Shown: positions 1 to 64,000 of the stretch, one piece after another
Layout of the letters: each line of letters starts with the position of its first letter
How positions within the stretch are numbered: position 1 is the first letter of the stretch
Virus record (IMG/VR): IMGVR_UViG_3300022839_000006
Location: 29,896-93,895 of that record
Length of the DNA: 64,000 nt
Source of the DNA: a virus
Reading direction: 5' to 3' (one strand)
Translations under genes and position numbers: made by a program
Notes under the pieces: generated by a model
Seen by the model: only the letters and a program-made list of their open reading frames with translations
Database searches by the model: none
What the model was told of the DNA's origin: nothing

Positions 1-1
1 T

Positions 2-457
2 GGGATCGGTGTTCACTCTTACAACGACGTCAAAATCTCCAATTTACTGAGACAAATATCTGATGAACAAGCATTGTGTCTTCAACAGAATGTGTATTTT
101 GAAGCGCGCAACCAGAGTAGTCTCGGGCAACGTGCTGTTGCATGGGTTACTCTGAACCGTGTCAAACACACAAGATATCCTGATACCATTTGTGATGTTG
201 TGTGGCAAACAAAACAGTTCAGCTGGACACATGACGGCAAACCAGATCGGCCATCAACGGGTGTAGTTGAACAGCGCGCATGGGAAAAGGCAAAAACAGT
301 TGCCAACAAGGCACTGATTCGTTGGCTCCAAGACGAAGAGGGTCCTGTCGAAAGTGCAACAATGTTCCACGCTGACTACGTGACGCCCTTTTGGACAAGC
401 AGCTACGATCGTGTAGCCCAGATCGACGCACACATTTTTTATAGTTCCGACCGTTGA
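2..457 (+). CDS. SleB-like cell wall hydrolase; open reading frame runs from the window edge and is 5' partial
   Basis: Frame is open from base 2. Contains VAWVTLNRV...YPDTICDVVWQTKQFSW, typical of SleB-family N-acetylmuramoyl-L-alanine amidase / cell wall hydrolase domains. Confidence 0.6.
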   Translation, partial: GIGVHSYNDVKISNLLRQISDEQALCLQQNVYFEARNQSSLGQRAVAWVTLNRVKHTRYPDTICDVVWQTKQFSWTHDGKPDRPSTGVVEQRAWEKAKTVANKALIRWLQDEEGPVESATMFHADYVTPFWTSSYDRVAQIDAHIFYSSDR

Positions 458-503
458 TTGACCACTCACTACATAATGTGATATACTGGAGCTCTATGAC
501 ACC

Positions 504-782
504 ATGAGAATAACGATAGACGACATCACATACGAATCTGTATACTATCCATATTACCGCCTAGAAAAGAATGACGATTTCTCTGTTTATGGGATCAGAT
601 ATCCGTCAGGGTTTAATGAGACAGTGTTGGTGTTTGGTGTGGACGAACCCTTGAAAGAACTCCACGTATATTCTGAATTTCTCATAAGGGAATATGCTTT
701 GGAAGATGATGATGCTTTGACACCGCGTGCAATGAGATTAAAGCAAGATGTAAAAGACTTGTTTGTAGTCGTGGTGCCATGA
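504..782 (+). CDS. hypothetical protein
   Basis: 92-aa ORF in a co-directional tightly packed array; stop overlaps next start. Confidence 0.4.
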   Translation: MRITIDDITYESVYYPYYRLEKNDDFSVYGIRYPSGFNETVLVFGVDEPLKELHVYSEFLIREYALEDDDALTPRAMRLKQDVKDLFVVVVP

Positions 783-1132
783 TTGAATTTAGAATTCTTG
801 TCTGTGGTGGTAGATACTATGGTGACAGATATAAGGTTTGTAGTGTGTTGGACAGTGCAACAAAAGCTGTTGGTGACGTAATTATTATACACGGCGCTGC
901 GACAGGAGCAGACACACTTGCAGCAGAATGGGCCAAAGATCGTGGTTTTGAGGCCGAGGCCTACCCTGCTGATTGGGCCAAATACAAAAAATCTGCAGGA
1001 TTTGTACGAAACACGTTGATGCTCAAACAAGGTAGACCTAAATTGGTGATAGCATTCCCTGGCGGAATTGGCACAAAAATGATGATCGGTCTTGCCGAAA
1101 AAGCTAATGTTCCTACAAGGATATACACATGA
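779..1132 (+). CDS. DUF2493 / SLOG-family Rossmann-like protein
   Basis: ILVCGGRYYGDR...IIHGAATGADTLAAEWAK...AFPGGIGT matches the phage-associated DUF2493 pattern as I recall it. Confidence 0.5.
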   Translation: MIEFRILVCGGRYYGDRYKVCSVLDSATKAVGDVIIIHGAATGADTLAAEWAKDRGFEAEAYPADWAKYKKSAGFVRNTLMLKQGRPKLVIAFPGGIGTKMMIGLAEKANVPTRIYT

Positions 1133-1413
1133 TAGATACTTATACTAAGATAGCATGCATTGTGTGCTCAAAAGAGCTTCACAATTTGAACCGCAATACT
1201 AGAGATGGAATACCGATTGAAGTGCATCCTATGTCTGGATTGCACTTCTCGACAAGTGGACATTACGGATCAGGAATATTCGATCCAATGGGCACACGAG
1301 AAACACTTGATGTTGCTATTTGTGACAAATGTGTGATGGAAAACCTTGATAAAGTTCGTGGTACAGGTAAAGCAGGCTTGTTAGATGTCGACACGGACGA
1401 TTTGGATCTTTAA
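1129..1413 (+). CDS. hypothetical protein with Cys pairs (CxxC...CDKC)
   Basis: 94-aa ORF, ATGA overlap with upstream gene. Confidence 0.45.
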   Translation: MIDTYTKIACIVCSKELHNLNRNTRDGIPIEVHPMSGLHFSTSGHYGSGIFDPMGTRETLDVAICDKCVMENLDKVRGTGKAGLLDVDTDDLDL

Positions 1414-1517
1414 CCAAATCGTCCTCGCTTGTATTATGTATAAGTGTTGATGTACAATTAAACTAATAGAATACAGGACCGTAAACCCAGGTTTGATAAT
1501 ACAAAGGCGTTAAAATA

Positions 1518-1892
1518 ATGTTCGATATAGAAAAACTCAAAGTTGGTGATGTCTTCTTTTCCATAGACGAAGATAACAATATCATACGTCGTAAAAAAAT
1601 CCACAAAGTGATTGATGGCCAAGATTGGTGGAGATATGATATCCATATAAGAACATATTCAATCGCCACGCACGAGGTACTTGGAATTGTGAGATCCACG
1701 CTGCAGGGTGTGTGGATCGAAGGCGGTGCGTGGGATCTACTCGCGAAACATCATGTTAAAACCGAAAGTCGTGGTGAAACCTCGTCCTATTTTATAACAG
1801 ATGATGAACCGGAACATGGATATTTCCATCGCAAATCAGACGCGACGGAAGCAATGAAACTTCTAGAATTTGAGGCGAGGGGCGCGGCGTAA
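1518..1892 (+). CDS. hypothetical protein
   Basis: 124-aa ORF, AAAATAATG start context. Confidence 0.45.
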   Translation: MFDIEKLKVGDVFFSIDEDNNIIRRKKIHKVIDGQDWWRYDIHIRTYSIATHEVLGIVRSTLQGVWIEGGAWDLLAKHHVKTESRGETSSYFITDDEPEHGYFHRKSDATEAMKLLEFEARGAA

Positions 1893-2050
1893 GTGTTTGT
1901 TTTTGAACAGGTTCGCAAAGCTACCAAGTAAAACGAAAAGTCCTACGTACGACGAGTATCGTAGTCTGACACAGTTAGGCGAGCTTTCAAGCACCAAGGT
2001 GCTTGAGCTACATATAGGCACTATTAAGAAATCCAAACGGAGACAAACAA

Positions 2051-2776
2051 GTGAAAGTGAAAATAGGAAAATATACATCTTGGTTCGGTCCATATCAACT
2101 TGCAAGTGCACTTTGTTTTTGGGCCAAACCTGTCAAAGATGAACATGACATGATGGGCGAACCTGATTGGGTTCATAAGTTTGGTGAAATGCTCGCTTAT
2201 GGAAGCGCTGCGCCTGAATCAGATGATCTTGTCTGGGAGGATAAACGTCGTAAAACGTGGCTGTATAGATTTCTCGATTGGATCCAATCAAAAAAGAAAC
2301 GCAAGGTGATTGTGAAGCTTGAGCCTTATGATACGTGGTCAATGGACAATACACTTGCTCTAATCATCTTGCCTATGTTGAAACAGATTTTGGACCAGAA
2401 ACATGGTTCACCGTTTGTAGATCATGAAGACGTCCCTTTGGAAATGAGACCAACAAAGGAACAATATGATGGGCACATGGAAACAGGAGACACAGATCTA
2501 GACCCACTGTTTCACGACCGTTGGACCCATGTAATATCTGAAATGATTTTTGCTTTTGAAACAGAGGCAGGGTCCACACAAAACTGGGAAGAAGGTTTTG
2601 TCACTGGGCACAACGACGCGAGATTCGAAAAGATTGATGAAGAAGGTACACTAGAGCTTGTATACGGACCTGATCATACAGAAGTGATAGATCAAGAGTC
2701 CCGGGACCAATACCAACAACGGATTCAAAACGGATTCAGACTTTTTGGCAAGTATTATTCGAATCTTTGGTCATGA
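2051..2776 (+). CDS. hypothetical protein
   Basis: 241-aa ORF with GTG start; no recognisable motif. Confidence 0.45.
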   Translation: MKVKIGKYTSWFGPYQLASALCFWAKPVKDEHDMMGEPDWVHKFGEMLAYGSAAPESDDLVWEDKRRKTWLYRFLDWIQSKKKRKVIVKLEPYDTWSMDNTLALIILPMLKQILDQKHGSPFVDHEDVPLEMRPTKEQYDGHMETGDTDLDPLFHDRWTHVISEMIFAFETEAGSTQNWEEGFVTGHNDARFEKIDEEGTLELVYGPDHTEVIDQESRDQYQQRIQNGFRLFGKYYSNLWS

Positions 2777-2993
2777 AAAGAAAATTTCCCATCCTAATTA
2801 AAAGCAAAGGCTGTTCATCTTCTGGAAAGCTGACTGTTAAATGTGTGTCTTCAAGTTGCATCACGTAGTTATACAGTTTCAAAGAGCTCCTTAAAGGACT
2901 AAATATGTGCAGAAGAGGCAAAGCATACACGGTGGAGTTTTAGTATGAAAACCACGACTACCTCTCGTGAATGTGTGTACTGTAAAAGGGTAG

Positions 2994-3410
2994 ATGGAAA
3001 TGGTTAAAGTGATTTGGTTTGTGTTGGGGATTCTGCTTCTCGGTGTTGCATATCTTGGCGTAGTCCTACCAGGAATCCCATGGAGCACACCTGCTGTGGG
3101 TGCTGCTTATTGTTTTGCAAAATCCAGCACAAGGATGCACAAATGGATATACAGTCACAAATTGTTTGGTCCTTTCTTGGTTGGTTGGCAAGAAAAAAGA
3201 ATATTTCCACTAAGATTCAAGTTTTTTATGGTAGCAACAATGTCAACTTCACTAATATCTCTGTGGTTCACTACAGGTAACATACTTGCAGTGATGTGGT
3301 CTGGTGGGTTTATGTTGTTGGTTGGGATTTGGGGTTGGAGATACCCAAGTTCGGACGACGAACACCAAAAAAGAGTAAAAAATCAAAAACGTATAGGGTG
3401 GTTAAAATAG
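2994..3410 (+). CDS. DUF454/YbaN-like inner-membrane protein
   Basis: Hydrophobic N-terminus with LPGIPW motif and a second pair of TM segments, as in YbaN/DUF454. Confidence 0.5.
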   Translation: MEMVKVIWFVLGILLLGVAYLGVVLPGIPWSTPAVGAAYCFAKSSTRMHKWIYSHKLFGPFLVGWQEKRIFPLRFKFFMVATMSTSLISLWFTTGNILAVMWSGGFMLLVGIWGWRYPSSDDEHQKRVKNQKRIGWLK

Positions 3411-3532
3411 ATGGAAATGGTGCGCTAAATATGTTATATACTGCATCGAACCACCTTCAATTTCGATGCAGTATATAACGTTGGCTATTAATAATCAGTG
3501 GACTGTGTGTCCGCGTACAATTGAAGGAAAAA

Positions 3533-4143
3533 CAATGAGTAAAAAAGCATCAAATTTCGACTTGGCTGATATTTTTGGCAAGCAGACAAAACAAGACGAC
3601 AAAAGTTTCTGTAAGCCTATTGTGCACATACACGAATTTTATCTGAGCGGTGTGATAGAATCCGCTGATGCTTATATCCAGTGGTTTGACACAATTCGCC
3701 ATGCTGGGTCCAACGACGCAATAAAAATATACATAAATTCGTATGGTGGAGATATAAATACTGCAATTCAAATGTTGAGAATTCTTAACGATACAGAAGC
3801 GACCGTAATTGTATCTATCGAAGGTGCGTGTATGTCGGCAGCTACTATGGTGTTGATGGTAGCGGACAGTGTTGAAGTTTCACCACATTCGCAAATTATG
3901 TTCCACAACTATTCAGGTGGTACTATCGGAAAGGGCAGTGATATGCATTCGCAGATAGAATTCGAAAGAATGTGGTCTATCAAACTGATGAACGGTGTGT
4001 ATGAAGACTTTCTGTCGAAAGAAGAAATCCAAAAACTTTTAGATGGTAGTGATTTGTGGATGGATGGCGACGAAGTTGTTAAGCGATTGGAAGCAAAAAA
4101 CAAGAAAGATAAACCTAAGTCCAAGTCCAAGAAAAAATCATAA
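3533..4143 (+). CDS. ClpP-like (S14) serine peptidase, stand-alone
   Basis: SYGGDINTAIQMLRIL, catalytic Ser region EGACMSAATMV and His region IMFHNYSGGTIG align to the ClpP GxASMG / MIHQPxGG motifs; Lys-rich tail. Start taken at MSKKAS (RBS GGAAAAACA), not the upstream in-frame ATG. Confidence 0.6.
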
Positions 4144-4218
4144 GAACAAACTAAAATATGCACATGCCTGTTGACAAGCCCCACGAATTATCATATAAAA
4201 TAGATAAAGAAAAGGGGA

Positions 4219-4478
4219 TGTCAATGCGTATCACTGCTGAAAATATCACTTCTATCGCAATCGGAACCAGAGTTGTTATGAACTGGGGTGCATACTACCC
4301 AACAGAAGAAGGTCTTGTAGTTGATTATAAAATTGTACCTCCTTCGAAATTCTTTCCAGCCAAATACGTGGTTGTTGTAGAAGGTTCTAACGGTCGAATC
4401 CACGACACGTCAGAATTTATAAATTCCGGAGTGGGTGTTTATCTTGAGAGTGTTTTTATGCAACCGAAAAGCTACTAA
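4219..4478 (+). CDS. hypothetical protein
   Basis: ORF with GGGG RBS before the MSMRITAEN start. Confidence 0.45.
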
Positions 4479-4607
4479 GAAATAGCGTAACCCACTGCGC
4501 AGAAAGAAAAGATAACGATTTTGGATTTAATTTGGATGCTATCCCAGCGCTCACTGACCTGCAACAACAACACTGTATCAAGATCTGTGCCATTAGGAGG
4601 ATAAAAG

Positions 4608-4817
4608 ATGACAAATAATCGCAGTCGCATTGCTACTCTCATGCAGGTTAGTTCGGCAATAACAGTTGATGAAATTTCTGAGATAACAGGAATTTCTACT
4701 CTGGAAGCGCAGGAAATACTGATAACAATGGACGATGATGGAGACGTGTTGATGCGTAACGGATTTTACCGCGCATCTGAATTACTCAAGACCAAGAGAA
4801 TACAACAAGGAAAATAA
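4608..4817 (+). CDS. small hypothetical protein (possible winged-helix DNA binding)
   Basis: 69-aa ORF, RBS AGGAGGATAAAAGATG. Confidence 0.45.
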   Translation: MTNNRSRIATLMQVSSAITVDEISEITGISTLEAQEILITMDDDGDVLMRNGFYRASELLKTKRIQQGK

Positions 4818-4821
4818 TCAG

Positions 4822-5004
4822 ATGAGACTTTTTTTTACTGAGCACACAATAATCAATTTAAATTCGATTTGCTCTGTTGACATCAAAAATAACATCGTCA
4901 ACACCGTGGACGGTAACCATACAGTAATGCTGAGTCTACAAGAAACAAAAAATCTCGTTTCTGCCCTGAGAGAGATCCACAATCAAAACTATCGAAGAAC
5001 ATGA
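4822..5004 (+). CDS. small hypothetical protein
   Basis: 60-aa ORF immediately after upstream stop. Confidence 0.3.
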   Translation: MRLFFTEHTIINLNSICSVDIKNNIVNTVDGNHTVMLSLQETKNLVSALREIHNQNYRRT

Positions 5005-5184
5005 TCGAATTCGTACCGTGATGGTCGGCATGCCTGTTGCATGAAAAATATCCCATTAACAAGCATGTATTGCCCCACATGTTAATGAAGGGCTCGGTAA
5101 TTATGCCTCTGTTGGTAATTATGGTAGATGTGGGCGATTAATACGCACACAAAAGAATTTTGATGTAAAACAAAGGAACGCACC

Positions 5185-5349
5185 TTGATACACTTTCTAA
5201 TTGTACTTGCCGCACCTATTATCGCACTTGCGGTAGGTTATTTGTATGGCTGCAATAATATCGAACCAGATTTCGATTGGAAAAATGACGATGCTCTTGA
5301 AAATAAAACTACTGAAGAAATTCAGGCAGAAATTGAAGCACTAGCATAA
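5185..5349 (+). CDS. small membrane protein, TTG start (not in ORF track, <60 aa)
   Basis: AAAGGAA RBS 7 nt before TTG; a single TM helix then an acidic tail; followed by a 12-bp-stem hairpin. Confidence 0.3.
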   Translation: MIHFLIVLAAPIIALAVGYLYGCNNIEPDFDWKNDDALENKTTEEIQAEIEALA

Positions 5350-5453
5350 TACAAAGCCAAATGGCAACAGTGTGATGTTGTTGCCATTTGAAAATCCAAG
5401 AAACAAAAAATGTTTTTATTTTGGCATGACGCCAGTGTAAGGATTGGAGCAAA

Positions 5454-6137
5454 ATGAGTAAAACAAGATATATAGGCGATGTGCACGGCCACGTTCATGA
5501 ACTACAACTGGTCCTAAACAATCTTCCTGAGGACGTCACGTCTGTTGTTCAAGTTGGTGACATGGGCGTGGGGTTTGGCAAAGGCGAATATTGGCACACG
5601 TCTCTTGATGAAATGATGGTCCACAACAATGCAAAATTCATTCGAGGAAATCACGACTCGCCCGATGAATGCAAGAAGATGGAATCGTGGATTCCTGATT
5701 CAACAGTTATTAATGATGTAATGTATGTGGGAGGCGCGTGGTCAATTGACCACCATTGGAGGACTATGGGGATTAATATTTGGGAGGATGAAGAGCTCTC
5801 TTATACTGATCTAGACATTGCTATCGACACGTTTAAATTTGCACGGCCAAGAGTAATGGTTACACACGATTGTCCTGAAGAGATCTCTCTCGAACTGTTT
5901 ATCAAAACGGGAAACAGTATAGGCGGCGGAATCCAATTCAAAACTAGGACCGCATCTGCACTACAAACCATGTTCAAACATCACCAGCCTGATTTGCACA
6001 TTTTTGGTCATTGGCACACGGATGTTGATGAAGTTGTAAATGGGACAAGATTCATTTGTCTTGGCGAACTCAGTTATTGTGATGTGGACGACGACACTCT
6101 CGAAATTGTGTGGCAAAAAACGATCAGATCGTTTTAG
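5454..6137 (+). CDS. calcineurin-like metallophosphoesterase
   Basis: GDVHGH...GDMG...GNHD...GHWH motif series. Confidence 0.7.
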   Translation: MSKTRYIGDVHGHVHELQLVLNNLPEDVTSVVQVGDMGVGFGKGEYWHTSLDEMMVHNNAKFIRGNHDSPDECKKMESWIPDSTVINDVMYVGGAWSIDHHWRTMGINIWEDEELSYTDLDIAIDTFKFARPRVMVTHDCPEEISLELFIKTGNSIGGGIQFKTRTASALQTMFKHHQPDLHIFGHWHTDVDEVVNGTRFICLGELSYCDVDDDTLEIVWQKTIRSF

Positions 6138-6152
6138 AATTAAGGAGCAGGT

Positions 6153-6518
6153 ATGAGCAGTTACAGATTTGAGAATTGGGTCATTATAAAATTTAATAGT
6201 GCGGACCCACACTACAGAGTTCTTGGCGGAAGATCAGGCAGCTACCTTGATGGTAGCAGTTGGCGCATGAACAGCGGCGTCACAAGTGTTGAAAGTAGAA
6301 TTGACCATTACGTGAGTCAAGGCAAAAGGAAAGAATTCCTTTTGTATGAATTCTATGGTGCGAGCGGATCTTGTTACACATGCAACAAAGAATCTTACGG
6401 TCTCAAAATGAACAACGCACATGTTTGGAACGAGTTGGAAGAAATCTACGGCGATAAAGTCGAACTAATGGACGAAGATACAGATTGGCTGAACATGGAT
6501 TGGCTGATCAAAGCGTAG
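6153..6518 (+). CDS. hypothetical protein
   Basis: 121-aa ORF, RBS AAGGAGCAGGTATG. Confidence 0.5.
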   Translation: MSSYRFENWVIIKFNSADPHYRVLGGRSGSYLDGSSWRMNSGVTSVESRIDHYVSQGKRKEFLLYEFYGASGSCYTCNKESYGLKMNNAHVWNELEEIYGDKVELMDEDTDWLNMDWLIKA

Positions 6519-6523
6519 TATTA

Positions 6524-6904
6524 TTATGGGTTCCAGTATCCCATTTCTCCAGTTGTCGGATTGTAAACAGTGTAGAAGAAACCTGTAGGCAATGTGCTAG
6601 TTGGTGCTGTACCTGTGGTGTTTTCTCTAACTGGTTTGACAATTAGTGTATTTGCTACTACGTTGTCCAATTGGATGTTGGTTGCATTAATAACAATACT
6701 ATTCGCTGCTTGACTGGCCAACCCAGCTCTAGCACCAATTGCTATTGCAGCCGTGCCTTGATTGTTTCTGCCCGCTTCGATGCCTATTGCTATTGCTAAC
6801 GTGCCTTGGGATTGTGTTGCTGCATAATTACCAATCGCCACTGAACTCACCAGTTGTTGTACTTGACCAGCACTGTGGCCGATAGCAATGGCGTTTTCGT
6901 TTTG
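6524..6904 (-). pseudogene. tail-fibre-like repeat protein (AIAIG / Hep_Hag-like repeats) lacking a canonical start
   Basis: Open frame runs 22 codons above the only in-frame start (GTG at 6850) and continues the AIAIG repeat. The upstream promoter/RBS cassette copy has ACG where the paralogous cassette has ATG. Confidence 0.4.
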
Positions 6905-6945
6905 GTTGTCCTCTATGTATTTTTAAGATACTTTTATACTATTTC
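6903..6945 (-). promoter_or_regulatory. copy 2 of ~45-bp late promoter/RBS cassette (TATAAAAGTATCTTAA...ATAGAGGA)
   Basis: ~90% identical to 9010-9056; in this copy the start codon position holds ACG. Confidence 0.5.
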
Positions 6946-6960
6946 TTCTATGAGTTTGCT

Positions 6961-7860
6961 TTACCAAAACTTTAGTTTCTTGGCTGCTTTTTTAGCTGCA
7001 TTTGCCGTGGCTTTGGCTGCATCTTCTGCTGCTCTACCTGCCTCTGCCGCTGCTTTATCAGCTGCACGTTTTGCACCTGCGGCAGCTTTAGCGGCTGCAT
7101 CTGCTCGTCGCTGTGCTTCTTCAGCGGCTGCGTGTTCTGCGTCTGCCGCGGCTTTAGCAGCCCGCGAGGCTTCAGCAGCCCGCGAGGCTGCCGCCACTGC
7201 TGGCTTTGTATCTACGCTGACACTTAGGTCAACATCAACACCTGCTAGCACAGCAACTTCGCCACTTACTCCTATAGTAGCAACACCGTCGTCCATAGTT
7301 GCTCCGCCGCCAACTTCAGCACCTGCTTGAACACCGATACTTGTACCACCAGTTGCAGCACCACCATTGCCAGAGCTGTCATAAGCACTAGAAGTATTGT
7401 CAACACCTACACTTGCTCCAGCAGTTGCACCTGCATGGCCTTCTGCACCGTCTTTGCCGATTTGTGCAGATGCACCGGCACTTGCTCCTGCTTCTGCATG
7501 TACTGAGGTTTCATTCTTAACTTGAACACCCCCAACTTGTTGGCTTACACCAGCAGTTGCTTCTGCACTTGCACCAACTTCTGCACCAACTTCTGCATAA
7601 GCATTACCACCACTCACGCCTGCACTTGCACCAGCCTCAGCATGGGCCTCTGCACTAGCACCTGCTTCTACTGTTGTGTCCCCATATGATGTACTAGCAC
7701 CCGCCTCTACACTGACTCCAGCTCCTGCTGTCGCGGATGCTGTAGTGTCAGTTACTTCAGTGCTAGTTCCAGCATGTGCTTCTGTGCCGGCATGTGCTTC
7801 TAAGTTAACACCGCCTACATTTGTTTCTGCGCTTGTACCTGCTTCTACTTCTTTATTCAT
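6961..7860 (-). CDS. Ala/Gly-rich low-complexity protein with Ala-Lys/Arg-rich C-terminal helix
   Basis: AAGAGGA RBS before MNKEVEAG; 8-nt overlap with upstream gene. N-terminus has EAGAS-type repeats and the C-terminus reads AAKAAADAEHAAAEEAQRRADAAAKAAAGAKRAADKAAAEAGRAA. Confidence 0.5.
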   Translation of the reverse strand: MNKEVEAGTSAETNVGGVNLEAHAGTEAHAGTSTEVTDTTASATAGAGVSVEAGASTSYGDTTVEAGASAEAHAEAGASAGVSGGNAYAEVGAEVGASAEATAGVSQQVGGVQVKNETSVHAEAGASAGASAQIGKDGAEGHAGATAGASVGVDNTSSAYDSSGNGGAATGGTSIGVQAGAEVGGGATMDDGVATIGVSGEVAVLAGVDVDLSVSVDTKPAVAAASRAAEASRAAKAAADAEHAAAEEAQRRADAAAKAAAGAKRAADKAAAEAGRAAEDAAKATANAAKKAAKKLKFW

Positions 7861-8173
7861 TGTAATTGTCCTCTTCTTTTCTTTTTGCCAAAGCACTGCC
7901 TGTTAACAACGCACCAAACGCCAGATGAAACATACCAGCGCCTTTAAGTGTAAGTGGTTCATAAGGCGCCCACACTAATTCTATTAATTGCATTTGGATG
8001 TCATGATCTACTTCTGATTGTCCAAATACAGATGTATCTAATTGATCTCTGGTTGCTACAATCCAAGTAGGAATAATTACAAAATCAAATACACATATTA
8101 ATGCATATATGAGAGCAAGAAGAGGTTTCCAACCTTCATTTTTTTGTAGCCATACGAAAAATCTTTTCATCAC
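7853..8173 (-). CDS. small 2-TM membrane protein with charged C-terminus (holin-like topology)
   Basis: 106 aa, two hydrophobic segments, KRKEEDNYNE tail, AAGGAAT RBS. Confidence 0.45.
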   Translation of the reverse strand: MMKRFFVWLQKNEGWKPLLALIYALICVFDFVIIPTWIVATRDQLDTSVFGQSEVDHDIQMQLIELVWAPYEPLTLKGAGMFHLAFGALLTGSALAKRKEEDNYNE

Positions 8174-8283
8174 TATTCCTTATCATGTAATATTGATAGA
8201 TTTTTTATAATGATGAATCATTATCATTCTATCTCTCTTTGTTTAATTCTAATATATTGATGATACGTTATATAAACTGAATG

Positions 8284-9009
8284 TTAGATTCTAAAATCTG
8301 TGTACAAATCCGCAGTTGTTGTGCCAAAACTAGTAACGATCAATTGGCCTGTTGCATTGTTTTTTATGCTACCAGTCCCAAATCCACCTGTCGAATTAAT
8401 GTCGCTCACACCACTGTCTACGTCTAGATCAGTACCACTAGCATTTTTAAACATCACCACTACCTTCTTACCAAGAACAATGTTTGTATATGCCACGGTA
8501 ACAGTTTCTCCTGTTATTGTGGCCAATACGTAATTGTCAGTAGCGAAGTCAATTGTAAGTGTTGAATCAGCACCAAACGAACCTGCGTTGCGCGTCCCGC
8601 CTTTATACGTTGTTGCTGCAATCATTGCATTTGCGTCACGTGCAACAATTTTGTTAGCAGTTGGTGTAGCTGTCGCATCGACAGCTAGTGTCCCTGATGC
8701 AGTTATGGTACCATCTGAACTAATGTTGACACCTGGGCCTACTTTGATCCCGCCAATTCTATTCTCTGTTCCAGGAAGCAAATTCATGATGCTGCCGTCC
8801 ATGTTGAATTCAGGGCCTGGCTGGACAGAACCAAGCGTTGCTGCTGTTGCTGCTGCTATGGTCTGTGGTATGCCACCAACTGTTTCACCATCGGAAAGCC
8901 TTAACAGCCCTACGTCTAAATCGAAGAACATTTCACCCTTCACACCAATATAACTTGCAGCATCAGTGCCACCCATATTATCAGTAAAAATCTTTGATGT
9001 TGTGGTCAT
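8284..9009 (-). CDS. tail-fibre-like protein
   Basis: Gly/Thr/Ser-rich beta-type sequence (IGGIKVGPGVNISSDGTITASG); preceded by a TATAAAAG box and GAGGA RBS. Confidence 0.6.
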   Translation of the reverse strand: MTTTSKIFTDNMGGTDAASYIGVKGEMFFDLDVGLLRLSDGETVGGIPQTIAAATAATLGSVQPGPEFNMDGSIMNLLPGTENRIGGIKVGPGVNISSDGTITASGTLAVDATATPTANKIVARDANAMIAATTYKGGTRNAGSFGADSTLTIDFATDNYVLATITGETVTVAYTNIVLGKKVVVMFKNASGTDLDVDSGVSDINSTGGFGTGSIKNNATGQLIVTSFGTTTADLYTDFRI

Positions 9010-9056
9010 CTTGGTTATCCTCTATGCATCTTATTAAGATACTTTTATACTATTTA
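9010..9056 (-). promoter_or_regulatory. copy 1 of ~45-bp late promoter/RBS cassette driving the tail-fibre-like gene
   Basis: Minus strand reads AAATAGTATAAAAGTATCTTAATAAGATGCATAGAGGATAACCAAGATG. Confidence 0.5.
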
Positions 9057-9134
9057 TGTGTTTTGTAAATTTGATCGAATTGACATTAAGCTAAGTAGCC
9101 ATGTATTGTGAATGACACAAACAGGAGAATTACA

Positions 9135-9425
9135 ATGCCGTCTAATAAACATCTAAAGCATTCCTTAGATATAGCTTATGAAGATATCATGGCTTCTGAA
9201 CAGCTTGTCAAAATGGTCAGACAAGGTGGAAAATCAGAGCAACTAGCTCAATACATCAACTTTATTTTGTCTGAAAATGTAGAACATGTCAGACCCTTTT
9301 ACGATAATGTAAACACCAAGGGCTGGGAGTCAGTTGTCCCAGATCCAGATCCTTTTGTGAGACCTGTATCGAACCCATCAAAGAAAAAACGCAATCAACT
9401 ACGTGCAAAGCGAAAGAAAAAATAA
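9135..9425 (+). CDS. hypothetical protein with basic C-terminal tail
   Basis: RBS ACAGGAG before MPSNKHLK; C-terminus KKKRNQLRAKRKKK. Confidence 0.45.
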   Translation: MPSNKHLKHSLDIAYEDIMASEQLVKMVRQGGKSEQLAQYINFILSENVEHVRPFYDNVNTKGWESVVPDPDPFVRPVSNPSKKKRNQLRAKRKKK

Positions 9426-9464
9426 AAATGTCTGTCACTGTCTTGTTTAAAAGGAATTTGAAAA

Positions 9465-9641
9465 ATGTTCTACCGCTTTAATTCTGGAAATTTTGTAGAA
9501 GCTGACAGCTTCCAAGAAGCTCAAGAGATTGCTATCCACTTGATACAGCAAGAAACAGAAGAGCCTAGAAAATGGCACAAATGCACGTGCTTAGGCTTTC
9601 AACATCGAATTGGTTGTCCGGAACACAATTGGGTCGATTGA
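9465..9641 (+). CDS. small hypothetical protein (58 aa)
   Basis: AAAGGAA RBS; ORF checked by hand. Confidence 0.3.
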   Translation: MFYRFNSGNFVEADSFQEAQEIAIHLIQQETEEPRKWHKCTCLGFQHRIGCPEHNWVD

Positions 9642-9780
9642 ACAGCCAAAACCGCTGCACAAGAAATGATTGAGCATCTTGATGAAGTGTGGATTTGTTT
9701 GATGCTCTGCTAAATTGGTGGTTGACTTCGCCCTTTGCAAACGGTACAACTAAGGCATAGGCAAACAAGAGGACAATGAG

Positions 9781-9972
9781 ATGAACGGTTACAAAGCTTT
9801 CTGGAAAGACAAAGAATGTGAAGTTTATGCAGACACTTCATATGCTGCACAAACCCAGGCAGTGGTTCAATTCCAGAAAATGGCTGGGCGCAAGAAAGTC
9901 AAATCATACGACGTCACAGTTGTGATCTGCGAGAAGAACGACTCACTAATCACGCATACTTTTTCGGAATGA
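9781..9972 (+). CDS. small hypothetical protein
   Basis: 63-aa ORF with GAGGAC upstream. Confidence 0.4.
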   Translation: MNGYKAFWKDKECEVYADTSYAAQTQAVVQFQKMAGRKKVKSYDVTVVICEKNDSLITHTFSE

Positions 9973-10136
9973 TGGCTGACACTGAAGTGTCCAAGTTAAT
10001 GTGCTGACAGATCAAGGAGAAATGAGATGATTATCTGGAAAGATGTTCCAATTGAAATTGTCGAAAAGGGCACGTTGACACCTGACCATCCATCTGCTAT
10101 AACTGATGTATAGAGCAAGTCAAAAAGGACAATGAC

Positions 10137-10424
10137 ATGGGTCGTGGAAAATATAGTGTTTCAGGTTACAAAAAATGGCCAGAAGGTTACGAGTTCAGTT
10201 ACAATCGTTACGGACAAGAATGTGCTCCTTGGACCGCTGAAATGATTAAGGACCCAGACCAAACCTATGACTCCAAGACAATGTTTGGCAATTATGATGA
10301 AGATGGATATGATAGCTATGGTTATTCATGTTTCGATGAAAATGGAACTGATGTTGGCTGTGGAAATGGGATCGACCGAGAAGGCTACACAGAACACGAT
10401 TACCTGTCAGAACAAGACTGCTGA
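10137..10424 (+). CDS. hypothetical acidic Tyr/Gly-rich protein
   Basis: 95-aa ORF, RBS AAAAGGACAATGACATG. Confidence 0.45.
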   Translation: MGRGKYSVSGYKKWPEGYEFSYNRYGQECAPWTAEMIKDPDQTYDSKTMFGNYDEDGYDSYGYSCFDENGTDVGCGNGIDREGYTEHDYLSEQDC

Positions 10425-10495
10425 CACGGCCTAACGACTTCACTATAGTCTTCCTATATGTAATTCACTCCCTCTGCACGAAAGGCACCGTCCAC

Positions 10496-10843
10496 ATGAG
10501 TAATGACACAACACGTGATAAGATTGCATTGATTCACGCACACGAGCGCCGCTCTGAATGGCCTGACGCACAAGACTTTTATGCAGCAGATGCTATCATC
10601 GCGGCTTTGTCAAGTGTGATTAAGCCACTGGCATGGGAGAAATCCGAATGTTATAAAGCCTTCGTTTCAGGTGATATGGTTGTACAGCATGAACACGACG
10701 AAAAAGGCAAAGGGACATGGACATTCGGACTCATGGACAATCAACTAATATCCGAGCACCCAACATCAGACGAAGCCAAAGCCGCAGCCAACAACCACTA
10801 TTGCGCTGCATGTCTGTTGCCGTTTGGTATAGTGTTGTCATGA
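10496..10843 (+). CDS. hypothetical protein
   Basis: 115-aa ORF. Confidence 0.45.
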   Translation: MSNDTTRDKIALIHAHERRSEWPDAQDFYAADAIIAALSSVIKPLAWEKSECYKAFVSGDMVVQHEHDEKGKGTWTFGLMDNQLISEHPTSDEAKAAANNHYCAACLLPFGIVLS

Positions 10844-11795
10844 CCGAGTGCCGAGCGTGATGTGTTCTGCTATTACATTGTGACTCTATCAGTCAAAGAC
10901 AGTAGAGGATCGTAATAATTATGCATGTCCATACAACTCAAAAGGATAATCTAATGAACATTGATTACAGCAAACTTCCCTTTCACATGCAAGACGGAAC
11001 AGGCGTTACATCGAGAATGGTATCCCACCAGGAGGATTCCTGTCAGCAGTAATTTGCAACGACTTGAGCGGGTGCATACGGTAAAGCAGACCACCACAAT
11101 CGCAGTGTAATTGAAGACTGGATTAGGTTCTTCCACAATGATGCTCCAGCAGATTGTTCGGGAAGCGTAGTCGCATTTAACGATTGGTGCAGGTCAGGCG
11201 GAACGATGAAAGGTGTTATGACATGAAAGTTTACATTTACTTAAATAACTGGCACATTGATTAGGAGACGTTTGGGACTGATATCGTCTGGGTGTCAGAT
11301 CAACTACATCCACCATATTCCAGATCTGAAATTAATGCATGACCAAGTGGAGTTTTGGGAAGATGGGACCAAACAATGGTCCAAGGAACATGACGGAAAA
11401 ATGTCACTAAATTGGATCTGATAAATAGAAGACAACCCAATGTCTAAACTTGCATTCATGGATGCAGAAACAAAAGAATACTTTGTCAACGAGAAATTTG
11501 ACAAGTTTAATTTCTCGTTGGACATCAACAGGGCAAAACTTTACTTTAGAACTCCTGGGGTTTTGAGTGGGTCAAACTCAAAACAAAAAGACAGTTGACA
11601 TTGGTTGAAGTTAAAATTGATAATAGAGGCACATCACTATTTCTCGATGAATTACATGATGGTCGACTCAAAGAGTTCCAGCGTCTAGATCTATTGGCAA
11701 CAAAGAACTTGGAAGAAATGGAGACATCGTCATATTATCGGTGGCGAACACCAAGGAAAGAACTTACAACTTAATTAACCAAAGGAGTTTTGGTA

Positions 11796-12809
11796 ATGAC
11801 TAAAGAATTTGATACACTTGTAACGGTAATGAGGATGCAACCATTCCACCTTGGTCACCAAGCAGTGATCGGCGCCGCATTGAAAAATGCACACGAAGTA
11901 ATAGTGGTAATTGGATCTAGCTTCCAACCACGAACCACAAAAAACCCATTTACATTTGAAGAACGCAAAGCCATGGTGCTTGCATGTTATCCTGATCTAC
12001 CAGTCCGAGTGGTTGGGGTTCGGGACTATCCTTATGACGACAATGCTTGGGTGTCTGCTGTTCAACATGTAGTGGATTCGGTTAAGACTGGTACTCGAAC
12101 AGGGTTGATTGGGCACTCCAAAGATTCAAGTTCATACTACTTGAAAATCTTTCCGAATTGGCGGAAACATGTGGAAGTTGAGAATTATCAGGGCATTAAC
12201 GCAACTGATATCCGATCGGATTTATTCTCCAATGGAGTATATTTTACGAGTGGTGTTTTGATGCCGCGATCGGCGCTGGCCTCCATGTCGATGGCATTGT
12301 TGGAAGGAACGTGGTGGCCTGATCTCAAAGAAGAACATACGCAGATTAAAGCATACCACGAGAAATGGGAATCAGCACCATATGCACCAACCTTTGTGAC
12401 AACGGATGCAGTGATTGTGCAATCTGCTCATGTGTTGCTAATCAAACGTGGCAACTTCCCGTTCAAAGATTGTTGGGCATTGCCAGGTGGGTACCTCGAA
12501 AAAGACAAGACAATTGAGGAAAACGTGATCAAAGAGCTCAGAGAAGAAACGTGCATCAAACTTCCTGCTAAGGTTCTTAAAGGTTCCATCAAGTCAACTC
12601 AAGTGTTTGATCACCCTGACCGTGATCCCAGAGGTCGTACCGTTACACACGCCTTTTATATTGATCTTGGATTTCCAGATGAGAAACTGCCCCGAGTAAA
12701 AGGTGCGGATGATGCAGTCCACGCAGAATGGGTTCCTCTCAGTCAAGTGTCAAGTGACATCATGGCGTTTGACCACTACTCTGTTATTTCACACTTTGTA
12801 AAAATTTAA
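11796..12809 (+). CDS. nadM: bifunctional NMN adenylyltransferase / Nudix hydrolase (NadM-Nudix)
   Basis: N-terminal nucleotidyltransferase (H/T)xGH motif MQPFHLGHQAV; C-terminal Nudix box GGYLEKDKTIEENVIKELREETCI; AAAGGAG RBS. Confidence 0.8.
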   Translation: MTKEFDTLVTVMRMQPFHLGHQAVIGAALKNAHEVIVVIGSSFQPRTTKNPFTFEERKAMVLACYPDLPVRVVGVRDYPYDDNAWVSAVQHVVDSVKTGTRTGLIGHSKDSSSYYLKIFPNWRKHVEVENYQGINATDIRSDLFSNGVYFTSGVLMPRSALASMSMALLEGTWWPDLKEEHTQIKAYHEKWESAPYAPTFVTTDAVIVQSAHVLLIKRGNFPFKDCWALPGGYLEKDKTIEENVIKELREETCIKLPAKVLKGSIKSTQVFDHPDRDPRGRTVTHAFYIDLGFPDEKLPRVKGADDAVHAEWVPLSQVSSDIMAFDHYSVISHFVKI

Positions 12810-13210
12810 ACAAGTCACACAACGGAGAAAAATTATGGAAAATCTGATCGAGGCATATTGAGCGAGAAAACAAAAGGAAACAATAAATGACAGCTCAGCA
12901 GAAATGAAATCAATTGACGACAATCTTTATTCTGGCCATGGAAGATACCGTGGTGTGTATATTGAATTATATGAGGGATAAAATGAAACGAACAGTTAGA
13001 ATTGCATTGAGAATTATTGGTTAACTATTACATGGAATGGGCATGTGACGCGGGACTGGCCGGTGGGGAACAATATACTCGATATTGCCAAGACATTACT
13101 GTTCTATATTTCCAGAAGATGTACTTTATGAAGATGTAACAAAAGAATACAGTTGACAACCAACACACTATAATATAAATAACAATATCATTAACTAGAG
13201 GAGTTCTATA

Positions 13211-14710
13211 ATGAAAAATATTCTAAGCCTGCTTACTTCCATCATGCGTACCGATGGATACAAGACTTCACAATTCTTACAATACCCAGCTGACACGCAA
13301 TACATCAGCTCATATATTGAATCGCGCGGCGGCGCTGACACCAGTGTATTCTTTGGTCTACAAGCATTCATCAAAGACTATATGCAAACCCCCATTACTC
13401 AATCCGATATCAACTTTGCAGAAGCAGTTTTTACAAAGTACGGTACTCCCTTCAACCGAGAAGGTTGGGAGATCATCGTCAACGAGTTTGATGGGTATCT
13501 GCCACTGGAGATTGAAGCGGTTCCAGAAGGTACTGTTATGACAACCAGAAACATCCAAGTTCAAGTTGTAAACACTGATCCCAGAATGGGATGGTTGACA
13601 TCATACGTTGAAACTGCTCTGCTACGTGGGGTATGGTATCCTTCAACAGTGGCAACCAAATCTCGCGAGATGAAGGTGATGATTGCACAGGCACTGTTCA
13701 AAACCAGTGACATCCCACTTGATATTCTAATGGGGCCTGTGTTGAATTTCACTCTCAATGACTTTGGTGCTCGTGGTGCGTCATCCACAGAGACTGCCGT
13801 TCTTGGTGGGATGAGTCACCTTGTAAATTTCTGGGGCAGTGACACAATTGAGGGCATGATTGGCACACATGTTTACTATTCTGCTGATATTACAGACGTG
13901 TCTACACCTGTTGTTGCAGGGTCAATCGCGGCAAGTGAGCATAGTAGTATTACCAGCTGGGGCAAGGAAAACGAAGGTAAAGCATATGCCAATATGATTG
14001 ACCAGTTCTCTGCGCCTGGTAAAATTTACGCCTGTGTCAGCGATTCATACGACATCTACAATGCAACCAAAAACATTTGGGGATATGAACTCAAGGTTCA
14101 AGTAATTGAATCGGGAGGCACTCTGGTTGTACGTCCAGACTCAGGTGATCCCGTTACTGTGCCAATCGAAATCCTTGACATTCTGGCAGAGCAGTTTGGA
14201 TACACTGTAAACAGCAAGGGATTCAAGGTTCTTGCGCAGCGTGAAGATGGGTCCGCCATTGTGAAAGTCATCCAAGGTGATGGTCTTGATGTGGTCACCA
14301 TGAAACAATTACTGGACAATGTGATTGAGGCTGGATACAGTGTGGAAAACATTGCGCTGGGCATGGGCGGCGGACTCTTGCAAAAAGTAGACCGTGACAC
14401 TCTGAAATATGCCATGAAGGCTTCTGCCAGATGCGATTCAGATGGAGTATGGCATGATGTGTTCAAAGATCCTATTGCAGATCCTGGCAAGACTTCCAAG
14501 AAAGGTCGGCTGGGACTGATCTACGAATGTGGAGTTGGTTCATGTGGTTACCGGACACTGCCCAAGGAATTTGCAGATGAAAAAGGCAATATCCTGCGTA
14601 CAGTGTACCGGAATGGCGTGCAATTAATTGACGATGATTTTGAAACTGTTCGAACACGGGCAGGTCTGAAAGAATCAGAATACAATCCACAACCAATTGA
14701 ACGATTCTAA
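13211..14710 (+). CDS. nadV: nicotinamide phosphoribosyltransferase (NAMPT/NadV)
   Basis: 499 aa; MRTDGYKTSQF N-terminus and FGARGASSTETAVLGGMSHLVNF core typical of the NAMPT family; RBS AGAGGAG. Confidence 0.85.
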   Translation: MKNILSLLTSIMRTDGYKTSQFLQYPADTQYISSYIESRGGADTSVFFGLQAFIKDYMQTPITQSDINFAEAVFTKYGTPFNREGWEIIVNEFDGYLPLEIEAVPEGTVMTTRNIQVQVVNTDPRMGWLTSYVETALLRGVWYPSTVATKSREMKVMIAQALFKTSDIPLDILMGPVLNFTLNDFGARGASSTETAVLGGMSHLVNFWGSDTIEGMIGTHVYYSADITDVSTPVVAGSIAASEHSSITSWGKENEGKAYANMIDQFSAPGKIYACVSDSYDIYNATKNIWGYELKVQVIESGGTLVVRPDSGDPVTVPIEILDILAEQFGYTVNSKGFKVLAQREDGSAIVKVIQGDGLDVVTMKQLLDNVIEAGYSVENIALGMGGGLLQKVDRDTLKYAMKASARCDSDGVWHDVFKDPIADPGKTSKKGRLGLIYECGVGSCGYRTLPKEFADEKGNILRTVYRNGVQLIDDDFETVRTRAGLKESEYNPQPIERF

Positions 14711-14826
14711 ACAAAACCTAATAGTCCAAGTGGGTGTCTACTTGGACTATTTTCGTGACAATAACAGTTGACATCATGCTTTGTAGACTGTAAAATTATA
14801 TTAACAGCAACAAAGGAATGTGTAAC

Positions 14827-14970
14827 ATGAAGATCTTAGCAACAAACAAAGATTTCAGAGTTGAGTTTAACCAGTCCTCAACATATTTCGTTATAGACAA
14901 CAACGGAGATTGCTGGAAAACCTACAAGAGTGAAAAAGCCGCAATCAAATATATGGACAGCGTCGCATAA
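14827..14970 (+). CDS. small hypothetical protein (47 aa)
   Basis: TTGACA-N17-TAAAAT promoter upstream, RBS AAAGGAA. Confidence 0.3.
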   Translation: MKILATNKDFRVEFNQSSTYFVIDNNGDCWKTYKSEKAAIKYMDSVA

Positions 14971-15298
14971 CAGTTTTCATGTGGCACCAAAGGAAATTAC
15001 ACCACGATCTATTATTTTCGTTGATAATGAAATGAATGAATATGATCAAGGTCGAAAAGACGTTCTTCTGGAACTGCTGACAAAGTTCAAGCCCTCACGA
15101 ACTTTACGGACATGCGTAATTACCCAGTGTGATTGTTGTGGGCGACAGCTTCACCCATTGAACACTTCAGGATATGGCACGTGTGATGCTTGTAAAATTT
15201 CACACAACTATGGTCAGGATTCGTTTGACATTCGATTGGCATATATGCTAATAAAGCGCGCAAACAGTATAACCAATTTGGAAACTGATAATAGATAA
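14930..15298 (+). CDS. hypothetical Cys-containing protein
   Basis: 122-aa ORF with GTG start overlapping the preceding small ORF; the true start may be the internal ATG. Confidence 0.4.
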   Translation: MKKPQSNIWTASHNSFHVAPKEITPRSIIFVDNEMNEYDQGRKDVLLELLTKFKPSRTLRTCVITQCDCCGRQLHPLNTSGYGTCDACKISHNYGQDSFDIRLAYMLIKRANSITNLETDNR

Positions 15299-15309
15299 AG
15301 GTGACTGAC

Positions 15310-15504
15310 ATGACGAAAAAACTGCACCCACACTCGGAACTAGAATATGTCAAGTGGCAGGCTGAAGTATTCAAACAGAATGACCGAAATAACAAGGAGA
15401 AGATAAAGAATGAAATGGAAGACCAAATCCAAAATCAAAGCTGGCTCACGAGACAACATGCATCCCTGGTTCGTTCGTGTAAAAAGCTATACTATATCTT
15501 TTAA
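15310..15504 (+). CDS. small hypothetical protein
   Basis: RBS AAAGGTGA before MTKKLHPH. Confidence 0.4.
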   Translation: MTKKLHPHSELEYVKWQAEVFKQNDRNNKEKIKNEMEDQIQNQSWLTRQHASLVRSCKKLYYIF

Positions 15505-15599
15505 GTAATTGCTTTGATGATGTACTGTGATAACTCGTTATGTCCACACTAAGCGCTTAGTGACGCTAAAGGACTGACTCAGTACATCTTCTAAGCATT

Positions 15600-15683
15600 G
15601 CCCAAGTACTCAAGTAGCTGATGTGGTCTTAGCGCCGAGTTGAAGCCTCGGAGATGTCTGTTCGATTCGGACCTTGGGCCCCA
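15600..15683 (+). tRNA. tRNA-like element (possible tRNA-Phe GAA) with an atypically long D-region
   Basis: 7-bp acceptor stem GCCCAAG/CTTGGGC then discriminator and CCA. T-arm is GTCTG-TTCGATT-CGGAC. Anticodon arm CCGAG-TTGAAGC-CTCGG has U33 and a purine at 37. The segment between acceptor and anticodon stem is ~9 nt longer than a canonical D-arm. Confidence 0.4.
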
Positions 15684-15726
15684 TATTACAACTGTCCTAT
15701 AACTTATGTACTAAAGGAGAAATAAG

Positions 15727-16173
15727 ATGATTGAGTATACAGTTAAAGTTAATGACACCGGAACTAAGTCTTGGTATCTCAACGGTAAGCTACACCGAGA
15801 AGACGGTCCTGCTGTTGAGTTGGTCAACGGTAATAAGTTCTGGTACCTTAACGATAAGCAACACCGAGAAGATGGTCCTGCTATTGAGTATGGCAATGGT
15901 GATAAGTGGTGGTACCTTAACGATGAGCAACACCGAGAAGATGGACCTGCTGTTGAGTACATCAATGGTTATAAGTCTTGGTACCTTAACGGTAGGCGAC
16001 ACCGAGAAGATGGTCCTGCTATTCAGTATAGCAATGGTAATAAGTCTTGGTACCTTAACGGTAGGGGCCTAACGGAGGCAGAACATAAAGCTGCTACTTC
16101 ACCTAAGGATACTTGTAATGGTAAAGAAGTAGTAATTGATGGTATTACTTATGTATTAAAGGAGAGTAAATAA
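15727..16173 (+). CDS. MORN-like tandem-repeat protein (4 copies of W-Y-L-N-G-x-x-H-R-E-D-G-P-A repeat), paralog 1
   Basis: AAAGGAGA RBS; internal ~72-nt periodicity; C-terminal LTEAEHKAATSPK...GKEVVIDGITY. Confidence 0.6.
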   Translation: MIEYTVKVNDTGTKSWYLNGKLHREDGPAVELVNGNKFWYLNDKQHREDGPAIEYGNGDKWWYLNDEQHREDGPAVEYINGYKSWYLNGRRHREDGPAIQYSNGNKSWYLNGRGLTEAEHKAATSPKDTCNGKEVVIDGITYVLKESK

Positions 16174-16174
16174 G

Positions 16175-16555
16175 ATGATTGAACATACAGTTAAAGTTTA
16201 TGACAATGGCACTAAGCAGTGTTACCTTAACGGTAAGCTACACCGAGAAGATGGCCCTGCTATTGAGTGGGCCAATGGTTCTAAGTGGTGGTACCTTAAC
16301 GATGAGCAACACCGAGAAGATGGACCTGCTGTTGAGTACATCAATGGTTATAAGTCTTGGTATCTCAACGGTAAGCTACACCGAGAAGGGGGACCAGCTA
16401 TTGAGCATAGCAATGGCGATAAGTATTGGTATCTTAACGGTAAGCTACTAACGGAGGCAGAACATAAAGCTGCTACTTCACCCAAGAAGAAGCCTAGTTG
16501 TAGTGGTAAAGAAGTAGTAATTGATGGTATTACTTACACCCTAAAGGAGAAGTAA
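16175..16555 (+). CDS. MORN-like tandem-repeat protein, paralog 2 (recent tandem duplicate)
   Basis: Nearly identical N-terminus MIEHTVKV, same repeat and C-terminal module, same RBS. Confidence 0.6.
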   Translation: MIEHTVKVYDNGTKQCYLNGKLHREDGPAIEWANGSKWWYLNDEQHREDGPAVEYINGYKSWYLNGKLHREGGPAIEHSNGDKYWYLNGKLLTEAEHKAATSPKKKPSCSGKEVVIDGITYTLKEK

Positions 16556-16556
16556 G

Positions 16557-16613
16557 ATGATTGAGTATACAGTTGAAGTTAGTGGCAGCGGTGCCATTGG
16601 AAGTTATAATTGA
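16557..16613 (+). pseudogene. truncated third copy of the MORN-like repeat gene (18 codons, MIEYTVEV...)
   Basis: Same AGGAGAAGTAAG RBS and start as paralog 1, then an early stop. Confidence 0.4.
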
Positions 16614-17006
16614 TACCATGAAACAGGCGCATTTGACGTAGAGGGCACAAATTAATTCGTTTCGCATGCCGATTATGCTTGTGGTCTGTGTCGCGTCACG
16701 CTATAAGTAATGCATAGCAAAGAAGCACACACCGGAGAATGACAATGACAAACCCAGCACACACAAAAGAGCAGATCGCAGCAGCAGCCGATTGTGAAAA
16801 AACATTCTTGCGCTTGATGAAAAAAGCAGGAAAGCCGGTGCGCAAATGAGCGCCGCACAGGACTACATCAACGATGCCCAAAACCGAATGGAAAGGTTGC
16901 ATCGTATCTCGGAAATGTACGCAGGCACGGAACGAGCGTTTGCGGCCATCCGATGTATTGAAAAGCGAAAAGCGCGAATGGAACCCACTACCACAGGAGA
17001 CAGAAA

Positions 17007-17564
17007 ATGAGTGACATCCCAAACAGCCGCCGCAGTCCGATGGAGCACGAACGGGACATGCCGGACGCGCCGACGAACCGCATTGGGCTGCATGCGGACA
17101 TAATTAACATCCCGATTAAAGAGATCAACGGCCCGTTTTACGGACAGTGCGAGTTGGCATACAAGAATGGCCACCGCGATGCGCGACACGCGGCGGCTGA
17201 ATTGGCGCTATCGTTTGAACGCGAAGCCACCGCCGCGCAGGCCGAGATTGCTAGGCTGCGGGAAACTAACCGCTCACTTAACCGCAGAACGCAACAAGCC
17301 GAGAGTGTCGCATACAACAACGCGGGTCGATGGAAGCGAAAGCTAGAACGAGTGAAGGCATTTGCTGATCATATGCTTACCACCAACATGCGAGTCAATA
17401 AGCGGGAACGCGAGGCAAAGGCTGAGGTTGCCGCACTGCGCAAGCGAGTGCAGGCGGCGGATGCAATGGCGGATTCGTGCGAAACATACTTCGAAAGCGC
17501 ATGTGACATGACCTTTGTACTTGAAAAGCTAAAAGCCTACTGCGACACGGACGCCAAGCCATGA
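17007..17564 (+). CDS. coiled-coil hypothetical protein encoded in the GC-rich island
   Basis: 185 aa; strong G/C third-position bias consistent with coding in this frame; ATGA overlaps on both ends. Confidence 0.55.
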   Translation: MSDIPNSRRSPMEHERDMPDAPTNRIGLHADIINIPIKEINGPFYGQCELAYKNGHRDARHAAAELALSFEREATAAQAEIARLRETNRSLNRRTQQAESVAYNNAGRWKRKLERVKAFADHMLTTNMRVNKREREAKAEVAALRKRVQAADAMADSCETYFESACDMTFVLEKLKAYCDTDAKP

Positions 17565-17712
17565 CCGCAGCAGAGCGCAACCGCCGCAAGCGCCGCAGGG
17601 TTTAAAGCGCTACCTGCGGGGTGGATGCCAGTGGTGTACGCTGCAAAGGTCGAGGCATACGCCACTGGGGCGACCGAAGGCAAAATCGAACAATTCATAA
17701 GGGAAAAAAGAC

Positions 17713-17961
17713 ATGGCCAAATATTTAACCGACGAACAACTTTCCGAAATGGTGCGCCCAGCGACTGAGGCCGTTCCGACAGGTTCGCGATGGCGGCACA
17801 GCAAAAGCGGCGGTGTCTACATCGCGATGCAAGTTGCTCTGTCTGAGGGCGGGCATGAACCTGTTGTTATTTACCGTGAGGATCGCAAGGACGCACCTAT
17901 TTGGGTGCGCGTGGCACGTGACTTCTTGGACGGGCGTTTTATTCGCGCTGACCTTACTTAA
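17713..17961 (+). CDS. DUF1653-family protein
   Basis: RWRHSKSGGVYIAM...HEPVVIYRED...PIWVRVARDFLD matches the YRHYKGG...VVY...WVRP DUF1653 pattern; RBS AAGGGAAAAAAGACATG. Confidence 0.6.
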   Translation: MAKYLTDEQLSEMVRPATEAVPTGSRWRHSKSGGVYIAMQVALSEGGHEPVVIYREDRKDAPIWVRVARDFLDGRFIRADLT

Positions 17962-18025
17962 TAGGAGCAAGCGCAGCCAATGACTTGCCGCTGGGGCGAT
18001 TAATTTAATAATGGAGTATGACAGA

Positions 18026-18187
18026 ATGCAGCACACACTACAGACTGACCTTAACCACGAGATTAACGATCTCATCGAGGAGTGGATTGCCGAAAACCCC
18101 GATGCGACAGTGGCCACAGTTGAAAACGCGATTGTTGACGCCGGTAATGACTATTCTGCCCGTGTGTACCAGAAGTTGACGACGTGA
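18026..18187 (+). CDS. small acidic hypothetical protein (53 aa) in the GC-rich island
   Basis: GGAG RBS; hand-checked ORF. Confidence 0.4.
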   Translation: MQHTLQTDLNHEINDLIEEWIAENPDATVATVENAIVDAGNDYSARVYQKLTT

Positions 18188-18239
18188 ACAGACACCTCTT
18201 CGTGCCGGGTATTACCACAGTCTAATACAAGGAGCAAGT

Positions 18240-18635
18240 GTGAGACTTGCATTTTGTGACGTCGAAACTAATGCTATTGATAACCCAGATAGTATTTGGC
18301 TCGTTGGTGGCAAGATGGCGTGTACTGGTGAGGCATTCAAGTTCGATAATATCCACACTGACTTGGTTGCCCGTAAGGCAGCTACACAGTGGCATCTATC
18401 ACTAGATAAGATGGTTGGTCATAACTTCATTTCGTATGGTCTTCCCCTCTTAAACAAGTGGCTAGACACCAAGCTGGACCCTCAGAAGGTCCTTGATACC
18501 CTTGTCCTATCACGTACCATCAACTTCAACATCGAGACGCCACACCACCAGGCTAAATTCAGGCACACTATTTTAAGGGCTACATTTGCCATGATCCATC
18601 AACAAAATGCTCTTAGATGTGCAAATAACACTTGA
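18240..18635 (+). CDS. DnaQ/DEDD-like 3'-5' exonuclease, short/possibly truncated
   Basis: GTG start after AAGGAG; Exo I-like CDVETNAID and Exo II-like VGHNFISYGLPLL; no clear Exo III. Confidence 0.4.
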   Translation: MRLAFCDVETNAIDNPDSIWLVGGKMACTGEAFKFDNIHTDLVARKAATQWHLSLDKMVGHNFISYGLPLLNKWLDTKLDPQKVLDTLVLSRTINFNIETPHHQAKFRHTILRATFAMIHQQNALRCANNT

Positions 18636-18691
18636 CATGTAGATGCGAATAACATAAAAAGGTGTTATCAACAAAGCATAGGATATGCAAA

Positions 18692-19501
18692 ATGACAGAT
18701 GTGATTGAAATTCAAAAAACAGATGCTCGTACCAAGATGCTTCAACGTGTTCTGAATCTGCGAGCAAGAGCAGAAGATTCTGGTTCGTCCGAAGCAGAAA
18801 TGAACACAGCATTTGTTATGTGTGAGAAGCTAATGGATTCGTACAACATCGAGGAAGCAGAGCTCGCGATTGCAGAGGCCTCAGGCGAAATCAAGCTAGA
18901 TGTGATCACAAAAGAAGTTGACACTTCCATTCGCAAAGGCAAGAAACAGCTTCACAAAGTCCTCAACTGTCTAACTGGAATTGCAGCCTTCACTGAGACG
19001 CAAGCGGTATATTCTAAATGGGCAGGAACAGCGACGTTCACAGGTCACCGTCCAGATGTTGCGCTTGCAGATTTTCTTGTTGCGGTGATTAAAGAGGCCC
19101 TTGACCGCGAGTACGATTCATATCGGCGGAATACACCTGCAGTAGGATATGGAGCAAAAACATCGTTTACCAACGCCATGTCATACCGTGTCAATTGTCG
19201 ACTTAAAGAAATGGTAGCAGAGCGCACTGCGACTCGCGAATCAAATAAAGTAAAAGCAAAACAGCAGATGATCGAGAACGAGGCAACAGCAACATCTACA
19301 GCACTTGTAGTCTCAGAGATTGCGGAACAAAAAGCAAAAGAAGTTTCGTCTGAATTCGCTAAAGCACATCCCCGAGTCCGTTCTGTGTATACGCACTCCC
19401 GCTCATCAAACGGCACTGCACATGGTGCAGGTCGAACAGCAGGTGATAGGGTCAATCTGGGCCGTGCAATTGGTCAAGGGACAACAAAGTCTCTTGCATA
19501 A
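18692..19501 (+). CDS. hypothetical protein
   Basis: ORF from MTDVIEIQ; coiled/charged middle and a Ser/Thr/Gly-rich C-terminus. Confidence 0.5.
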   Translation: MTDVIEIQKTDARTKMLQRVLNLRARAEDSGSSEAEMNTAFVMCEKLMDSYNIEEAELAIAEASGEIKLDVITKEVDTSIRKGKKQLHKVLNCLTGIAAFTETQAVYSKWAGTATFTGHRPDVALADFLVAVIKEALDREYDSYRRNTPAVGYGAKTSFTNAMSYRVNCRLKEMVAERTATRESNKVKAKQQMIENEATATSTALVVSEIAEQKAKEVSSEFAKAHPRVRSVYTHSRSSNGTAHGAGRTAGDRVNLGRAIGQGTTKSLA

Positions 19502-19562
19502 GGTTGACACCAAACGGTAGGTGATGTATAGCTTGTAGTGTAGAAGCGGTGGAGAAATTGAC

Positions 19563-20012
19563 ATGCTACATACGATTGATTCGACAGGTTGGGACACACT
19601 CACATCTTGGTGTGTCCCAACCGCGATCAGTTTTCTTTCTGGGATTCCTCTGATCCATTCTCACTCTCGTGCCGCGTTTATTCAAGACAAGGCCTTGAAA
19701 GAGGTTAAGGGCGTGTACGCTGCAGAGGCGCTGTTGATGCTCAGAGAACAGGGATATAAAGGCGAGAGGGTCGATCTCAGCAGCCGATACAATGATGCCC
19801 CCAGGCTCAAGAAATTTCTCGAAGGTCGTACATCATGGGAGAAGGGCATGCCTCTCATGATTCAAGTTGAGGATTCCAAAGATTTCTGCCATATGATTGC
19901 AAGTCATTATGGATATGCCGCTGACAATCATACAATGAAGCCTGTTGCAATTGACAAATTCCCTCACCTTAACAAATATGTGACATCAGCTTGGGTTGTG
20001 TCAAAACTTTAA
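19563..20012 (+). CDS. hypothetical protein
   Basis: 149-aa ORF. Confidence 0.5.
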   Translation: MLHTIDSTGWDTLTSWCVPTAISFLSGIPLIHSHSRAAFIQDKALKEVKGVYAAEALLMLREQGYKGERVDLSSRYNDAPRLKKFLEGRTSWEKGMPLMIQVEDSKDFCHMIASHYGYAADNHTMKPVAIDKFPHLNKYVTSAWVVSKL

Positions 20013-20023
20013 TGGAGAATAAT

Positions 20024-20197
20024 ATGAAACTACTTTTAGGACTACTGTTTGTTCTTATGGTTACGTTCGTGCCGTTTGTACTGATCTGGGCAGTGAACAT
20101 TCTATTTCCGATTGCTGCCATCCCGTTTACATTAGAGACTTGGTTGGCTGCATTTGTGATCGGCTCTCTGTTTACTAAAACCACTTACACGAAATGA
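20024..20197 (+). CDS. small 2-TM membrane protein
   Basis: MKLLLGLLFVLMVTFVPFVLIWAVNILFPIAAIPF. Confidence 0.4.
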   Translation: MKLLLGLLFVLMVTFVPFVLIWAVNILFPIAAIPFTLETWLAAFVIGSLFTKTTYTK

Positions 20198-20448
20198 TGG
20201 AGAACACTGTGAATGGACACAAATTGGACGGCAATGCGATAGCTGTAGATGCGTATTACAATCAAAATATAGTGACAGACAATGCAATGAACATTCTTGA
20301 AGCGTTGTCAAATTCGGAGTTTGAAGATATTGCACAGGAGCTGTCTGATTGTGACGACAATTTTGATTATGCTGCACCAGAAGATGCAGTACTTGATTAT
20401 ATCGTTGCCAATATTGGGTTGTTTAACCCAGACCTCGAAGAAAGATGA
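20194..20448 (+). CDS. small acidic hypothetical protein
   Basis: 84-aa ORF with ATGA overlap. Confidence 0.45.
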   Translation: MMENTVNGHKLDGNAIAVDAYYNQNIVTDNAMNILEALSNSEFEDIAQELSDCDDNFDYAAPEDAVLDYIVANIGLFNPDLEER

Positions 20449-20583
20449 ATCACATGGACAGCAAACCAACCGTAACGGAAGTAAAGCTAAGCGAAAATAC
20501 AATTACTGAGATGTTTACTGTACTAGGTGCACACGTTTCTGGAACCACGCCTCTTGATTATTTTGATCAATGGGGTGATGAGG

Positions 20584-20796
20584 ATGAATAAAGTATTGGA
20601 GTTTCTAAAACTGTGGATGTCATCTGTTGCTGTCATAACTGCCATAATCCTGGTGCTCCTTATCTTCATTTCAATAGTAGTGTGGAGCTTTCCTATAGCA
20701 AATCCGTTCACCTGGTTGTTGCTGCGACTCGTCCTATCAATTGGTTTTATTTTTGCATGTATCCTCACACTTTTCGACATTTTTGAGGGATTGTAG
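20584..20796 (+). CDS. small membrane protein
   Basis: Start at MNKVLEF; two hydrophobic helices. Confidence 0.4.
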   Translation: MNKVLEFLKLWMSSVAVITAIILVLLIFISIVVWSFPIANPFTWLLLRLVLSIGFIFACILTLFDIFEGL

Positions 20797-20852
20797 TTCA
20801 CATTACACGTCTAGTCAGCTATGTTGTATGAGCAGCAACCTGCGTTTTAATT

Positions 20853-22871
20853 ATGAAAACAATGAGGAACTTAATGACAAACTTTTTAATCTTTTCGAGG
20901 CTTGTACGTGACCAATTCGATAAAATGTCGGAGGGTGAACTACACGTCACAGACATCTCCACAGACGTTCTGTGGGACACGTACATGTCGTCGTTCCCAG
21001 AAGGAACGGATCCGATGTACAAAGAACGGACCGAACACGATTGTAATTGCTGCAAGCAATTTATTCGTAACATCGCAAACGTGGTTTCTATTAAAGATCT
21101 AGCAGTCACAACTGTTTGGGACGTTGCGGTGCGTGACGCTCCATATCCATACAACAAAGTTGCACAAGCAATGTTTGAGATGGTACAGGCAAGTAATGTC
21201 CATACGATTTTCCACAAGTCTGAATCGCATTATGGTCAAGAAACAAATTTTCAACAGCTTGAAGACAAACAGGTGATCGAGTGGCATCACTTCGAAGCTA
21301 AGTTGAAGCCAAGATTTGTGTCTGATGATGGTCCCACCTTGATCTCTGAAGCAAATTCGAACGCTCAGGTGTTCCGTCGTGGTCTTGACGAGCTAAGACT
21401 GTCGGCAGTCGAATCGGTTTTGGATCTGATCAATTCCAACAGCATTTATCGTGGTGAAGAATTCACATCAATCGTGTCTGAGTTCAAAAAACTGAAAGCT
21501 GCATACAGCAAATTGAACTCTGACAATGCAAGAGCAACGTTCATCTGGGAAAACTTGTCCAGCTTTGCATCGCGTTTTCGCAACACTGCTATTGGAACTT
21601 TGGTTCAAGACCTATCCAACGATGTCGAACTGGAGTCGGCAGTCCGGATGTTCGAATCCAAAGTCGCGCCGGACAATTACAAACGGACGACATCACTCAT
21701 TACACCTAACATGATTAAAGATGCAATGAAGACGGTTGATGATTTGGGAATTGCAGACAGTCTACAGCGCCGCTTCGCAATCCTTGCTGATGTAAGTGTG
21801 AATGATGTGCTTTTTGTCGATAATCAATCGCGAAGTCTGATGAAAGACAGTGGTCTCACTCAATTGCTTATGGAGGAGGTAAAACCAAAGCAGGTGTCGA
21901 CAGACCGTGCAACCAAGATCACCATTGAAGACTTCCTTGAGACTGTTCTCCCCCGTACAGAATCTGTAGAACTTCAGATGAAAAACACAATGTCAGGCAA
22001 TTTGATGAGTCTGACTGCTCCAATTAACGAAGATGCCCCCAAACTGTTTAAATGGAACAACGGTTTTTCATGGTCCTATAACGGCAATGTGGCCGACTCC
22101 ATGAAAGAAAAGGTAAAGCGTGCAGGTGGCAATGTTGATGCCCAACTACGTGTAAGTCTCAATTGGTTCAATACGGACGACTTGGACATTCATGTAAGAG
22201 AGCCTGATGGTAACACCATCAACTTTAGTAACAAGTCTGGCAAACTTGATGTAGACATGAATGTTAGCCAGCCTGTTCGTGATGCTGTAGAAAATGTTCG
22301 CTGGCTGTCAAAGCCTGCAGACGGGACATATACTGTTTCGGTGAAGAATTACACAGTTCGCGAACGTGTAGATGTTGGCTTCAATCTTGAAGTAGAGTCG
22401 GATGGGATACTGTATGAATTCTCTTATGCTAAACCTGTCCATGGGATGGTGCAAACTATCGAAATTGATGTTCGAGACGGCAAAGTGATGAAAATCGAAA
22501 AGCTCGCTGGTGTAGTAGAAAACTCTTCGGCCAAGGACATCTGGAACCTCAAAACAGAAGCGTTCGTCAAAGTCAACACCATCGTTACAAGTCCAAACTA
22601 CATGGAAGACGATGGTGTAGGGAACAAGCATTGGTTCTTTGTACTTGATCAGTGTGTAAACCCTGACGCAACACGCGGATTCTACAACGAGCAGCTCCGT
22701 GGCGATCTTACAAAGCACCGAAAGGTATTCGAGATCCTTGCAGACAAATTAAAATGTGAGCACACGACGGATCAGATGAGCGGAGTGGGATTCTCGTCTA
22801 CAAAGAAAGATGCTGTTGTCGTTCACGCTAAAGGTAGTACACTTAACCAACTATATGAAATCAACTTTTAA
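20853..22871 (+). CDS. large hypothetical protein (672 aa)
   Basis: Long uninterrupted ORF; no motif I can assign confidently. Confidence 0.6.
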   Translation: MKTMRNLMTNFLIFSRLVRDQFDKMSEGELHVTDISTDVLWDTYMSSFPEGTDPMYKERTEHDCNCCKQFIRNIANVVSIKDLAVTTVWDVAVRDAPYPYNKVAQAMFEMVQASNVHTIFHKSESHYGQETNFQQLEDKQVIEWHHFEAKLKPRFVSDDGPTLISEANSNAQVFRRGLDELRLSAVESVLDLINSNSIYRGEEFTSIVSEFKKLKAAYSKLNSDNARATFIWENLSSFASRFRNTAIGTLVQDLSNDVELESAVRMFESKVAPDNYKRTTSLITPNMIKDAMKTVDDLGIADSLQRRFAILADVSVNDVLFVDNQSRSLMKDSGLTQLLMEEVKPKQVSTDRATKITIEDFLETVLPRTESVELQMKNTMSGNLMSLTAPINEDAPKLFKWNNGFSWSYNGNVADSMKEKVKRAGGNVDAQLRVSLNWFNTDDLDIHVREPDGNTINFSNKSGKLDVDMNVSQPVRDAVENVRWLSKPADGTYTVSVKNYTVRERVDVGFNLEVESDGILYEFSYAKPVHGMVQTIEIDVRDGKVMKIEKLAGVVENSSAKDIWNLKTEAFVKVNTIVTSPNYMEDDGVGNKHWFFVLDQCVNPDATRGFYNEQLRGDLTKHRKVFEILADKLKCEHTTDQMSGVGFSSTKKDAVVVHAKGSTLNQLYEINF

Positions 22872-22882
22872 GGATAAAAAAT

Positions 22883-23281
22883 ATGAATATGTTTGAACGT
22901 GCAACACGTAGTAAATATACTTTTGCGACAAGTGTTGGCCTCATCGGTGTAACAGATCTTTGGGACCTGCCACTGACCTCACAGCGTGGTGCAAACCTGA
23001 ACGACGTAGCGAAAGAAATCAATCGTGTTTTGAAATCGCAAGACGAAGATGACTTTGTGTCCATGTCTATCAATGTGAAAAAGACACAAAACGAGTTCAA
23101 GCTCGAACTGGTTAAGTACATCATCTCCGTAAAGCAGGCAGAGAATTCAGCAAGCCTCGAGAAAAAGACCAATGCAATGCGCAAAGAGAAGTTACTTGCG
23201 TTGTTGGCTAAGAAAAACGACGATGCTCTTGAAAGCAAAACCATCGAAGAAATTCAACGGGAAATCGAAGCTCTGGCATAA
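22883..23281 (+). CDS. hypothetical protein
   Basis: 132-aa ORF, RBS AAGGATAAAAAATATG. Confidence 0.5.
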   Translation: MNMFERATRSKYTFATSVGLIGVTDLWDLPLTSQRGANLNDVAKEINRVLKSQDEDDFVSMSINVKKTQNEFKLELVKYIISVKQAENSASLEKKTNAMRKEKLLALLAKKNDDALESKTIEEIQREIEALA

Positions 23282-23289
23282 GAAAAAGA

Positions 23290-23658
23290 GTGGTGATGGC
23301 AAACACTATCACCACTCCATCTACTGACACGCTTTCCACACAAAAAACAAATCGGAGAAAAGTAATGGAAGATCAAACACAAAACGTCGAAGATTGCTCG
23401 GGACAGAGCGAGTACGCCACTGAAGAGGATGCGCGCGCTGATCTGATCAATACCAACGCAGGAACTGTCCTCGAGGAGATTATGAACTTGCTCGAAAACG
23501 GCACATTGGACGAAGATACACTTTTGGCTGACACCTATGGGAGAATGGCTGCTCTTGAAATGATTGGGTTTTCTACTCTTGAATTGGCAGAATCTGCTAT
23601 GGAAACATCAGAATTTATGATTGATGTAAATAGCGAACCTGTTGATGGGGAGGAATGA
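23290..23658 (+). CDS. acidic hypothetical protein, paralog A
   Basis: Shares LENGTLDEDTLLADTYGRMAALEMIGFST with the next ORF. Confidence 0.45.
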   Translation: MVMANTITTPSTDTLSTQKTNRRKVMEDQTQNVEDCSGQSEYATEEDARADLINTNAGTVLEEIMNLLENGTLDEDTLLADTYGRMAALEMIGFSTLELAESAMETSEFMIDVNSEPVDGEE

Positions 23659-23662
23659 AAAC

Positions 23663-23896
23663 ATGACCAAAGAATTGCAGAAGCCTGAGACGTTTGTCAC
23701 TCAGATGGTGATGGATATCCTCGCGCGGATTGACAGCGGATCCTTAGATCATGCTACATTTTTGTCTGAGACATACGCACGTGTGGTGTGTGCGGAGATC
23801 TTAGGATATTCGACAGACAGCATGCAGACAGATGCAAAAATGGCTGCCAAGGAACTAAGTGACATCGCCTACGAAAAAGAGCCGAAAGATTTCTGA
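23663..23896 (+). CDS. acidic hypothetical protein, paralog B
   Basis: IDSGSLDHATFLSETYARVVCAEILGYST is similar to the preceding ORF. Confidence 0.45.
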   Translation: MTKELQKPETFVTQMVMDILARIDSGSLDHATFLSETYARVVCAEILGYSTDSMQTDAKMAAKELSDIAYEKEPKDF

Positions 23897-23944
23897 TTTG
23901 ATGTGGTATAATCACAATTGATAAAGTAATTATGTGTGTAACAC

Positions 23945-23976
23945 AACACACCTCTACTTATAAGTAGAGGTGTGTT
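23945..23976. repeat. 32-bp perfect palindrome (16-bp arms, AACACACCTCTACTTA|TAAGTAGAGGTGTGTT)
   Basis: Verified base by base; lies between the paralog B stop and the helicase start. Confidence 0.8.
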
Positions 23977-24003
23977 CAAACTGAAAAAATGTGAAAGAGT
24001 ATT

Positions 24004-25119
24004 ATGTGGAATGATCAACAAAAAGCAGCGCTCGTTGATGTAAATAGGTGGTTCATGGAATACAAATCGGCCCCAAATAAAAGATCAGTAAAACCTTGGT
24101 TTTCTCTGCAAGGTTTTGCGGGAACGGGAAAAACGACACTGGCAAGGCACTTTGCTGAAGGGATTGATACGCCTGTTTTCGCAGCCTTTACAGGGAAAGC
24201 AGCTCTTGTCATGCGTAAAGCAGGGTGTGAAGGTGCGAGGACAATACACAGTCTGATCTACATTGCAGAACAGCATAAGACGACAGGTGCACTCACGTTC
24301 AGGCTAAACAAGCAGAGTGCGTTGGCTGATGCGGACCTGTTAATCATTGACGAATGTTCGATGGTCAACGAGGAGATTGGCAAGGATCTGCTGTCTTTTG
24401 GAGTTCCGATTCTTGTTCTCGGCGATCCAGAGCAGTTGCCTCCTGTCGATGGAGCAGGCTTCTTCACATCACGTAAACCTGATGTTATGTTGACAGAGAT
24501 CCACAGGCAGGCTAAGGACAGTCCTATTATTCATCTTGCTACAATTGCAAGGTCAGGGCAGATGCCTGACATCGGAACATATGGCGATTGCAGAGTCGTC
24601 TCAAAGATCTCGTCCTCTGATGCACTTGATGCTGATCAGATCCTTGTTGGGCGAAATGTTACACGAGAAGATTTGAATCGCAAGATGAGAAAAATGTTGA
24701 AGTTTACGTCTGACATGCCTTCTGCTAAAGAAAAACTGATCTGCCTAAAAAATGATCGCGATCTTGCCATTTTCAACGGTGGAATGTTTACAGTGCTCGA
24801 GCCAATTCAGAACAAATACAAGACCCAATTCAGCTCCTATATGGTGAATTCAGAGGACGATGAGGATCGTCAGCCATTCACTATCAAAGTCCACAACAGT
24901 TTCTTCGTATCAGACGTCCCTGTACCAAACTGGAAACTACTCAAAGGATCGCAAAGTATGGACTACGCATACTGCATTACGACACACAGAGCTCAAGGTA
25001 GCCAATGGGGCAACGTCCTTGTGTATGGGTCTGAATCGTACGTGTTTCGTGACGATCAATACAGATGGCTTTACACAGGGATTACACGTGCACAAGAAAA
25101 ATTAACTCTTGTGGTGTGA
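24004..25119 (+). CDS. dda: Dda/RecD-like SF1 DNA helicase
   Basis: Walker A GFAGTGKT, Walker B LIIDECSM, VLGDPEQLPPV, TEIHRQ, YAYCITTHRAQGSQW, TGITRA. Confidence 0.8.
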   Translation: MWNDQQKAALVDVNRWFMEYKSAPNKRSVKPWFSLQGFAGTGKTTLARHFAEGIDTPVFAAFTGKAALVMRKAGCEGARTIHSLIYIAEQHKTTGALTFRLNKQSALADADLLIIDECSMVNEEIGKDLLSFGVPILVLGDPEQLPPVDGAGFFTSRKPDVMLTEIHRQAKDSPIIHLATIARSGQMPDIGTYGDCRVVSKISSSDALDADQILVGRNVTREDLNRKMRKMLKFTSDMPSAKEKLICLKNDRDLAIFNGGMFTVLEPIQNKYKTQFSSYMVNSEDDEDRQPFTIKVHNSFFVSDVPVPNWKLLKGSQSMDYAYCITTHRAQGSQWGNVLVYGSESYVFRDDQYRWLYTGITRAQEKLTLVV

Positions 25120-25163
25120 AAGACAATAATGTAAAATGTTTTGAACACAGACAAGGAGAGATT

Positions 25164-25739
25164 ATGAGCAGGGACATTTGGTTCTTCAGCGACCACCATT
25201 TTGGACAATCGAGTATTTTGAAGTTTACCGACAAGGACGGAAATCTTGTTCGTCCTGGCTTTGCTGATGTCGCTGAGATGGACAACTACATGATTGAAAT
25301 GTGGAACGCATCGATCAAACCAGGCGATATTGTATATCATCTTGGAGACATTGCATTTGACAAGCAAAAGTTCACTGATTCAATATTGAATCAGTTACAG
25401 GGAAGGATTCGATTGGTAGTCGGCAACCATGATGATATTAAGTTGATGTCATCGTTGCCTAAAATTCAAAAGATTTTAGAGAGTCGAAGGTTTGATGATC
25501 ATATGTTCATTGCCAGTCATAGACCATTGCACCCTCACAATCTGTGGAACCATAGAAAGATGTGCCCGTTGATTAATCTGGTCGGACACATTCACAGTAA
25601 CGATCCTCCACCTGACCAATACATAAACGTCTGTGTTGAGAGGACAGGATACAAGCCAATACACATCGACGACATTGCACAACAAGCACATATAATGATT
25701 CAAAATTTAGAGGAGGCATACAATGAGCAAATTACCTAA
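25164..25739 (+). CDS. metallophosphoesterase
   Basis: FFSDHHFGQ...HLGD...GNHD...GHIH; RBS AAGGAGAGATTATG. Confidence 0.65.
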   Translation: MSRDIWFFSDHHFGQSSILKFTDKDGNLVRPGFADVAEMDNYMIEMWNASIKPGDIVYHLGDIAFDKQKFTDSILNQLQGRIRLVVGNHDDIKLMSSLPKIQKILESRRFDDHMFIASHRPLHPHNLWNHRKMCPLINLVGHIHSNDPPPDQYINVCVERTGYKPIHIDDIAQQAHIMIQNLEEAYNEQIT

Positions 25740-26874
25740 GAATCCGCTTCCGTTTTCGGTTCCTGGTTGCTACCTTGCGGGTGGGGCGATTCTTTCCACA
25801 GTAACCAAAACAGAAATATCAGATTATGATCTTTACCCAAAGTCTAAAGAGGCGATGATCACGCTGTTCTACATTTTGCAAGAATCGAACTGCTTTGTGG
25901 TCAATTATTCGGACCGAGCGGTGACATGGAAGTGCAATGACGTTGTAAAAGACAATGGCGAGCGCGGCATCATTCAGGTGATGACGTTTGACACATTTGA
26001 AAATCCCGAAAAGATTTTTGACTTTTTCGATTTCTCTGTTTGTATGGGCGCATTTGACACAGATACGCTTGAATACCATTTTCACAAAGACTTCTGGCCT
26101 TCTGTGGCAAGCAGAACACTGTACTTCAATCCTAAGACAAAATACCCATTAAATAGTCTGACACGCGTCAGTAAGTACACGTCCAAAGGATACCACTTAC
26201 CTAAGACACAGTCGATCAAAATGTCTCTTGCTGTGATCAACTCAGGGATGCCAACATCGTGGGAAGAACTTGAAGCAGCCATTGGCGGATCTTACGGCAG
26301 ACAGATCAAAATTATGGTTACGGATAAAGAATTCTCATACGAAGCTGCATTGGAAATTCTGGGCGATCTTGTTCTTGATATCGATGTAGTGACTGAATCG
26401 TACGACAAGATTAAGGCCGAACACCTTGAGGTGAGCGTCACTGGCTCGACTGTTCCAATTCTAACAATTCCATACAGTAACAACAGCATGAATTCAAGCT
26501 CCAAAACATATAAAATAGTTAATGGCGCTGCTGTTCCTATGGACGCTGCTGAAAAGACTGCTTTGACGTTGCTCGGCGTCAATATGGAGGAAATTGACCC
26601 TAACACGATGTTTAACGGATACAAGTGGATGACACATGTAGATGGCAACACGTATGAAGGACTCTTCAACTTCAAAAGGGTTCAATACACAATGAAAGAA
26701 GAAACCGGTGAGATCACAGGACTATACAACACTCCTGAAATGGCACTTCAGCCGCCAAGTTCAGCACAAACTTCACTGTGCATGTTTTCATTCGTTGCAT
26801 CAGACATAACCAGTGCAACGTCGAGAGATTTTCACGTCAAGCGTTCCACATTTCAAGAGGTGGTCAAATGTTGA
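25723..26874 (+). CDS. hypothetical protein, possible Pol-beta-superfamily nucleotidyltransferase
   Basis: N-terminal GCYLAGGAIL followed 14 aa later by DYD resembles the GG...DxD head-domain signature; the rest is unassigned. Confidence 0.4.
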   Translation: MSKLPKNPLPFSVPGCYLAGGAILSTVTKTEISDYDLYPKSKEAMITLFYILQESNCFVVNYSDRAVTWKCNDVVKDNGERGIIQVMTFDTFENPEKIFDFFDFSVCMGAFDTDTLEYHFHKDFWPSVASRTLYFNPKTKYPLNSLTRVSKYTSKGYHLPKTQSIKMSLAVINSGMPTSWEELEAAIGGSYGRQIKIMVTDKEFSYEAALEILGDLVLDIDVVTESYDKIKAEHLEVSVTGSTVPILTIPYSNNSMNSSSKTYKIVNGAAVPMDAAEKTALTLLGVNMEEIDPNTMFNGYKWMTHVDGNTYEGLFNFKRVQYTMKEETGEITGLYNTPEMALQPPSSAQTSLCMFSFVASDITSATSRDFHVKRSTFQEVVKC

Positions 26875-27158
26875 AACTCGTAGAAATAGTCCTCCATGTT
26901 GTTAGTTTTCTCACAATGGTCTTGATTAGTCTAGCATTGTGCGGTTTGACTATCTCTGTGTTGTTGGGGATCACAATGTTCTTGACATGGACCGTGCCTG
27001 CAGGAGCGCTGTTCCATTGGGGCATTCTTAGAGGGCTGGTTGTAATATCAATAGGAGTCTCGTTGTGTTGGGCCATTTCGTCTGAAAGCAAGGAATGGGT
27101 GGACGAATCACTTGAGACATTAAAAAACGGACCAATTCAATTTTCAAAGGGAGAATAA
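26868..27158 (+). CDS. membrane protein (3 TM)
   Basis: Start overlaps the upstream stop (ATGTTGA). Confidence 0.45.
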   Translation: MLKLVEIVLHVVSFLTMVLISLALCGLTISVLLGITMFLTWTVPAGALFHWGILRGLVVISIGVSLCWAISSESKEWVDESLETLKNGPIQFSKGE

Positions 27159-27160
27159 CA

Positions 27161-27328
27161 ATGGCTACAGCAGAACAATACGCAAACTGGTGCATGGGAC
27201 TAATTCGAGGAGACGATCACATTGTTGATGATATATATTCAGCAATGTACGATGATGGTTTTATGGACGATGATCAAGAATGGACTATCGTCGATGCCGA
27301 TGCCGATGATGATGATGATGACAGCTAA
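27161..27328 (+). CDS. small highly acidic protein (55 aa)
   Basis: RBS AAAGGGAGAATAACAATG; followed by a 10-bp-stem hairpin. Confidence 0.3.
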   Translation: MATAEQYANWCMGLIRGDDHIVDDIYSAMYDDGFMDDDQEWTIVDADADDDDDDS

Positions 27329-27491
27329 GTTAAAATGTGGAGTGTCATAAAAAGCACTCCACATTACTGTTGGTTATGTATACGGACGAAGAGCCCAAGT
27401 TTGACTACAAGGAGCAAGGACTTCCTGTTGCAGATCGCACAGATCTGAAGTAAAGTCAGAGAATATAATTATTAGTTAAGGAACAAGGCAT

Positions 27492-28838
27492 ATGCACGAT
27501 ATTATCAATGCTCTGTGTGAAAACAACAGTGCAAACTACAAGCTCGGCGTTCTGAAGGAACATAAGAGCAACGAACAGCTCAAGCGTGTTTTGATGATGA
27601 CATACGACAAGGTTGCATATCGTTACTACATTACGATGAACCATTGGAACAAACCTGAGACATCTCCGTTTGTTTCCAACTCAATCCCAACATTGTCTTT
27701 AGACGATGCTCTCGACTTTCTGGAGACTAAGCTGTCCACAAGAGAGGTTACAGGCAACGCTGCGATTGAACAGATGGATGTGGTTTTTAGGTCTCTCTCT
27801 GATGAAGATCGCAGTGTAATGACGAAGGTGTTGAACCGCGATCTTCGGATTAATTGTGGACGAACACAGATTAATAAGGTGTTTCCGAGCCTGATTAATA
27901 GGCCCGTTTACATGCGCTGCGGAATCTACAACAAAGACACTGCAAAGAAGATTAATGTTGTAGGGGCCATTGTTCAGCTCAAAGCGGACGGCACGTATCG
28001 CGAGTTCGTGTGTGATGCAAGTGGCACGTCATCAAGCTCGCGATCGGGTGAAGAATATGAATATCCTGTGCACTTTGATCTAATGAAGGATTATCCAAAC
28101 GGACACTATTTTGGAGAATTGACAGTGATCAACGAAGACGGCACTGTGATGAATCGCGCTGAGGGCAATGGTCTTATCAACAGCAGTGCACCTCCTCATA
28201 GTCAAATCGTGTTCGACGTTTGGGATTACGTCACTCCCGAAGAGTATGCGACAGCTACGAAGAAAGAGAAGTGCAAGACACCATACGCCACACGATTGGC
28301 AGAGTTGCGCAAAATTCTTATTGACAATACATCTCCACAAATCAGACTGATCGAAACGCATGTTGTAAACACCATGAGCGAAGCTCTTGGACACTGTATG
28401 AAATGGATGAACGATGGACTTGAGGGTGCAATTCTAAAGGACTCGAACTCTGTGTTCCGTGACGGCACCAACCCACAACAATTGAAGTTGAAGCTGGTCA
28501 TTGATCTTGATTTGAGGATTGTAGGATTCCAAGAAGGCACTGTTGGAACGTCACGCGAAAAAACATTCGGTGCAATTGTGTTTGAGTCTGACGATGGCAA
28601 GATTAAAGGTCGAACATCAGGGTTCACAGATGCACTATTGAAAGATTTCAATTCCCGTCGTGCAGAAATGATCGGCAAGATTATTACAGTCCAATGCAAT
28701 GATATTACAAAGGGACGAGACAACGATTTTTACGCTCTCTCCCACCCACGGTTTATTGAGGTTCGTGATGATAGAACAGATACAGACACGCTCCAACGTG
28801 CTCTCGAGACCAAGAGAATGGCAATGGATCTGTCTTGA
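27492..28838 (+). CDS. ATP-dependent polynucleotide ligase (likely DNA ligase)
   Basis: Motif I KADGTYR, motif IV/V region EGAILKD...KLKLV, C-terminal OB-like region; 448 aa. Confidence 0.6.
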   Translation: MHDIINALCENNSANYKLGVLKEHKSNEQLKRVLMMTYDKVAYRYYITMNHWNKPETSPFVSNSIPTLSLDDALDFLETKLSTREVTGNAAIEQMDVVFRSLSDEDRSVMTKVLNRDLRINCGRTQINKVFPSLINRPVYMRCGIYNKDTAKKINVVGAIVQLKADGTYREFVCDASGTSSSSRSGEEYEYPVHFDLMKDYPNGHYFGELTVINEDGTVMNRAEGNGLINSSAPPHSQIVFDVWDYVTPEEYATATKKEKCKTPYATRLAELRKILIDNTSPQIRLIETHVVNTMSEALGHCMKWMNDGLEGAILKDSNSVFRDGTNPQQLKLKLVIDLDLRIVGFQEGTVGTSREKTFGAIVFESDDGKIKGRTSGFTDALLKDFNSRRAEMIGKIITVQCNDITKGRDNDFYALSHPRFIEVRDDRTDTDTLQRALETKRMAMDLS

Positions 28839-28881
28839 AAATGTCGTTGATTTACATCTTTAACTGGCGTAAGATGTAAGC

Positions 28882-29064
28882 ATGGAACAATACTTCTTGC
28901 TGTTATCCCTTGCTGTTTTAATCGTGATCTTCGTCAGGGGGACATTTATCGTGTTCAGTCAAAACTTCTTGATGGCAACAATGTTGCTCTTCGTGCTCCC
29001 CCCATTACTTTTTGTTTGGATCGTGTATGTGGGCATTTTCATGAGAACTCAAGATCCAACATAG
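28882..29064 (+). CDS. small membrane protein; its C-terminal codons are formed by repeat R1
   Basis: 60-aa ORF, two TM helices. Confidence 0.35.
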   Translation: MEQYFLLLSLAVLIVIFVRGTFIVFSQNFLMATMLLFVLPPLLFVWIVYVGIFMRTQDPT

Positions 29065-29093
29065 TAACAACATAAAGGACGAATAAAATGAAC
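29029..29093 (+). repeat. repeat units R1 (29029-29061) + R2 (29065-29093)
   Basis: R1 GTGGGCATTTTCATGAGAAYTCAAGATCCAACA recurs at 29372-29404; R2 TAACAACATAAAGGACGAATAAAATGAAC recurs at 30953-30981. Confidence 0.8.
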
Positions 29094-29219
29094 GATTTAG
29101 TATATTACATTGTCGGAAACGTGGTTTTGTTTGGATCAGCGTATGCATTTGGCACTGGTCTGCAACGTTGGTACGACAAATATGCAGAGTCATGGATGGA
29201 GCGTGACGAGAAAAATTGA
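29088..29219 (+). CDS. small membrane peptide (43 aa) started by the R2 cassette
   Basis: RBS and ATG are contained in R2. Confidence 0.3.
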   Translation: MNDLVYYIVGNVVLFGSAYAFGTGLQRWYDKYAESWMERDEKN

Positions 29220-29341
29220 TCGTGTGGCGGACCTATCCGAGAACAGGCCACAGCAGACCACTTGTACAAAAAATGTACAAGTGGCCACCAAAATCGTTTT
29301 TGAGTGTGTGGCGTACCCATTAAAGTAGGAGATTGTGAACA

Positions 29342-29569
29342 ATGACAAAAGATCTACCAACACTACCACGATGTGGGCATTTTCATGAGAATTCAAGATC
29401 CAACAACGACGTGCAAAATACGCCACCAGAAGCATATCTTGAGGGAATAAAGGCTTTGGGTCGAGTGATAAACGATTATCGTGATTGTCTGGCATTTAAA
29501 GGCTATATTCTACACGGCAGCGTCGAAAGTTCTGATCTGTACGCGAAGAAAGAGATCTTCGTACTGTGA
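29342..29569 (+). CDS. small hypothetical protein containing R1 in a different frame
   Basis: 75-aa ORF, RBS GGAGATTGTGAACAATG. Confidence 0.35.
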   Translation: MTKDLPTLPRCGHFHENSRSNNDVQNTPPEAYLEGIKALGRVINDYRDCLAFKGYILHGSVESSDLYAKKEIFVL

Positions 29570-29691
29570 AAGTCAACTGTTGACTTGGACGATCGAACCT
29601 TCATTGTGCGTTGAGAGCATGAAAGAATCACAGCTGGAACGCGGTCAAGAAACTACAAACACGTCCACAATTTTTAACAATGAGGTAAATT

Positions 29692-30156
29692 ATGAGACAA
29701 CTATTTTTAGACTGCGATGGCGTTCTTGCTGATTTTGACAAGCAGTTTGTATTGCTTGCAGGGACAACAGGTCAAACATACGAAGACGAACACGGTTCTG
29801 GAACTTTTTGGAATCTGATACAAAATTCCAAAAAGTTCTTTGAGGACATGCCTCTTATGTCCGACGCTCTTGAGCTGTATGCTGCTGTAAAACATCATCG
29901 CCCTATCATACTCACAGGATGTCCACGCGGGACCTGGTCTGTTCAGCAGAAGCTGATCTGGCGTGACAAACACTTCAAGGGCGTTCCAATGGTCACGTGC
30001 TTGTCTAGGGATAAGGTAGATTACTGTCAGCCAGGAGACGTCCTCGTCGATGATTTCTTGAAGCACAGCCAGAAGTGGATTGATGGCGGAGGAGTGTTTG
30101 TTCACCACACCAATACACCTTCGACATTGCAACAATTGAGCCAAATTGACCTTTGA
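29692..30156 (+). CDS. HAD-superfamily 5'(3')-nucleotidase-like phosphatase
   Basis: LFLDCDGVLADF motif I and downstream HAD motifs. Confidence 0.6.
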   Translation: MRQLFLDCDGVLADFDKQFVLLAGTTGQTYEDEHGSGTFWNLIQNSKKFFEDMPLMSDALELYAAVKHHRPIILTGCPRGTWSVQQKLIWRDKHFKGVPMVTCLSRDKVDYCQPGDVLVDDFLKHSQKWIDGGGVFVHHTNTPSTLQQLSQIDL

Positions 30157-30178
30157 CATGGTAGGAGAACAAAAAATA

Positions 30179-30226
30179 CTGATTGACACTCCTTGACAGA
30201 TATGCTACGTTTAATGTATAAGGAAG
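30179..30226 (+). promoter_or_regulatory. sigma70-like early promoter cassette (TTGACA-N18-TATAAG), copy 1 of 2
   Basis: ~85% identical to 44229-44276. Confidence 0.5.
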
Positions 30227-30393
30227 GGGAATCACTATGTAAACCTTCTACAGAAACGATTTCTTTGTAGAAGGTAGGCATTATGAGCGGTTCAGTGGAA
30301 ACAGTATGATAGATGAAGTGTTTTACTTGAAGAGTATGGGTTATACAGTCGAGTGGTGAAAAACTTCTTTGTGAAACAGGTTTAGGAAAAACT

Positions 30394-30648
30394 ATGAAAA
30401 TGGCTGAAAACGATTTCAACCAACTCAAAGAGATTATTATTGAAAATGATAATATCCACGGTCTAAAAACATCAGATTGGGTTGAACAAGCTAAAATTAA
30501 TGGCTGGTCTGATAAACGTATGCGGTGGGATATGGTTTGGAGTGTAGGCCGTGAAAAGCGGCAAACTTGGTTCGACAAAGTTTACCAGTATCTTGATGAC
30601 GATCACATTGATACCGCGCTTCGTAAAATTGTACAGCAAATGACTTGA
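30394..30648 (+). CDS. hypothetical protein
   Basis: 84-aa ORF, RBS AGGAAAAACTATG. Confidence 0.45.
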   Translation: MKMAENDFNQLKEIIIENDNIHGLKTSDWVEQAKINGWSDKRMRWDMVWSVGREKRQTWFDKVYQYLDDDHIDTALRKIVQQMT

Positions 30649-30975
30649 CACTATATGTTAAACGAGTTGAAAAGTTGATGATGTTATGATTCGTCCAGCA
30701 AACAATTTTTTCAATATCAGTGAGCGTGAAGGATTGAAAAATGAGTAAATTATCCTATCCTGCAAATAAACCATATGTTGCTGGATATTATGGCGTTCTA
30801 TACAACAACCCTGAAAAAGACGGCCAGGAATATCCAAATGTTTGTGGTGGAACACACATCATTTCGTGTGGCATATTCCTGGCACGGACCAACATGTCAC
30901 TGTGTTTTTCCTGAAACATGCCACAGATATTACACTACAAGTGTGCAATTATTAACAACATAAAGGACGAATAAA

Positions 30976-31455
30976 ATGAACAAATTGACATGGGCACGTG
31001 ATGAATTGCGACGTGCGGGATATAGCACAGACGATCCTGAAGACGGTCCAGACAAGTGGATCGCCGAGAATGTAATTCAACTGCTCCAAGTATTTTCGGA
31101 ACAGGGACACAGTGGCTCTTCAGCACCGTTTGCAATTAGAATTTTTGAGCAGCTTGCATCATGGAAACCGCTTACACCGCTTACAGGCAATGATGAAGAG
31201 TGGCAACATTTCGACAATGAAAGTATCAGCCAAAATATTCGCGATTCGTCAGTGTTCAAAAACATTGACGGTGTTGCATATTGGACTGAAGGTAAAGTGT
31301 TCTGGGAATGGTTTTCTTATGAAGGTGGTGAGCCCTACAAATCGTATTTTACAAATTCGGAGAGTAGTGTGGACGTTGCATTTCCGTGGTCGAGACCTGA
31401 CTCCCCCCAGTACGTTTTCAAACCAAATAGCACTTACCCAAACGAAGAGCGCTAA
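30976..31455 (+). CDS. hypothetical protein started by the second R2 cassette
   Basis: 159-aa ORF; identical 29-nt upstream/RBS/ATGAAC. Confidence 0.5.
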   Translation: MNKLTWARDELRRAGYSTDDPEDGPDKWIAENVIQLLQVFSEQGHSGSSAPFAIRIFEQLASWKPLTPLTGNDEEWQHFDNESISQNIRDSSVFKNIDGVAYWTEGKVFWEWFSYEGGEPYKSYFTNSESSVDVAFPWSRPDSPQYVFKPNSTYPNEER

Positions 31456-31592
31456 TTAGAAAGAACAAAAGAAAATGGTGATACTTGCCTTACTTGGCGC
31501 TATTATGGTTGGTTGTATTGTTGGATATGGAGTAATGACTCTTTCCTACAATCTCATGCTAAAGAACAAAAATGGAAAAGGAACAAAAAACG

Positions 31593-32441
31593 ATGATAAT
31601 TAAAATTGTCAGTGCAGTGTTTGCAGGGATTCTAGCTCTTACAGTCGTAGGTGGAAGTTGGTACACGGTCGATCAAGGTGAACTAGGTGTCCAGCTCCGC
31701 AACGGTGCTTTGGTTGGTGTGGCTGAGCCAGGGCTTGGTTTCAAAGTGCCCGTGATCGACAAAGTTGTTGACATTGACCTTCGCAGCCAAGTCAAAATCT
31801 ACGAAAATGTTTTGACGTATAGCCGCGATCAGCAGACAGCAAGTCTTACTGTTAGCGTAAACTTTCGAGTGCCACCTGGCGAGGTCGTTAGCGTCTATCA
31901 AGATTATGGAAGTGTGGAACGTCTTGCTGATAGACTACTCGATCGTCAAGTCATGGACGAAACTAAGAATGTTTTTGGTCGGTTTAATGCAGTGACTGCT
32001 ATTCAAGAGCGGAGCAGACTTGTAGTGGAGATTCAACAGGCAATTCAAGAAAGTGTCGATGGCCCAATCACAATTGAGAGCGTACAAGTCGAAAACATTG
32101 ATTTTGATGATAGCTATGAAAGAGCGATTGCTGCACGGATGGAAGCAGAGGTAGAAGTTCAAAGGATTGGCCAGAATGCAGAGCGCGAAAAGGTGCAGGC
32201 GCAAATTAAAGTGATTCAAGCAGAGGCAGATGCAGCATCCCGTGTGGCACAAGCGACCGCAGAAGCACAGGCAATCACTCTTCTTGGCAATGCTGAGGCA
32301 GAGGCGATCAAAGCAAGGGGCAACGCACTTCGCGATAACCCAAATCTTGTCAGTCTTGTTCAAGCAGAGCGCTGGGACGGCAAGCTACCAACGACAATGT
32401 TGCCCGATATTACAGTACCATTCATGAACATGAGTAACTGA
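31593..32441 (+). CDS. SPFH/Band-7 (prohibitin/HflKC-like) membrane protein
   Basis: N-terminal TM, then YTVDQGELGVQLRNGA...GLGFKVP SPFH core and an Ala/Glu-rich coiled-coil tail. Confidence 0.7.
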   Translation: MIIKIVSAVFAGILALTVVGGSWYTVDQGELGVQLRNGALVGVAEPGLGFKVPVIDKVVDIDLRSQVKIYENVLTYSRDQQTASLTVSVNFRVPPGEVVSVYQDYGSVERLADRLLDRQVMDETKNVFGRFNAVTAIQERSRLVVEIQQAIQESVDGPITIESVQVENIDFDDSYERAIAARMEAEVEVQRIGQNAEREKVQAQIKVIQAEADAASRVAQATAEAQAITLLGNAEAEAIKARGNALRDNPNLVSLVQAERWDGKLPTTMLPDITVPFMNMSN

Positions 32442-32787
32442 TCTTGAACCTTGGCATTGCAATGATTGTCGCGTATATTCCACTCTTCTATTGGATGATA
32501 CACGAGGCTGTTAGGCAGAAAAAAGATTTGAAAAAGATTCGACGACAACCTCGTGTTGAGGTGATCACCTCGACATATTATTCCTGACGGAGATGCTAAT
32601 TTGTGCTGTACAAACAACACAAAGAATATTACGATGCAATCTGATCGGCACGTTCTCTTATCTGGAAGATTTCACAACTGAAACATCTTGTGAAATCTTC
32701 CAGACTGGCATCGACGATGTCGTTGTATTTGATTCTGTTGGACAGACTGCTTTTCGAACAAAAAAGACCACACAATAGAGGTGCAAA

Positions 32788-33396
32788 ATGAACTACAAAT
32801 TTCCTGAAATTAAAACGCTATCTGATGTTCTCCCTCACGTTGAGGGGAGGTCAGAGTTTGTTGTGGCTGAACGTGTGTTTGGCACTGTAGTCAATTATAT
32901 GGTTGCAAAGAAAGACACGTTCGATATGAGTGGTCCTGATGATGTGGGTGGTGCGATTCGTCGTGAATGTCGTGGCATCAAATTTGACTTGGATGGAAAC
33001 ATCATAGCAAGACCCTTCCATAAGTTTTTCAACGTCGGCGAAAGAGAGGAGACACATCCTAACGTGCTGGACTTTTCCGTTGACCACACTGTCTATACAA
33101 AGGAAGACGGTAGCATGGCACATCCCATCATGTTCAACGGCACTGTACGGTGGTGCACCAAGATGGGACTGACAGACGTGTCTGCTTATATGGACACGTT
33201 CTGCGCGAAGAACCCCAAATACAATCAGTTTGCACGTGATTGCATTGCAGATGGCTACACGCCACTTTTTGAGTATGTGGGACCATTTAACAAAGTGGTA
33301 ATTGAGCACAAAGAAGAGAATATGGTGTTGCTTGCTGTACGAAATACCATTACAGGCGAATTTGTCAACATAAACAAGGAGAATGCTAAATGGTGA
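32788..33396 (+). CDS. RNA ligase 1 (Rnl1-type) N-terminal half, carrying adenylation motif I
   Basis: Motif I TKEDGSM (compare T4 RnlA KEDGSL); ORF stops well before motifs IV/V. Confidence 0.6.
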   Translation: MNYKFPEIKTLSDVLPHVEGRSEFVVAERVFGTVVNYMVAKKDTFDMSGPDDVGGAIRRECRGIKFDLDGNIIARPFHKFFNVGEREETHPNVLDFSVDHTVYTKEDGSMAHPIMFNGTVRWCTKMGLTDVSAYMDTFCAKNPKYNQFARDCIADGYTPLFEYVGPFNKVVIEHKEENMVLLAVRNTITGEFVNINKENAKW

Positions 33397-33699
33397 ATGT
33401 TGGAGCACAAGGTGAACTGCGGGGATTACACTCTATGGATATATTCGTCTCAAACATTCCTTGCACAACTTCCCGAGAGTGTGTACCAGCACCTACCAAT
33501 TCGCACATAAACCATAGAAGTTGATATACAGTGCGACGAGTCGTTAAAGAAAATCGTGTGAAGACTTATTTTGAACAAATTGCCAACAATCGTAAAAGAG
33601 CGTGTTCTTTGGTCTCGCAACTGTGGACAACACGTCCACAATCAGTTATCGTTACCCATCGGACAATAGGTTTATAGACAAATCCTACTCAACGTTCAA

Positions 33700-33742
33700 C
33701 ATCAGATATCAGTCGTCAACTCAACTCAACTGATATCTGATG
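33700..33742 (+). other. 13-bp perfect stem hairpin (CATCAGATATCAG...CTGATATCTGATG, 17-nt loop with TCAAC x3)
   Basis: Hand verified; lies in the 380-bp insert between the two Rnl1 halves. Confidence 0.7.
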
Positions 33743-33776
33743 TAAGTTAATAGAATTATACATTTAAGAGGGACTC

Positions 33777-34334
33777 ATGGACATCATAGAAAAAATCAAA
33801 ACGTACGACATTCCTGTTGTAGTGTCACATGGTAGGTATACTTCTGCAGAAGCATTGCTCGAATTTACTCGTCCTCTTGAGGGCATCGAGGGGTTTGTCG
33901 TTGACTTTGACGGCCACAAGGTGAAGGTCAAGGCTGATCAGTATGTCACGCTTCATAGGGTGAAGGACCAGATTCGAACCGAACGTCACATTCTTGAGAT
34001 CATCATTAATGGAAAACTCGACGATGTTCTCCCTATCCTAGACGCAACAGATCGAGTAACCGTTGAAGAATACCAACAGCGTTTTAACGTGGGGTTCGAC
34101 GCAGTTGTGAGTCGAATTGAAGGGCTAGTGTTGCTTGCGCGTGCCCTCCACAGTGGCGACAAGAAGGAAGTTGCCATAAAATTTGTGCCAAATCTCCTAC
34201 ACAAAGAAGATTCAAGTTTCATATTTCGTGTACTTGATGGTAAAGAATTGCGCCCACATATCATCGAGTACGTTCGCAAAAGCGTAGGTAATACTACACG
34301 CTACGACGCTCTTCTCAAATGGCTACAAATGTAG
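33777..34334 (+). CDS. RNA ligase 1 C-terminal half, carrying motifs IV/V
   Basis: EGFVVDFDGHKVKVK ~40 aa from its N-terminus lines up with T4 RnlA motifs IV-V if the two halves are joined; own RBS AAGAGGGACTCATG. Confidence 0.6.
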   Translation: MDIIEKIKTYDIPVVVSHGRYTSAEALLEFTRPLEGIEGFVVDFDGHKVKVKADQYVTLHRVKDQIRTERHILEIIINGKLDDVLPILDATDRVTVEEYQQRFNVGFDAVVSRIEGLVLLARALHSGDKKEVAIKFVPNLLHKEDSSFIFRVLDGKELRPHIIEYVRKSVGNTTRYDALLKWLQM

Positions 34335-34406
34335 TAGGTTGTACTGACTTGTTAAAGGAAGAGGACAACGTGCAATTACGCATGCTGATTACAAAAGGAC
34401 TAAAAC

Positions 34407-35351
34407 ATGACTTTCGTTAAATTTACATCTATTGACAAGTTCGCTGATGCGTGGAAAATGATGCAACGACAAGAAATTGGCCAGATCCAATACCGCTCCA
34501 AAATAAAGCTGCACGGTACAAACGCCGGAGTTCGCATTGAAGGTGGTCAGCCTTTTTATCAAAAGCGTACTACAGACGTTACACCACTTGCAGACAATGC
34601 AGGGTTCGCATCGTTCGCATGTACTGTAGACTGGAAGATTGACGAAGATATTATCATCTACGGCGAGTGGGCCGGAAAAGGCGTTCAAAAATCTGATGCT
34701 GTTTCTTCGATTCCTACAAAGATGTTGTTTGTTTTCGCAGTGAAAAAAGATGAATACATGATCACTGAACCAGCCGCAATTCGTGAGTATGTACCATACC
34801 ACCCACAGATTGTGATTCTACCATGGTTCGACGAACCAACAACACTAGACATCAACGACGTCAGCAGTGCAAAAGCACTTTCAGAACGTCTCAACGTAGA
34901 CGTGGAACAGATTGGATCAGAAGACCCATTCATCAAAGAGCGTTTTGGTATCTCAGGTGTTGGTGAAGGTCTTGTCGTCTCGCCATGTTCAGAAACTGGT
35001 TCGGTCCCACTTTGGCTTTACAACACATATACATTCAAGGTCAAATCTGATGCTCACCTTGTACAGAAAACTAAAGGAATCAACTCTTCAATCTACATTG
35101 AAATTCCTGGTTCTGTCAGAGAATTCTGTGATCAATTCGTCACGGACAACCGATGTGAACAGATGGTTCAAGAACACCTTGAAGGCTCCTATACTATGAG
35201 AGGAATGGGGACATTTCTTAAAACAATCAACGCTGATATTCTGAAAGAAAGCAGAAACGAATTTGCTGAACTTGGTGTAGAATGGAAGATGGTTGCAAAG
35301 GAAATCAATAAACGTACTGCGAAATGGTTCAAATCTAAAAATACAGTTTGA
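34407..35351 (+). CDS. RNA ligase 2 (Rnl2-type)
   Basis: Motif I KLHGTNAG (T4 Rnl2 KIHGTN), YGEWAGKGVQK motif-III region; 314 aa (T4 Rnl2 is 334 aa). Confidence 0.75.
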   Translation: MTFVKFTSIDKFADAWKMMQRQEIGQIQYRSKIKLHGTNAGVRIEGGQPFYQKRTTDVTPLADNAGFASFACTVDWKIDEDIIIYGEWAGKGVQKSDAVSSIPTKMLFVFAVKKDEYMITEPAAIREYVPYHPQIVILPWFDEPTTLDINDVSSAKALSERLNVDVEQIGSEDPFIKERFGISGVGEGLVVSPCSETGSVPLWLYNTYTFKVKSDAHLVQKTKGINSSIYIEIPGSVREFCDQFVTDNRCEQMVQEHLEGSYTMRGMGTFLKTINADILKESRNEFAELGVEWKMVAKEINKRTAKWFKSKNTV

Positions 35352-35381
35352 CAAATAACGACACAGTGTCAGGAGACAGCC

Positions 35382-35729
35382 GTGAACATTTTCAACTGGA
35401 TCAAATCACTCTTCCAAAACCCTGTAGTGGCTCAACCAATTGATGGGCATGTGGTCTTTGATGGAAGACGTATTGCATGTCTTCCATCAAAGACAGCAGC
35501 GGAAGAATTCATTCGAAATCAATTCCAAGAGGTCGATGTCAAAACGGCCCGTATAAATCTAACTGCCAGAGGCAAATGTCGATCCACTCAGGATGGAAGA
35601 TGGAAGGCGTTTAGAAGCAATCTGAAATTGTCAAACAGGAGACGTCAAGATGAAAAAAGAGTTCAAACCAGTAGTGGGTGGACGAGCCAGCATCTGCACA
35701 TGGGAAATAGAATTTTATTTCCTAGATAA
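35382..35729 (+). CDS. hypothetical protein (GTG start); 3' end overlaps the next ORF and the real gene may be shorter
   Basis: ORF track only. Confidence 0.3.
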   Translation: MNIFNWIKSLFQNPVVAQPIDGHVVFDGRRIACLPSKTAAEEFIRNQFQEVDVKTARINLTARGKCRSTQDGRWKAFRSNLKLSNRRRQDEKRVQTSSGWTSQHLHMGNRILFPR

Positions 35730-35907
35730 ACAGCAAGCGAGATCATTCATCAAACTTCTAATCAAAGACGAAATTGATTTTTCGTTTGAATATGAAAAAG
35801 TTCTTGATCAAGCTGACGAACGGCACTATGTTACAGTAACTGGCTGCTGGGCGGCAAACATGGTTCGGGTTGCTCAGATGGCAGAAGAAGTTGACTATGT
35901 TGGATAA
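35650..35907 (+). CDS. small hypothetical protein
   Basis: RBS CAGGAGACGTCAAGATG. Confidence 0.45.
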   Translation: MKKEFKPVVGGRASICTWEIEFYFLDKQQARSFIKLLIKDEIDFSFEYEKVLDQADERHYVTVTGCWAANMVRVAQMAEEVDYVG

Positions 35908-35925
35908 CCAAAAAGGAATATAAAC

Positions 35926-36093
35926 ATGAACAAGGATGCAAAACAGCTGGCCAGAGATATTTATCTACAGGCTCTTAGTAACGCGGCGGGCTTGGCCGAT
36001 CTTACCCAGGAGGTAAGAATACAAATGCTTCAAGAGGCTGCTCAAATATGTATTGATGCTGCTGATGTATTTTACGAAGCAATTGGTGAGTAA
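35926..36093 (+). CDS. small hypothetical protein (55 aa)
   Basis: RBS AAAAGGAATATAAACATG, hand verified. Confidence 0.35.
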   Translation: MNKDAKQLARDIYLQALSNAAGLADLTQEVRIQMLQEAAQICIDAADVFYEAIGE

Positions 36094-36246
36094 GAATCAT
36101 CAAAAAAATCTGGTGCAATTGGCCAATAAATTATGGCACATACAATCTGAAAGCATGGCACGAAATTGCCAGAGGTGTCGTGTTTCTTCCTCTGGTAATT
36201 ATAGCATTCGCCCTGCTCTACTTTTCAGTGTGTTTGATGACAGGCA

Positions 36247-36585
36247 GTGCTGAAGCTGAACGAATTAGAAAAGATGTGCAGTGACATGATCAAAACAACA
36301 AATGGACTAAAACGAAATCACGTAGTTGAAGATGTTAATAGTACATCTGGTTTCTGGCCTGCTAGAATCTGGCGAATATTGGACAGCGAGCATGTGATCA
36401 CAATTTGCACAGGCCTTCATGTAAAAAAGATGCACGTCTCTGAATTGAGAAAGTCAGAGTATACCGGTAGGTGGATGAGCAATCGCAGCATCCGCGAAAA
36501 GACACACTTTCTGGGGATGACTAGACTGAGAGGATTAATTAAAGGCGCTCGGCATTATAATCCCGAACTGATCCCAGAAGAATGA
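36247..36585 (+). CDS. hypothetical protein
   Basis: 112-aa ORF with GTG start. Confidence 0.4.
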   Translation: MLKLNELEKMCSDMIKTTNGLKRNHVVEDVNSTSGFWPARIWRILDSEHVITICTGLHVKKMHVSELRKSEYTGRWMSNRSIREKTHFLGMTRLRGLIKGARHYNPELIPEE

Positions 36586-36603
36586 AACTGGAGTAACAAT
36601 GAC

Positions 36604-36807
36604 ATGAACAGTAGAGTTTATGAAGATCAGGATGGTTTGGAAATTACCACTAAAGATCGATCAATAGAATTTCTGAAATTTGACGGAGGAAAAACGATTC
36701 TTGATGTGGTGATTCATGACAAGAAACTGCAAAATCCCGTAGTGGTGTGTCTAACATCAGATGAAGCAACCCAATTGAAAAACTGGCTGAATGATCAGGG
36801 ATTCTAA
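36604..36807 (+). CDS. small hypothetical protein
   Basis: 67-aa ORF. Confidence 0.45.
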   Translation: MNSRVYEDQDGLEITTKDRSIEFLKFDGGKTILDVVIHDKKLQNPVVVCLTSDEATQLKNWLNDQGF

Positions 36808-37094
36808 ATTTGATAGACAGTTGACACCGAAGTCATTCTGTTATATTTTTATATTATAGAGGAAACACACATGGGGCGACGTGGAATTAGTCAACTGTAC
36901 AGTCCCTTGTGATACTGTCCCAAAGTGGGCAACGTACAGGACCTCAAGACAGCAAAGAGCCAAGCATAGCGTGCAAAATACAAGAAATCAAGTCTAGAGA
37001 TCATGACTGCTCTTGTGGCGCATCGCAGCATAAGTCCCTTCCAGTCCCAACCAATCACTAAAATTTTAACACTCATGAAATAGGAGATGTACTA

Positions 37095-37286
37095 ATGTAC
37101 AATAGAAGTTTTGATCTAGGATTCGTCGCTGGAATAGTAGGTGCTGTTGTAGTGTGTATGGTTATTATTGTCGTCTTCACTACCCCGACTTCAGAGTGGC
37201 AGTCAAATGCCATCGAACGTGGTTATGCACTGTATTGTCCATCGACTGGTGACTTTGCGTGGAAAGATGAATGTGACGTAAAATGA
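37095..37286 (+). CDS. small membrane protein
   Basis: RBS AGGAGATGTACTAATG; single TM. Confidence 0.4.
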   Translation: MYNRSFDLGFVAGIVGAVVVCMVIIVVFTTPTSEWQSNAIERGYALYCPSTGDFAWKDECDVK

Positions 37287-37642
37287 CTTGGAAATTGTTC
37301 CTTGATGATATCAGGTTCCCTGCTGATGTCAGATATGATTATGGTCCCTACCGAGATATTGTAATCTGTCGTAGTATGGACGATGCAGTGTGGTGTGTTG
37401 AACAATATGGTCTCCCTCAATTCATCAGCTTTGACCATGATTTGGCAGACGTTCATTATGAACAGGGCGATGGAGAAAAAACAGGGTTTACATTTGCCAA
37501 GTGGCTATGTGACTATGTCATGGACAACAATCTTCAAATGCCCGAAGATTTTGGTTTTTTTGTACATTCCATGAATCCCGTCGGCGCAGAAAACATCCGT
37601 TGTTATATGAACAACTTTTTAAAGTACTGGCAACACAAATGA
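37283..37642 (+). CDS. hypothetical protein, possible cyclic-phosphate-processing receiver (CPR)-like domain
   Basis: LFLDDIR ... ICRS ... SFDHDLA pattern resembles the receiver-like CPR domain linked to RNA-repair loci; recalled from memory. Confidence 0.35.
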   Translation: MTWKLFLDDIRFPADVRYDYGPYRDIVICRSMDDAVWCVEQYGLPQFISFDHDLADVHYEQGDGEKTGFTFAKWLCDYVMDNNLQMPEDFGFFVHSMNPVGAENIRCYMNNFLKYWQHK

Positions 37643-37998
37643 TGAAAATGTATATTGCCTTATTGGATGAATTTCCTGATCATATGACACCCACTCTTGT
37701 GGCTCATTCGGTGTTGTCTGCACATGATAAATTCTCAGAGAGGCTTATGATTAACGGTCACTCTGGATATTATTATCCTGAATACATAGACTGGTTTGAG
37801 AATTCATTCAAGAAAGTCACATTACGAGTGAACCAAAAAGAGTTTGACAAGATTGCTGCATTGCCAAATGTTCATTTGGGACACGAGAACACCACACTGG
37901 AAGGCAGAAAGGCCTGTGCCGTAGTTTGTCCCATGCCAAATGAAAACTTGCCCAACGTATTGAAGTATGCTAAACTGTGGAAACCCAAGCACGAATAA
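37639..37998 (+). CDS. hypothetical protein, weak PTH2-like similarity
   Basis: MYIALLDEFPDHMTPTLVAHSVLSAH resembles the N-terminus of the clearer Pth2 homolog at 50944. Confidence 0.35.
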   Translation: MMKMYIALLDEFPDHMTPTLVAHSVLSAHDKFSERLMINGHSGYYYPEYIDWFENSFKKVTLRVNQKEFDKIAALPNVHLGHENTTLEGRKACAVVCPMPNENLPNVLKYAKLWKPKHE

Positions 37999-38168
37999 AG
38001 AACACTTGTTGAGCAATCTTCAATTCCAGAGTGACTGTTTAGAGAACCCTTTATTGGAAGTAGACTTTAGGCACACTCCATAGACAATCAATAATTACAA
38101 ACAAGAGTGTGACATGACACGAGAAAGTATCAAGCGAGTGATTAAATTAATCGAAAACGGAGTAAATA

Positions 38169-38387
38169 TTGATGGTAAATGATGTTGGAAGATTGAACCA
38201 AGAAATAAAGATTGCACTTGATCAATACATCAAGACTAACGATGTGTCGCACATGGACAAAGTGCTCGAATTAACAAAAGAACGTGCGAAGTCGTTGAAA
38301 GCTCGCGACTTTGAGACTTTCTATGCAGACAAGGTTGTGCGGTTAGATAAGGGAACAAACACAACCGAGAAAAAGAAGGGTCGATGA
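38169..38387 (+). CDS. small hypothetical protein
   Basis: 72-aa ORF. Confidence 0.4.
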   Translation: MMVNDVGRLNQEIKIALDQYIKTNDVSHMDKVLELTKERAKSLKARDFETFYADKVVRLDKGTNTTEKKKGR

Positions 38388-38454
38388 ATCTTACCATGAA
38401 TAATTTTTACGAAGGGAAGATAGAAGCTTACCGGAAAATGCAGGAGTCAATGAC

Positions 38455-38739
38455 GTGGTGAACATTTGGCGCGATTTAAAATCAGATCCACCCGCTGGCA
38501 ACGAATATGCGGTGATTATTTTCCCTTGTAAAAGCGATTGCGGTGTGCTTTACACAATTAGCAATCCCCATTATGCCCGAGGTGAAAACGCACTCGAAGC
38601 AGGATACACACATTGGTGCCTGTTTACATTGGCTAGTAACCACGACGAGTGGGAAAAATGGCAAGATGATCTGCTGCCCACTACAGGCGGAGATATCAAT
38701 TGCGCCATGGCGCAATTGAAAGACTTCGAGAAGACGTGA
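38455..38739 (+). CDS. small hypothetical protein
   Basis: 94-aa ORF. Confidence 0.4.
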   Translation: MVNIWRDLKSDPPAGNEYAVIIFPCKSDCGVLYTISNPHYARGENALEAGYTHWCLFTLASNHDEWEKWQDDLLPTTGGDINCAMAQLKDFEKT

Positions 38740-38875
38740 GTAGTATTCAAACAGATGATCAGAGAACTGATGGATGGGTTTGAGGATAAGATTCAAGCTT
38801 TGACAGATGCTAGATTTGATCACAAACGTGGCACTCGATTAATCTCTTTCCGAATGGATTCTGAATCCATTTCGT

Positions 38876-39097
38876 GTGCATAATTACTGGGACCACAACA
38901 CAGACAGAGAAGATGAAGCATGGGTTTCGTACACAGATCTTTTGGATCTTGATTCGGTCGATAGGATCAAAAAGGAAACACAGATAGCCAGAGAAACTGA
39001 AAACAATCGCTTGACACTTGAGAAGCTGAAAGCAATCGAGAAAACTGAAAGAGACGACTTGAAGAAACTAATCGACAAATATGGGGTGCCTGAATGA
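38876..39097 (+). CDS. small hypothetical protein
   Basis: 73-aa ORF. Confidence 0.4.
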   Translation: MHNYWDHNTDREDEAWVSYTDLLDLDSVDRIKKETQIARETENNRLTLEKLKAIEKTERDDLKKLIDKYGVPE

Positions 39098-39100
39098 GCT

Positions 39101-39286
39101 ATGACAGAGGCTGTCCTTGCGGCAGAGAATCGTGCTACGAGAACTGTACGTCAAGTGATTGTTACAGAAAACCACACCAAACATTGTAGCAAGCAAGTAA
39201 AGGTGCATACAACATCCGGCGAACACTTTTATGACGAAAGGGGTGCGCTGGACTCATCATGGCCACATGGCATCTTGAACTATTAA
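39101..39286 (+). CDS. small hypothetical protein (61 aa)
   Basis: ORF track; an overlapping 31-aa Cys-rich ORF from ATG 39092 has the better RBS. Confidence 0.3.
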   Translation: MTEAVLAAENRATRTVRQVIVTENHTKHCSKQVKVHTTSGEHFYDERGALDSSWPHGILNY

Positions 39287-39340
39287 TTGGACAATTTAAT
39301 AGGATCAAACTGACTCCATTGTAAATTATTAGGATTAAAC

Positions 39341-39775
39341 ATGAAAACTTTCCAAATCAACCGAGACTCTTGGCACTACAAGCTAAACAAAAACTTCTTT
39401 CAAGACACTTTGATGGAGAGACAGTGGGAACCCAAACACGCCAGCTTCTGTAAATACTGGTCTGCTACTATGTTCAGAATCGTCGGTGCGGCTATCATGG
39501 CGGCTATGACAACTATATTGTTATTTTTGATCGCCTTTGCAATCTGGACCGATCCATTGACTGTCCTGAAAGGCGTAATAGTTTTCATCGGGATCTTCGG
39601 AGCTGTACTGAGCATCGCTGTATTGGTAGATTATGTCCAGACTCGGCCAACTGCTATGCCCAACGACGAACCAAAATCCATGATCGCCATGAAATATTAT
39701 TCCTTCAAGAATAAAATCTGCCCAATGATCGAATTCAAAGATTCAGAGAAACAATATGAAGGATCGATGGAGTAA
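39341..39775 (+). CDS. membrane protein (2-3 TM)
   Basis: 144-aa ORF, central hydrophobic helices. Confidence 0.5.
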   Translation: MKTFQINRDSWHYKLNKNFFQDTLMERQWEPKHASFCKYWSATMFRIVGAAIMAAMTTILLFLIAFAIWTDPLTVLKGVIVFIGIFGAVLSIAVLVDYVQTRPTAMPNDEPKSMIAMKYYSFKNKICPMIEFKDSEKQYEGSME

Positions 39776-39824
39776 AATTCAAAGGACGGCAAATGCGATC
39801 ATCAGAACAGTTTAGGATTGAATA

Positions 39825-40244
39825 ATGAATAGATATGAATTTCAGGACGTAGTGGACTCTATTATGGGCAAGACAGAATACGTTCCTGGTGTTAGAGCAA
39901 ATTCCAAAGCTAGAATTAAAGGCAAAGACCCCTATTTCAGTCATTGCTCAAAGATAACTGCTACATGGGAAACTGGCGGAGTGAGTGGGGGTAGCTGTTG
40001 GGACGATTCCGATCCTGTTGAGTATTCAACCTCTGAACTTGAACCTGATTTTCACCACTTGGATGAGATACTTTCTAAAGTTGCAAGCAACGTCACATTT
40101 CTTGAATACAAAACTCTCATGAAATTAGTGAAGTACGGTACATATATAGAGAACGAGTATTACGGTAACTGTACATACTACGCGACAAAGACGATTACAA
40201 TTGATGACATCTGGGACTTTCTTGTTGCACAAAAACATGTCTGA
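39825..40244 (+). CDS. hypothetical protein
   Basis: 139-aa ORF, RBS TAGGATTGAATAATG. Confidence 0.5.
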   Translation: MNRYEFQDVVDSIMGKTEYVPGVRANSKARIKGKDPYFSHCSKITATWETGGVSGGSCWDDSDPVEYSTSELEPDFHHLDEILSKVASNVTFLEYKTLMKLVKYGTYIENEYYGNCTYYATKTITIDDIWDFLVAQKHV

Positions 40245-40638
40245 GATTATCTTGTTCATTGGTCTTCCTGGCTCTGGAAAAACACACGTGTCTGGTAGGA
40301 TGTGTTCTGAAATCTTTGATGATATCATTGACCTCGATTTGTTGCCACAACAAATCGAGGTTGACTCCATACTTGGTATATGTGATGTTAATTTCTGTGA
40401 TGATAAGATTCTCAGCAATGCTGTTGCGTTTTTCAAGGACAAATATCCCCATTCTCGTGTCAAAAAACATTATTTTGAGAATGCGCCAGACAAATGTAGA
40501 GCCAACGTTGTTCATCGGAATGACGGAAGAAACGTCGAAGGTACAATAAAGAGGTTTGAAAAAATCTACAACCCGCCTCAAGGCTTCCATGAGGTTTGGG
40601 GACATGTAAAAGGAAAAGAGGACAAAAAAGGTGATTAA
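40237..40638 (+). CDS. P-loop kinase (polynucleotide/nucleoside kinase-like, kinase domain only)
   Basis: Walker A ILFIGLPGSGKTH at the N-terminus as in the T4 Pnk kinase domain; no phosphatase domain. Confidence 0.5.
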   Translation: MSEIILFIGLPGSGKTHVSGRMCSEIFDDIIDLDLLPQQIEVDSILGICDVNFCDDKILSNAVAFFKDKYPHSRVKKHYFENAPDKCRANVVHRNDGRNVEGTIKRFEKIYNPPQGFHEVWGHVKGKEDKKGD

Positions 40639-40987
40639 TGTGGCTGTAGGCACTGTTCCTAAGATTAAAAACATAACGGTTGATTCGTGCAAATGGCCTG
40701 ATGGGGCATGTGCTTGCCATGTTGCACAAGAAAATAAGGGTGACGTGTATGGGCGTGTATGGATGCATTGCGAAGAAGGACTGAACTTCTCCAAGGCAAG
40801 CATGACACGTTTTGTGATGTTCTGTCTTGGAAACAATGTGGAAATTGGAGATCTGTATCCATTCGATGCGAAGTTTCCAAGATGTCAAGTATCTGCTTCT
40901 GTTCGATTGCGAAAGGATCAATTCGCTAAATTTGAAAGTGAGACAGGCGGAAAGTTGAGACTGCCCGCTAGAACTGTATTGTGTTGA
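40631..40987 (+). CDS. hypothetical Cys-containing protein
   Basis: 118-aa ORF with GTG start. Confidence 0.4.
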   Translation: MINVAVGTVPKIKNITVDSCKWPDGACACHVAQENKGDVYGRVWMHCEEGLNFSKASMTRFVMFCLGNNVEIGDLYPFDAKFPRCQVSASVRLRKDQFAKFESETGGKLRLPARTVLC

Positions 40988-41050
40988 ATCGTTGTTGACT
41001 GCAAGGCTGTGTTCCTATAACCTAAACATAGGAACACAAAGGAGTCAATC

Positions 41051-41260
41051 ATGCCTGCAGTTACAATTAAGAACATCAACAAAGCTTTGAACGACGCAAA
41101 TCTCCCTTTAGAGATTGTAAAGGGTGATGGATACTTCTGGTTCGCAGCAACGGAAAATGCACCAGCTGGGGTTGAAGATAATGTAGGCAGCATCTACTCC
41201 AACTATCTTCGTGGAATGAGCATAGAAGATTATGTGGAACACGTAAAAGACAGCCAATAA
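41051..41260 (+). CDS. small hypothetical protein
   Basis: RBS AAAGGAGTCAATCATG. Confidence 0.45.
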   Translation: MPAVTIKNINKALNDANLPLEIVKGDGYFWFAATENAPAGVEDNVGSIYSNYLRGMSIEDYVEHVKDSQ

Positions 41261-41280
41261 AAACAGATGAAGGAAACACA

Positions 41281-41490
41281 ATGGACTACATTACAACACC
41301 AAAGACCTCCCAAGAGGCGTATCGACTGATTCACCAGCATGCCGCCATGTGGTTGGCTGGATGTATTGGAAACGGCAGTGCTTGTGATGACTTCTTCCAC
41401 ACAGAGCTGAAACTTCCAAGTGTTATGAGAGAAATTGAATCGCATACAGACTTGGAGGAGCATCGTCCTCGCTTCGAAGACGGATGTTAA
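41281..41490 (+). CDS. small hypothetical protein
   Basis: RBS GAAGGAAACACAATG. Confidence 0.45.
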   Translation: MDYITTPKTSQEAYRLIHQHAAMWLAGCIGNGSACDDFFHTELKLPSVMREIESHTDLEEHRPRFEDGC

Positions 41491-41491
41491 G

Positions 41492-42124
41492 ATGGAACAC
41501 CTGACATTTGTAGTTGCAGACATTCACGGACGCTTTGATCTTCTGGAATTGGCACTAAAAGAGATCGACTTACAGGGTGGGAAGAATATAATCTTTACAG
41601 GCGATTACATTGACCGTGGTCCTCAAAGCCGTGAAGTTGTTGAGCTATTGATTGCAGGCCCTCAAGATAATGATTGTACCTGGTCATTCATCAAGGGCAA
41701 CCACGAAGACATGATTCTCCACTGTATAGACGGAACAGACATCGAATGGTGGATTCAACACGGCGGTGACACAACAATCAAATCGTACGGCAGCAATATT
41801 CCTGCCAAACATCTTCAATGGTTTGATGAGATGCCTCGTTTGCTGTGGGATACACATCGAGTATACGTCCATGCAGGAGTGTCTGAATCACATTCACTTG
41901 ATAATCAGCCTGACCAAACAACACAGTGGCATCGTTACGGAAAGAATGAAGATATTGGCTACCACGATAAACACGTAGTTCATGGACACACAATTGGTAC
42001 AAAGTTTCTTGTAAACCGTACCAATTTAGATGCAGGATCTTTTCGCACGGGAAGATTGACTGTCGGCGTGTTTGATGACAACAAAGAGGGTGGGCCCATT
42101 CGCACGATTGGGATCTCTGTCTAA
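41492..42124 (+). CDS. PPP-family Ser/Thr protein phosphatase (lambda-phosphatase / ApaH-like)
   Basis: VADIHGR...GDYIDRG...GNHE...HAG...GH motif series. Confidence 0.75.
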   Translation: MEHLTFVVADIHGRFDLLELALKEIDLQGGKNIIFTGDYIDRGPQSREVVELLIAGPQDNDCTWSFIKGNHEDMILHCIDGTDIEWWIQHGGDTTIKSYGSNIPAKHLQWFDEMPRLLWDTHRVYVHAGVSESHSLDNQPDQTTQWHRYGKNEDIGYHDKHVVHGHTIGTKFLVNRTNLDAGSFRTGRLTVGVFDDNKEGGPIRTIGISV

Positions 42125-42225
42125 AGTTTTAAAAGAGACTGAGACAATCACATTTTGGAGGATAATTATACTATGAACATTGTTACAATTCCACTTGAAA
42201 ACCATAAATAGTATCGAAAGAAGGA

Positions 42226-42540
42226 TTGTTAAACGTGGTATATTCATACATTAAAAGACTCGGCATAGCTATCTCTATTCTACTCAATGTAATTTTTGGC
42301 GGAGATTCCAACCAGACATTTAGTGCAAGGAATTACGGGTGGAAGAGAGAACAAAAGTTAAATCTTGTCTGGACAATAGACTTACTTTTTCGCGTGTTGT
42401 TTAAAGACGATGACCATTGCCTTCAGTCGTGGGTTTATTGGTATGTGAGAACAAGCTCTTATGAGGTGACGTCCGAAGTTCAAAGAACTCGTAATGACAT
42501 GCTAGAAGGATTGAAGAAAATTGATAAAAATTTACGGTAA
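42226..42540 (+). CDS. hypothetical protein
   Basis: 104-aa ORF. Confidence 0.4.
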   Translation: MLNVVYSYIKRLGIAISILLNVIFGGDSNQTFSARNYGWKREQKLNLVWTIDLLFRVLFKDDDHCLQSWVYWYVRTSSYEVTSEVQRTRNDMLEGLKKIDKNLR

Positions 42541-42772
42541 CCAAACTTGTGCGTTTTGTCTACGTGCTAAACGTCTTGCACATTCCTACAATCTGAGGTA
42601 CGAGTGGGTAGACACAGACATTGACGAGAATCTCGATGAGCTGAGAAGGCTACGTCCTGGTTTCAAAACAATTCCTCAAATTTGGTGGTATGACAAGTAT
42701 GTTGGTGGTTACAATGAGTTTGCCACAGCTGTAGGGGAAACGATAGGTGGTTTTGGCGATGGAAGGCTGTAA
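42521..42772 (+). CDS. glutaredoxin/NrdH-like redoxin
   Basis: IKIYGNQTCAFCLRAK CxxC active site; TIPQIWW...GGY glutaredoxin fold motifs. Confidence 0.7.
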   Translation: MIKIYGNQTCAFCLRAKRLAHSYNLRYEWVDTDIDENLDELRRLRPGFKTIPQIWWYDKYVGGYNEFATAVGETIGGFGDGRL

Positions 42773-42783
42773 GAGGTCTGAGT

Positions 42784-43038
42784 GTGGCACCGCAGAATCT
42801 TGAGAAAATGCTTGTAATGGTCATGGGCCGTGAAAAGTGTTCCTTGGTTGCAGCTCTCGAGATTGTGTTCGATTATTATTGTGTTAATGGTGATGATGTG
42901 TATGATGTTGTAGAATTTCTTGAATGTGGTCTTCCTGATCTAGACACAGTGTCACACTTCATGAAAATCTGGACAGGAGAAGAGAGCGATCTCGTGTTAA
43001 AAACGCGCGCTAAAAACGAAAAATTGAGAGGAATTTAA
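42784..43038 (+). CDS. small hypothetical protein
   Basis: 84-aa ORF. Confidence 0.4.
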   Translation: MAPQNLEKMLVMVMGREKCSLVAALEIVFDYYCVNGDDVYDVVEFLECGLPDLDTVSHFMKIWTGEESDLVLKTRAKNEKLRGI

Positions 43039-43041
43039 ATA

Positions 43042-43431
43042 ATGAATCTACACGACCATTTAAGACGACAGATGGCCTTCAGTAGGGCTACATATGGACC
43101 AGGCGATCGCCTAGGCGGAGTAACAGACCATATTACCAAAGAACTAGTCGAAGTTAAAGAGGCAGGTGATCCGCGTGAATGGGTGGATCTTGTACTTCTT
43201 TCCCTTGATGGTTTGTGGAGAAGCCTAGCTTATGACGGTCAAGACCCATACATTGGAATGTATACAAGCGGAGGCAAAAAGGCATTGGAGAACAATTGGG
43301 ACAACATCCCTGAAATTATTACGTTGCTCATTCAAGAAAAACAATCCAGGAATGAGCAACGAACATGGCCTGATTGGAGAGGTGCTGATCCCACAAAAGC
43401 AATTGAGCGCGATCGATCGATCGAAGGCTGA
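43042..43431 (+). CDS. MazG-like / DUF550-type nucleotide pyrophosphohydrolase-like protein
   Basis: TDHITKELVEVKEAGDPREWVDLVLLSLDGLW resembles the all-alpha NTP-pyrophosphatase (DUF550) fold. Confidence 0.4.
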   Translation: MNLHDHLRRQMAFSRATYGPGDRLGGVTDHITKELVEVKEAGDPREWVDLVLLSLDGLWRSLAYDGQDPYIGMYTSGGKKALENNWDNIPEIITLLIQEKQSRNEQRTWPDWRGADPTKAIERDRSIEG

Positions 43432-43465
43432 TTAGGTTAATAAATAAGCCTAAAAGGGGACGTTT

Positions 43466-44056
43466 ATGATTCTTGCAGGCATTGATTACAGTATGACATC
43501 ACCATCGATATGTGTTCACGATGGTGCAGAGTGGTCGATTGACAATTGCACCTTCCATTACATCGTTCAAAGAGACAAACACCTCGTGGTTACAAAACAG
43601 CTGCGCGGAAGTCTATATCCTGAATGGTCTTTGCTTGAGCAAAGATTTGACAACTTAGCAAAATGGTCACTTGGTGTTCTCCTTGAACACCAAGTTTCTT
43701 CCGTGATGATAGAAGGTTATAGCTATGGAAGTAGCTCAAGTAGACTATTCCAAATCGCGGAGAACGGTGGAACACTAAAGCAAGCAATATGGAAAAGTAA
43801 TATTCCATTTGCAGTCACACCGCCCACTGTAATTAAAAAATTAGCCACATCTAAAGGAAATTCCAACAAAGAAAAAATGTGGGATTCTTTCATCGAGGAG
43901 ACCTCCCTCAATCTGTTCAATATTCTCGGCCAAGAAGAAAAAAAGAATTGGAATCCCGTATCAGACATGGTCGACGCGTACTATTTGGCAAAACACTGCT
44001 TCAACGAACAGCACCCTCTACCCTTTATCTTAGAGCGTAACTCTATTATCGTCTAA
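43466..44056 (+). CDS. RuvC-like Holliday-junction resolvase
   Basis: ILAGIDYSMTSPSICV (catalytic Asp), MIEGYSYG (Glu), DMVDAYYLAKH (Asp-His), in the RuvC/YqgF fold order. Confidence 0.6.
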   Translation: MILAGIDYSMTSPSICVHDGAEWSIDNCTFHYIVQRDKHLVVTKQLRGSLYPEWSLLEQRFDNLAKWSLGVLLEHQVSSVMIEGYSYGSSSSRLFQIAENGGTLKQAIWKSNIPFAVTPPTVIKKLATSKGNSNKEKMWDSFIEETSLNLFNILGQEEKKNWNPVSDMVDAYYLAKHCFNEQHPLPFILERNSIIV

Positions 44057-44228
44057 ATGCAAATTAAGTCAACTGCAAAAAGCGTACAGTCACATTCTTA
44101 TTTGTGGTTGACAGCGTCCCCTTTGTAGGGGATGTTTCAAGAGTAGATCAAATAGGATACACGTTGTGCTGATGCTCGATAATGTACTGAATCGCCTGAA
44201 AAATCTTAACGACGTACAATCGGTTAAT

Positions 44229-44276
44229 ATGATTGACATTCTTTGACAGATGTACTACCTTTAATGTACAAGGAAA
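44229..44276 (+). promoter_or_regulatory. sigma70-like early promoter cassette (TTGACA-N18-TACAAG), copy 2 of 2
   Basis: ~85% identical to 30179-30226 and includes a doubled TTGACA. Confidence 0.5.
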
Positions 44277-44349
44277 TCAATTGTCCAAAATTAACAGCCT
44301 CATCGACGACCATGTAGGCCATCTGAACACGTGATCTAAATTTTATATT

Positions 44350-44568
44350 ATGGAGGGCTACAATATGCTAATCAAACGTGTGAGCGTCATTACAGGAGTC
44401 GAACGTCAACAGGACATTCCTGTTGATCCCAATGACGTGGTCTTGTGGGACCTTGGGTTGGGCAGCATTGAAGAGTTGATGCCATACCTGTCCGACAACG
44501 ACCGAGACTTTATCCTGTCAGGAATTACAACCACAGAATGGCAGGAGGCGTTTGCTGAGTTTGTGTGA
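44350..44568 (+). CDS. small hypothetical protein
   Basis: RBS ATGGAGGGCTACAATATG. Confidence 0.4.
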   Translation: MEGYNMLIKRVSVITGVERQQDIPVDPNDVVLWDLGLGSIEELMPYLSDNDRDFILSGITTTEWQEAFAEFV

Positions 44569-44624
44569 GAATGCTCTTACCTATAAATATCAGCAAATGA
44601 AATCTTTATGAAAAGAGGAAATGA

Positions 44625-44837
44625 ATGTCAACAAAAAAGATGCTGTTTCTAGAAAATCCGTATGATGTGGAGACGCTCCTAGAATGCATTAAGATTGCTA
44701 CAGAACATAATCGAGAATTAGTATACATGGACAGATTGGTAGGAATGTTAAGACTCGATCCTGAGGCCGATTTGATTAATCTAAACTACCGTATAATGCA
44801 CGACTTGTCACTGTTGAAACTCGAACCTGTCGAATAA
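44625..44837 (+). CDS. small hypothetical protein
   Basis: RBS AAGAGGAAATGAATG. Confidence 0.4.
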   Translation: MSTKKMLFLENPYDVETLLECIKIATEHNRELVYMDRLVGMLRLDPEADLINLNYRIMHDLSLLKLEPVE

Positions 44838-45116
44838 AGGAATACATCATGGGAAGAACTACACCTCAAAAGGTCAGCGCAACTGTACATCGACCTCTAC
44901 TCGTCGACAAACGTAGCTTAACAGTGAAAACGCGTGGTTGACCATCACAAAACAGATTCAAGTCGTCTGTTCATTATTGTCCGGACCAACAACTTGAATC
45001 GCGGCACATCGAAAGATCGCGCAAGTAAAACGTTTGTGGCAAAGTAAGAAAATATTAACCTAGAATGAGTAGAGCATTGACCTTTACTCATTCTTTCACA
45101 TCTGAAAGATACTACA

Positions 45117-45494
45117 ATGCTCGATCAATACAGTAACATCGTAAAATTTCCTAATGGCAAAACTGTAAAACCGTCCACACTTCAAACTGAAGATAATATA
45201 GTAGATCAGATCTTCGAATTAGAATCTCCTTTGGCTAAGGAGATTTCAGACACACTCTTGAATTACATCTTTGGTGAAATGCAGCGGACAGGTGCAGATA
45301 TTGATATTGACGATGTGTATCCATCATTGACTCTTGTAATGGGGGCGTTGCAGTCTTTCCAACTGAAATTAATGAACATTCACCATTCACATCAAGACTA
45401 TGCTGATAAAATTTACCGCGGTTCTGACGTTGACCTCCATCTGATTACAGCAGATGCTCAATCATTCTATAAAAATGATAACGGAGATGAATAA
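45117..45494 (+). CDS. hypothetical protein
   Basis: 125-aa ORF abutting rnh. Confidence 0.45.
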   Translation: MLDQYSNIVKFPNGKTVKPSTLQTEDNIVDQIFELESPLAKEISDTLLNYIFGEMQRTGADIDIDDVYPSLTLVMGALQSFQLKLMNIHHSHQDYADKIYRGSDVDLHLITADAQSFYKNDNGDE

Positions 45495-46355
45495 GTGCCA
45501 ATACTAATGGACTACAGCCAGGTCATAATCGCGTCGCTATTTGCCAGCATCGGCAATCACACGAACGTAGAGATATCTGAAGATCTGATTCGACACATGT
45601 TCCTTGTGTCGCTACGCCACAACAGAATGAAGTTTGCTCAAACATATGGCGAGTTGGTAATCTGTTGCGATGGCAAGAATTCATGGCGTCGCGAGTTGTT
45701 TCCATACTACAAGGCGTCGCGTAGATCTGATCGCGAGAAATCTGAACTAAACTGGAGTGAACTGTTTGGAATCATAAACAACATCAGAGAAGAATTGTCT
45801 GACCACTTCCCATACAAGGTCATTAACGTCGATCAATGCGAAGCAGACGACATCATCGGCGTTGTCTGTCACGAAAACGGCACACAGTTAAACAACGGCA
45901 GTGAAAAGTATCTGATCCTTTCAGGAGACAAAGACTATATTCAGTTGCAAAAATATGCCAACATCGATCAGTACGACCCTACACGAAAAAAATTCATTCG
46001 TCACGACAATCCTGATCAATACCTCGTCGAGCACATTCTCAAGGGTGACAGAGGCGATGGCGTTCCAAATGCATTGTCTCCAGACAATTGTCTGGCAATT
46101 GGCCAACGTCAAAAATCAATGACTGCTATAAAGCTTAGTCTGTTTTCAAAATCGCGTGACAACATGGACGAGGAGACACGAGGACGCTTTGATCGGAACA
46201 AGCAGTTGATCGATCTTGGCGAAACGCCTGAGAATTTTCGTCAAGAGATCATTACCGCGTATAACAAAGAAAAAAACATTGGACGCTCTAAACTCTTCAA
46301 CTACTTCATTCAGAAGCAACTCAAACACCTCATGACAGATATACAGGACTATTAA
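45495..46355 (+). CDS. rnh: RNase H / FEN-1-type 5'-3' exonuclease (T4 rnh-like)
   Basis: CEADDIIG, LILSGDKDYIQL and GDRGDGVPN motifs of the 5' nuclease family. Confidence 0.8.
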   Translation: MPILMDYSQVIIASLFASIGNHTNVEISEDLIRHMFLVSLRHNRMKFAQTYGELVICCDGKNSWRRELFPYYKASRRSDREKSELNWSELFGIINNIREELSDHFPYKVINVDQCEADDIIGVVCHENGTQLNNGSEKYLILSGDKDYIQLQKYANIDQYDPTRKKFIRHDNPDQYLVEHILKGDRGDGVPNALSPDNCLAIGQRQKSMTAIKLSLFSKSRDNMDEETRGRFDRNKQLIDLGETPENFRQEIITAYNKEKNIGRSKLFNYFIQKQLKHLMTDIQDY

Positions 46356-46356
46356 C

Positions 46357-46794
46357 ATGCTACTATCACTATCAGAAATTGTAAACAAAACAATTAAACT
46401 CCCTACCAAACAGGAAAAAATTGACTGGCTTCAATCAAATAAAAGCGTTCCACTGTTGACTGTGCTCAACATCATGTATAATAAAGACGTACGGATGTTG
46501 ATTCCTGATTCTGCCCCACCGTGGAAGAAGAATGGTTATATTGGTGTAGAAGGGATGCTATACAAAGAGACACGCCGCCTTAAAATCTTCATTGAAGGTG
46601 GCGGATACGACAACCTTCAACAGACGAAGAGGGAACAATTGTTCATTTCCCTACTTGAAGATGTGGATGACAATGACGCAGACCTTCTGTGTCAAATGAT
46701 TGCACAGAAGTCACTAAAGGGTATGTCACGTACTGTTGTAGCTGAAGCGTTCCCTGAATTAAACTTGAAATCTGAAGTTAAAGAGGATCTATAA
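46357..46794 (+). CDS. hypothetical protein
   Basis: 145-aa ORF. Confidence 0.5.
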   Translation: MLLSLSEIVNKTIKLPTKQEKIDWLQSNKSVPLLTVLNIMYNKDVRMLIPDSAPPWKKNGYIGVEGMLYKETRRLKIFIEGGGYDNLQQTKREQLFISLLEDVDDNDADLLCQMIAQKSLKGMSRTVVAEAFPELNLKSEVKEDL

Positions 46795-46795
46795 G

Positions 46796-46957
46796 ATGGC
46801 AAAATCATTCCGCAAATTCCGTGAAGATTCGTACGGCGATTGGGACGATCAAGACAACGACATCCGCGAAAAGCACAAAAAAATGGAATCGAGACGTGAT
46901 CAACGACGGAAGAAGCTGAGCGAACAGCAGTCAGTAAACGACACAGATGAACAGTGA
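46796..46957 (+). CDS. small basic/acidic hypothetical protein (53 aa)
   Basis: Starts immediately after the upstream stop. Confidence 0.3.
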   Translation: MAKSFRKFREDSYGDWDDQDNDIREKHKKMESRRDQRRKKLSEQQSVNDTDEQ

Positions 46958-47540
46958 ACGAACCATCCTTGTGGATGTTGACGGTGTTCTCTTGAACTGG
47001 ATCGTGTCTTTCGAACGATGGATGCGATCTAGAAACTACAAAAAGAAAAACCGATCAATGTATAGGATCGAAGATGTGTATGGTATTACGTCCTCCGACG
47101 CACACAAAGAGATTGTCAGTTTCCACAACAGTAAATATATTGGATTGCTCCCTTCTTTCAGAGATGCAAGAAAATACGTAAGAAAACTTCACGTGGAGCA
47201 TGGATACGTCTTTCACTGTGTAACTGCTATTCCTGATTCAGATCACATTAAAAAAATGCGACATCAAAACATTGATGGAATATTCGGTTCGAATGCAATC
47301 AAGAAAATTGACTGTGTCACAAAGAGTACTAACAAGGAGGCGATACTTGCACAGTATGCAGGATCGGGCGCTCCATGGGTCGAAGATTTGTACTCTAATG
47401 TCCTCACAGGCCAGAAAGTTGGTCTCACACCTTATATAATGGATCATTGGTACAACCGCCAAGCTGAAGAAGAAAAAGGTGTTGTTCGTGTAAAAAACTG
47501 GGCCAATCTTTACGAACTTATTGTATCTACACATAAATAG
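46947..47540 (+). CDS. HAD-superfamily phosphatase (5'-nucleotidase-like)
   Basis: ILVDVDGVL motif I. Confidence 0.55.
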   Translation: MNSERTILVDVDGVLLNWIVSFERWMRSRNYKKKNRSMYRIEDVYGITSSDAHKEIVSFHNSKYIGLLPSFRDARKYVRKLHVEHGYVFHCVTAIPDSDHIKKMRHQNIDGIFGSNAIKKIDCVTKSTNKEAILAQYAGSGAPWVEDLYSNVLTGQKVGLTPYIMDHWYNRQAEEEKGVVRVKNWANLYELIVSTHK

Positions 47541-47574
47541 ATTTGTAAAGATCTGTTGTAATGAGACACAATTG

Positions 47575-47610
47575 AGCGGTTCTTTTACAGAACCGCTTTT
47601 CGCTTTTTTG
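47575..47610 (+). terminator. rho-independent terminator
   Basis: AGCGGTTC-TTTTACA-GAACCGCT stem-loop followed by TTTCGCTTTTTTGG. Confidence 0.7.
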
Positions 47611-47618
47611 GAGGGCAA

Positions 47619-47855
47619 ATGCCAATATATAGTATCATGAACAAAGAAACTGACGATGTTTTTGAAGTAAACATCAAGTTTGCAGAACTGGACAAATATT
47701 TGTCCGACAATCCCACATACAAACAAGTATTCACAAAATTCCCAAGCTTCGGCGATCCTGTACGTTTGGGCCTTAGAAAGCCTGACGATGGCTTTCGCGA
47801 TGTATTGAGAACTGTCCAACATCACCATAAAAAGGATTCAATCAACACATTCTAA
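47619..47855 (+). CDS. small hypothetical protein
   Basis: 78-aa ORF, RBS GGAGGGCAAATG. Confidence 0.45.
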   Translation: MPIYSIMNKETDDVFEVNIKFAELDKYLSDNPTYKQVFTKFPSFGDPVRLGLRKPDDGFRDVLRTVQHHHKKDSINTF

Positions 47856-47894
47856 CCACGTCCTTCCGTTTCTTTAACAAAAATAGGAGTTCAC

Positions 47895-48623
47895 ATGTCC
47901 ATTAGACGTATGACCAAAACAAGAAAAAAGCAACACACTAGAGAAGCTAACCAAATACTGAATGTGAAATTTGGCATGAAGCAAATTGCACCTATCACAG
48001 ACAACCAAGACTTGTTGTTTGAAGCGTACGAAGAAGGAAAAAACATCCTTGCAATTGGCTCAGCAGGAACAGGAAAAACGTTCACAGCTCTCTATTTGGC
48101 ACTTAAAGACGTTATGGCAAACAATGACTACAAAGAGATTATCATCGTCAGATCATCGGTCCAATCGCGGGAGCAGGGTCACCTGCCAGGCGACGCAAAG
48201 GAAAAGATGGCATATTTCGAGTCACCATACGCTGACATTGTTAATGAGTTGTTTGGACGTGGTGACGCTTATGAAATTATGAAACAAAAGAACACTATTA
48301 GGTTTATGAGCACGTCGTTTATTCGCGGACTTACGTTTGACGATGCGCTGATTATTGTCGACGAATGTCAGTCATGCACGTACCACGAGCTCGATAGTAT
48401 CATAACGCGTGTGGGCGAAGGATCTCGCATCATTTTCTGCGGTGATGTGAAGCAAGACGACCTGAAAACAGGTGGTAGAGGACGAAATGACGTATCAGGT
48501 CTGAAAGACTTTGTGAAGGTTCTCAACAACATGTCCTCTGTTCAAACCATTGAATTCACCATAAACGATGTGGTTAGATCAGGACTCGTCAAGGAGTACT
48601 TGATAGCTAAAGAAGCAGCCTAA
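47895..48623 (+). CDS. phoH: PhoH-like ATPase
   Basis: Walker A AIGSAGTGKTF, DEAH-like IIVDECQS, typical PhoH length and motifs. Confidence 0.85.
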   Translation: MSIRRMTKTRKKQHTREANQILNVKFGMKQIAPITDNQDLLFEAYEEGKNILAIGSAGTGKTFTALYLALKDVMANNDYKEIIIVRSSVQSREQGHLPGDAKEKMAYFESPYADIVNELFGRGDAYEIMKQKNTIRFMSTSFIRGLTFDDALIIVDECQSCTYHELDSIITRVGEGSRIIFCGDVKQDDLKTGGRGRNDVSGLKDFVKVLNNMSSVQTIEFTINDVVRSGLVKEYLIAKEAA

Positions 48624-48687
48624 GCAACCAAGGGGCATGTTTTTCTCTGATTGACATGCCCCTTGTCTCGCATCTACTTCAATTGGG

Positions 48688-48695
48688 TATAAATA
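48688..48695 (+). promoter_or_regulatory. T4-type late promoter box TATAAATA upstream of the PAAR gene
   Basis: Exact TATAAATA ~30 nt before the ATG. Confidence 0.5.
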
Positions 48696-48726
48696 GTTGT
48701 GTAGACTATAAGAGTGGAACATCATA

Positions 48727-49032
48727 ATGTCAGCAGTAGCAAGAGTCAGTGTGGATAATGTGAACACAGGACACGGATGTGATAGTATCGCGGGGATAGA
48801 AGGTCAACTACAAACCAAGGTTTTTATAAACGGTTCTCCTGCCGCTGTTATGGGCGACGCAATTGCTTCTCACACAATACTATCAGGTGGAAGCTGTGTG
48901 CCACACAGCGCTGTCATAAATCAAGGATCGTCAAAGGTTTTCTGTCAAGGGATCGCAATCGCAAGAGTGAACGATTCAGCTGATGCAGGTGCCGTCGCAA
49001 CAGGGTCACCTACCTGCTCTGCTGGAGGATAA
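48727..49032 (+). CDS. PAAR-repeat spike-tip protein (T4 gp5.4-like)
   Basis: GSPAAVMGD and IAIARVND PAAR motifs; ~100 aa. Confidence 0.7.
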   Translation: MSAVARVSVDNVNTGHGCDSIAGIEGQLQTKVFINGSPAAVMGDAIASHTILSGGSCVPHSAVINQGSSKVFCQGIAIARVNDSADAGAVATGSPTCSAGG

Positions 49033-49034
49033 CA

Positions 49035-49514
49035 ATGAAATCGTTAAAAGAATACATGACAACGCGTAAATACGTTTGTGTCAATTACACAAAGGAATCG
49101 CAGAACCGACTCCGGGAATGGGCTCAAAACAATGGGTTTGACCTAAGCATAGGTTTCAACGGTGCAGACCAAGATCCAACAGACTTTAACTTTCACACAA
49201 CAATATTCTATTCCACGAACGACGTTTATCTTAGAAACCAAGAAATGAGCGAGAGTGAGACAGAAGTATTTGTTACAGGCTTTGACATGTTTGGCGACAA
49301 CAAAGATATACCTGTGCTCATTCTTTCGTATTCAGGCGGACTAAAAGACATCCGTGAACATTTCGAAAGACTTGGACTAGAAGATAAGTATCCAAGATAC
49401 CGACCACACATCTCCCTGTCGTATGTAAGGGAACGAAAAGACGTCTCTAAAATGGAGCTACCAGACTTCAGGCCAAAATTTGATAAAATTGCAATACGTG
49501 AGATAAAGGACTAA
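49035..49514 (+). CDS. 2H phosphoesterase (LigT/CPDase-like)
   Basis: Two H-x-T/S-x motifs (HTTIFYS and HISLSY) at the spacing expected for the 2H fold. Confidence 0.55.
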   Translation: MKSLKEYMTTRKYVCVNYTKESQNRLREWAQNNGFDLSIGFNGADQDPTDFNFHTTIFYSTNDVYLRNQEMSESETEVFVTGFDMFGDNKDIPVLILSYSGGLKDIREHFERLGLEDKYPRYRPHISLSYVRERKDVSKMELPDFRPKFDKIAIREIKD

Positions 49515-49517
49515 CTC

Positions 49518-50174
49518 GTGTTTAATCATGAAACTAATTTTGATCTTCCTGAACTAAGTGCTGAATTGACCGAGAAGGGGCGCTTCTACACCACACCTAA
49601 CGGCGACGTGTATCCGTCTGTCACTACAGTTATAGGACACGGCACAGATAAGTCATTTATTCAGAGGTGGAGAGATCGAGTCGGTGACGTTGAGGCTGAT
49701 AAAGTGTTGGCACAAGCTAATCGTAGAGGGACTGCTGTACACGAGATATGTGAGCAGTATCTAAAAAACGATCCGCTATACAAAAAAGGTCACATGCCTG
49801 TGAACATTGCAAACTTTCTTGATATGAAGCCCCACTTAGACAAACACATTACAACAGTTGGCGGCTTAGAGATTCCCCTTTATTCAGACAAGTTTCGTGT
49901 AGCAGGTAGAGTTGATTGTCTTGCGAAGTGGGACAATGAGTGGGCAATTGTAGACTTCAAAACAAGCAGAAGAGTTAAGAAGCACGAAGAAATTCACGGT
50001 TACTTTATGCAAGCGAGTTGCTATGCATACATGGTTTATGAGCGGACCAACGTCGTGCCGAAGAACATTGTAATTGTCATGTCCGTGGACGATTCTGATT
50101 CTTTGGTGTTCATCGAGAAGGCGAGAGACTGGTTGCCAAAATTTGTTGTCGTTCGCAACTCTGTTGACCTTTAA
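49518..50174 (+). CDS. PD-(D/E)xK-superfamily nuclease (Cas4/RecB-like)
   Basis: GRVDCLAKWDNEWAIVDFKTS D...D/E-x-K arrangement; GTG start. Confidence 0.5.
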   Translation: MFNHETNFDLPELSAELTEKGRFYTTPNGDVYPSVTTVIGHGTDKSFIQRWRDRVGDVEADKVLAQANRRGTAVHEICEQYLKNDPLYKKGHMPVNIANFLDMKPHLDKHITTVGGLEIPLYSDKFRVAGRVDCLAKWDNEWAIVDFKTSRRVKKHEEIHGYFMQASCYAYMVYERTNVVPKNIVIVMSVDDSDSLVFIEKARDWLPKFVVVRNSVDL

Positions 50175-50274
50175 CTGAAATCTCTCTACGTTGATCCTAT
50201 GAATTGGTGAGTATACGTAACCGCCTTTTCAGCCTTCTGCACACGATTGTTACCATTGTATTTGAAGGAAAACT

Positions 50275-50586
50275 ATGAAAAATAAACTAACAATCATCGT
50301 AGAACAGAACCTAGGAATCTTTCTTGGTAATCATGCAGGCATTGCAATTTTCAGTTACAGCGACGCGACGCTTGCCACAAAAGCATATGGATTCAGAAGC
50401 AAAGATGATGCTAAGAAGTACGTTCGGAATTATCTTAAACACATGAAAAACAATGTTGAATATGTTGTTGTTCCGTGTCCACATCGCGAACATTATGTGA
50501 CAGTAGTCGATCTAATTAAGGCAGGACATGCGGACCTTGCTGCAGATCTGTTTCTGAACATGTCCGCACATCCTACATTGCAATAA
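50275..50586 (+). CDS. hypothetical protein
   Basis: 103-aa ORF, RBS AAGGAAAACTATG. Confidence 0.45.
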   Translation: MKNKLTIIVEQNLGIFLGNHAGIAIFSYSDATLATKAYGFRSKDDAKKYVRNYLKHMKNNVEYVVVPCPHREHYVTVVDLIKAGHADLAADLFLNMSAHPTLQ

Positions 50587-50734
50587 AAGGAGAACACCAA
50601 TCGCACATGTATTTGTTGCTGCGTTATACGCAGCAGGTCTCTATCTTTCTACACACGGTTTTGTAGGTGGTACTTATCTACTGTTTGGACTGCTTAGCAT
50701 ACACGTTATCGTTCTCGTACTTGCAAGTTCTGTA

Positions 50735-50947
50735 ATGTTGGGAATTTCTCATAGAAAGGCAGAAGGGAAAGCTAAAATACTACCAGGAAATGTGCTGTTA
50801 GGTCAAGTGTTTGTTGGAATTGCAGGTTATCACATGTTTATGATGGGTCACCTGTTGATTGCAGGAGTAATATCCACTACGCTCACAATTGCAGTTGTTG
50901 GGGATCTTGTACGCATGTTGACAACAAAGGACAAACCAACACAATGA
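50735..50947 (+). CDS. membrane protein; the hydrophobic frame is open ~45 codons upstream with no ATG/GTG/TTG
   Basis: First ATG at 50735; upstream in-frame sequence is TM-like. Confidence 0.3.
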   Translation: MLGISHRKAEGKAKILPGNVLLGQVFVGIAGYHMFMMGHLLIAGVISTTLTIAVVGDLVRMLTTKDKPTQ

Positions 50948-51372
50948 CTGTCCCTGTACTCTACATCATAATGAGAACAGATCTCGACTCGATGAATTCA
51001 GGCAAGGCAATGGCCCAAGCGTCCCACGCATCTAATGCGTTTGTAAAGGCTTGCAACAAAGCAATAGAGACAAACACAAACTCTCAACCACTAAGTGACG
51101 CTTTTGAAAAATGGCAGAACGAAACGGCTCAGGGATTTGGTACTGTCCTCGTGTTAGAAGGACAGACGATGAGTAGCATTGAGGATTCAATCGAACTGCT
51201 CTATGGTTACGGACACGTTGCAGGTGTTGTTCACGATCCTACCTATCCAATACTCGATGGATATGCAGTCCACCACATCCCACTCTACACATGTGGATAC
51301 GTTTTTATCGAAGACAAAAGCCTACACACAGCCGCCTCTGACATTCTAAAACACTACAATCTACACAAATAA
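50944..51372 (+). CDS. PTH2-family peptidyl-tRNA hydrolase-like protein
   Basis: LYIIMRTDLDSMNSGKAMAQASHAS matches the PTH2 N-terminal signature. Confidence 0.6.
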   Translation: MTVPVLYIIMRTDLDSMNSGKAMAQASHASNAFVKACNKAIETNTNSQPLSDAFEKWQNETAQGFGTVLVLEGQTMSSIEDSIELLYGYGHVAGVVHDPTYPILDGYAVHHIPLYTCGYVFIEDKSLHTAASDILKHYNLHK

Positions 51373-51401
51373 CAATGAAACTGCTTGAAAGGCAATATAT
51401 T

Positions 51402-51671
51402 ATGAACGACGTAACAACAGACACAGCAAACGACACAACATATAGCGTGACAGCGGACGAACTCCGCTCATTCATTGAGCGATATGAGCGTCTTCAGATT
51501 GAGAAGACGGACGTTGGCGATGCTCAGAAAGAGGTGATGGCCGAAGCTAAAGGGCGTGGGTATGACACCAAAGTTCTACGGAAAATCATCGCACTCCGTA
51601 AGCGTAGTAACGGTGACGTTCAAGAAGAAGAGGCCGTACTTGAAATGTACAAAGAAGCGTTGGGAATGTAA
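51402..51671 (+). CDS. DUF2312 / GapR-like DNA-binding protein
   Basis: LRSFIERYERLQIEKTDVGDAQKEVMAEAKGRGYDTKVLRKIIALRKR...LEMYKEALGM closely tracks the DUF2312 (GapR) consensus. Confidence 0.65.
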   Translation: MNDVTTDTANDTTYSVTADELRSFIERYERLQIEKTDVGDAQKEVMAEAKGRGYDTKVLRKIIALRKRSNGDVQEEEAVLEMYKEALGM

Positions 51672-51798
51672 CCACACAATACATGCACGCTGAGAAAGGA
51701 ATGCTTGTATGTCCTTTCTCAGCGTGTGTTGACCTTATAGTCAATGGGCATATAGTGCAAGAAGTACAAAAATAACACAAGATCAGTCGAGGATAAAA

Positions 51799-53259
51799 AT
51801 GTGTACAAATAACGAGCTGGTCGCACTTGCAACAAAAATTGTCAAGTTGATAGGGAACGCTAAACAACACAAGGACAAGGTCCTACAAAATATTGATTCT
51901 GATCTACACGCACGTTTTGTAGAGTCGACAAGCTTCATGCCTGAGGATACCAAACTCTCACAGAGAGTTGCACATGGCCTGACAGGAATCGATCGTATGT
52001 TGATATGCGTTGTATGTGGTAACACACACATGAGAATATACCCTCCTTCCCAAAGAGATTATTGTTGTAAAGGGTGCTACTTTTCAGACACAAAAGCAAT
52101 GAAGCAACGCGTAAGTGTTGTAGATCAAACTGCACGTGTGAAGAAGATGGCACACACCAACAAAGTAAAGTACGGATACGAATTTAATAGTCAAAGACCC
52201 GACGTCAAAAAACTGTTGAGCAAATCTAAATTGGAACGTACCAATCCCGAGGCTGTAGACAGGCTCGCAGATAAGCTGTGGCTTGAAGAACAATACGCTA
52301 AACAAACCTCCGTTGAAATTTCAAACACTCTAAACGTGCATTACAGCACTGTTCTTTTCCACTTGAGAAAACATGGGATAGAAATAACACCATATGCAAA
52401 CACGAGTGCGGTTGAACGTAGTATAAACCAATTCATACTTGACAGTGGTGCACGAACAACAACGTCCACTCGTAACATTCTCACAGGCAACAGAGAGATC
52501 GACATCTATGTCCCTGAAAAACACCTCGCAATTGAAGTTAATGGGCTATATTGGCATAGTAGCACAGATTTCACCAATTCGGCCAAGCACTTAACCAAGA
52601 CGGAGGAGTGTTTGAGTAACGGGATTCGGCTCATACACATATCTGACGAAAAGTGGTTCACGAAGCCAGATGTTGTAAAGTCTATGCTGTTGAATAGACT
52701 CGGCATGTCTCAGACACGAATACATGCAAGACAATGTACGGTCAGGTCTGTAGATCCGTCTACATCCAACGAATTTATTAACAGAAACCACATCAATGGC
52801 ACAGCAAACGCAAACAAGAAGTATGGTCTATATCACAATGATGTGTTGGTATTGGTAATGACGTTTAGTAAATCACGGTATTCTAAGATGCACGAGTGGG
52901 AGTTAATAAGGTTGTGTTCTGCTCACAATACGGTTATTGTAGGAGGAGCATCTAAAGTATTTCAACACTTCATTAGAGAGCAGTCGCCTATCAGCATTAT
53001 GACTTATGCTGATAGGCAATATGGAGAGGGACACGCATATCCAAAACTTGGCTTTAAATTTTCTCACATTACCAAGCCAGGATATTCCTGGACAGATGGC
53101 AATAAAACTTACAATAGAATCAACTTTCAAAAACACAAACTCCACAAACTACTAGATGTCTATAGTGACAGCCTGACAGAAAGAGAAAACATGATTAACA
53201 ACGGATATCGTTTATATTTCGATTGCGGTCACAATGTTTATGAGTGGAGCCAACAATAA
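51799..53259 (+). CDS. hypothetical protein with Zn-ribbon, HTH and a possible endonuclease-like region
   Basis: CVVCGNTH...CCKGC Cys cluster; HTH-like ISNTLNVHYSTVLFHLRKHGI; IDIYVPEKHLAIEVNGLYWH resembles restriction-endonuclease-like/DUF559 cores. Confidence 0.45.
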   Translation: MCTNNELVALATKIVKLIGNAKQHKDKVLQNIDSDLHARFVESTSFMPEDTKLSQRVAHGLTGIDRMLICVVCGNTHMRIYPPSQRDYCCKGCYFSDTKAMKQRVSVVDQTARVKKMAHTNKVKYGYEFNSQRPDVKKLLSKSKLERTNPEAVDRLADKLWLEEQYAKQTSVEISNTLNVHYSTVLFHLRKHGIEITPYANTSAVERSINQFILDSGARTTTSTRNILTGNREIDIYVPEKHLAIEVNGLYWHSSTDFTNSAKHLTKTEECLSNGIRLIHISDEKWFTKPDVVKSMLLNRLGMSQTRIHARQCTVRSVDPSTSNEFINRNHINGTANANKKYGLYHNDVLVLVMTFSKSRYSKMHEWELIRLCSAHNTVIVGGASKVFQHFIREQSPISIMTYADRQYGEGHAYPKLGFKFSHITKPGYSWTDGNKTYNRINFQKHKLHKLLDVYSDSLTERENMINNGYRLYFDCGHNVYEWSQQ

Positions 53260-53286
53260 AAAAGGCGGACCGAAGCCCGCCTTAAT
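53258..53286. terminator. terminator hairpin between convergent genes (canonical on the minus strand for g23)
   Basis: AAGGCGG(GCTTCGGT)CCGCCTT stem with a TTTTTTATTG run on the minus strand. Confidence 0.7.
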
Positions 53287-53320
53287 TGATCTGGTTTGTT
53301 CCAGATTCTTTTGGTGTTTA

Positions 53321-54622
53321 TTAGAACAGGTTGTTAACAACCACTTTGCGGTAGTACTCGTTCGTTGCAGACTGCAGACGACCAAGTCCTTGAGCGCTAC
53401 CTTCTGCAAAAGGATTCGCGACCATGCCGTAGCGTGTCTTGAAGCCGATTTTTGGTTGGAAGCTATTCTCACCGATTGCACGCACCATCTGAAGCGGAAC
53501 ATATGGGCAGTAGAAGATTCCCGCATCAAATGAAGAGGAGCCTTTGTAGCCGACTACAAGGTAGTTGTTGCCTGCATATGGATCGATGTATACGCGGTAA
53601 CGACCATTAAGAACACCTGCGAAAGTATTGCCTGTGTCATCAACTTGTAGGTTGTTGCTGTTAAGTGCTGGTGTATAATCAAGTACGCCTGCCATCTGAA
53701 GTGCGGAAGCAACATCAGAAGAACAAATTACCAGATTGCCTTTGCCGCGACGAGTAGCTTTTGCAATTGCGTTTGCTTCCGTCTCGATTTGGAACATCAG
53801 ACCCTTGAACTTCTCAACAGACCAGCGACCGTTTGCATCGACATCAAGGTCGAACACACCTGGCGTTGCTGTTCTTTGAGCTCCGACGACTGCGTTAGTA
53901 AAGATTGTACGTACAACTTCACGGTTGATTTCAACAAGAATCTCGCTCGAAAGAATGTTTGCGAGTTCTGTTTCTGCGTCAAGACCGTGAACAGCACGAA
54001 GATCCTGTGCAAGTTCAGTGGTGTATTCCGCTTTCAGTGCGCGTGTTTTTGCTTCAACAGCAACTTTTTCAATTGAGAAAGCCATTTCTGCGAAGGGTGT
54101 TGCACCACCTGCAGCACCAAGTGCTTCTGCAGCTGCTGTGTTCATGCCCGTACCGAAGTCTGCGTTACCTGGAAGGCCTGCTGTGTTGGCTGTACCAGTA
54201 CCACCAAAGGCGGTGTTGGCTTCGTTGTAGAATGCTTCGTCGCCTGCTTGTGATGCATACTTGGAGCGCATTGCAAAGATCAGGCCAGTTGGACCTGTCA
54301 TTGGCTGTACGCCACAAATGTCGTATGCAATCAAATTTGGCATTGCACGACGAACCAGGCTGATAAGTACTGGGTCATAACCAGCGACTGGACCTGCAGC
54401 AGCTGCTCCGGCAGAGAAGCCACCAGTCCCAGCATCGTTGGCTGGCGATTCATTGAGCAATGAAGTCATTGTAACGCCCGTACGATCTTCTGCAAGTGCC
54501 TTCTCAGTGTTCTCAAGAATTGTTGCAGTCACGCCACGACGGTACTTGTCTTTGATTGATTCGAACTGATCGTGGTCCAGAATCGGTGCCCACTTTTCTG
54601 TTAGAAGATTATGTTGACTCAT
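53321..54622 (-). CDS. g23: major capsid protein (T4 gp23-like)
   Basis: IAYDICGVQPMTGPTGLIFAM core, 433 aa, sits at the end of the g20-g21-g22-g23 block. Confidence 0.85.
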   Translation of the reverse strand: MSQHNLLTEKWAPILDHDQFESIKDKYRRGVTATILENTEKALAEDRTGVTMTSLLNESPANDAGTGGFSAGAAAAGPVAGYDPVLISLVRRAMPNLIAYDICGVQPMTGPTGLIFAMRSKYASQAGDEAFYNEANTAFGGTGTANTAGLPGNADFGTGMNTAAAEALGAAGGATPFAEMAFSIEKVAVEAKTRALKAEYTTELAQDLRAVHGLDAETELANILSSEILVEINREVVRTIFTNAVVGAQRTATPGVFDLDVDANGRWSVEKFKGLMFQIETEANAIAKATRRGKGNLVICSSDVASALQMAGVLDYTPALNSNNLQVDDTGNTFAGVLNGRYRVYIDPYAGNNYLVVGYKGSSSFDAGIFYCPYVPLQMVRAIGENSFQPKIGFKTRYGMVANPFAEGSAQGLGRLQSATNEYYRKVVVNNLF

Positions 54623-54669
54623 CTCTTAGTCTCCTTATTGAGTTGTTATTCGTATTATAGCTTTATTTA

Positions 54670-55722
54670 TTATTTAAAGTTTTTCATGGCTGATGCGTAG
54701 GCATTGATCGAATCATACTGCGAAATCTTCTTTGGTGCTGATTCTTCAAGAGTCGGTGCACTGTTTTCTTCATCGAGGCTTTCGCTGATTACAGTATCTT
54801 TCTTTACTTTAAAGAAAGATTCTTTGAGAGTTTTCAGGTTTTCTGTATAAGCTACGTGATCTGAATTGTCAAGTTTTTCAGAAAGTACGCGAAGGCGCTC
54901 TACTTGTGCTACAGACAGTCCTTCGACCATTGTTTCAAAAATCTGTGCTCCACGAAGTGTTTTGATCTCTTCTTCGAGGTCAAGACGATCGTTGATTGCA
55001 CGGCTTGCTGTTGCTTTCATCGTGGAAAGCTCTTCTTCAAGACCTGCAACAATGTCGATTGTTTCTTCATCGATCTCTACATTGTGATCGTAAAACAGCT
55101 CTTTGAGACCGATCATCAGCGATTCAGCCATCTCTACTTTGATGCCTGATTCAACAGCAACAGTGTTTTCTTCCATCCACTCTTTAACAACATAATCAAG
55201 ATAACCGTCAAGATTTTCAACAATGTCGTCTAGTGATTCGGACAGTGCGGCGTCAAACTGCTCTTTAAGATCAGCCTCAACAGCCTCAACAACGCTGGCA
55301 GACTTTGCTGTTGCAGCTTCGTGAACAGCAGCTTCGAACACAAGCGTTGCTTTACCTTTAAAATCTTCAGAAAGGTCAAGACCTTCGAACAGGTCAGAAA
55401 GGTCAAAAGACTCGCCCATGCCCGCTTTCATCTTTTCAGACTTCATCGTCTTGCTGTGCATGGCTTCATCCGTGTCGTCCTCGTCATCCATGTCATCCCC
55501 GTCATCCATGTCATCCATCTCAGATTTCATTGCTTCGACAGCAACAAGAGGCTTGTTTGTCTTTTTTGTTACACCATCGGTAACTGTTTCCGCATCTGGG
55601 TCTACTTGTTGCATTACATCTGCTGAACTGCGCTTAGCTTTGCCACCAGCCGCATTGACAGGAGCTTCAACCGAAGATACTCCGTCGGCAGACATTACTT
55701 TTTCTTCTAGGTTATTTGCCAT
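54670..55722 (-). CDS. g22: prohead scaffolding protein (gp22-like)
   Basis: Very acidic coiled-coil protein (DDMDDGDDMDDEDD) between protease and MCP; TATAAATA box upstream. Confidence 0.7.
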   Translation of the reverse strand: MANNLEEKVMSADGVSSVEAPVNAAGGKAKRSSADVMQQVDPDAETVTDGVTKKTNKPLVAVEAMKSEMDDMDDGDDMDDEDDTDEAMHSKTMKSEKMKAGMGESFDLSDLFEGLDLSEDFKGKATLVFEAAVHEAATAKSASVVEAVEADLKEQFDAALSESLDDIVENLDGYLDYVVKEWMEENTVAVESGIKVEMAESLMIGLKELFYDHNVEIDEETIDIVAGLEEELSTMKATASRAINDRLDLEEEIKTLRGAQIFETMVEGLSVAQVERLRVLSEKLDNSDHVAYTENLKTLKESFFKVKKDTVISESLDEENSAPTLEESAPKKISQYDSINAYASAMKNFK

Positions 55723-55829
55723 AGTAGATTTTTCCTTTTTGTTTATAGATCACGATTATTTATAATATTTTATTTCTCAAGGTTATTTATCAAGATGAGA
55801 ATTTCTATTTAAAACAAAATTCCCAACTG

Positions 55830-56591
55830 TTACTTTCTTAGTGTGGACATGTAGCTTTCAAACATCTTCAAAGCTTTATGCTCGTCAATTTTTTTAGAGG
55901 GCTTGTTAAACGATTCTTTGATTGTCATTATTGCGTCTTCGAGCATTTGAAGGCGGTCCATTGCTTGATTAAATAGCAGCGCATCAATAGACTGAACCAC
56001 AGCTTCTTCAACAATTGGCTCGTCAAAAGCTCCTTGGTTCCATGTAGACGTCGCCATGTCAAAAAAGTACTGAGTGTTCTCCATAATTCCCTTTACAAAG
56101 CAGTTGGGCCCGCTGGGATCTGTCACAATGTCAACAGTTGCTAAATGGAAATCGCCTTGAACTTCCATGATTCCTTCTTTCGATTGCTTTACAGAACCTA
56201 GGCCACGCGTCGATACGCCAATCTTCACACCTTCATCGATGAACGTCTTTACAATATTGCCCATTGGTGTGCCAAGAATTTTTGCTTTTCCAATAAAGTT
56301 GGAACCATCACGACCCATTTCTATGATAAGATGTGATGCACGGTCACCGTTGATCTGAGGTCCGTCTGGATGGCCAAGCTCGCCTAATGCACGCTTAGTT
56401 TTAACAAATTGCTCATTGTAGCGGTTCATTTCTTTTTCAAGAATATTAGATGGATACATGCGGCCGTTTCTATTCTTAATGTCACCTTGCATGAAGATGC
56501 CTTCGATGTAATGTGACTTGTTGCCACTCTCATTAGCCTCAACAAGAACAGCAATGTCTTCGTTGAATACCTCTGTCATCAGTAATGCCAT
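55830..56591 (-). CDS. g21: prohead core protease (gp21-like)
   Basis: KSHYIEGIFMQGDIKNRNGRMYP resembles the T4 gp21 N-terminal region; correct position. Confidence 0.7.
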   Translation of the reverse strand: MALLMTEVFNEDIAVLVEANESGNKSHYIEGIFMQGDIKNRNGRMYPSNILEKEMNRYNEQFVKTKRALGELGHPDGPQINGDRASHLIIEMGRDGSNFIGKAKILGTPMGNIVKTFIDEGVKIGVSTRGLGSVKQSKEGIMEVQGDFHLATVDIVTDPSGPNCFVKGIMENTQYFFDMATSTWNQGAFDEPIVEEAVVQSIDALLFNQAMDRLQMLEDAIMTIKESFNKPSKKIDEHKALKMFESYMSTLRK

Positions 56592-56634
56592 GTCGGTTGC
56601 TCCAGTTTGCTTTTGTTTCTTCTATTTATCAATT

Positions 56635-56874
56635 TTACGATTTGTACGAAACGGGAGTGCACAAGATACTAGTAGAACCGGATATTGTGTTTTCTGGTAT
56701 CTTTTCAACGAAAGTCACAGAACCTGCCGGTGCAGTAAAAGAAGCCACATCGCTGTTAGCGTCTGCAATAGTTATGACTGACACAGAGTTTGCATATATG
56801 CGAATCAATCGCCCATTATAAACAGTGTCCGCAGTCGTGACGGACATTTCAATCGCCAGAGGTTTTACAATCAT
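56635..56874 (-). CDS. small prohead-core-associated protein (79 aa)
   Basis: ATGA-coupled to upstream gene, in the T4 gp67/gp68 position. Confidence 0.45.
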
Positions 56875-57572
56875 GATTCTAAGACCTCTTTTGCAAACTT
56901 CAAAATGTCTCGGAATCCTCTTTTGTCTTTCATTGCTGTCTTCATCATTGATTTCTTGTTTGATGAACTCAACTCGTCGAACATCTGGTTGAGCATCTTG
57001 GTCTCAGGTTCTTTAAGCGTTACAGAAGATCCGTCGCCAAGCTGCACATTGCCTGTTTTAAACGCTTCGTTGGTCCCTTCAGAGACATCTTCGTGTCTGT
57101 CTGTTTTTTGTTTGTTCACTGCACGCGTGACAACTTTTCTACGATTTTTCAAATAATCATCGGAGCTGTCCACATCACCGTCATTGTCAATGTCATCATC
57201 TTCTTTTCCGACGGCATCGAGTGCTTCTTTCATTGCCTTGGAGATTGCCTTGGAGATTGCCTTCCGACGGTTGTGCAAATAATCATCAGAGCTATCTACG
57301 TCACCGTCATTGTCAATATCTTTGTCCTTGCGATTATCAAAGTCTTTTTTGAGCGCATCTTGATCGACCTTGTCCAGCTTTTCATATACAGCCTTGTCTT
57401 GCCCTGCCGCATAATCAGCGAGACGCTTAGCCTTTTTCATTACTGAAGAGTGTTGACTCTCTTCAGACTCGGGATGATCTAAGATGTTGAATGTGTGCTT
57501 GGCCTTGAAATCAATTTCGTCTACTGATGTTGGTTGGGCCACTTCTGCGATAAGTTTCTTGAACGATTTCAC
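56871..57572 (-). CDS. acidic prohead core protein (gp67/68-like) with internal duplication
   Basis: Two copies of [15 protein letters not shown](H/K)NRRK; overlaps portal stop. Confidence 0.5.
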
Positions 57573-59275
57573 CGTGCTTTTCTCCGCTTTTCTTTATAAT
57601 GTTGAAATGTGTTTTTATTATTTATCTGAAGCGATTCTTCTGATGGAGGAGTATCTTGTTCTCCATCACTGTCGTCCGTTTCGGAGTCTGCATCATCATC
57701 CACTTCATCGTCCACTTCATCATTATCCACTTCATCGTCGCTACCACGATCGTCCATATCATCAGGATCGCGATAGAGACCTGCTGCGCGCTCAGCAGCA
57801 ATTTGAGCTTGCATCTCCATCGTTTCGGTTTCTGACATGAATAGAACATTTTTCTGAACCCATTGACGAGAGAAGTACTTGCCAACTTGCTCTTCCATTT
57901 CTCTTATCGTACCGATCTTTTCTTTTAGAATCTCCATCTCCTTGAGCTCTTCAAAGTAGCTATCTTTCATGAAGTCGTAACGAACTTCGTCTTTAATGTC
58001 CTTCCATTCGTCGGGCGTTAATACACCTTTCAATATGAGCTGTTTTTCAAGTATAATATCGAATAAGATGGAGAAGCGGGTACGAAGACGTCGAACGAAC
58101 TTTCCGAAGCGCATTTCGTCGCGTGTCATTTCCGACACTCGACCAAACGAATAACTATTTTCAGATTCCAATCTGGATACAGGAACACCAAGCGATTTGT
58201 AGAGTTTTTTCTGAAAGTATGCTAAGTTGTCGTTATCGCCGAGTGACGCACCACCAGGAAGCGAGTCTACTTCAGTGCTACGATTTCCTTCTCTTCTTGG
58301 AAACCAAAAGTCTTCTGTCATAGTCATAAACTTACGACTGTCGCTCATTTCGCCAGTACTTGAATTGTACTGAAGTTTATTCTTGTGTCTTGCCATCATA
58401 TCAGCTAGGTATTGCTCTGCCTTTGCTTTTGGCAAGTTGCCCACATCGACGTAGAATATTCTACGCTCTGGTGCGCGAGTCAACGTGTAGATTACAGTAG
58501 CATCTTCTAGTACTCTTAGCTGATTGAGTGGCTTAATTGCACGGTGTAGGTGTGATAAAACAAGTGACTGATTTTCATTCATCAGACCTGATGTAACACG
58601 TGCAATTGAGTCTTTTGCAATTTTATATCCGTTTGTCACTTGACTGCTTGCAGAACCGCCCGAGGACGAAACGCCAAAGCCGCCATCTGAATACATAAAA
58701 TATTCTGACTTAATTCTTTTCAGTGGGAGACCGGTCTGTCTATCTGCTGTACTGGAATCGTTTTCACGAATTAGTCGTACTTTACGAGGATCGAGATATC
58801 TAAGCTCCTGAATTCCCTTTCTGAGATTGCTCTCATCAATTATAATATGATAATTAATTCTACCATCCACAAAAAATCTTTGAAAAATGTCGTAACCTTG
58901 GTTCGAAAAGTCGAGTAGGTGAAGAACATTTTCAAACTCTTCTAAAATTGCGCTCTTTACCTTATCAGGCAGTTCAACACCATCTAGTACAATTGTAACT
59001 ACTTTTTGATTTGCCGAAACAGAGATTGATTCGTTTACAACCTCGTCTACGGCTTGTTGAACTTCAGGCTGTAATGCCATGGATCTATACCTAGTCACAA
59101 GTTCCGATTCGTTTTTGGCTGTTCCTTCAATGTCAAGGAAATATCCATACGACCCGCCGGTAGCAGTTGCTTCTACGTTAACCGCGCCGTCATCGTTTTG
59201 CGGAGCTGCAAACGATGACGGCTGGTATTCGTCTTTATTATTGCGCTTAATTTCAAAGCCAAATAATTTTGCCAT
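57569..59275 (-). CDS. g20: portal vertex protein (gp20-like)
   Basis: 568 aa, position and length; acidic C-terminal tail. Confidence 0.8.
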
Positions 59276-59291
59276 AGTATAAAGTCCCTTA

Positions 59292-59828
59292 TTAGGTTAC
59301 AGGGTTTCCAGTAGTTCCGCCAACGACAGTCCACAGGTCATATTGGAACGTAGTGGTAAACTCTTCAATAGTGTCAGTTGTTTCCCAGGACAGTGCAATG
59401 TCGCTAACTGCGACGGGGTAGATCCCTTGGAAGTTATATATACGCAGTGTAGCACCATCTTTGCCGTACTGTGTAATAATAGCATCTGATTTATAATCCT
59501 GTGGCAATGCTCTTGAATTTGCCACATGACTGTTGATTGCGTTTGACCAAGCTTCCAGTGCATTGCGCACTGCAAAGTCTTCGTCGTTGATGATTGTTAC
59601 TGTCCAATCTTCGAAGGTTCTATCACCTGCATATTTAATCTGGCGACCAAAGTATGGAACTGTGTAGGACCCAAGGTTAGATGAAGGAATAGCAGCAGTT
59701 TTAGCCATGAATGGCACTTTAAAATCTGCTACGCCCAAGACTGGATTTGCAATTTGTACTTGGAAGAGGGTGGGACGTGCTCCACCCCCCACTAACTGCG
59801 ATTTAAATTCATTGACTGAGAATGACAT
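59292..59828 (-). CDS. g19: tail tube protein (gp19-like)
   Basis: ARPTLFQVQI and AGDRTFEDWTVTIINDE align to T4 gp19 ARPNLFQVEI / AGDRTFDDWTVTVMNDE; TATAAATA box upstream. Confidence 0.75.
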   Translation of the reverse strand: MSFSVNEFKSQLVGGGARPTLFQVQIANPVLGVADFKVPFMAKTAAIPSSNLGSYTVPYFGRQIKYAGDRTFEDWTVTIINDEDFAVRNALEAWSNAINSHVANSRALPQDYKSDAIITQYGKDGATLRIYNFQGIYPVAVSDIALSWETTDTIEEFTTTFQYDLWTVVGGTTGNPVT

Positions 59829-59860
59829 GTTAATTGTTCTCCTTGTTATATCTATTTATA

Positions 59861-61726
59861 TCAGAACTGTTGACCGACAATTTCGTCAAATTCGACACCA
59901 GTTCTAGTTGCAACAAATGTCAGTTCGATGAAGTTGATTGATCTTGCAGGTTTGATAAAGATATTCGAGCGGAATTTATTGGCATCAATAACGTCAGCCG
60001 TGTTTACCGTAGCATCAGAAACAACACGATAGTCGATAATGCCGCGACGGCCTTGAATATCACGGAGGAACGGATCCACAATCTGGCGGAATTGGTTCTG
60101 TGTGAACTCATCATTGAACTCGAAAAGGAATTGTGCAGAAATTGTTGCAATTGCCTTTTCTACTGTAATGAATAGACGACGTACGTTAATCCGCGTGAAT
60201 GCACTTCCAGTTGCGGTGCCTAGACCTGTCTTGTCGCCGAATAGAATTGTCCCCTGACCTGATTGTGCAATCACTGGGTTAACATCACGGCCGTAAAGTT
60301 GATCACGCTGTGCTTTAGTTGGATTGAATGCAAGCTTGATAACATTGCGTACCCGTCCCTTACGGTAACCAGCTGGTGATTCCCACGATTCGACACGAGC
60401 ACAAAGGCCTGCCATATCACCGTTTAGTGGAGTCCAGCGATACTGGTCATTGTACTTATCATAACGGTACTTATAACCACTGTCCATAAACCAATATGAC
60501 GAATTCTGCATGGACGTTCTAAAGCCTATAACATTGTTCATTTTGTCCTGTTCGGAAGCAACACCAACAACATCAGTAATTTCTGGCGATATAAATGCAA
60601 TGCAATCTTTACGATATTCAGCAACATTTGAAACGATGTAGTTTGCAAGGTTAGAACCACTTACTGCTTTGCCTTGGAGAAGAAAGGAAATATCAATGTC
60701 ATTTGCTTCTCTGTATAGGTCATAACCGAAAGCAATTGTACCAAGCGATACTAGGCTTTCTGATAGACTGTCGACACCAAGTGCAAAGGTCAGATATTCA
60801 CGCTGCGCGGTAACAACACCAGTAGTAACGTCACCAATATTATCTTCGCCTGCTTCAATGTATGCAGATCTTTCTTCGATGTACGATCTATAAAAGATGT
60901 TCGTGCCGTCAGTTGTTTTAGTACCAGATTTAATTGCTAGGTTTTCAAACTTTTCAAGTATTTGACCAGCAGTGCCTGATACCAAGCCTGTTCTGTCAGT
61001 TACAATGATGTGCATCTTACTAGCTTCTGGAGCTTCACCGAACGCGTCGGCATACGCCCAACGGCGCGTAACATCAGTAGGAATGTTCACCATTGTGAAT
61101 CGCTCTCTAAAGATGAACGAGTGCACATATTCAAATTCAGAACCAGAAGTCGGTGTGGTGCTAAGAGTTTCAAGAGCAAGGATTTCCATGTCCTGGTAAC
61201 CACTTGACGTGTCAATGCGTAGAACATCGCCTATCTTTACATTAATATCAACAAGAGCTTGGTCTGTTGTTATATCTAATGTTTGCTCTCTGAATGTGAT
61301 GTCATATGTAGTTGCAATGCTAAACACATCTTCTGCGAAGCCACTTTCACCAATTTCGGATGTGGTGATATATGAAATTTCAATGCCGTTTGCGATGGTA
61401 CCTGGGTATTTCGCCTTAAAAACAACATCGTCTGCTATATTTGAAACAGTTGCTGTACTAGCAGTATCATCTACTACACGGGTCACGTATAGAGCATTTG
61501 AATACGAGAGGTAATCAGCAGCGGTAAAGAATGTTTCCGCATTGTGATCTGTAGGTTGGCCGAAAACATTAGCAAGTTCTATTTCTGAAGAGATTAGAAC
61601 TCTTTCGTTTACAGGACCCCAGCGGAACACACCTGCGATTGCAGCTGGTAGCGTGGTGATTGCGGGAATTGTGGTAGTAAGATCAACTTCTCTTACCGTT
61701 ACTGATGGACTTACAGAAAAAACCAT
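59861..61726 (-). CDS. g18: tail sheath protein (gp18-like)
   Basis: N-terminal ...AIAGVFRWGPVNE resembles T4 gp18 ...ALAGKFQWGPAFQ; 621 aa. Confidence 0.8.
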   Translation of the reverse strand: MVFSVSPSVTVREVDLTTTIPAITTLPAAIAGVFRWGPVNERVLISSEIELANVFGQPTDHNAETFFTAADYLSYSNALYVTRVVDDTASTATVSNIADDVVFKAKYPGTIANGIEISYITTSEIGESGFAEDVFSIATTYDITFREQTLDITTDQALVDINVKIGDVLRIDTSSGYQDMEILALETLSTTPTSGSEFEYVHSFIFRERFTMVNIPTDVTRRWAYADAFGEAPEASKMHIIVTDRTGLVSGTAGQILEKFENLAIKSGTKTTDGTNIFYRSYIEERSAYIEAGEDNIGDVTTGVVTAQREYLTFALGVDSLSESLVSLGTIAFGYDLYREANDIDISFLLQGKAVSGSNLANYIVSNVAEYRKDCIAFISPEITDVVGVASEQDKMNNVIGFRTSMQNSSYWFMDSGYKYRYDKYNDQYRWTPLNGDMAGLCARVESWESPAGYRKGRVRNVIKLAFNPTKAQRDQLYGRDVNPVIAQSGQGTILFGDKTGLGTATGSAFTRINVRRLFITVEKAIATISAQFLFEFNDEFTQNQFRQIVDPFLRDIQGRRGIIDYRVVSDATVNTADVIDANKFRSNIFIKPARSINFIELTFVATRTGVEFDEIVGQQF

Positions 61727-61810
61727 TTGTTTTGTTCTCCTTTGACATAATAGCTTTATTGAACTAGTTTCACTTTAATCCTATTTATTATAATTGAGTT
61801 CTCACACAAT

Positions 61811-62623
61811 CTAGAGCCAGCTGTTGTACCGTACAGGCATATCATCTTCTTCTAGCTCGTCACCTATACTTACAAAGCCGAAAGGGAGTAATTCTTCCTC
61901 TATTTGTTCTTCGCTCTTTTCACGCAATTTCATCATTGTGTTGATGTCAGTCAGGTCTTTGAAGTAACCTTGATCAGTTAACCACGAAAACAGAACCAGG
62001 GTCATAACAAGATCATCGTGTGAGCCAGATTCTGCCTCATATGATAGACCCTTCTTAGAGAATTTGGAAAGCTCTTGAATGGTGTTGAAATCTGGAACGA
62101 GCAATTGGTTCTGCTCGATTAACATTTTTAGAATTGAACAGCCGATAGATTTTACTGATTTTGTTGTTCTGATACCTCGATCTACATTCTTACCAAAACC
62201 GCCAGAGACTCTTTTTCCCGACCGGCCTCCATTTTCTGTCATGACAAGATTTTCATATCCATAGTCAAGGAAAAGAATGTCTGATACCTGACCACCTATG
62301 TCATTGACCTCGACCATAACATGTGCTTCATTATAAAGCGTCGCAACTCTAAATATAGTAGCGGCATAATCAACAGGGCCAGTAAAATTATCTCTAAATG
62401 TACACACTTGCTTGTACGGCATTTGAGTTATGTCCAGAACAGAGAAAGCAGAATAATCCAAACCTTTGCCACGAGAAACATCAACTACCATTGCATATGT
62501 ATGACCAGTAACAACAGGGTCATACTGAAGCAGGCCCTCACTTTGAGTCACTGGTTTTGAATGTGCCATTTCTTTGAGTTTCTGTCCTGCGATCAAAGTA
62601 CCAGAGCTGCCAAGGAATTCGCA
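61811..62623 (-). CDS. g17: terminase large subunit C-terminal (nuclease) extein
   Basis: Begins CEFLGSSGTLI straight after the intein HN; RNase-H-like nuclease domain with MVVDVSRGKGLDYSAFSV. Confidence 0.75.
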   Translation of the reverse strand, partial: CEFLGSSGTLIAGQKLKEMAHSKPVTQSEGLLQYDPVVTGHTYAMVVDVSRGKGLDYSAFSVLDITQMPYKQVCTFRDNFTGPVDYAATIFRVATLYNEAHVMVEVNDIGGQVSDILFLDYGYENLVMTENGGRSGKRVSGGFGKNVDRGIRTTKSVKSIGCSILKMLIEQNQLLVPDFNTIQELSKFSKKGLSYEAESGSHDDLVMTLVLFSWLTDQGYFKDLTDINTMMKLREKSEEQIEEELLPFGFVSIGDELEEDDMPVRYNSWL

Positions 62624-62956
62624 GTTATGAGATACCATATTATTAGTATAATATTTGTGGCCGTTGCTCACTTCAAGCGCGTCGTATACATCCGCAGTTT
62701 CATTCTTATCTATAGAAAGAGTTGCTACTCTCGAATAGCCGCTCTTCGTTTTCAATCTCGATCCTATATATAAATTCTGCGCTTGTATAAACCCTGCTTC
62801 AGTCTCTATTTTATGATCCAGCGTACATTCTAATAGATTGCCGATTTCATCTACAATGGTTACTATACCGGTAGTGGTTTTTTTATACACACCGTGAAAA
62901 TCCGCCCATCCACTGTCCGTTAGTATTTCATACTGGGTGTTGTTCTTTTTCGTCAT
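62624..62956 (-). other. intein C-fragment (111 aa: blocks B, F, G) translated from its own ATG and RBS
   Basis: Block B GNLLECTLDHKIET, block F ADVYDALEV, block G NNMVSHN then Cys+1. Confidence 0.7.
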
Positions 62957-63140
62957 GGTAGGTCCTTTGTGGGAATGCCTTTTCTCTATGGTGTTGTTCT
63001 TATAGCAGCCGGCACCACATCACATGTTTCAGCGCGCCACAGAACGAGAAGCGGACTTCTCGTTAAATCTCCTTTATTCTTTCTTCTGGAGTCGTTCGCC
63101 GCGATTTGTACACGTGTGTTTTCTCATCTCCATCCTATTT

Positions 63141-63148
63141 TATTTATA
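63141..63148 (-). promoter_or_regulatory. late promoter box TATAAATA inside the 203-bp gap between the terminase halves
   Basis: Minus strand reads GATTTATAAATAAAATAGG ~185 nt upstream of the IntC start. Confidence 0.45.
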
Positions 63149-63162
63149 AATCAAGGAATTCA

Positions 63163-63258
63163 CAAGTGCAAATTTTCATAAAGTTCTTCTATGAAGATCG
63201 TTTTTATCTCGCCTGTTTCTTTGTCTCTTATGGTGATTTGAGTGTTGCCCTTCACGCA
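63163..63258 (-). other. intein N-fragment (32 aa: block A only) fused to the end of the terminase ATPase ORF
   Basis: C-VKGNTQITIRDKETGEIKTIFIEELYENLHL then a stop; block A C-x-x-G-x-T. Confidence 0.7.
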
Positions 63259-64000
63259 GCAATATTCTTGCGCAAACTTGTCTTGGTCGTGATCAAGAGC
63301 TTCGAGAGTTTCCTGTTTCCAAGCTTCACCTCTGCCTGGGACATCATTCCACATAACACGTACAAACTCATATCCGTTGGTGCCTTCCTCTGCACCTTTA
63401 CAGGTTTTCCAATAGTGGTTAATGCCATTTGGAGTTGAAGTCATTAATAATTTTGTTGTCTCGCCGGACGAAATTGTAGGATAAACAGAGGCGAAGAATT
63501 CATCGTACCCTTCGATAAACGCGACCTCGTCGAGATACAGAAACGAGATTGACTTGCCTCGAATTGCACTTGATGACGTAGTGCCTGCATATATCTTACA
63601 ACCGTTTTCTAATTCTATAGAGCCTTTGTTCCACTCCTCTACGCCTTGCTGTAGCCACCTAGGGAGCGCCTCGTACGCAAGCTGAATTCTATTGAGAACT
63701 TCTCTTGCAGAGTCACCTTTATTTGCAAGGATTGCTGCTGTCTTATATTCGTTAAATAGAATATAGTGTAGAATCACGGCTGCGGCAGTTGTGGTTTTGC
63801 CACTTTGCCTTGCTGTCAACACCGCAACTCTTCTATTATCTGTAATTTTACGGACAATTTCCTCTTGGTAACCGTACATTTCAAACGGTATAAGCCCTTT
63901 GTCTACGTGCACAATTTTTATATATGTCTTGGCAAAATATACCGGATCGTTGGCACATTTCATGTACTCTTGTAGTAATTCCGGCGTCCATTCAATTGCG
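63259..64000 (-). CDS. g17: terminase large subunit N-terminal (ATPase) extein; 5' end beyond window
   Basis: Walker A TARQSGKTT and Walker B FLYLDEVAF; frame is open to the window edge. Confidence 0.75.

What the first reader, a model, noticed from the sequence alone, without database searches (positions are those of the whole stretch)
6524..9060. Minus-strand late cassette inside the early plus-strand region, with a duplicated promoter/RBS cassette
A 2.5-kb block runs opposite to its neighbours. It holds a tail-fibre-like gene (8284-9009), a holin-like 2-TM protein, an Ala/Gly-rich disordered protein and a second tail-fibre-like repeat ORF. Two ~45-bp elements (9010-9056 and 6903-6945) are ~90% identical. 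They read TATAAAAGTATCTTAA-N-CATAGAGGA-N8 and sit before the first and last ORFs. Downstream of the second copy the open frame already encodes the AIAIG repeat for 22 codons with no ATG/GTG/TTG until GTG at 6850. So the second gene is a decaying paralog, is started non-canonically, or serves as a donor cassette for tail-fibre recombination.
Basis: seen in the sequence. Interest (0 to 1): 0.65.

Follow-up and report, generated by a model that had tools for sequence, protein, structure and literature searches.

The report
Beheaded fibre gene beside late fibre module
In an uncultured T4-like phage, a small opposite-strand block of late virion-fibre genes ends in a leftover fibre gene that kept a copy of its neighbour's ribosome-binding leader but lost its start codon and attachment domain; this is ordinary mosaic phage evolution.

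Summary
Four minus-strand ORFs (6524-9009) lie among plus-strand genes of a distant T4-like myophage. A ~45-nt element occurs exactly twice (87-89% identical), before the first and last ORF. The last ORF has no in-frame ATG/GTG/TTG before GTG 6850.

What it is: a late-transcribed virion-appendage module.
- Gene 1 is a modular fibre protein.
- The "holin-like" protein belongs to a family found in PA5oct virions next to an adhesin.
- The Ala/Gly-rich protein has a homolog with a tail-fibre chaperone domain.
- The last ORF is the C-terminal ~60% of a 200-219-aa YadA-head-repeat fibre.

Full-length homologs map their N-terminal domain onto gene 1 and the rest onto this ORF. The break lies at AACCAA in the ribosome-binding spacer, in frame and in register with the repeat's Asn-Gln codons. 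That points to a microhomology deletion that removed the start codon and about 85-95 codons. The ACG aligned with ATG is out of frame. Copy 2 also lacks the ATAAATA late-promoter core that copy 1 has.

Best reading: a gene remnant (about 0.6). A short protein made from an internal GTG is not excluded. The donor-cassette idea has no support. Known kind, low interest.

The parts
8284..9009 (-). Gene 1: a 241-aa modular fibre protein. It has an N-terminal Mtd_N-like attachment domain (about residues 1-50), a poorly predicted linker with a GGIKVGPGVNISSDGTI motif, and a confidently predicted C-terminal beta-sandwich domain (about 138-241).
9010..9057 (-). Cassette copy 1: late-promoter core ATAAATA (9057-9051), TATAAAAG (9049-9042), a 7-bp leader hairpin, Shine-Dalgarno GAGGA (9022-9018) and spacer T-AACCAA-G, followed by ATG at 9009.
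   Evidence: Of 10 minus-strand ATAAATA sites in the window, 8 lie in the late structural-gene block at 53-64 kb, at least 6 of them in the upstream regions I read, and one is this site.
9080..9109 (+). Sigma-70-like promoter (TTGACA-18-TATTGT) pointing away from the block toward the plus-strand gene at 9108. It marks the divergent early/late boundary.
   Evidence: This is a consensus match only.
7853..8170 (-). 105-aa membrane protein with one strong transmembrane segment (about 16-38), one weak Gly/Ala-rich hydrophobic segment (about 78-95) and a charged C-terminus. It belongs to a widespread phage family associated with fibres and virions.
   Evidence: Hydropathy. 120 homolog clusters. The PA5oct homolog EST35_0306 is annotated 'structural protein, ESI-MS/MS' near a putative adhesin, and the Atu_ph07 homolog lies near a tail fibre gene.
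8202..8209 (-). TATAAAAA, 31 nt upstream of the 2-TM gene start. It sits where relatives have TATAAATA and is a likely variant late promoter.
6961..7860 (-). 299-aa Ala/Gly-rich protein (29% Ala, 14% Gly) with about 29-residue internal repeats and a helical Ala/Lys/Glu tail ending KKLKFW. Its start overlaps the end of the 2-TM gene. Probably a fibrous virion protein.
   Evidence: Composition and repeats D3/D4. Homologs are P0168 (71% identity) and P0169 (47%); P0169 ends in a Peptidase_S74 fibre-chaperone domain scoring 26.4 bits against a cut-off of 22. The 2-TM and Ala-rich pair recurs as a unit in L029-L034, corresponding to window 8203-6954 at 72-75% nt identity.
6898..6946 (-). Cassette copy 2: AGAAATA (6946-6940, core broken), TATAAAAG (6938-6931), no stable hairpin, GAGGA (6913-6909), C-AACCAA-A (6908-6901), then ACG (6900-6898) where copy 1 has ATG.
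6902..6907 (-). Inferred deletion junction. The spacer hexamer AACCAA is read in frame as Asn-Gln and is in register with the 16-codon repeat unit.
   Evidence: Within the same ORF, a later unit reads AAT CAA GGC. Homologs read AAC CAA GG in frame (L006, L012, L004). Copy 1's spacer reads AACCAAG.
6524..6922 (-). Beheaded fibre ORF. It is open for 132 codons after the TAA at 6925-6923. It holds four YadA-head-like AIAIG repeat units plus the conserved INAT...VKPVR...YNPTTGE end. The first in-frame starts are GTG 6850 and GTG 6841.

Best explanation
The block is a late-transcribed virion-appendage module set in the opposite orientation inside a region of non-structural plus-strand genes of a T4-like phage.

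Transcription is inferred to start at the late promoter in cassette copy 1 and probably again at TATAAAAA before the 2-TM gene. It would yield three products: a small modular fibre protein, a small membrane or virion-associated protein, and an Ala/Gly-rich fibrous protein.

The fourth ORF is the remnant of a second small fibre gene that once had its own copy of the same leader and ribosome-binding cassette. That gene encoded an Mtd_N-like anchor, YadA-head-type repeats and a C-terminal tip. A deletion, or an illegitimate join during a module swap, occurred between the AACCAA(G) of the ribosome-binding spacer and an in-frame AAC-CAA-(G) (Asn-Gln-Gly) at a repeat-unit boundary. It removed the ATG and about 85-95 codons of anchor domain.

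What remains is a Shine-Dalgarno site with no start codon behind it, a broken late-promoter core and an anchorless open frame. This is most likely a non-functional leftover that has not yet decayed.

Shown: the anatomy, the homologies, the split mapping and the register of the junction. Inferred: the deletion mechanism, late timing and lack of expression.
For: - Full-length homologs are 200-219 aa. Their N-terminus (MATRK..YIGxDGE..SDGATPGG) matches gene 1's N-terminus.
- By tblastn, P0004, P0015 and P0017 place residues about 3-45 on 8872-9000 and residues about 84-218 on 6530-6943.
- The cassette homology ends at AACCAA. This hexamer is in frame and in register with the repeat's N-Q codons. 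Homologs encode N-Q-G as AAC CAA GG, and copy 1's spacer reads AACCAAG.
- The ACG is out of frame. No in-frame codon lies 5-9 nt after GAGGA.
- The internal GTGs have weak Shine-Dalgarno pairing (-2.2 and -3.0 kcal/mol, against -5 to -12 for most genes here).
- Copy 2 has AGAAATA where copy 1 has ATAAATA, and it lacks copy 1's leader hairpin.
- The gene callers left this stretch uncalled on L001 and L002.
- The junction is identical in a second strain.
- Late character: ATAAATA precedes structural genes of the 53-64 kb block. TATAAATA precedes the homologs in L006, L024 and L029.
- Homologous small fibre genes are likewise lone opposite-strand genes among early-type genes in L023 and L024/L025.
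Against: - The frame is still open for 132 codons in both strains, and the only indel inside it is in frame (6 nt, one repeat-slip unit).
- The two closest relatives in the databases (P0001 at 95%, P0002 at 76%) are both anchorless. The P0002 version sits in an unrelated 251-kb phage with an ATG and an ATAAATA 20 nt upstream.
- The shared 84 codons give dN/dS of about 0.34 (21 synonymous against 27 non-synonymous changes, binomial p = 0.0026).
- About a quarter of the evident genes I scored in this phage also have weak Shine-Dalgarno sites, so GTG 6850 or 6841 cannot be excluded as a start.
- There are no expression data.
Confidence: 0.6

Rival explanations
1. The anchorless ORF is a real gene. 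A 105-108-aa protein is made from GTG 6850 or GTG 6841 on the read-through late transcript, or from TATAAAAG of copy 2. It consists of about three YadA-head repeats plus the conserved tip. It would act on its own, for example by co-assembling with a fibre or serving as a small decoration or assembly factor.
For: - The frame is open in two strains.
- dN/dS is about 0.34 against the L004/L013 version.
- An independent short version in L013 has an ATG and an ATAAATA.
- GGTGA lies 5 nt before GTG 6841.
- The gene caller called a 107-aa product on L003.
- The 17-codon frame that begins at the ACG ends in a TGA overlapping GTG 6850 (GTGA).
Against: - Every homolog of 200 aa or more that I examined has an N-terminal part that the ORF lacks.
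- The strong Shine-Dalgarno site is wasted on a non-start codon, and pairing at the GTGs is weak.
- Nucleotide identity to L004 is mosaic (70% over the first 135 nt, 94% over the last 117 nt). Differences by codon position are 18/11/19, so third positions are not favoured. The constraint signal may therefore date from intact ancestors or from recombination.
- Window and L003 differ by only 3 synonymous and 3 non-synonymous changes.
- The short forms P0003 and P0027 turned out to be miscalled parts of longer repeat ORFs.
Confidence: 0.27
2. The ORF is a silent donor cassette. It would be an alternative fibre C-terminal module kept for recombinational swapping of host range, with the duplicated leader cassettes acting as crossover points.
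For: - Fibre C-terminal modules are clearly exchanged in this family. Gene 1 is a chimera of two families.
- The tip of the remnant is 94% identical to that in an otherwise unrelated phage.
- The minus block is 98-99% identical between strains whose flanking genes are 72-94% identical.
- Repeated regulatory cassettes mediate module shuffling in T4-type phages (PMC2839356, PMC4122927).
Against: - The two cassettes are direct repeats. A crossover between them deletes gene 1, the 2-TM gene and the Ala-rich gene, and leaves the same startless, anchorless ORF.
- There is no second homology segment between gene 1 and the remnant that would graft the module onto gene 1's anchor.
- There are no inverted repeats, and no recombinase among the called genes within about 6 kb.
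- Only two copies of the cassette exist in the window, none in IMG/VR and one (the second strain) in the metagenome scan.
Confidence: 0.05
3. An ancestral single fibre gene (cassette, anchor, AIAIG part) was split by insertion or replacement. A donor segment carrying a new C-terminal domain, the 2-TM/Ala-rich pair and a second cassette replaced the region from the anchor domain to the first repeats. This gives the same end state as the best explanation, a remnant, by a different history.
For: - Full-length homologs map as two halves onto gene 1 and the remnant.
- The 2-TM/Ala-rich pair is an independently mobile unit with sharp boundaries at 8203 and 6954, immediately next to copy 2.
Against: - Gene 1's anchor is closer to the P0041-46 type (63-68%) than to the AIAIG-family anchors (41-53%).
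- It requires the donor to end in a second cassette.
- It cannot be told apart from the tandem-paralog-plus-deletion history with the present data.
Confidence: 0.08

Closest known systems
T4-type late genes with gp55-type TATAAATA promoters, transcribed opposite to the surrounding early genes
   Same: An ATAAATA core lies 41 nt upstream of gene 1, the same motif as before the gp23, gp20, gp19 and gp18 homologs in this window. Homologous small fibre genes in other T4-like contigs are also lone opposite-strand genes behind (T)ATAAATA. That late genes run opposite to early genes in T4 is established knowledge, not tested here.
   Different: The first base of the octamer is C in copy 1. Copy 2 and the 2-TM gene have only TATAAAAG and TATAAAAA. 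Promoter activity is untested.
[quoted passage not shown] 2010, PMC2839356; Comeau et al. 2014, PMC4122927)
   Same: A short repeated regulatory element sits at gene-module boundaries in a variable region of a T4-like genome. The block it flanks has a different divergence history from its surroundings.
   Different: PeSLs are sigma-70-type early promoters with terminator stem-loops and are present in many copies. Here there are only two copies, no sigma-70 match on that strand, no terminator, and late-type motifs plus a Shine-Dalgarno site. The duplication is better explained by paralogy of two fibre genes.
Trimeric autotransporter YadA-head (Hep_Hag, PF05658) repeat fibres, as used in phage tail fibres
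   Same: 14-16-residue units with an xAIAIGxxAG motif. Ten of 16 family members hit PF05658 (best E 2.7e-6), and the family profile hits the YadA head structure 1p9h at E 0.009.
   Different: The window ORF itself gives no Pfam hit. It is much shorter, lacks any anchor, and ends in a distinct VKPVR...YNPTTGE tip.
Alternative tail-fibre C-terminal cassettes of phages Mu (G segment/Gin) and P1 (C segment/Cin)
   Same: A startless fibre C-terminal coding segment lies downstream of an expressed fibre gene. Comparison drawn from established knowledge of those systems.
   Different: Those systems use inverted repeats and a site-specific invertase, and the constant N-terminal part is shared by in-frame fusion. 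Here the repeats are direct, no recombinase was seen, and no in-frame fusion route exists.

Membership tests
T4-type late promoter | TATAAATA-like -10 octamer without a -35 element, a few tens of nt upstream of a late gene start | tested here: met
   Copy 1 reads CATAAATA at 9058-9051, 41 nt before the ATG. The range for the structural genes in this window is 24-55 nt. This is a motif match only; activity was not tested.
T4-type late promoter | The same octamer in cassette copy 2 | tested here: not met
   Copy 2 reads GAGAAATA at the aligned position (6 of 8, core ATAAATA broken). Only TATAAAAG (6 of 8) remains.
PeSL regulatory cassette | Strong sigma-70-like early promoter | tested here: not met
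   No sigma-70-type match on the minus strand within either cassette.
PeSL regulatory cassette | Terminator stem-loop within the cassette | tested here: not met
   There is only a 7-bp AT-rich hairpin in copy 1 (-5.9 kcal/mol, z -1.6) and none in copy 2. No terminator-like site was found there.
PeSL regulatory cassette | Many dispersed copies in hyperplastic regions | tested here: not met
   Two copies in 64 kb.
YadA_head / Hep_Hag repeat fibre (PF05658) | Significant match to the repeat profile | tested here: inconclusive
   The window ORF gives no hit at E <= 1. Ten of 16 aligned homologs hit (best 2.7e-6), and the family profile hits PDB 1p9h at E 0.0094.
200-219-aa small fibre family (P0004/P0015 type) | N-terminal Mtd_N-like anchor domain preceding the repeats | tested here: not met
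   The window ORF begins inside the repeats. The anchor-like sequence occurs in the window only in gene 1.
200-219-aa small fibre family (P0004/P0015 type) | Repeat region plus the conserved QAANSIVINAT...VKPVR...YNPTTGE end | tested here: met
   45-54% identity over 96-99% of the query to full-length members.
Mtd_N-type fibre anchor (PF18454), gene 1 | Match to the domain profile or fold | tested here: inconclusive
Holin | Small membrane protein encoded next to an endolysin, or homology to a known holin | tested here: not met
   There is no Pfam hit and one weak PHROG hit of unknown function. No lysin is present in the block. Homologs lie among structural or adhesin genes, and the PA5oct homolog is a virion protein by mass spectrometry. 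One strong transmembrane segment plus one weak hydrophobic segment are present.
Invertible fibre cassette (Gin/Cin type) | Inverted repeats flanking the segment and an adjacent site-specific recombinase | tested here: not met
   The repeats are direct. The called genes within about 6 kb show no recombinase family.
Diversity-generating retroelement target (Mtd type) | Template repeat copy of the variable C-terminal region and a reverse transcriptase nearby | tested here: not met
   There is no direct repeat of gene 1's 3' end anywhere in the window and no RT family among the neighbouring genes. RT was not searched for across the whole window.

The most novel reading that the evidence does not exclude
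Anchorless fibre tips (a few YadA-head repeats plus the VKPVR...YNPTTGE end) are a maintained and expressed class of small late proteins in marine T4-like phages. They would have arisen more than once by beheading of full fibre genes, and would be used as free subunits that cap, compete with or assemble onto virion fibres. The window's copy would then be translated from an internal GTG, possibly coupled to the short upstream frame whose TGA overlaps GTG 6850.
Probability: 0.15. Interest if true: 0.5.

Novelty: new member of a known kind. Interest (0 to 1): 0.25.

Why it matters
It is a clean, datable example of how fibre genes in T4-like phages are rebuilt. A resident receptor-binding module is displaced, the junction shows a 6-7-nt microhomology between a ribosome-binding spacer and a coding repeat, and neighbouring genes behave as separately mobile units. 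That is useful for annotation: do not call this ORF a tail fibre gene or the 2-TM gene a holin. It is also a small case study of mosaicism, but it does not open a new question. It would deserve more attention only if the anchorless fragment proved to be expressed.

Tried and rejected
- Near-identical DNA search of the block against GenBank phages found no match. Protein searches of gene 1 and the remnant there found only a 47-aa N-terminal hit to cyanophage S-CAM7 and nothing for the remnant.
- IMG/VR scans for gene 1 relatives and for the cassette pattern found nothing. The single metagenome scan for the cassette returned only the second strain. No relative with an intact second gene was found.
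- ACG as a non-canonical start is rejected, because it is out of frame with the repeat ORF.
- ATT 6889 and ATC 6883 as starts are rejected: they lie 19 nt or more from the Shine-Dalgarno site and have no pairing of their own.
- Apparent 'short' homologs P0003 and P0027 were checked as evidence for a natural anchorless class. Both are gene-calling fragments of longer repeat ORFs.
- dN/dS between the two strains is uninformative, with only 6 substitutions.
- Homology between the window's 2-TM and Ala-rich proteins and the genes flanking the full-length fibre in L006: none.
- Rfam search of 5000-10500 gave only sub-threshold noise. The leader hairpin is not significant and is absent from copy 2.
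- TATAAAAR as a genome-wide late motif: 11 sites against 5.5 expected, scattered, not decisive.
Full report
**Source.** The window comes from an uncultured, distant T4-like myophage. It encodes Gp23-type capsid, Gp20-type portal and Gp18-type sheath proteins at 53-62 kb on the minus strand. The capsid protein is at most about 64% identical to those of Sinorhizobium phiN3, Methylophilales Melnitz and cyanophages. The same sequence is present on a 107-kb ENA contig and a Logan contig, and both are identical to the window over 6300-9300. A cluster record gives 208 kb as the longest contig for gene 1's product.

**Observation.** The block 6524-9009 holds four minus-strand ORFs between plus-strand genes that end at 6518 and start at 9108.
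- The 21-mer AATAGTATAAAAGTATCTTAA occurs exactly twice in the window, with none expected by chance.
- In both copies it is followed by CATAGAGGA-Y-AACCAA (family D11).
- Identity over about 46 nt is 87-89%.
- Downstream of copy 2 the frame is open from the TAA at 6925-6923 and has no ATG/GTG/TTG until GTG 6850.
- A second strain (L003, L026) has the same junction base for base.

**Two corrections to the description.**
- The ACG (6900-6898) that aligns with gene 1's ATG is in a different frame from the AIAIG ORF, whose codons begin at 6901 and 6898. The ACG frame closes after 17 codons at a TGA that overlaps GTG 6850.
- The late-promoter motif of this phage is (N)ATAAATA. It precedes the gp23, prohead-core, portal, tube and sheath genes. 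Of 10 minus-strand ATAAATA sites in the window, 8 lie in that late structural-gene block and one is at 9057-9051 in copy 1. Copy 2 reads AGAAATA there. What the two copies share best is therefore the sequence downstream of that core: TATAAAAG, the leader and the Shine-Dalgarno site.
- A 7-bp leader hairpin exists only in copy 1.

**Gene 1 (241 aa).** It is a chimera.
- Its first 50 residues are 63-68% identical to one set of 191-217-aa proteins. Its last 135 residues are 57-63% identical to P0034-P0038 (46% to P0039).
- The N-terminal part is a sub-threshold Mtd_N match.
- The predicted C-terminal beta-sandwich is confident.
- The model matches phage tail fibres, Mtd_N proteins and tailspike or fibre structures.

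**The 105-aa membrane protein.** It has one strong and one weak hydrophobic segment and belongs to a large family. The PA5oct member was detected in virions by mass spectrometry and lies beside a putative adhesin. The Atu_ph07 member lies near a tail fibre gene. No lysin is adjacent here, so 'holin-like' is not supported.

**The Ala/Gly-rich protein.** It has real homologs, and one of them ends in a Peptidase_S74 fibre-chaperone domain above Pfam's threshold. It is therefore more likely a fibrous virion protein than a merely disordered one. The 2-TM and Ala-rich genes travel as a pair. Contigs L029-L034 share only window 8203-6954 (72-75% nt identity), with unrelated flanks, and have TATAAATA where the window has TATAAAAA.

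**The fourth ORF.**
- Its homologs are mostly 200-219 aa. They consist of an N-terminal anchor (MATRK..YIGxDGE..SDGATPGG), YadA-head-type repeats and a conserved end.
- Ten of 16 aligned members hit PF05658, and the family profile hits the YadA head structure 1p9h.
- The window ORF aligns only from the repeats onward.
- By tblastn, full-length members put their anchor on gene 1 (8872-9000) and the rest on the ORF (6530-6943). No other copy of either part occurs in the window.
- The full-length homolog in L006 has a terminator and TATAAATA 31 nt before its ATG.
- Homologs of gene 1 in T4-like contigs with gp59 and DsbA-type genes are also lone opposite-strand genes behind (T)ATAAATA.

Such inverted late fibre genes are thus a recurrent and ordinary feature of this phage group.

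**The junction.** When the ORF is laid out in its 16-codon repeat register, the spacer hexamer AACCAA (6907-6902) is read as Asn-Gln at exactly the position where later units read AAT CAA GGC. Homologs there read AAC CAA GG in frame. Copy 1's spacer is AACCAAG.

I infer a deletion or illegitimate join through this 6-7-nt microhomology. It would have removed the ATG and about 85-95 codons. This explains three things at once: why cassette homology stops there, why the open frame runs back through the Shine-Dalgarno site, and why the ACG is out of frame. An alternative history is replacement of the 5' part of a single ancestral gene by an incoming segment. That leads to the same end state and cannot be separated from the first with present data.

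**Is the remnant used?**

Evidence against use:
- No start codon lies at Shine-Dalgarno distance.
- Pairing before GTG 6850 and 6841 is weak (-2.2 and -3.0 kcal/mol, against -5.8 at the cassette and -5 to -12 for most genes).
- The promoter core is broken.
- No gene was called there on two contigs.

Evidence for use:
- The frame is intact in both strains.
- The only indel is an in-frame repeat slip.
- The nearest database relatives are both anchorless. One lies in a non-syntenic 251-kb phage next to tRNA genes, with its own ATG and ATAAATA.
- dN/dS over the shared 84 codons is about 0.34 (p = 0.0026).

That last signal is weakened by mosaic identity (70%, then 94%) and by nearly equal changes at codon positions 1 and 3. 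It could also have accrued in intact ancestors.

My estimates are about 0.6 for a remnant formed by deletion from a tandem paralog, 0.08 for the same remnant formed by the replacement history, 0.27 for an expressed fragment and 0.05 for a donor cassette.

**The donor-cassette idea.** It fails on geometry. The repeats are direct, so a crossover would only delete genes 1-3. There is no second homology segment, no inverted repeats and no recombinase nearby.

**Comparison with known systems.**
- PeSL cassettes (PMC2839356, PMC4122927) are the closest described 'repeated regulatory cassette at module boundaries' in T4-type phages. This element fails each defining feature: no sigma-70 promoter, no terminator stem-loop and not many copies.
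- Duplicated ribosome-binding and start segments from paralogous genes occur elsewhere in the window. That fits simple paralogy.

**Verdict.** This is a known kind of phage mosaicism, of low to moderate interest.

Noticed in passing
window 6524-7327 versus flanks 1488-6518 (L003, L026): Between two strains the minus-strand block is 98-99% identical (dS about 0.03). The adjacent plus-strand genes are 72-94% identical (dS about 0.2). The block, remnant included, appears to have been exchanged or swept recently as a unit.
   Followed up: partly
window 8203-6954; L029-L034: The 2-TM and Ala/Gly-rich gene pair is a discrete two-gene module. It is found at 72-75% nt identity in other phage contigs, in a different context (followed by SNase and Macro-domain genes), with a canonical TATAAATA upstream.
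   Followed up: yes
L004/L005/L013-L015 (L013 5947-6258): A 103-aa anchorless version of the same fibre tip sits beside tRNA-Gly and tRNA-Thr genes in an otherwise non-syntenic 251-kb IMG/VR phage. ATAAATA lies 20 nt before its ATG. Its last 117 nt are 94% identical to the window.
   Followed up: partly
window 15687-16600: Tandem array of paralogous small genes with a 69-nt internal period. Three gene starts share a ribosome-binding site and N-terminus (AAAGGAGA..ATGATTGAGTATACAGTTAAAGTT).
   Followed up: no
window 5280-5356 and 23212-23288: The 3' ends of two small plus-strand ORFs 18 kb apart are 81% identical over 77 nt.
   Followed up: no
window 29027-29098, 29371-29405, 30950-30986: Further short duplicated segments: 35 nt at 97% identity, and a ribosome-binding-site-plus-start cassette at 92%. 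Duplicated gene starts seem common in this genome.
   Followed up: no
window 11790-14710: NadR-like NMN adenylyltransferase/Nudix and NAMPT genes (an NAD salvage pair) lie next to the block. A TATAAATA is at 13174-13181, just before the NAMPT gene.
   Followed up: no
L009-L011 (P0020): A 217-aa YadA-head fibre homolog sits in contigs that look like a giant eukaryotic virus (Rpb1 domains, faint TBP hit, RING fingers, metacaspase, protein kinase). The small fibre family therefore extends beyond tailed phages.
   Followed up: no
window 6854-7330 (+): A 158-aa plus-strand ORF lies antisense to the Ala-rich gene. It is almost certainly a by-product of the GC-rich, low-complexity repeats and not a gene.
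   Followed up: no

Follow-up and report, generated by a model that had tools for sequence, protein, structure and literature searches.

Overview of the locus

The window, a 64,000-nucleotide stretch of the IMG/VR record IMGVR_UViG_3300022839_000006, is part of the genome of an uncultured T4-like myovirus; no near-identical DNA was found in cultured phages, and the genome is known from metagenomes only. Two genes on the same strand, nadM upstream and nadV 401 bp behind it, encode a bifunctional NMN adenylyltransferase/Nudix protein and a Nampt-type nicotinamide phosphoribosyltransferase (Table 1). The program-made reading frame of nadM opens at TTG 11790, and ATG 11796 is correctly spaced behind GGAG. 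Around the pair lie a hairpin at each ribosome-binding site (RBS), promoter- and terminator-like elements, and remnants of small genes, the last of which emerged from comparison with L023, a 90%-identical relative with about twelve small open reading frames (ORFs) where the window has low-coding DNA.

Table 1. Features in and around the nadM-nadV locus (window coordinates)
Feature	Position	Strand	Description
Pseudogene 1	10956..11226	+	Homologue of intact 90-aa ORF L023:1601-1873
Pseudogene 2	11223..11421	+	Homologue of intact 66-aa ORF L023:2098-2298
Pseudogene 3	11440..11774	+	Homologue of intact 120-aa ORF L023:2317-2679
nadM RBS hairpin	11778..11794	+	ACCAAAG-GAG-UUUUGGU; 7-bp stem; pattern scan
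nadM	11796..12809	+	337 aa; NMN adenylyltransferase (residues ~1-170) and Nudix hydrolase (~195-337), bifunctional
nadM-nadV spacer, deletion scar	12810..13156	+	blastn against L023, L023 ORFs, translations
Spacer remnant	12835-12861	+	Stub of 71-aa gene, MENLIEAY*
Spacer remnant	12857-12880	+	Last 24 nt of 106-aa gene
Spacer remnant	12877-12985	+	58-aa gene, 71 bp lost internally
Spacer remnant	13065-13156	+	Frameshifted 3' end of 140-aa gene
Promoter-like elements upstream of nadV	13153..13181	+	TTGACA (13153-13158) and octamer TATAAATA (13174-13181)
nadV RBS hairpin	13188..13214	+	Core UAGAG-GAG-UUCUA (13196-13208), 5 bp; pattern scan
nadV	13211..14710	+	499 aa; Nampt-type nicotinamide phosphoribosyltransferase
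Terminator-like hairpin	14720..14751	+	10 nt after nadV stop; 14-bp perfect stem, 4-nt loop, then UUCG
Sigma70-like site	14768-14796	+	TTGACA-17-TAAAAT; promoter scan 11/12; past the terminator-like hairpin

Identity and conservation of NadM and NadV

The original prediction had named the two products NadM-Nudix and NadV/NAMPT, and the Pfam, NCBIfam, and PDB matches agree with it. NadM matches the Pfam families CTP_transf_like (32.9 bits) and NUDIX (62 bits) and aligns over its full length with the NadM-Nudix enzymes of Synechocystis (PDB 2QJO; E 1.8e-75) and Francisella (PDB 2QJT; E 1.2e-64). Its score stays under every NCBIfam equivalog cutoff; NF003786 (bifunctional NMNAT/Nudix) matches over the whole length with 373 bits against a cutoff of 397. 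NadV contains the Pfam domains NAMPT_N and NAPRTase and exceeds the cutoff of NCBIfam NF006629 (533 bits; cutoff, 405). Among PDB entries, it scores 430 bits with the bacterial Nampt 7YQO, 345 with human NAMPT, and 159 with the phage Namat 9W5X.

Both proteins were inspected for inactivating substitutions. In NadM, the nucleotidyltransferase motifs HxGH (H18-L-G-H21) and NAT-x-x-R (N135-A-T-D-I-R140) are kept and align with those of 2QJO and 2QJT. The Nudix box, G232-x5-K238-x7-K246-E-L-R-E250-E251-T-C-I, retains all three glutamates (E247, E250, and E251) but, measured against GX5EX7REUXEEXGU, has K for E at 238, K for R at 246, and C for G at 253. Position 238 is unconserved, position 246 is K across the subclade of NadM, and position 253 is non-glycine in all aligned relatives and in both solved NadM-Nudix enzymes; given these departures, the Nudix activity or substrate may differ. 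In NadV, all residues checked against human NAMPT are retained: D15, Y17, F185, R188, and D211 align with D16, Y18, F193, R196, and D219; the catalytic H244 (in AASEHS) aligns with H247, the autophosphorylated histidine; R308 and D310 align with R311 and D313; and QGDG and GGGLLQK...RD align with G353-D354, G383-G384, and R392. The helix sequence GGGLLQK is that of human Nampt, without the two aromatics that define the Namat selectivity-clamp helix, and on scores and helix sequence together NadV is assigned to Nampt rather than to Namat.

Purifying selection acts on both genes, with dN/dS values against L023 of 0.22 for nadM and of 0.16 and 0.23 for the N and C halves of nadV. They are without frame errors, unlike the adjoining small genes, and with their catalytic residues retained they are real genes that look functional. 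The nadV gene of L023 is split; a group I intron was considered as the cause and rejected, there being no Rfam match at the gathering score, and the split is explained more simply by a free-standing GIY-YIG endonuclease gene.

An NAD+ salvage pathway of the NARP2 type

NARP2 is defined as a KVP40-type Nampt plus Nmnat, and 94% of the phages carrying a KVP40-type Nampt also encode Nmnat (bioRxiv 10.1101/2024.02.11.579819). The window phage combines a Nampt-type NadV with an Nmnat homologue (nadM) in one genome and fits this definition, which bears out the original prediction of a nicotinamide-to-NAD+ pathway linked to KVP40 and NARP2. Judged by sequence, the pair is an unremarkable further example of the known NARP2/KVP40-type pathway, and it adds one more uncultured T4-like host to a system that is already characterized. 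NadV would convert nicotinamide and PRPP to NMN, and the N-terminal domain of NadM would convert NMN and ATP to NAD+; the C-terminal Nudix domain probably hydrolyzes ADP-ribose, as the solved bacterial homologues do. These roles are assigned from strong homology and intact catalytic residues. No phage with both NARP1 and NARP2 has been found, and neither a PRPP-synthetase-like protein such as the Adps of NARP1 nor any NAD gene besides nadM and nadV occurs among 30 ORFs of the window (10 scanned against PHROGs and 20 against Pfam, from 64 kb of a >100-kb genome).

The biological role of the pair would be the restoration of NAD+ after its cleavage by host defenses such as Thoeris, DSR, or SIR2-HerA, by analogy with experiments on the KVP40 genes. 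The same two genes of KVP40 abolished type I Thoeris and DSR2 defense and rescued an engineered phage (bioRxiv 10.1101/2024.02.11.579819), a result that speaks against the pair being a general metabolic booster, which would raise NAD+ with or without a defense system and would serve nucleotide and redox metabolism or the ADP-ribosylation of host proteins. We regard such a booster as a possible but minority explanation. It is favored by the findings that KVP40 NARP2 raised NAD+ even in defense-free cells and that older KVP40 work described a salvage pathway (bioRxiv 10.1101/2024.02.11.579819), as well as by the window itself, which offers no defense-related context; the neighbors are small ORFs of unknown function, and a Pfam search of those next to nadM and nadV gave no matches. 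The anti-defense and metabolic roles of an NAD+ salvage pair are not mutually exclusive.

Elements flanking nadV

The T4-type late-promoter octamer TATAAATA lies 30 nt before the nadV ATG. Its copies in the window number 7, against 1.9 ± 1.4 expected, and others stand 25 to 35 nt upstream of the scaffold gene (55757-55764, minus strand), the tail-tube gene (59853-59860, minus strand), and an ORF at 48727; nadV thus shares with structural genes an octamer placed, as in T4-type late promoters, ~25 to 40 nt before the start. Both TTGACA and TATAAATA are conserved upstream of the L023 nadV, and we consider them putative promoter elements. The hairpin downstream of nadV has a predicted fold of -19.6 kcal/mol (z = -3.78), which none of 200 shuffled sequences equals, and in view of its short U tract it is termed here only a putative terminator. 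The late-promoter motif, this hairpin, and the RBS hairpin on each gene had been missed by the original prediction.

A hairpin at the ribosome-binding sites of phage NAD+ salvage genes

In a pattern scan of the window, nadM and nadV were the sole gene starts with an RBS hairpin. At nadM, the Shine-Dalgarno GGAG spans the closing G·U pair and the loop, and a single nucleotide separates the stem from the ATG; the predicted fold is -3.7 kcal/mol alone and -4.7 kcal/mol in context. The core of the nadV hairpin ends 2 nt before the ATG, and an outer helix of UCAUUA (13188-13193) with UAAUGA (13209-13214) would pair the AUG too, the predicted fold of the extended helix being -4.9 kcal/mol. Both hairpins of the window have weak predicted stability (-3.7 to -4.9 kcal/mol) and do not outdo shuffles of their own short sequences (z, -0.4 to -1.8), and the nadV core stem has only 5 bp. 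L023 has the nadM hairpin letter for letter, and in related nadM genes the layout is kept with other stem letters; the nadV hairpin likewise covaries in relatives (e.g., UAUAG/UUAUA, GCAAAAG/UUUUUGC, and CAUAAG/UUUAUG). Among 28 distinct sequences, which were picked by a scan requiring 4 contiguous pairs, so that only the outer pairs (75%, 89%, and 96% paired) are an independent test, 85% of cells are paired versus 57% in shuffles, double-change cells number 68 versus 23.6 ± 3.3 (0 of 500 shuffles), and the covariation score is 0.78 versus 0.22 or less in slid registers. The loop is always the GAG of GGAG, and the closing pair is G·U in 21 of the 28. In many relatives, a second covarying hairpin with the loop A(G/U)(A/U)GA precedes the RBS hairpin.

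The element is tightly associated with NAD genes. Across 27 related loci and the window, 44 of 50 stems of at least 6 bp lie at nadM or nadV start codons; with stems of at least 5 bp, it occurs at 50 of 58 nadM, nadV, and pnuC genes versus 0 of 164 others in the loci examined, the comparison set being GGAG-led ORFs of 80 aa or more (Fisher p = 1e-41). The zero count in these control genes rules against a general feature of GGAG ribosome-binding sites in these phages. When all fetched loci are counted, 110 of 119 NAD genes carry the hairpin, and PVA23 (a KVP40-like phage), RB43, DLP_6, and XacN1 have it too. IMG/VR was also scanned irrespective of gene: 32 of 47 exact matches to GCAAAAGGAGTTTTTGC precede nadM, nadV, pnuC, or a 213-aa ORF, and 12 of the 20 matches to TTAGAGGAGTTCTAA that precede an ORF start do so at nadV or nadM. 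Inheritance from cellular NAD genes was rejected, because, of at least 120 matches in cellular genomes, 80 were fetched and not one of these lies ahead of an NAD gene. A literature search found no described hairpin at phage Nampt genes, and the element is absent from Rfam. The hairpin thus seems to mark the NAD+ salvage genes nadM, nadV, and pnuC across sipho-, myo-, and jumbo phages, and to be undescribed so far.

Possible functions of the RBS hairpin

We think it reasonably probable that the hairpin exerts translational control of some kind. It would act on the mRNA by occluding the ribosome-binding site and would throttle or coordinate the translation of a PRPP-draining pathway; NAD+ salvage has been reported to be toxic. 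If the hairpin does control translation, this would explain how phages carry such a draining and toxic pathway, and it would supply a simple sequence tag for finding further regulon members, e.g., phrog_1843. More tentatively, and with a rather low likelihood, the hairpin may be the operator of a phage-specific posttranscriptional NAD+ salvage regulon, in which one common signal would open the hairpins of nadM, nadV, pnuC, and the uncharacterized 213-aa gene at the same time. Candidate signals are a metabolite (e.g., NAD+, NMN, ADP-ribose, or nicotinamide) that acts on the RNA and a protein encoded in the module (e.g., NadM-Nudix or NadV) that binds its own mRNAs, and the costly pathway would then be translated only while NAD+ is being destroyed.

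Alternatively, the start-codon palindromes might act on DNA, as operators of a dimeric repressor (e.g., host NrtR or NadR) or as cassette recombination sites. The elements are near-perfect DNA palindromes, NrtR and NadR control bacterial NAD genes via palindromic operators, and insertions cluster at the nadM-nadV junction. However, the bases of the half-sites change freely as long as they still pair, so base-specific recognition by a protein does not fit, and the G·U closing pair would be a mismatch in DNA. The elements stand at a fixed distance of 0 to 4 nt from the start codon, are centered on the Shine-Dalgarno sequence and not on a promoter, and precede the gene on the coding strand only. 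Neither the GT-N7-AC core of NrtR sites, which are 21-bp palindromes, nor the NadR site TGTTTA-N6-TAAACA is found in the 28 aligned elements. A role in DNA is therefore very unlikely, and translational control is the reading that we prefer.

Two further candidates were set aside. T4 RegB cuts single-stranded GGAG before an A-rich tract (GGAGRAYARAA) and is inhibited by secondary structure, whereas the GGAG of the hairpin is base-paired, with U-rich sequence after it. A CsrA-type GGA-loop site would leave the restriction to NAD genes unexplained.

Remains of small genes around the pair

Seven of the small ORFs of L023 persist in the window as frameshifted, nonsense-mutated, or truncated remnants, and about five others have been lost outright. 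Alignment to L023 with three-frame translation reveals in pseudogene 1 a 1-bp deletion and a 1-bp insertion ~70 bp apart, leading to an in-frame stop. In pseudogene 2, a TAT codon has become the stop codon TAG (11262-11264), and 2 bp are deleted; just upstream of its L023 counterpart is a 62-aa ORF with a downstream TTGACA, which is deleted in the window (~225 bp). Pseudogene 3 is split by a 10-bp deletion into ORFs of 52 and 59 aa and has also undergone three in-frame 6-bp deletions. Between nadM and nadV, ~1.9 kb of the L023 sequence is missing, and across 25 related loci the spacer ranges from 64 to 4088 bp with unrelated contents. Since the flanking DNA aligns piecewise to intact small genes of L023, it is, by this comparison, not a leader but what is left of seven or more small accessory genes.

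The original prediction had read this DNA differently, taking the spacer for a 400-bp leader and the low-coding flanks, with their sigma70-like boxes, for a sign of separate regulation. As a regulatory-leader model, the 401-bp spacer and the 930 bp upstream would be regulatory, e.g., a riboswitch or long 5' UTRs with their own promoters, and would place the two genes under separate control. The low coding density itself is confirmed, with the 401-bp gap and no ORF longer than 61 aa in 10860-11790, and a TTGACA box is present in each stretch. Upstream of nadM, a sigma70-like site is indeed found (TTGACA-18-GATAAT at 11595-11624, 11/12), but its spacing is not conserved because it was produced in the window by one of the 6-bp deletions of pseudogene 3; the same two hexamers stand 24 nt apart in L023. 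In the spacer, no site passes the promoter scan; the TTGACA at 13153-13158 is separated from TATAAA by 15 nt in the window and by 17 nt in L023. Across the 5.4-kb region as a whole, the scan yields 21 promoter-like sites versus 13.0 ± 3.4 expected, a modest excess only. A riboswitch or structured leader in the spacer was rejected: its predicted fold is no better than that of shuffles (z = 0.01), and Rfam searches returned only tRNA-Phe and a chance speF match in window positions 9000 to 17000 (E <= 1) and nothing in L007 3450 to 6100 (E <= 10). With both stretches aligning to intact L023 genes, carrying frameshifts, a nonsense codon, and deletions, and with the spacer so variable among relatives, the leader model is largely refuted, and we consider it highly improbable.

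That the broken neighbors are sequencing or assembly artifacts in a region that is really densely coding is scarcely credible: although two of the lesions of pseudogene 1 each alter one base in a short homopolymer (AA to A and GG to GGG), the window sequence, indels included, recurs at 100% identity across 7.5 kb and 5.6 kb of two assemblies from different software (MEGAHIT contig ENA ERZ27315662 and the Logan assembly of SRR7528443). Among the lesions are also a nonsense substitution and deletions of 2, 10, and 71 bp and of kilobases, and the adjoining nadM and nadV are free of frame errors.

Comparison with known systems

Our overall reading, to which we assign a probability of about 80%, is that the locus holds an intact NARP2-type pair amid decayed small genes and that its RBS hairpins belong to a phage-wide signature of NAD+ salvage. 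The comparison with L023 exposes selection directly, the NAD+ genes being kept and at least seven neighbors deleted or broken, which suggests that the pathway is worth its cost to the phage in nature.

KVP40 NARP2 (NadV plus the Nmnat-Nudix protein NatV) consists of the same two enzyme families with the same NMNAT-Nudix fusion, and both KVP40 and the window phage are T4-like myoviruses. Since nadV and natV were not in two 45- to 50-kb stretches of the KVP40 record, the KVP40-like phage PVA23 was used in its place. The natV gene of PVA23 has the same type of RBS hairpin (UGGG-GAG-CCCA); however, NadM is only 33 to 37% identical to KVP40-like NatV proteins, and PVA23 has no Nampt gene within 3 kb of natV, whereas nadM and nadV are neighbors in the window. 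The closest cultured homologues are from roseophages such as DSS3P8 and RcXuper (47% and 54%). Synechocystis slr0787 (2QJO) and the Francisella enzyme (2QJT) share with NadM the HxGH, (S/N)(S/A)T-x-x-R, and Nudix E-x-x-E-E motifs, but they have the GX5E glutamate and the R of REUXEE where NadM has K at both. The catalytic histidine and the PRPP/NMN-binding residues of NadV are common to Nampt from Xanthomonas (7YQO) and humans, in contrast to the Namat of NARP1 (SpbetaL1, 9W5X), with its much lower score and an aromatic clamp helix that NadV lacks.

The RBS hairpin resembles two kinds of regulatory RNA. NAD+ riboswitches of class I (nadA motif) and class II (pnuC motif), reported from Acidobacteria and Streptococcus, are likewise cis-acting RNAs upstream of NAD-related genes, pnuC included, and class II involves the Shine-Dalgarno sequence; these classes are about 50 nt or longer, whereas the element in the window is 13 to 27 nt and the Rfam searches above gave no match to their models. 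FourU RNA thermometers are short hairpins that sequester the Shine-Dalgarno sequence, and they are alike in having a U run that pairs purines at and just before it, directly ahead of the start. Unlike them, the phage element is tied to one functional gene set across many unrelated phages, its loop is always the GAG of GGAG, and it is not known to be linked to temperature.

Finally, the hyperplastic regions of T4-type genomes contain small, fast-turnover ORFs between conserved genes, together with homing endonucleases and short promoter-bearing spacers. The locus is similar in its runs of small ORFs between conserved genes; what distinguishes it is that turnover has been caught in the act, with seven neighbors decaying and the two enzyme genes kept.

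Intact NadM and NadV genes

The two genes of the original prediction, nadM (NMN adenylyltransferase/Nudix) and nadV (Nampt type), are present as open reading frames of 337 and 499 aa with matching Pfam domains and NCBIfam names. The full-length match of NadM to the NCBIfam bifunctional NMN adenylyltransferase/Nudix hydrolase model, at 373 bits, is slightly below the equivalog cutoff of 397, and the protein aligns end to end with the NadM-Nudix structures of Synechocystis (2QJO, E value 1.8e-75) and Francisella (2QJT). It keeps the motifs H18-x-G-H21 and N135-A-T-x-x-R140 and the Nudix-box glutamates E247, E250, and E251. The Nudix box departs from the canonical pattern at three positions: a lysine (K238) stands in place of the GX5E glutamate at a position that varies within the subclade of the window, K246 replaces the arginine and is fixed as lysine in the subclade, and C253 replaces a glycine that is missing throughout the NadM-Nudix family. 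NadV exceeds the cutoff of the NCBIfam phosphoribosyltransferase model (533 bits) and keeps all residues checked against human NAMPT (D15, Y17, F185, R188, D211, R308, and D310), the catalytic H244, and the QGDG and GGGLLQK...RD motifs. Its scores against bacterial Nampt (430 bits) and human Nampt (345 bits) exceed that against a phage Namat structure (9W5X, 159 bits), and the aromatic selectivity-clamp helix typical of Namat is absent, placing NadV in the PRPP-using Nampt group. Measured against L023, a related IMG/VR locus (IMGVR_UViG_3300037332_000228) with ~90% DNA identity to the window, nadM has a dN/dS of 0.22, and the halves of nadV have values of 0.16 and 0.23. Given the conserved motifs and these values, the search for inactivating substitutions does not refute a functional pair.

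The window carries the uninterrupted nadV allele relative to L023, in which nadV (6001-8900) is split into ORFs of 258 and 261 aa by a gene for a 444-aa SegE-like GIY-YIG homing endonuclease (Pfam GIY-YIG, 25.5 bits; phrog_314, 100.8 bits) inserted directly after the catalytic His motif (ASEHS). Group I intron models gave no match at the split gene, and the window segment flanking the insertion point (13941-14087) has no blastn alignment to L023. The final ~22 codons of nadV are duplicated in L023 ~420 bp downstream of the first copy (8881-9386, compared with 14640-14710 in the window), with two small ORFs between the copies; the window has a single copy. This suggests that an insertion duplicated the 3' end of nadV in L023.

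Features of the window and of related loci
Feature	Position	Strand	Description
Remnant of 90-aa gene	10956-11226		two single-base indels vs L023
Remnant of 66-aa gene	11223-11421		TAT-to-TAG nonsense change and 2-bp deletion vs L023
Remnant of 120-aa gene	11440-11774		split by 10-bp deletion vs L023
nadM RBS hairpin	11778-11794		ACCAAAG-GAG-UUUUGGU; predicted -3.7 to -4.7 kcal/mol
nadM ORF	11796-12809	+	337 aa; cytidylyltransferase-like and NUDIX domains
Opening codons of 71-aa L023 gene	12835-12861		now MENLIEAY-stop
Final 24 nt of 106-aa L023 gene	12857-12880
58-aa L023 gene	12877-12985		71 bp lost
3' end of 140-aa L023 gene	13065-13156		1-bp deletion
nadV RBS hairpin	13196-13208		UAGAG-GAG-UUCUA
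nadV ORF	13211-14710	+	499 aa; NAMPT_N and NAPRTase domains
tRNA-Phe (GAA) gene	15608-15683
Two tandem paralogous genes	15727-16173, 16175-16555		148 and 126 aa; follow tRNA-Phe
HNH-type homing endonuclease gene	51799-53259	+	486 aa; phrog_3339, E value 6e-105
Split terminase large subunit	61811-63963	-	two ORFs
TATAAATA copies	3753, 13174, 44582, 48688	+
TATAAATA copies	55757, 59853, 63141	-
phrog_1843 ORF	L007 3645-4286; L009 3188-3832		213-214 aa; adjoins nadM
phrog_23161 ORF	L009 3880-4242		120 aa; adjoins nadM

A hairpin at the ribosome-binding site of phage NAD genes

When the final 110 nt 5' of nadV were aligned over all loci, almost only the ribosome-binding site (RBS) was conserved. 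Its form is always stem-G[GAG]U-stem, with the ATG 0 to 4 nt further on and stem letters that differ by locus, so that a short hairpin encloses the Shine-Dalgarno GGAG. In the window, only nadM and nadV start with such a hairpin; at nadV, an outer helix (13188-13214, predicted -4.9 kcal/mol) also pairs the AUG. The window and 27 nonredundant loci together have 50 hairpins with stems of at least 6 bp, 44 of them located precisely at the start of nadM or nadV. Another five lie where pnuC (PF04973), a 213-aa ORF (phrog_1843), and a 120-aa ORF begin, and the last is in the window, away from any gene start. Measured against all GGAG-led ORFs of at least 80 aa in the same loci, a stem of at least 5 bp is found at 50/58 nadM, nadV, and pnuC genes and at 0/164 other genes (p = 1e-41). 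A KVP40-like phage also has the hairpin at natV, RB43 and XacN1 have it at nadM, and DLP_6 has it at both nadM and nadV; over all fetched loci it is present at 110 of 119 NAD genes. Two exact hairpin sequences were searched in all IMG/VR contigs regardless of gene content: 32 of 47 matches to the first precede nadM, nadV, pnuC, or the 213-aa ORF, and 12 of the 20 matches to the second that precede an ORF start are at nadV or nadM. Among the matches listed in cellular genomes (at least 120), none of the 80 fetched precedes any of these four genes. This NAD-gene-specific hairpin is the foremost point deserving a second look.

Covariation supports the hairpin as a real structure. In 28 distinct sequences, compensatory changes are found in seven of eight pairs, and double-change cells number 68 compared with 23.6 ± 3.3 in shuffles, a value reached by none of 500 shuffles; sliding the register lowers the covariation score from 0.78 to 0.22 or less. 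The scan required only the inner four pairs, and the next three outer pairs are formed in 96%, 89%, and 75% of sequences, the eighth and outermost being mostly unpaired. The hairpin matches no Rfam family and is unlike both known classes of NAD+ riboswitch. A RegB site is excluded because the RegB target must be single-stranded and A-rich, and an NrtR or NadR operator is excluded since neither operator core is present. The freely varying stem letters, the fixed distance to the start codon, and the G.U closing pair point to an element that would act as RNA rather than DNA. In our best reading, the hairpin would occlude the ribosome-binding site of the nadM and nadV mRNAs and thereby limit or coordinate translation of a PRPP-draining pathway that is reported to be toxic when overexpressed. 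The confinement of the hairpin to genes of linked function suggests that these share a signal or factor; because the window hairpins are weak, they may have a small effect or one that depends on a partner.

A second hairpin lies 4 to 13 nt 5' of the RBS hairpin in 33 of 68 distinct nadM, nadV, pnuC, and phrog_1843 leaders (e.g., the related loci L007, L011-L021, L001-L003, and L006); neither the window nor L023 has it. Its stem of 4 to 10 bp covaries, and its five-nucleotide loop is conserved as AGAGA, AGUGA, or AUAGA. The two-hairpin motif spans ~45 to 55 nt without an Rfam match, and the second hairpin could stabilize the 5' end or belong to an element that binds a ligand or a protein. The phrog_1843 and phrog_23161 ORFs carry the RBS hairpin as nadM and pnuC do and match no Pfam family. 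They are candidates for unrecognized members of phage NAD+ salvage; neither has a homologue in the window.

Decayed genes between and upstream of nadM and nadV

The flanks of nadM have low coding density, as originally predicted: the nadM-nadV gap is 401 bp, and the 930 bp 5' of nadM hold no ORF longer than 61 aa. Related nadV genes occur in 28 IMG/VR loci; the pieces that also include nadM have it upstream of nadV on the same strand, with a spacer of 64 bp to 4.1 kb, and cultured relatives have one or two small hypothetical genes inside this spacer. The corresponding interval of L023 is ~2.3 kb long with ~8 small ORFs. The 401-bp spacer matches four separate pieces of it, and ~1.9 kb is missing from the window, including a 49-aa hydrophobic-rich ORF and a P-loop protein. 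Three further gene remnants lie upstream of nadM, and a 62-aa L023 ORF, with a TTGACA box 3' of it, is wholly deleted. Sequencing or assembly errors are ruled out as the cause of the broken genes: two assemblers agree exactly, and a substitution and long deletions are among the lesions, so these are real pseudogenes. The sequence recurs at 100% identity in a metagenome contig of 107 kb (ENA ERZ27315662) and in a Logan assembly of run SRR7528443. The predicted fold of the spacer RNA is not more stable than those of shuffled sequences (z = 0.01), and the spacer has no Rfam match. The proposed 400-bp leader is thus a set of remnants of small genes, and the leader interpretation of both the spacer and the upstream stretch is wrong. 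This decaying neighborhood also merits a second look.

Promoter-like and terminator-like signals

The sigma70-like boxes proposed for these flanks hold in part. The best such site near nadM, TTGACA-18-GATAAT (11595-11624, 11/12), lies inside a pseudogene, and no site in the nadM-nadV spacer passes the promoter scan. L023 has the same two hexamers 24 nt apart, the 18-nt spacing of the window being due to a 6-bp deletion; the site may be a promoter born of gene decay or may have arisen by chance. The T4 late-promoter octamer TATAAATA lies 30 nt 5' of the nadV ATG and is kept in L023 along with a TTGACA box. The window has seven copies (1.9 ± 1.4 expected), several of them 25 to 35 nt before structural-gene start codons, including those of the scaffold and tail-tube genes, a pattern that fits T4-type late promoters. 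A perfect 14-bp hairpin (z = -3.78) begins 10 nt past the nadV stop and is followed by a TTGACA-17-TAAAAT site. With the conserved upstream boxes, this arrangement suggests that nadV may have its own transcription unit; of the proposed separate regulation, this part alone survives, and its basis is ~60 nt of sequence instead of 400 nt.

The surrounding phage genome

On its minus strand, the window has a block of structural genes of T4 type, arranged as in T4 (terminase, sheath, tube, portal, protease, scaffold, and major head protein). It also encodes a Dda-like helicase, an ATP-dependent ligase, RNase H, and PhoH. The major head protein shares 62 to 65% identity with its counterparts in phiN3, DLP_6, Melnitz, and cyanomyoviruses, and no DNA-level match was found among cultured phages. 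Its gene (53321-54622, minus strand) is directly adjoined by the convergent HNH endonuclease gene. The tandem paralogues contain WYLNGKLHREDGPA-type repeats with a weak MORN_2 match, and their copies are ~87% identical in DNA.

The first ORF of the split terminase large subunit (TerL) comprises the N-terminal ATPase part up to ...AQEYC and then a short N-intein of ~32 aa, CVKGNTQITIRD...HL-stop. A gap of ~200 bp, which contains TATAAATA (63141-63148), separates it from the second ORF, which opens with ~110 aa up to ...VSHN and continues with CEFLG and the nuclease domain. Among PDB entries, the best matches are to the engineered consensus intein CatC (6DSL_B, E value 1e-7) and VidaL, which are atypical split inteins; TerL thus looks like the carrier of a naturally split atypical intein, a known class.

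Relation to known NAD+ salvage systems

A survey of viral NAD systems reports that NadV accompanies NadM in every NadM phage, and cultured-phage records include 486 with a NadM homologue and 2013 with a Nampt or Namat homologue. The NARP2 pathway is defined as the Nampt and Nmnat of Vibrio phage KVP40; it is present in ~1.1% of phages, costs PRPP, and is toxic when overexpressed, and the KVP40 gene pair abolishes type I Thoeris and DSR2 defense (bioRxiv 10.1101/2024.02.11.579819). By analogy with KVP40, the pair in the window would have an antidefense role. KVP40 NatV has the same NMNAT-Nudix architecture as NadM of the window, and the pair is an uncultured example of an already known pathway type, an ordinary module understood in kind.

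Follow-up and report, generated by a model that had tools for sequence, protein, structure and literature searches.

The window, by which we mean the whole 64,000-nt stretch of viral DNA analysed here, contains a phage-lineage tRNA-Phe(GAA) gene in which positions 2-9 have been duplicated in tandem, so that its single 3' acceptor strand has two possible 5' partners. On balance we lean towards regarding this gene as a relic, weakened or dead, and as the one tRNA that can still be recognised in an array fragment (tRNA-like element, Phe, Ile) lying in a variable region of the phage genome. That the gene is dead or much impaired, and its array in the act of decaying, we infer from three lesions at the acceptor end, two of them at positions invariant in its family, from the loss of its neighbour tRNAs and from the nearest relative, which dispenses with a tRNA at this site. 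The coordinates of the features are given in Table 1.

The identity of the gene lies far beyond chance. ARAGORN called a single tRNA in the whole 64-kb window, this tRNA-Phe(GAA), and the Rfam tRNA model RF00005, whose gathering score is 29 bits, matched over its full length (model positions 1-71) at 15608-15680 with 43.1 bits. The un-duplicated tRNA-Phe of a related metagenome contig, L057, scores 53.1 bits with the same model, about 10 bits more. A family covariance model, R1, was built from the 13 other members of the subfamily with the window excluded; it gave the window gene 88.4 bits (E = 4e-28) against 99.9 bits for the L057 ortholog, a cost of 11.5 bits. The lesions present, namely the 8-nt duplication, the 1:72 mismatch and the A73C change, thus cost 10-11.5 bits in these scores. 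In a permissive Rfam scan of 15250-15800, tRNA was the sole family matched. ARAGORN and the Rfam tRNA model had both been suggested as checks in the original prediction, and both recovered the gene, the latter well above threshold. Both tRNA finders begin it 8 nt downstream of the start first proposed, taking ACTCAAG as the 5' acceptor strand.

Table 1. Coordinates of the tRNA-Phe gene, its parts and the remnants around it (window positions).
Feature	Position	Strand	Basis
Variable segment with tRNA patch and five small genes	15441..18603		blastn of L048 against the window
Left part of array patch, conserved block	15441..15509	+	63/67 identical to L057; L057 vs L011 87%
Stem-closed element, 18-bp imperfect helix (15510-15527 with 15580-15597), 52-nt interior	15510..15597	+	Inverted repeat I1
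Upstream copy of 5' acceptor strand, GCCCAAG	15600..15606	+	Identical to L057 and L011 ortholog strands
8-nt tandem duplication of tRNA positions 2-9	15601..15616	+	L057 alignment
tRNA-Phe(GAA) gene, canonical register	15608..15683	+	ARAGORN, Rfam RF00005, family model R1
In-register 5' acceptor strand ACTCAAG	15608-15614	+	Second, imperfect copy of 5' acceptor strand
U8 A9	15615-15616	+	Canonical register
D arm GCTG / ATGTGGTCT / TAGC, with G18 G19	15617-15633	+	
G26	15634	+	
Anticodon arm CCGAG/TTGAAGC/CTCGG; GAA at 15642-15644	15635-15651	+	
Variable loop AGAT	15652-15655	+	
T arm GTCTG/TTCGATT/CGGAC	15656-15672	+	
3' acceptor strand CTTGGGC	15673-15679	+	
Discriminator C73	15680..15680	+	A73 in 13/13 relatives
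Encoded CCA	15681-15683	+	
tRNA-Ile(GAT) 5' remnant, TGTCCTATAaCTTAtGT...	15693..15716	+	Alignment to L057 tRNA-Ile 657-730

Positions 15600-15683 read GCCCAAGT ACTCAAGT AGCTGATGTGGTCTTAGC G CCGAGTTGAAGCCTCGG AGAT GTCTGTTCGATTCGGAC CTTGGGC C CCA. The D, anticodon and T arms are fully paired, and U8, A14, G18 G19, U33, the GTTCGA(T) motif and the GAA anticodon are all kept; the anticodon sits in the 7-nt loop UUGAAGC, as expected of a tRNA-Phe. The other identity feature of tRNA-Phe, A73, is absent, position 15680 being a C. The acceptor stem with its encoded CCA, the T arm and the GAA anticodon arm that the original prediction had read directly from the sequence are therefore all there. Its suggestion of an abnormal D region in which D-arm pairing fails has to be given up, since the D arm is canonical and identical in 13 of 13 relatives. 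The extra spacing between the acceptor and anticodon stems that gave rise to this suggestion is real and amounts to 8 nt (28 nt, with the upstream strand, against 20 in the tRNA-Phe family); all of this excess stands 5' of U8, the lesion being a duplication at the acceptor/D junction. The descriptions of the element as an unusual phage tRNA-Phe, or as a tRNA pseudogene with an insertion, were both essentially right, with the insertion being the 8 nt described here and the loss of function probable.

The two units of the duplication are CCCAAGTA (15601-15608) and CTCAAGTA (15609-15616), which differ by one C->T change. Its polarity follows from L057 (OFKZ01004981.1), found in a scan of JGI metagenomes, which carries at 572-647 a near-identical tRNA-Phe without the 8 nt. 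There the gene begins after taat as GCCCAAG TA GCTG and ends as CTTGGGC A CCA, followed by tattacaactgtcctata. Pairwise alignment of the two genes leaves one clean 8-nt gap together with two substitutions, A73C and C60T in the T loop, the latter at a site that is variable within the subfamily; the tRNA body thus differs at 2 of 69 positions, and the 9-nt trailer is identical. The window and L057 have in common the D arm, the anticodon arm, the T stem, the 3' acceptor strand, the CCA, the trailer, the start of a tRNA-Ile, an upstream block of ~70 nt and an upstream helix. Features of L057 alone are the lack of a duplication, G1-C72, C3-G70, A73, the T loop TTCGATC (TTCGATT in the window) and intact neighbouring tRNAs. 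The insertion is derived in the window lineage, because a second relative, L011, shares the GCCCAAG/CTTGGGC stem and because the 8 nt are missing from each of the 13 other members of the family. Searches of IMG/VR, JGI metagenomes and GTDB genomes turned up no further sequence that carries the duplication. The duplication is accordingly known from one metagenome assembly, and the comparison rests mainly on one ortholog, L057.

The junction of the duplication is a 6-bp palindrome, AGTACT (15605-15610). The 16 nt can also be read as GCCCAAGT, followed by ACT (an inverted copy of AGT) and CAAGT, with no substitution needed. Read this way, the junction looks more like the footprint of fold-back or hairpin repair than like simple slippage, and an origin of the 8 nt by transposon excision or fold-back is possible on the sequence pattern; it does not change the identity of the element. 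An integrase attachment site or target-site duplication was considered and rejected as the main reading, given that the two copies of the 5' end follow each other directly, in tandem; the partial tRNA-Ile downstream is explained by the order of the L057 array. Among the ten ORFs checked between 11790 and 20012, there was no match to an integrase family. We also noted that the inserted bases TACTCAA (15607-15613) are complementary to TTGAGTA (15731-15737, codons 2-4 of the downstream ORF), within a 16-nt repeat of 75% complementarity. Chance is the probable explanation, because 1.1 kb contain 12 inverted pairs of comparable quality.

The gene belongs to an existing subfamily of phage tRNA-Phe genes. 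Positions 7-27 are invariant among the window, Phaeobacter phage MD18, bacteriophage DSS3_MAL1, Bacillus phage P59 and 10 IMG/VR contigs, and the cloverleaf is well supported over the 14 aligned sequences, with 98.6% of cells paired and 14 of the 21 pairs changing on both sides. The D-arm variant that is the signature of the subfamily, GCUGAUGUGGUCUUAGC, occurred in a single contig among 185,579 bacterial and archaeal species genomes (GTDB). Judged by these searches, the subfamily is phage-borne and nearly absent from cellular genomes. The lone GTDB match, L058 (CAZIWB010000010.1, 1-120), belongs to a tRNA array; its contig, 201 kb long and part of a Cellvibrionaceae MAG, may be a large phage binned into the MAG.

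The window gene resembles the members with the D arm GCUG-AUGUGGUCU-UAGC (MD18, DSS3_MAL1, P59 and the contigs L004-L013) in positions 7-27, in the anticodon loop and in the pattern of the T loop. Unlike it, these genes stand in arrays of 10-27 tRNAs, pair along the whole acceptor stem and have A73; the window gene stands alone, with its duplication, its 1:72 mismatch and C73. Both G1-C72 and A73 are found in 13 of 13 relatives, the window being the sole exception to both, and G1-C72 is regained there only with the upstream copy, 8 nt out of register. Small structural lesions are not unique in the subfamily, because the contigs L005 (7238-7320) and L008 (5680-5762) each have a pseudo-tRNA-Phe that also shows a short internal rearrangement with the remaining cloverleaf intact, and that the family model still scores at 76-83 bits. 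In those two genes the anticodon loop contains 7 nt duplicated in inverted orientation, forming the palindrome AGTTGAAGC/GCTTCAACT, whereas the lesion of the window gene is a direct duplication at the 5' end; moreover, L005 and L008 each carry a second, ordinary tRNA-Phe. Within the IMG/VR, JGI and GTDB sequences searched, a direct micro-duplication of the 5' end that would make two rival acceptor strands appears in no other sequence.

The two 5' strands are not equivalent. The upstream copy retains the ancestral sequence and is a perfect 7-bp complement of the 3' strand, with a connector of 10 nt to the D stem. On the other hand, the in-register copy keeps the usual 2-nt connector and pairs at 6 of 7 positions; A1 and C72 are mismatched, and U3·G70 is a wobble pair. 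Neither strand offers seven pairs and the 2-nt connector together. When the D, anticodon and T arms are held fixed, the cloverleaf closed by the upstream strand has a predicted energy of -24.2 kcal/mol, against -18.1 kcal/mol for the in-register form and -24.5 kcal/mol for the normal cloverleaf of L057. In the constrained ensemble, the pair probabilities are 0.98-1.0 for the upstream copy and 0.0 for its in-register rival, and when 15600-15683 is folded without constraints, the minimum-free-energy structure again pairs the upstream copy; these nearest-neighbour energies leave out tRNA tertiary structure and co-transcriptional folding.

The sequence comparisons establish the identity of the gene, its duplication with the polarity, the origin in an array and the loss of the neighbours; we infer which fold would form, where RNase P would cut and that function would be lost. 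In the window lineage, the 8 bp of positions 2-9 were doubled in tandem, the C->T change arose then or afterwards, and A73 gave way to C73. Bacterial RNase P reads the acceptor stem and T arm as one stacked helix, whose 5' end it cuts, and the D arm is not needed. Because the enzyme reads this helix without needing the D arm, it would be expected to cut 5' of G15600, yielding as its main product an 84-nt RNA with a 10-nt connector, in which 8 nt would loop out ahead of U8. A minority cut at A15608 would remove the competing strand and yield a 76-nt tRNA with A1·C72 locked in. Both products would carry C73, and either would depart from the family at positions invariant in all relatives.

The surroundings of the gene reveal where it came from. 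In L057, the order is tRNA-Lys, a cloverleaf-like element that ARAGORN does not call, tRNA-Phe, tRNA-Ile(GAT) and tRNA-Thr, and the window keeps a patch of ~280 bp of such an array. The conserved block at its left also lies within the tRNA arrays of L057 (380-455) and L011 (1290-1365). It can be read as the end of a small ORF, whose C-terminus (...AGSRDN....FVR.KSY..SF.*) shows synonymous changes and keeps its stop codon. In the window, this C-terminus is fused to MKWKTKSKIK, the start of a backbone gene (ORF 15410-15508), and in L048, the closest relative contig, the same start begins a different gene (10532-10750), which suggests a recombination joint near 15440. That the block might be a repeated promoter was ruled out, as it occurs only once in the window and has no sigma-70-like site on the + strand.

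The stem-closed element that follows ends 2 nt before the upstream copy of the tRNA, and its fold is stable (-28.9 kcal/mol, z = -4.25). Compared with its L057 counterpart (456-569), all 7 differences in the helix keep pairing, among them 2 double compensatory changes and 3 GU/GC changes, whereas the interiors are unrelated (52 nt in the window, 80 nt in L057). The L057 version folds much like a five-arm cloverleaf, and the T arm in its interior, GAAGGTTCGAATCCTTC, is identical to that of the tRNA-Tyr of another contig, L050. The window element probably represents the shell left by a tRNA-like gene of this array after decay, and may have been either a tRNA or a small stable RNA. A tRNA-Tyr in particular is conceivable, but alignment to the tRNA-Tyr genes of relatives gave no clear correspondence other than the T arm shared by L057 and L050.

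On the other side, the window and L057 are identical through the 9-nt trailer and then match at 20 of 24 positions, into the tRNA-Ile(GAT). Homology to Celeribacter phage P12053L, in a cassette of MORN-like repeat-protein genes, starts at ~15709, and the tRNA-Ile remnant is therefore between 16 and 24 nt long. It runs into the ribosome-binding region of ORF 15727-16173, whose start lies 43 nt past the CCA. This ORF and ORF 16175-16555 are tandem paralogs (148 and 126 aa) built of 69-nt (23-aa) repeats, WYLNGxxHREDGPAxE, with 72% DNA identity to the P12053L gene; neither Pfam nor PHROG gave a significant family for them. When ORF 15727-16173 was looked up, the source contig alone came back, and a search with the downstream ORF 17007-17564 gave distant partial matches only.

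By its gene content, the window is from a large contractile-tailed phage. It encodes a tail sheath, a portal, a major head protein, a Dda-like helicase, a DNA ligase and a homing endonuclease, and its source is a 107-kb metagenome contig (ena:ERZ27315662:k141_4651). NAMPT and NMNAT/Nudix genes lie just upstream of the tRNA, and by NAMPT the closest cultured relatives are Rhodobacteraceae phages, at ~53% identity. The closest relative contig, L033/L048, shares ~90% nucleotide identity over the NAD-salvage genes and has no tRNA at the site of the window gene; in L048, the whole of 15441-18603 is replaced by ~0.64 kb of unrelated sequence. Moreover, none of the 28 IMG/VR loci that share the upstream NAMPT gene has a tRNA-Phe. 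The proximity to an insertion hot spot in the original prediction is borne out by these comparisons.

Given that the body of the gene is so well preserved, we considered whether it still yields a functional canonical tRNA. RNase P would then cut 5' of A15608 and remove the competing strand, and a 76-nt tRNA-Phe would be charged and would decode Phe during infection. Both finders choose the in-register form, with scores above threshold, and the core tertiary nucleotides and the CCA are all kept. The body is 97% identical to L057, compared with ~89% for the flanks (differences at 2/69 and 11/103 positions, respectively; Fisher p = 0.078, borderline), and this better conservation could reflect continuing selection. 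A few elongator tRNAs of the phage arrays that we fetched also have 1:72 mismatches, such as an A1·C72 tRNA-Gln in L013, and the bacterial initiator tRNA, which works with a C1·A72 mismatch, can be counted in support. However, the perfect rival helix is ~6 kcal/mol stronger and leaves the in-register acceptor stem with a predicted occupancy of about zero; G1-C72 and A73, invariant in 13 relatives, have both been lost; and a related phage manages without a tRNA at this site. A73 is an identity element for PheRS in several systems. The arguments from PheRS and RNase P are drawn from other organisms. Taken together, we consider a functional tRNA unlikely, although it deserves serious consideration.

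Natural tRNAs with a 1:72 mismatch or weak pair, such as the bacterial initiator tRNA (C1·A72) and tRNA-Gln, are like the in-register form in being unpaired at 1:72 with six further pairs. In those tRNAs, however, the mismatch is conserved and used by their own enzymes, whereas here G1-C72 is the family-invariant state.

Another possibility would be that the cloverleaf, chargeable or not, is kept as a processing element, a site for cutting by RNase P and RNase Z between the upstream small ORFs and the mRNA of the repeat proteins. The best promoter-like site of the region, TTGACA-17-TAAAAT, lies on the + strand at 14768-14796, and it is likely, on the sequence motifs, that the transcript carrying the tRNA starts there. 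Between 14828 and 16400, the + strand shows nothing resembling a promoter or a terminator, and the tRNA therefore probably forms part of a polycistronic transcript that begins close to 14768-14796. The acceptor/T-arm minihelix presented to RNase P is perfect in the upstream-strand fold, and a second structured element directly abuts the tRNA. However, the arrangement is not conserved, L048 being without it, the junction between the tRNA and the ORF is a recent recombination joint, and the present data fit a passive relic equally well. We therefore regard a processing role as improbable. A terminator-like 12-bp hairpin was also observed on the minus strand (14751-14720), just past NAMPT.

The 84-nt RNA might itself be at work, either as a charged tRNA of unprecedented architecture or as a decoy, with its C73, for host enzymes that attack acceptor ends. 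Its fold is the predicted ground state, and the upstream copy has kept the exact ancestral acceptor sequence, with the substitution falling in the in-register copy; under neutrality, however, which copy mutates is a coin toss. We know of no tRNA with a long 7/8 connector, which weighs against such an architecture, and the arrangement occurs in one sequence only. Two reports (PMC10435456, PMC11559606) describe antiphage toxins that target tRNA acceptor ends, although nothing ties this phage or its host to such a toxin. A working 84-nt RNA would thus be a very remote prospect. Finally, an assembly or sequencing artefact concealing an ordinary tRNA-Phe of the L057 type is hardly credible: the gene comes from a single metagenome contig, with no second copy in the IMG/VR or JGI scans, but an imperfect 8-nt tandem copy is atypical of de Bruijn-graph errors, and two independent point differences (A73C, C60T) and flanks that differ from L057 accompany the insertion.

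We therefore return to the relic of a decaying array as the preferred reading. Gain and loss of tRNAs by phages is already well known, and the window gene fits an existing tRNA-Phe subfamily; it is a curiosity and not a new kind of element. The tRNA clusters of T4-like and T5-like phages differ widely in size between related phages, and in T4 the cluster includes genes for small stable tRNA-like RNAs and for a homing endonuclease. The window is similar to these variable regions in being a fast-changing region of a contractile-tailed phage, with small genes of unknown function and an adjoining tRNA-like structured element, although no direct homology to the T4 or T5 tRNA regions was found in the window region. 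The value of the case is modest, as a snapshot of the erosion of a phage tRNA array in which one neighbour has been truncated, another hollowed out and the survivor micro-duplicated. It also calls for caution in annotation, given that tRNA finders report a clean tRNA-Phe in which the lesion is hidden. Should the 84-nt form prove stable and active, it would provide an unusual test case for how much extra sequence is tolerated at the acceptor/D junction.

Some further features of the window and its closest relative were observed. The usage of Phe codons in the window is unremarkable (TTT 270 and TTC 214 in 11,105 codons). The NAMPT gene of the relative is interrupted by ~1.5 kb that is missing from the window (L033 4750-6277; L048 4800-6346). 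On the minus strand of L048 (8222-9469), a 415-aa ORF with a Cys-rich end stands where the window has ORF 14930-15298, and by eye its product resembles a TnpB/OrfB-type transposon protein. The homing endonuclease gene of the window (51799-53259) encodes a 486-aa homing/HNH protein (PHROG 3339, E = 6e-105) and adjoins the major head protein gene (53321-54622, minus strand).
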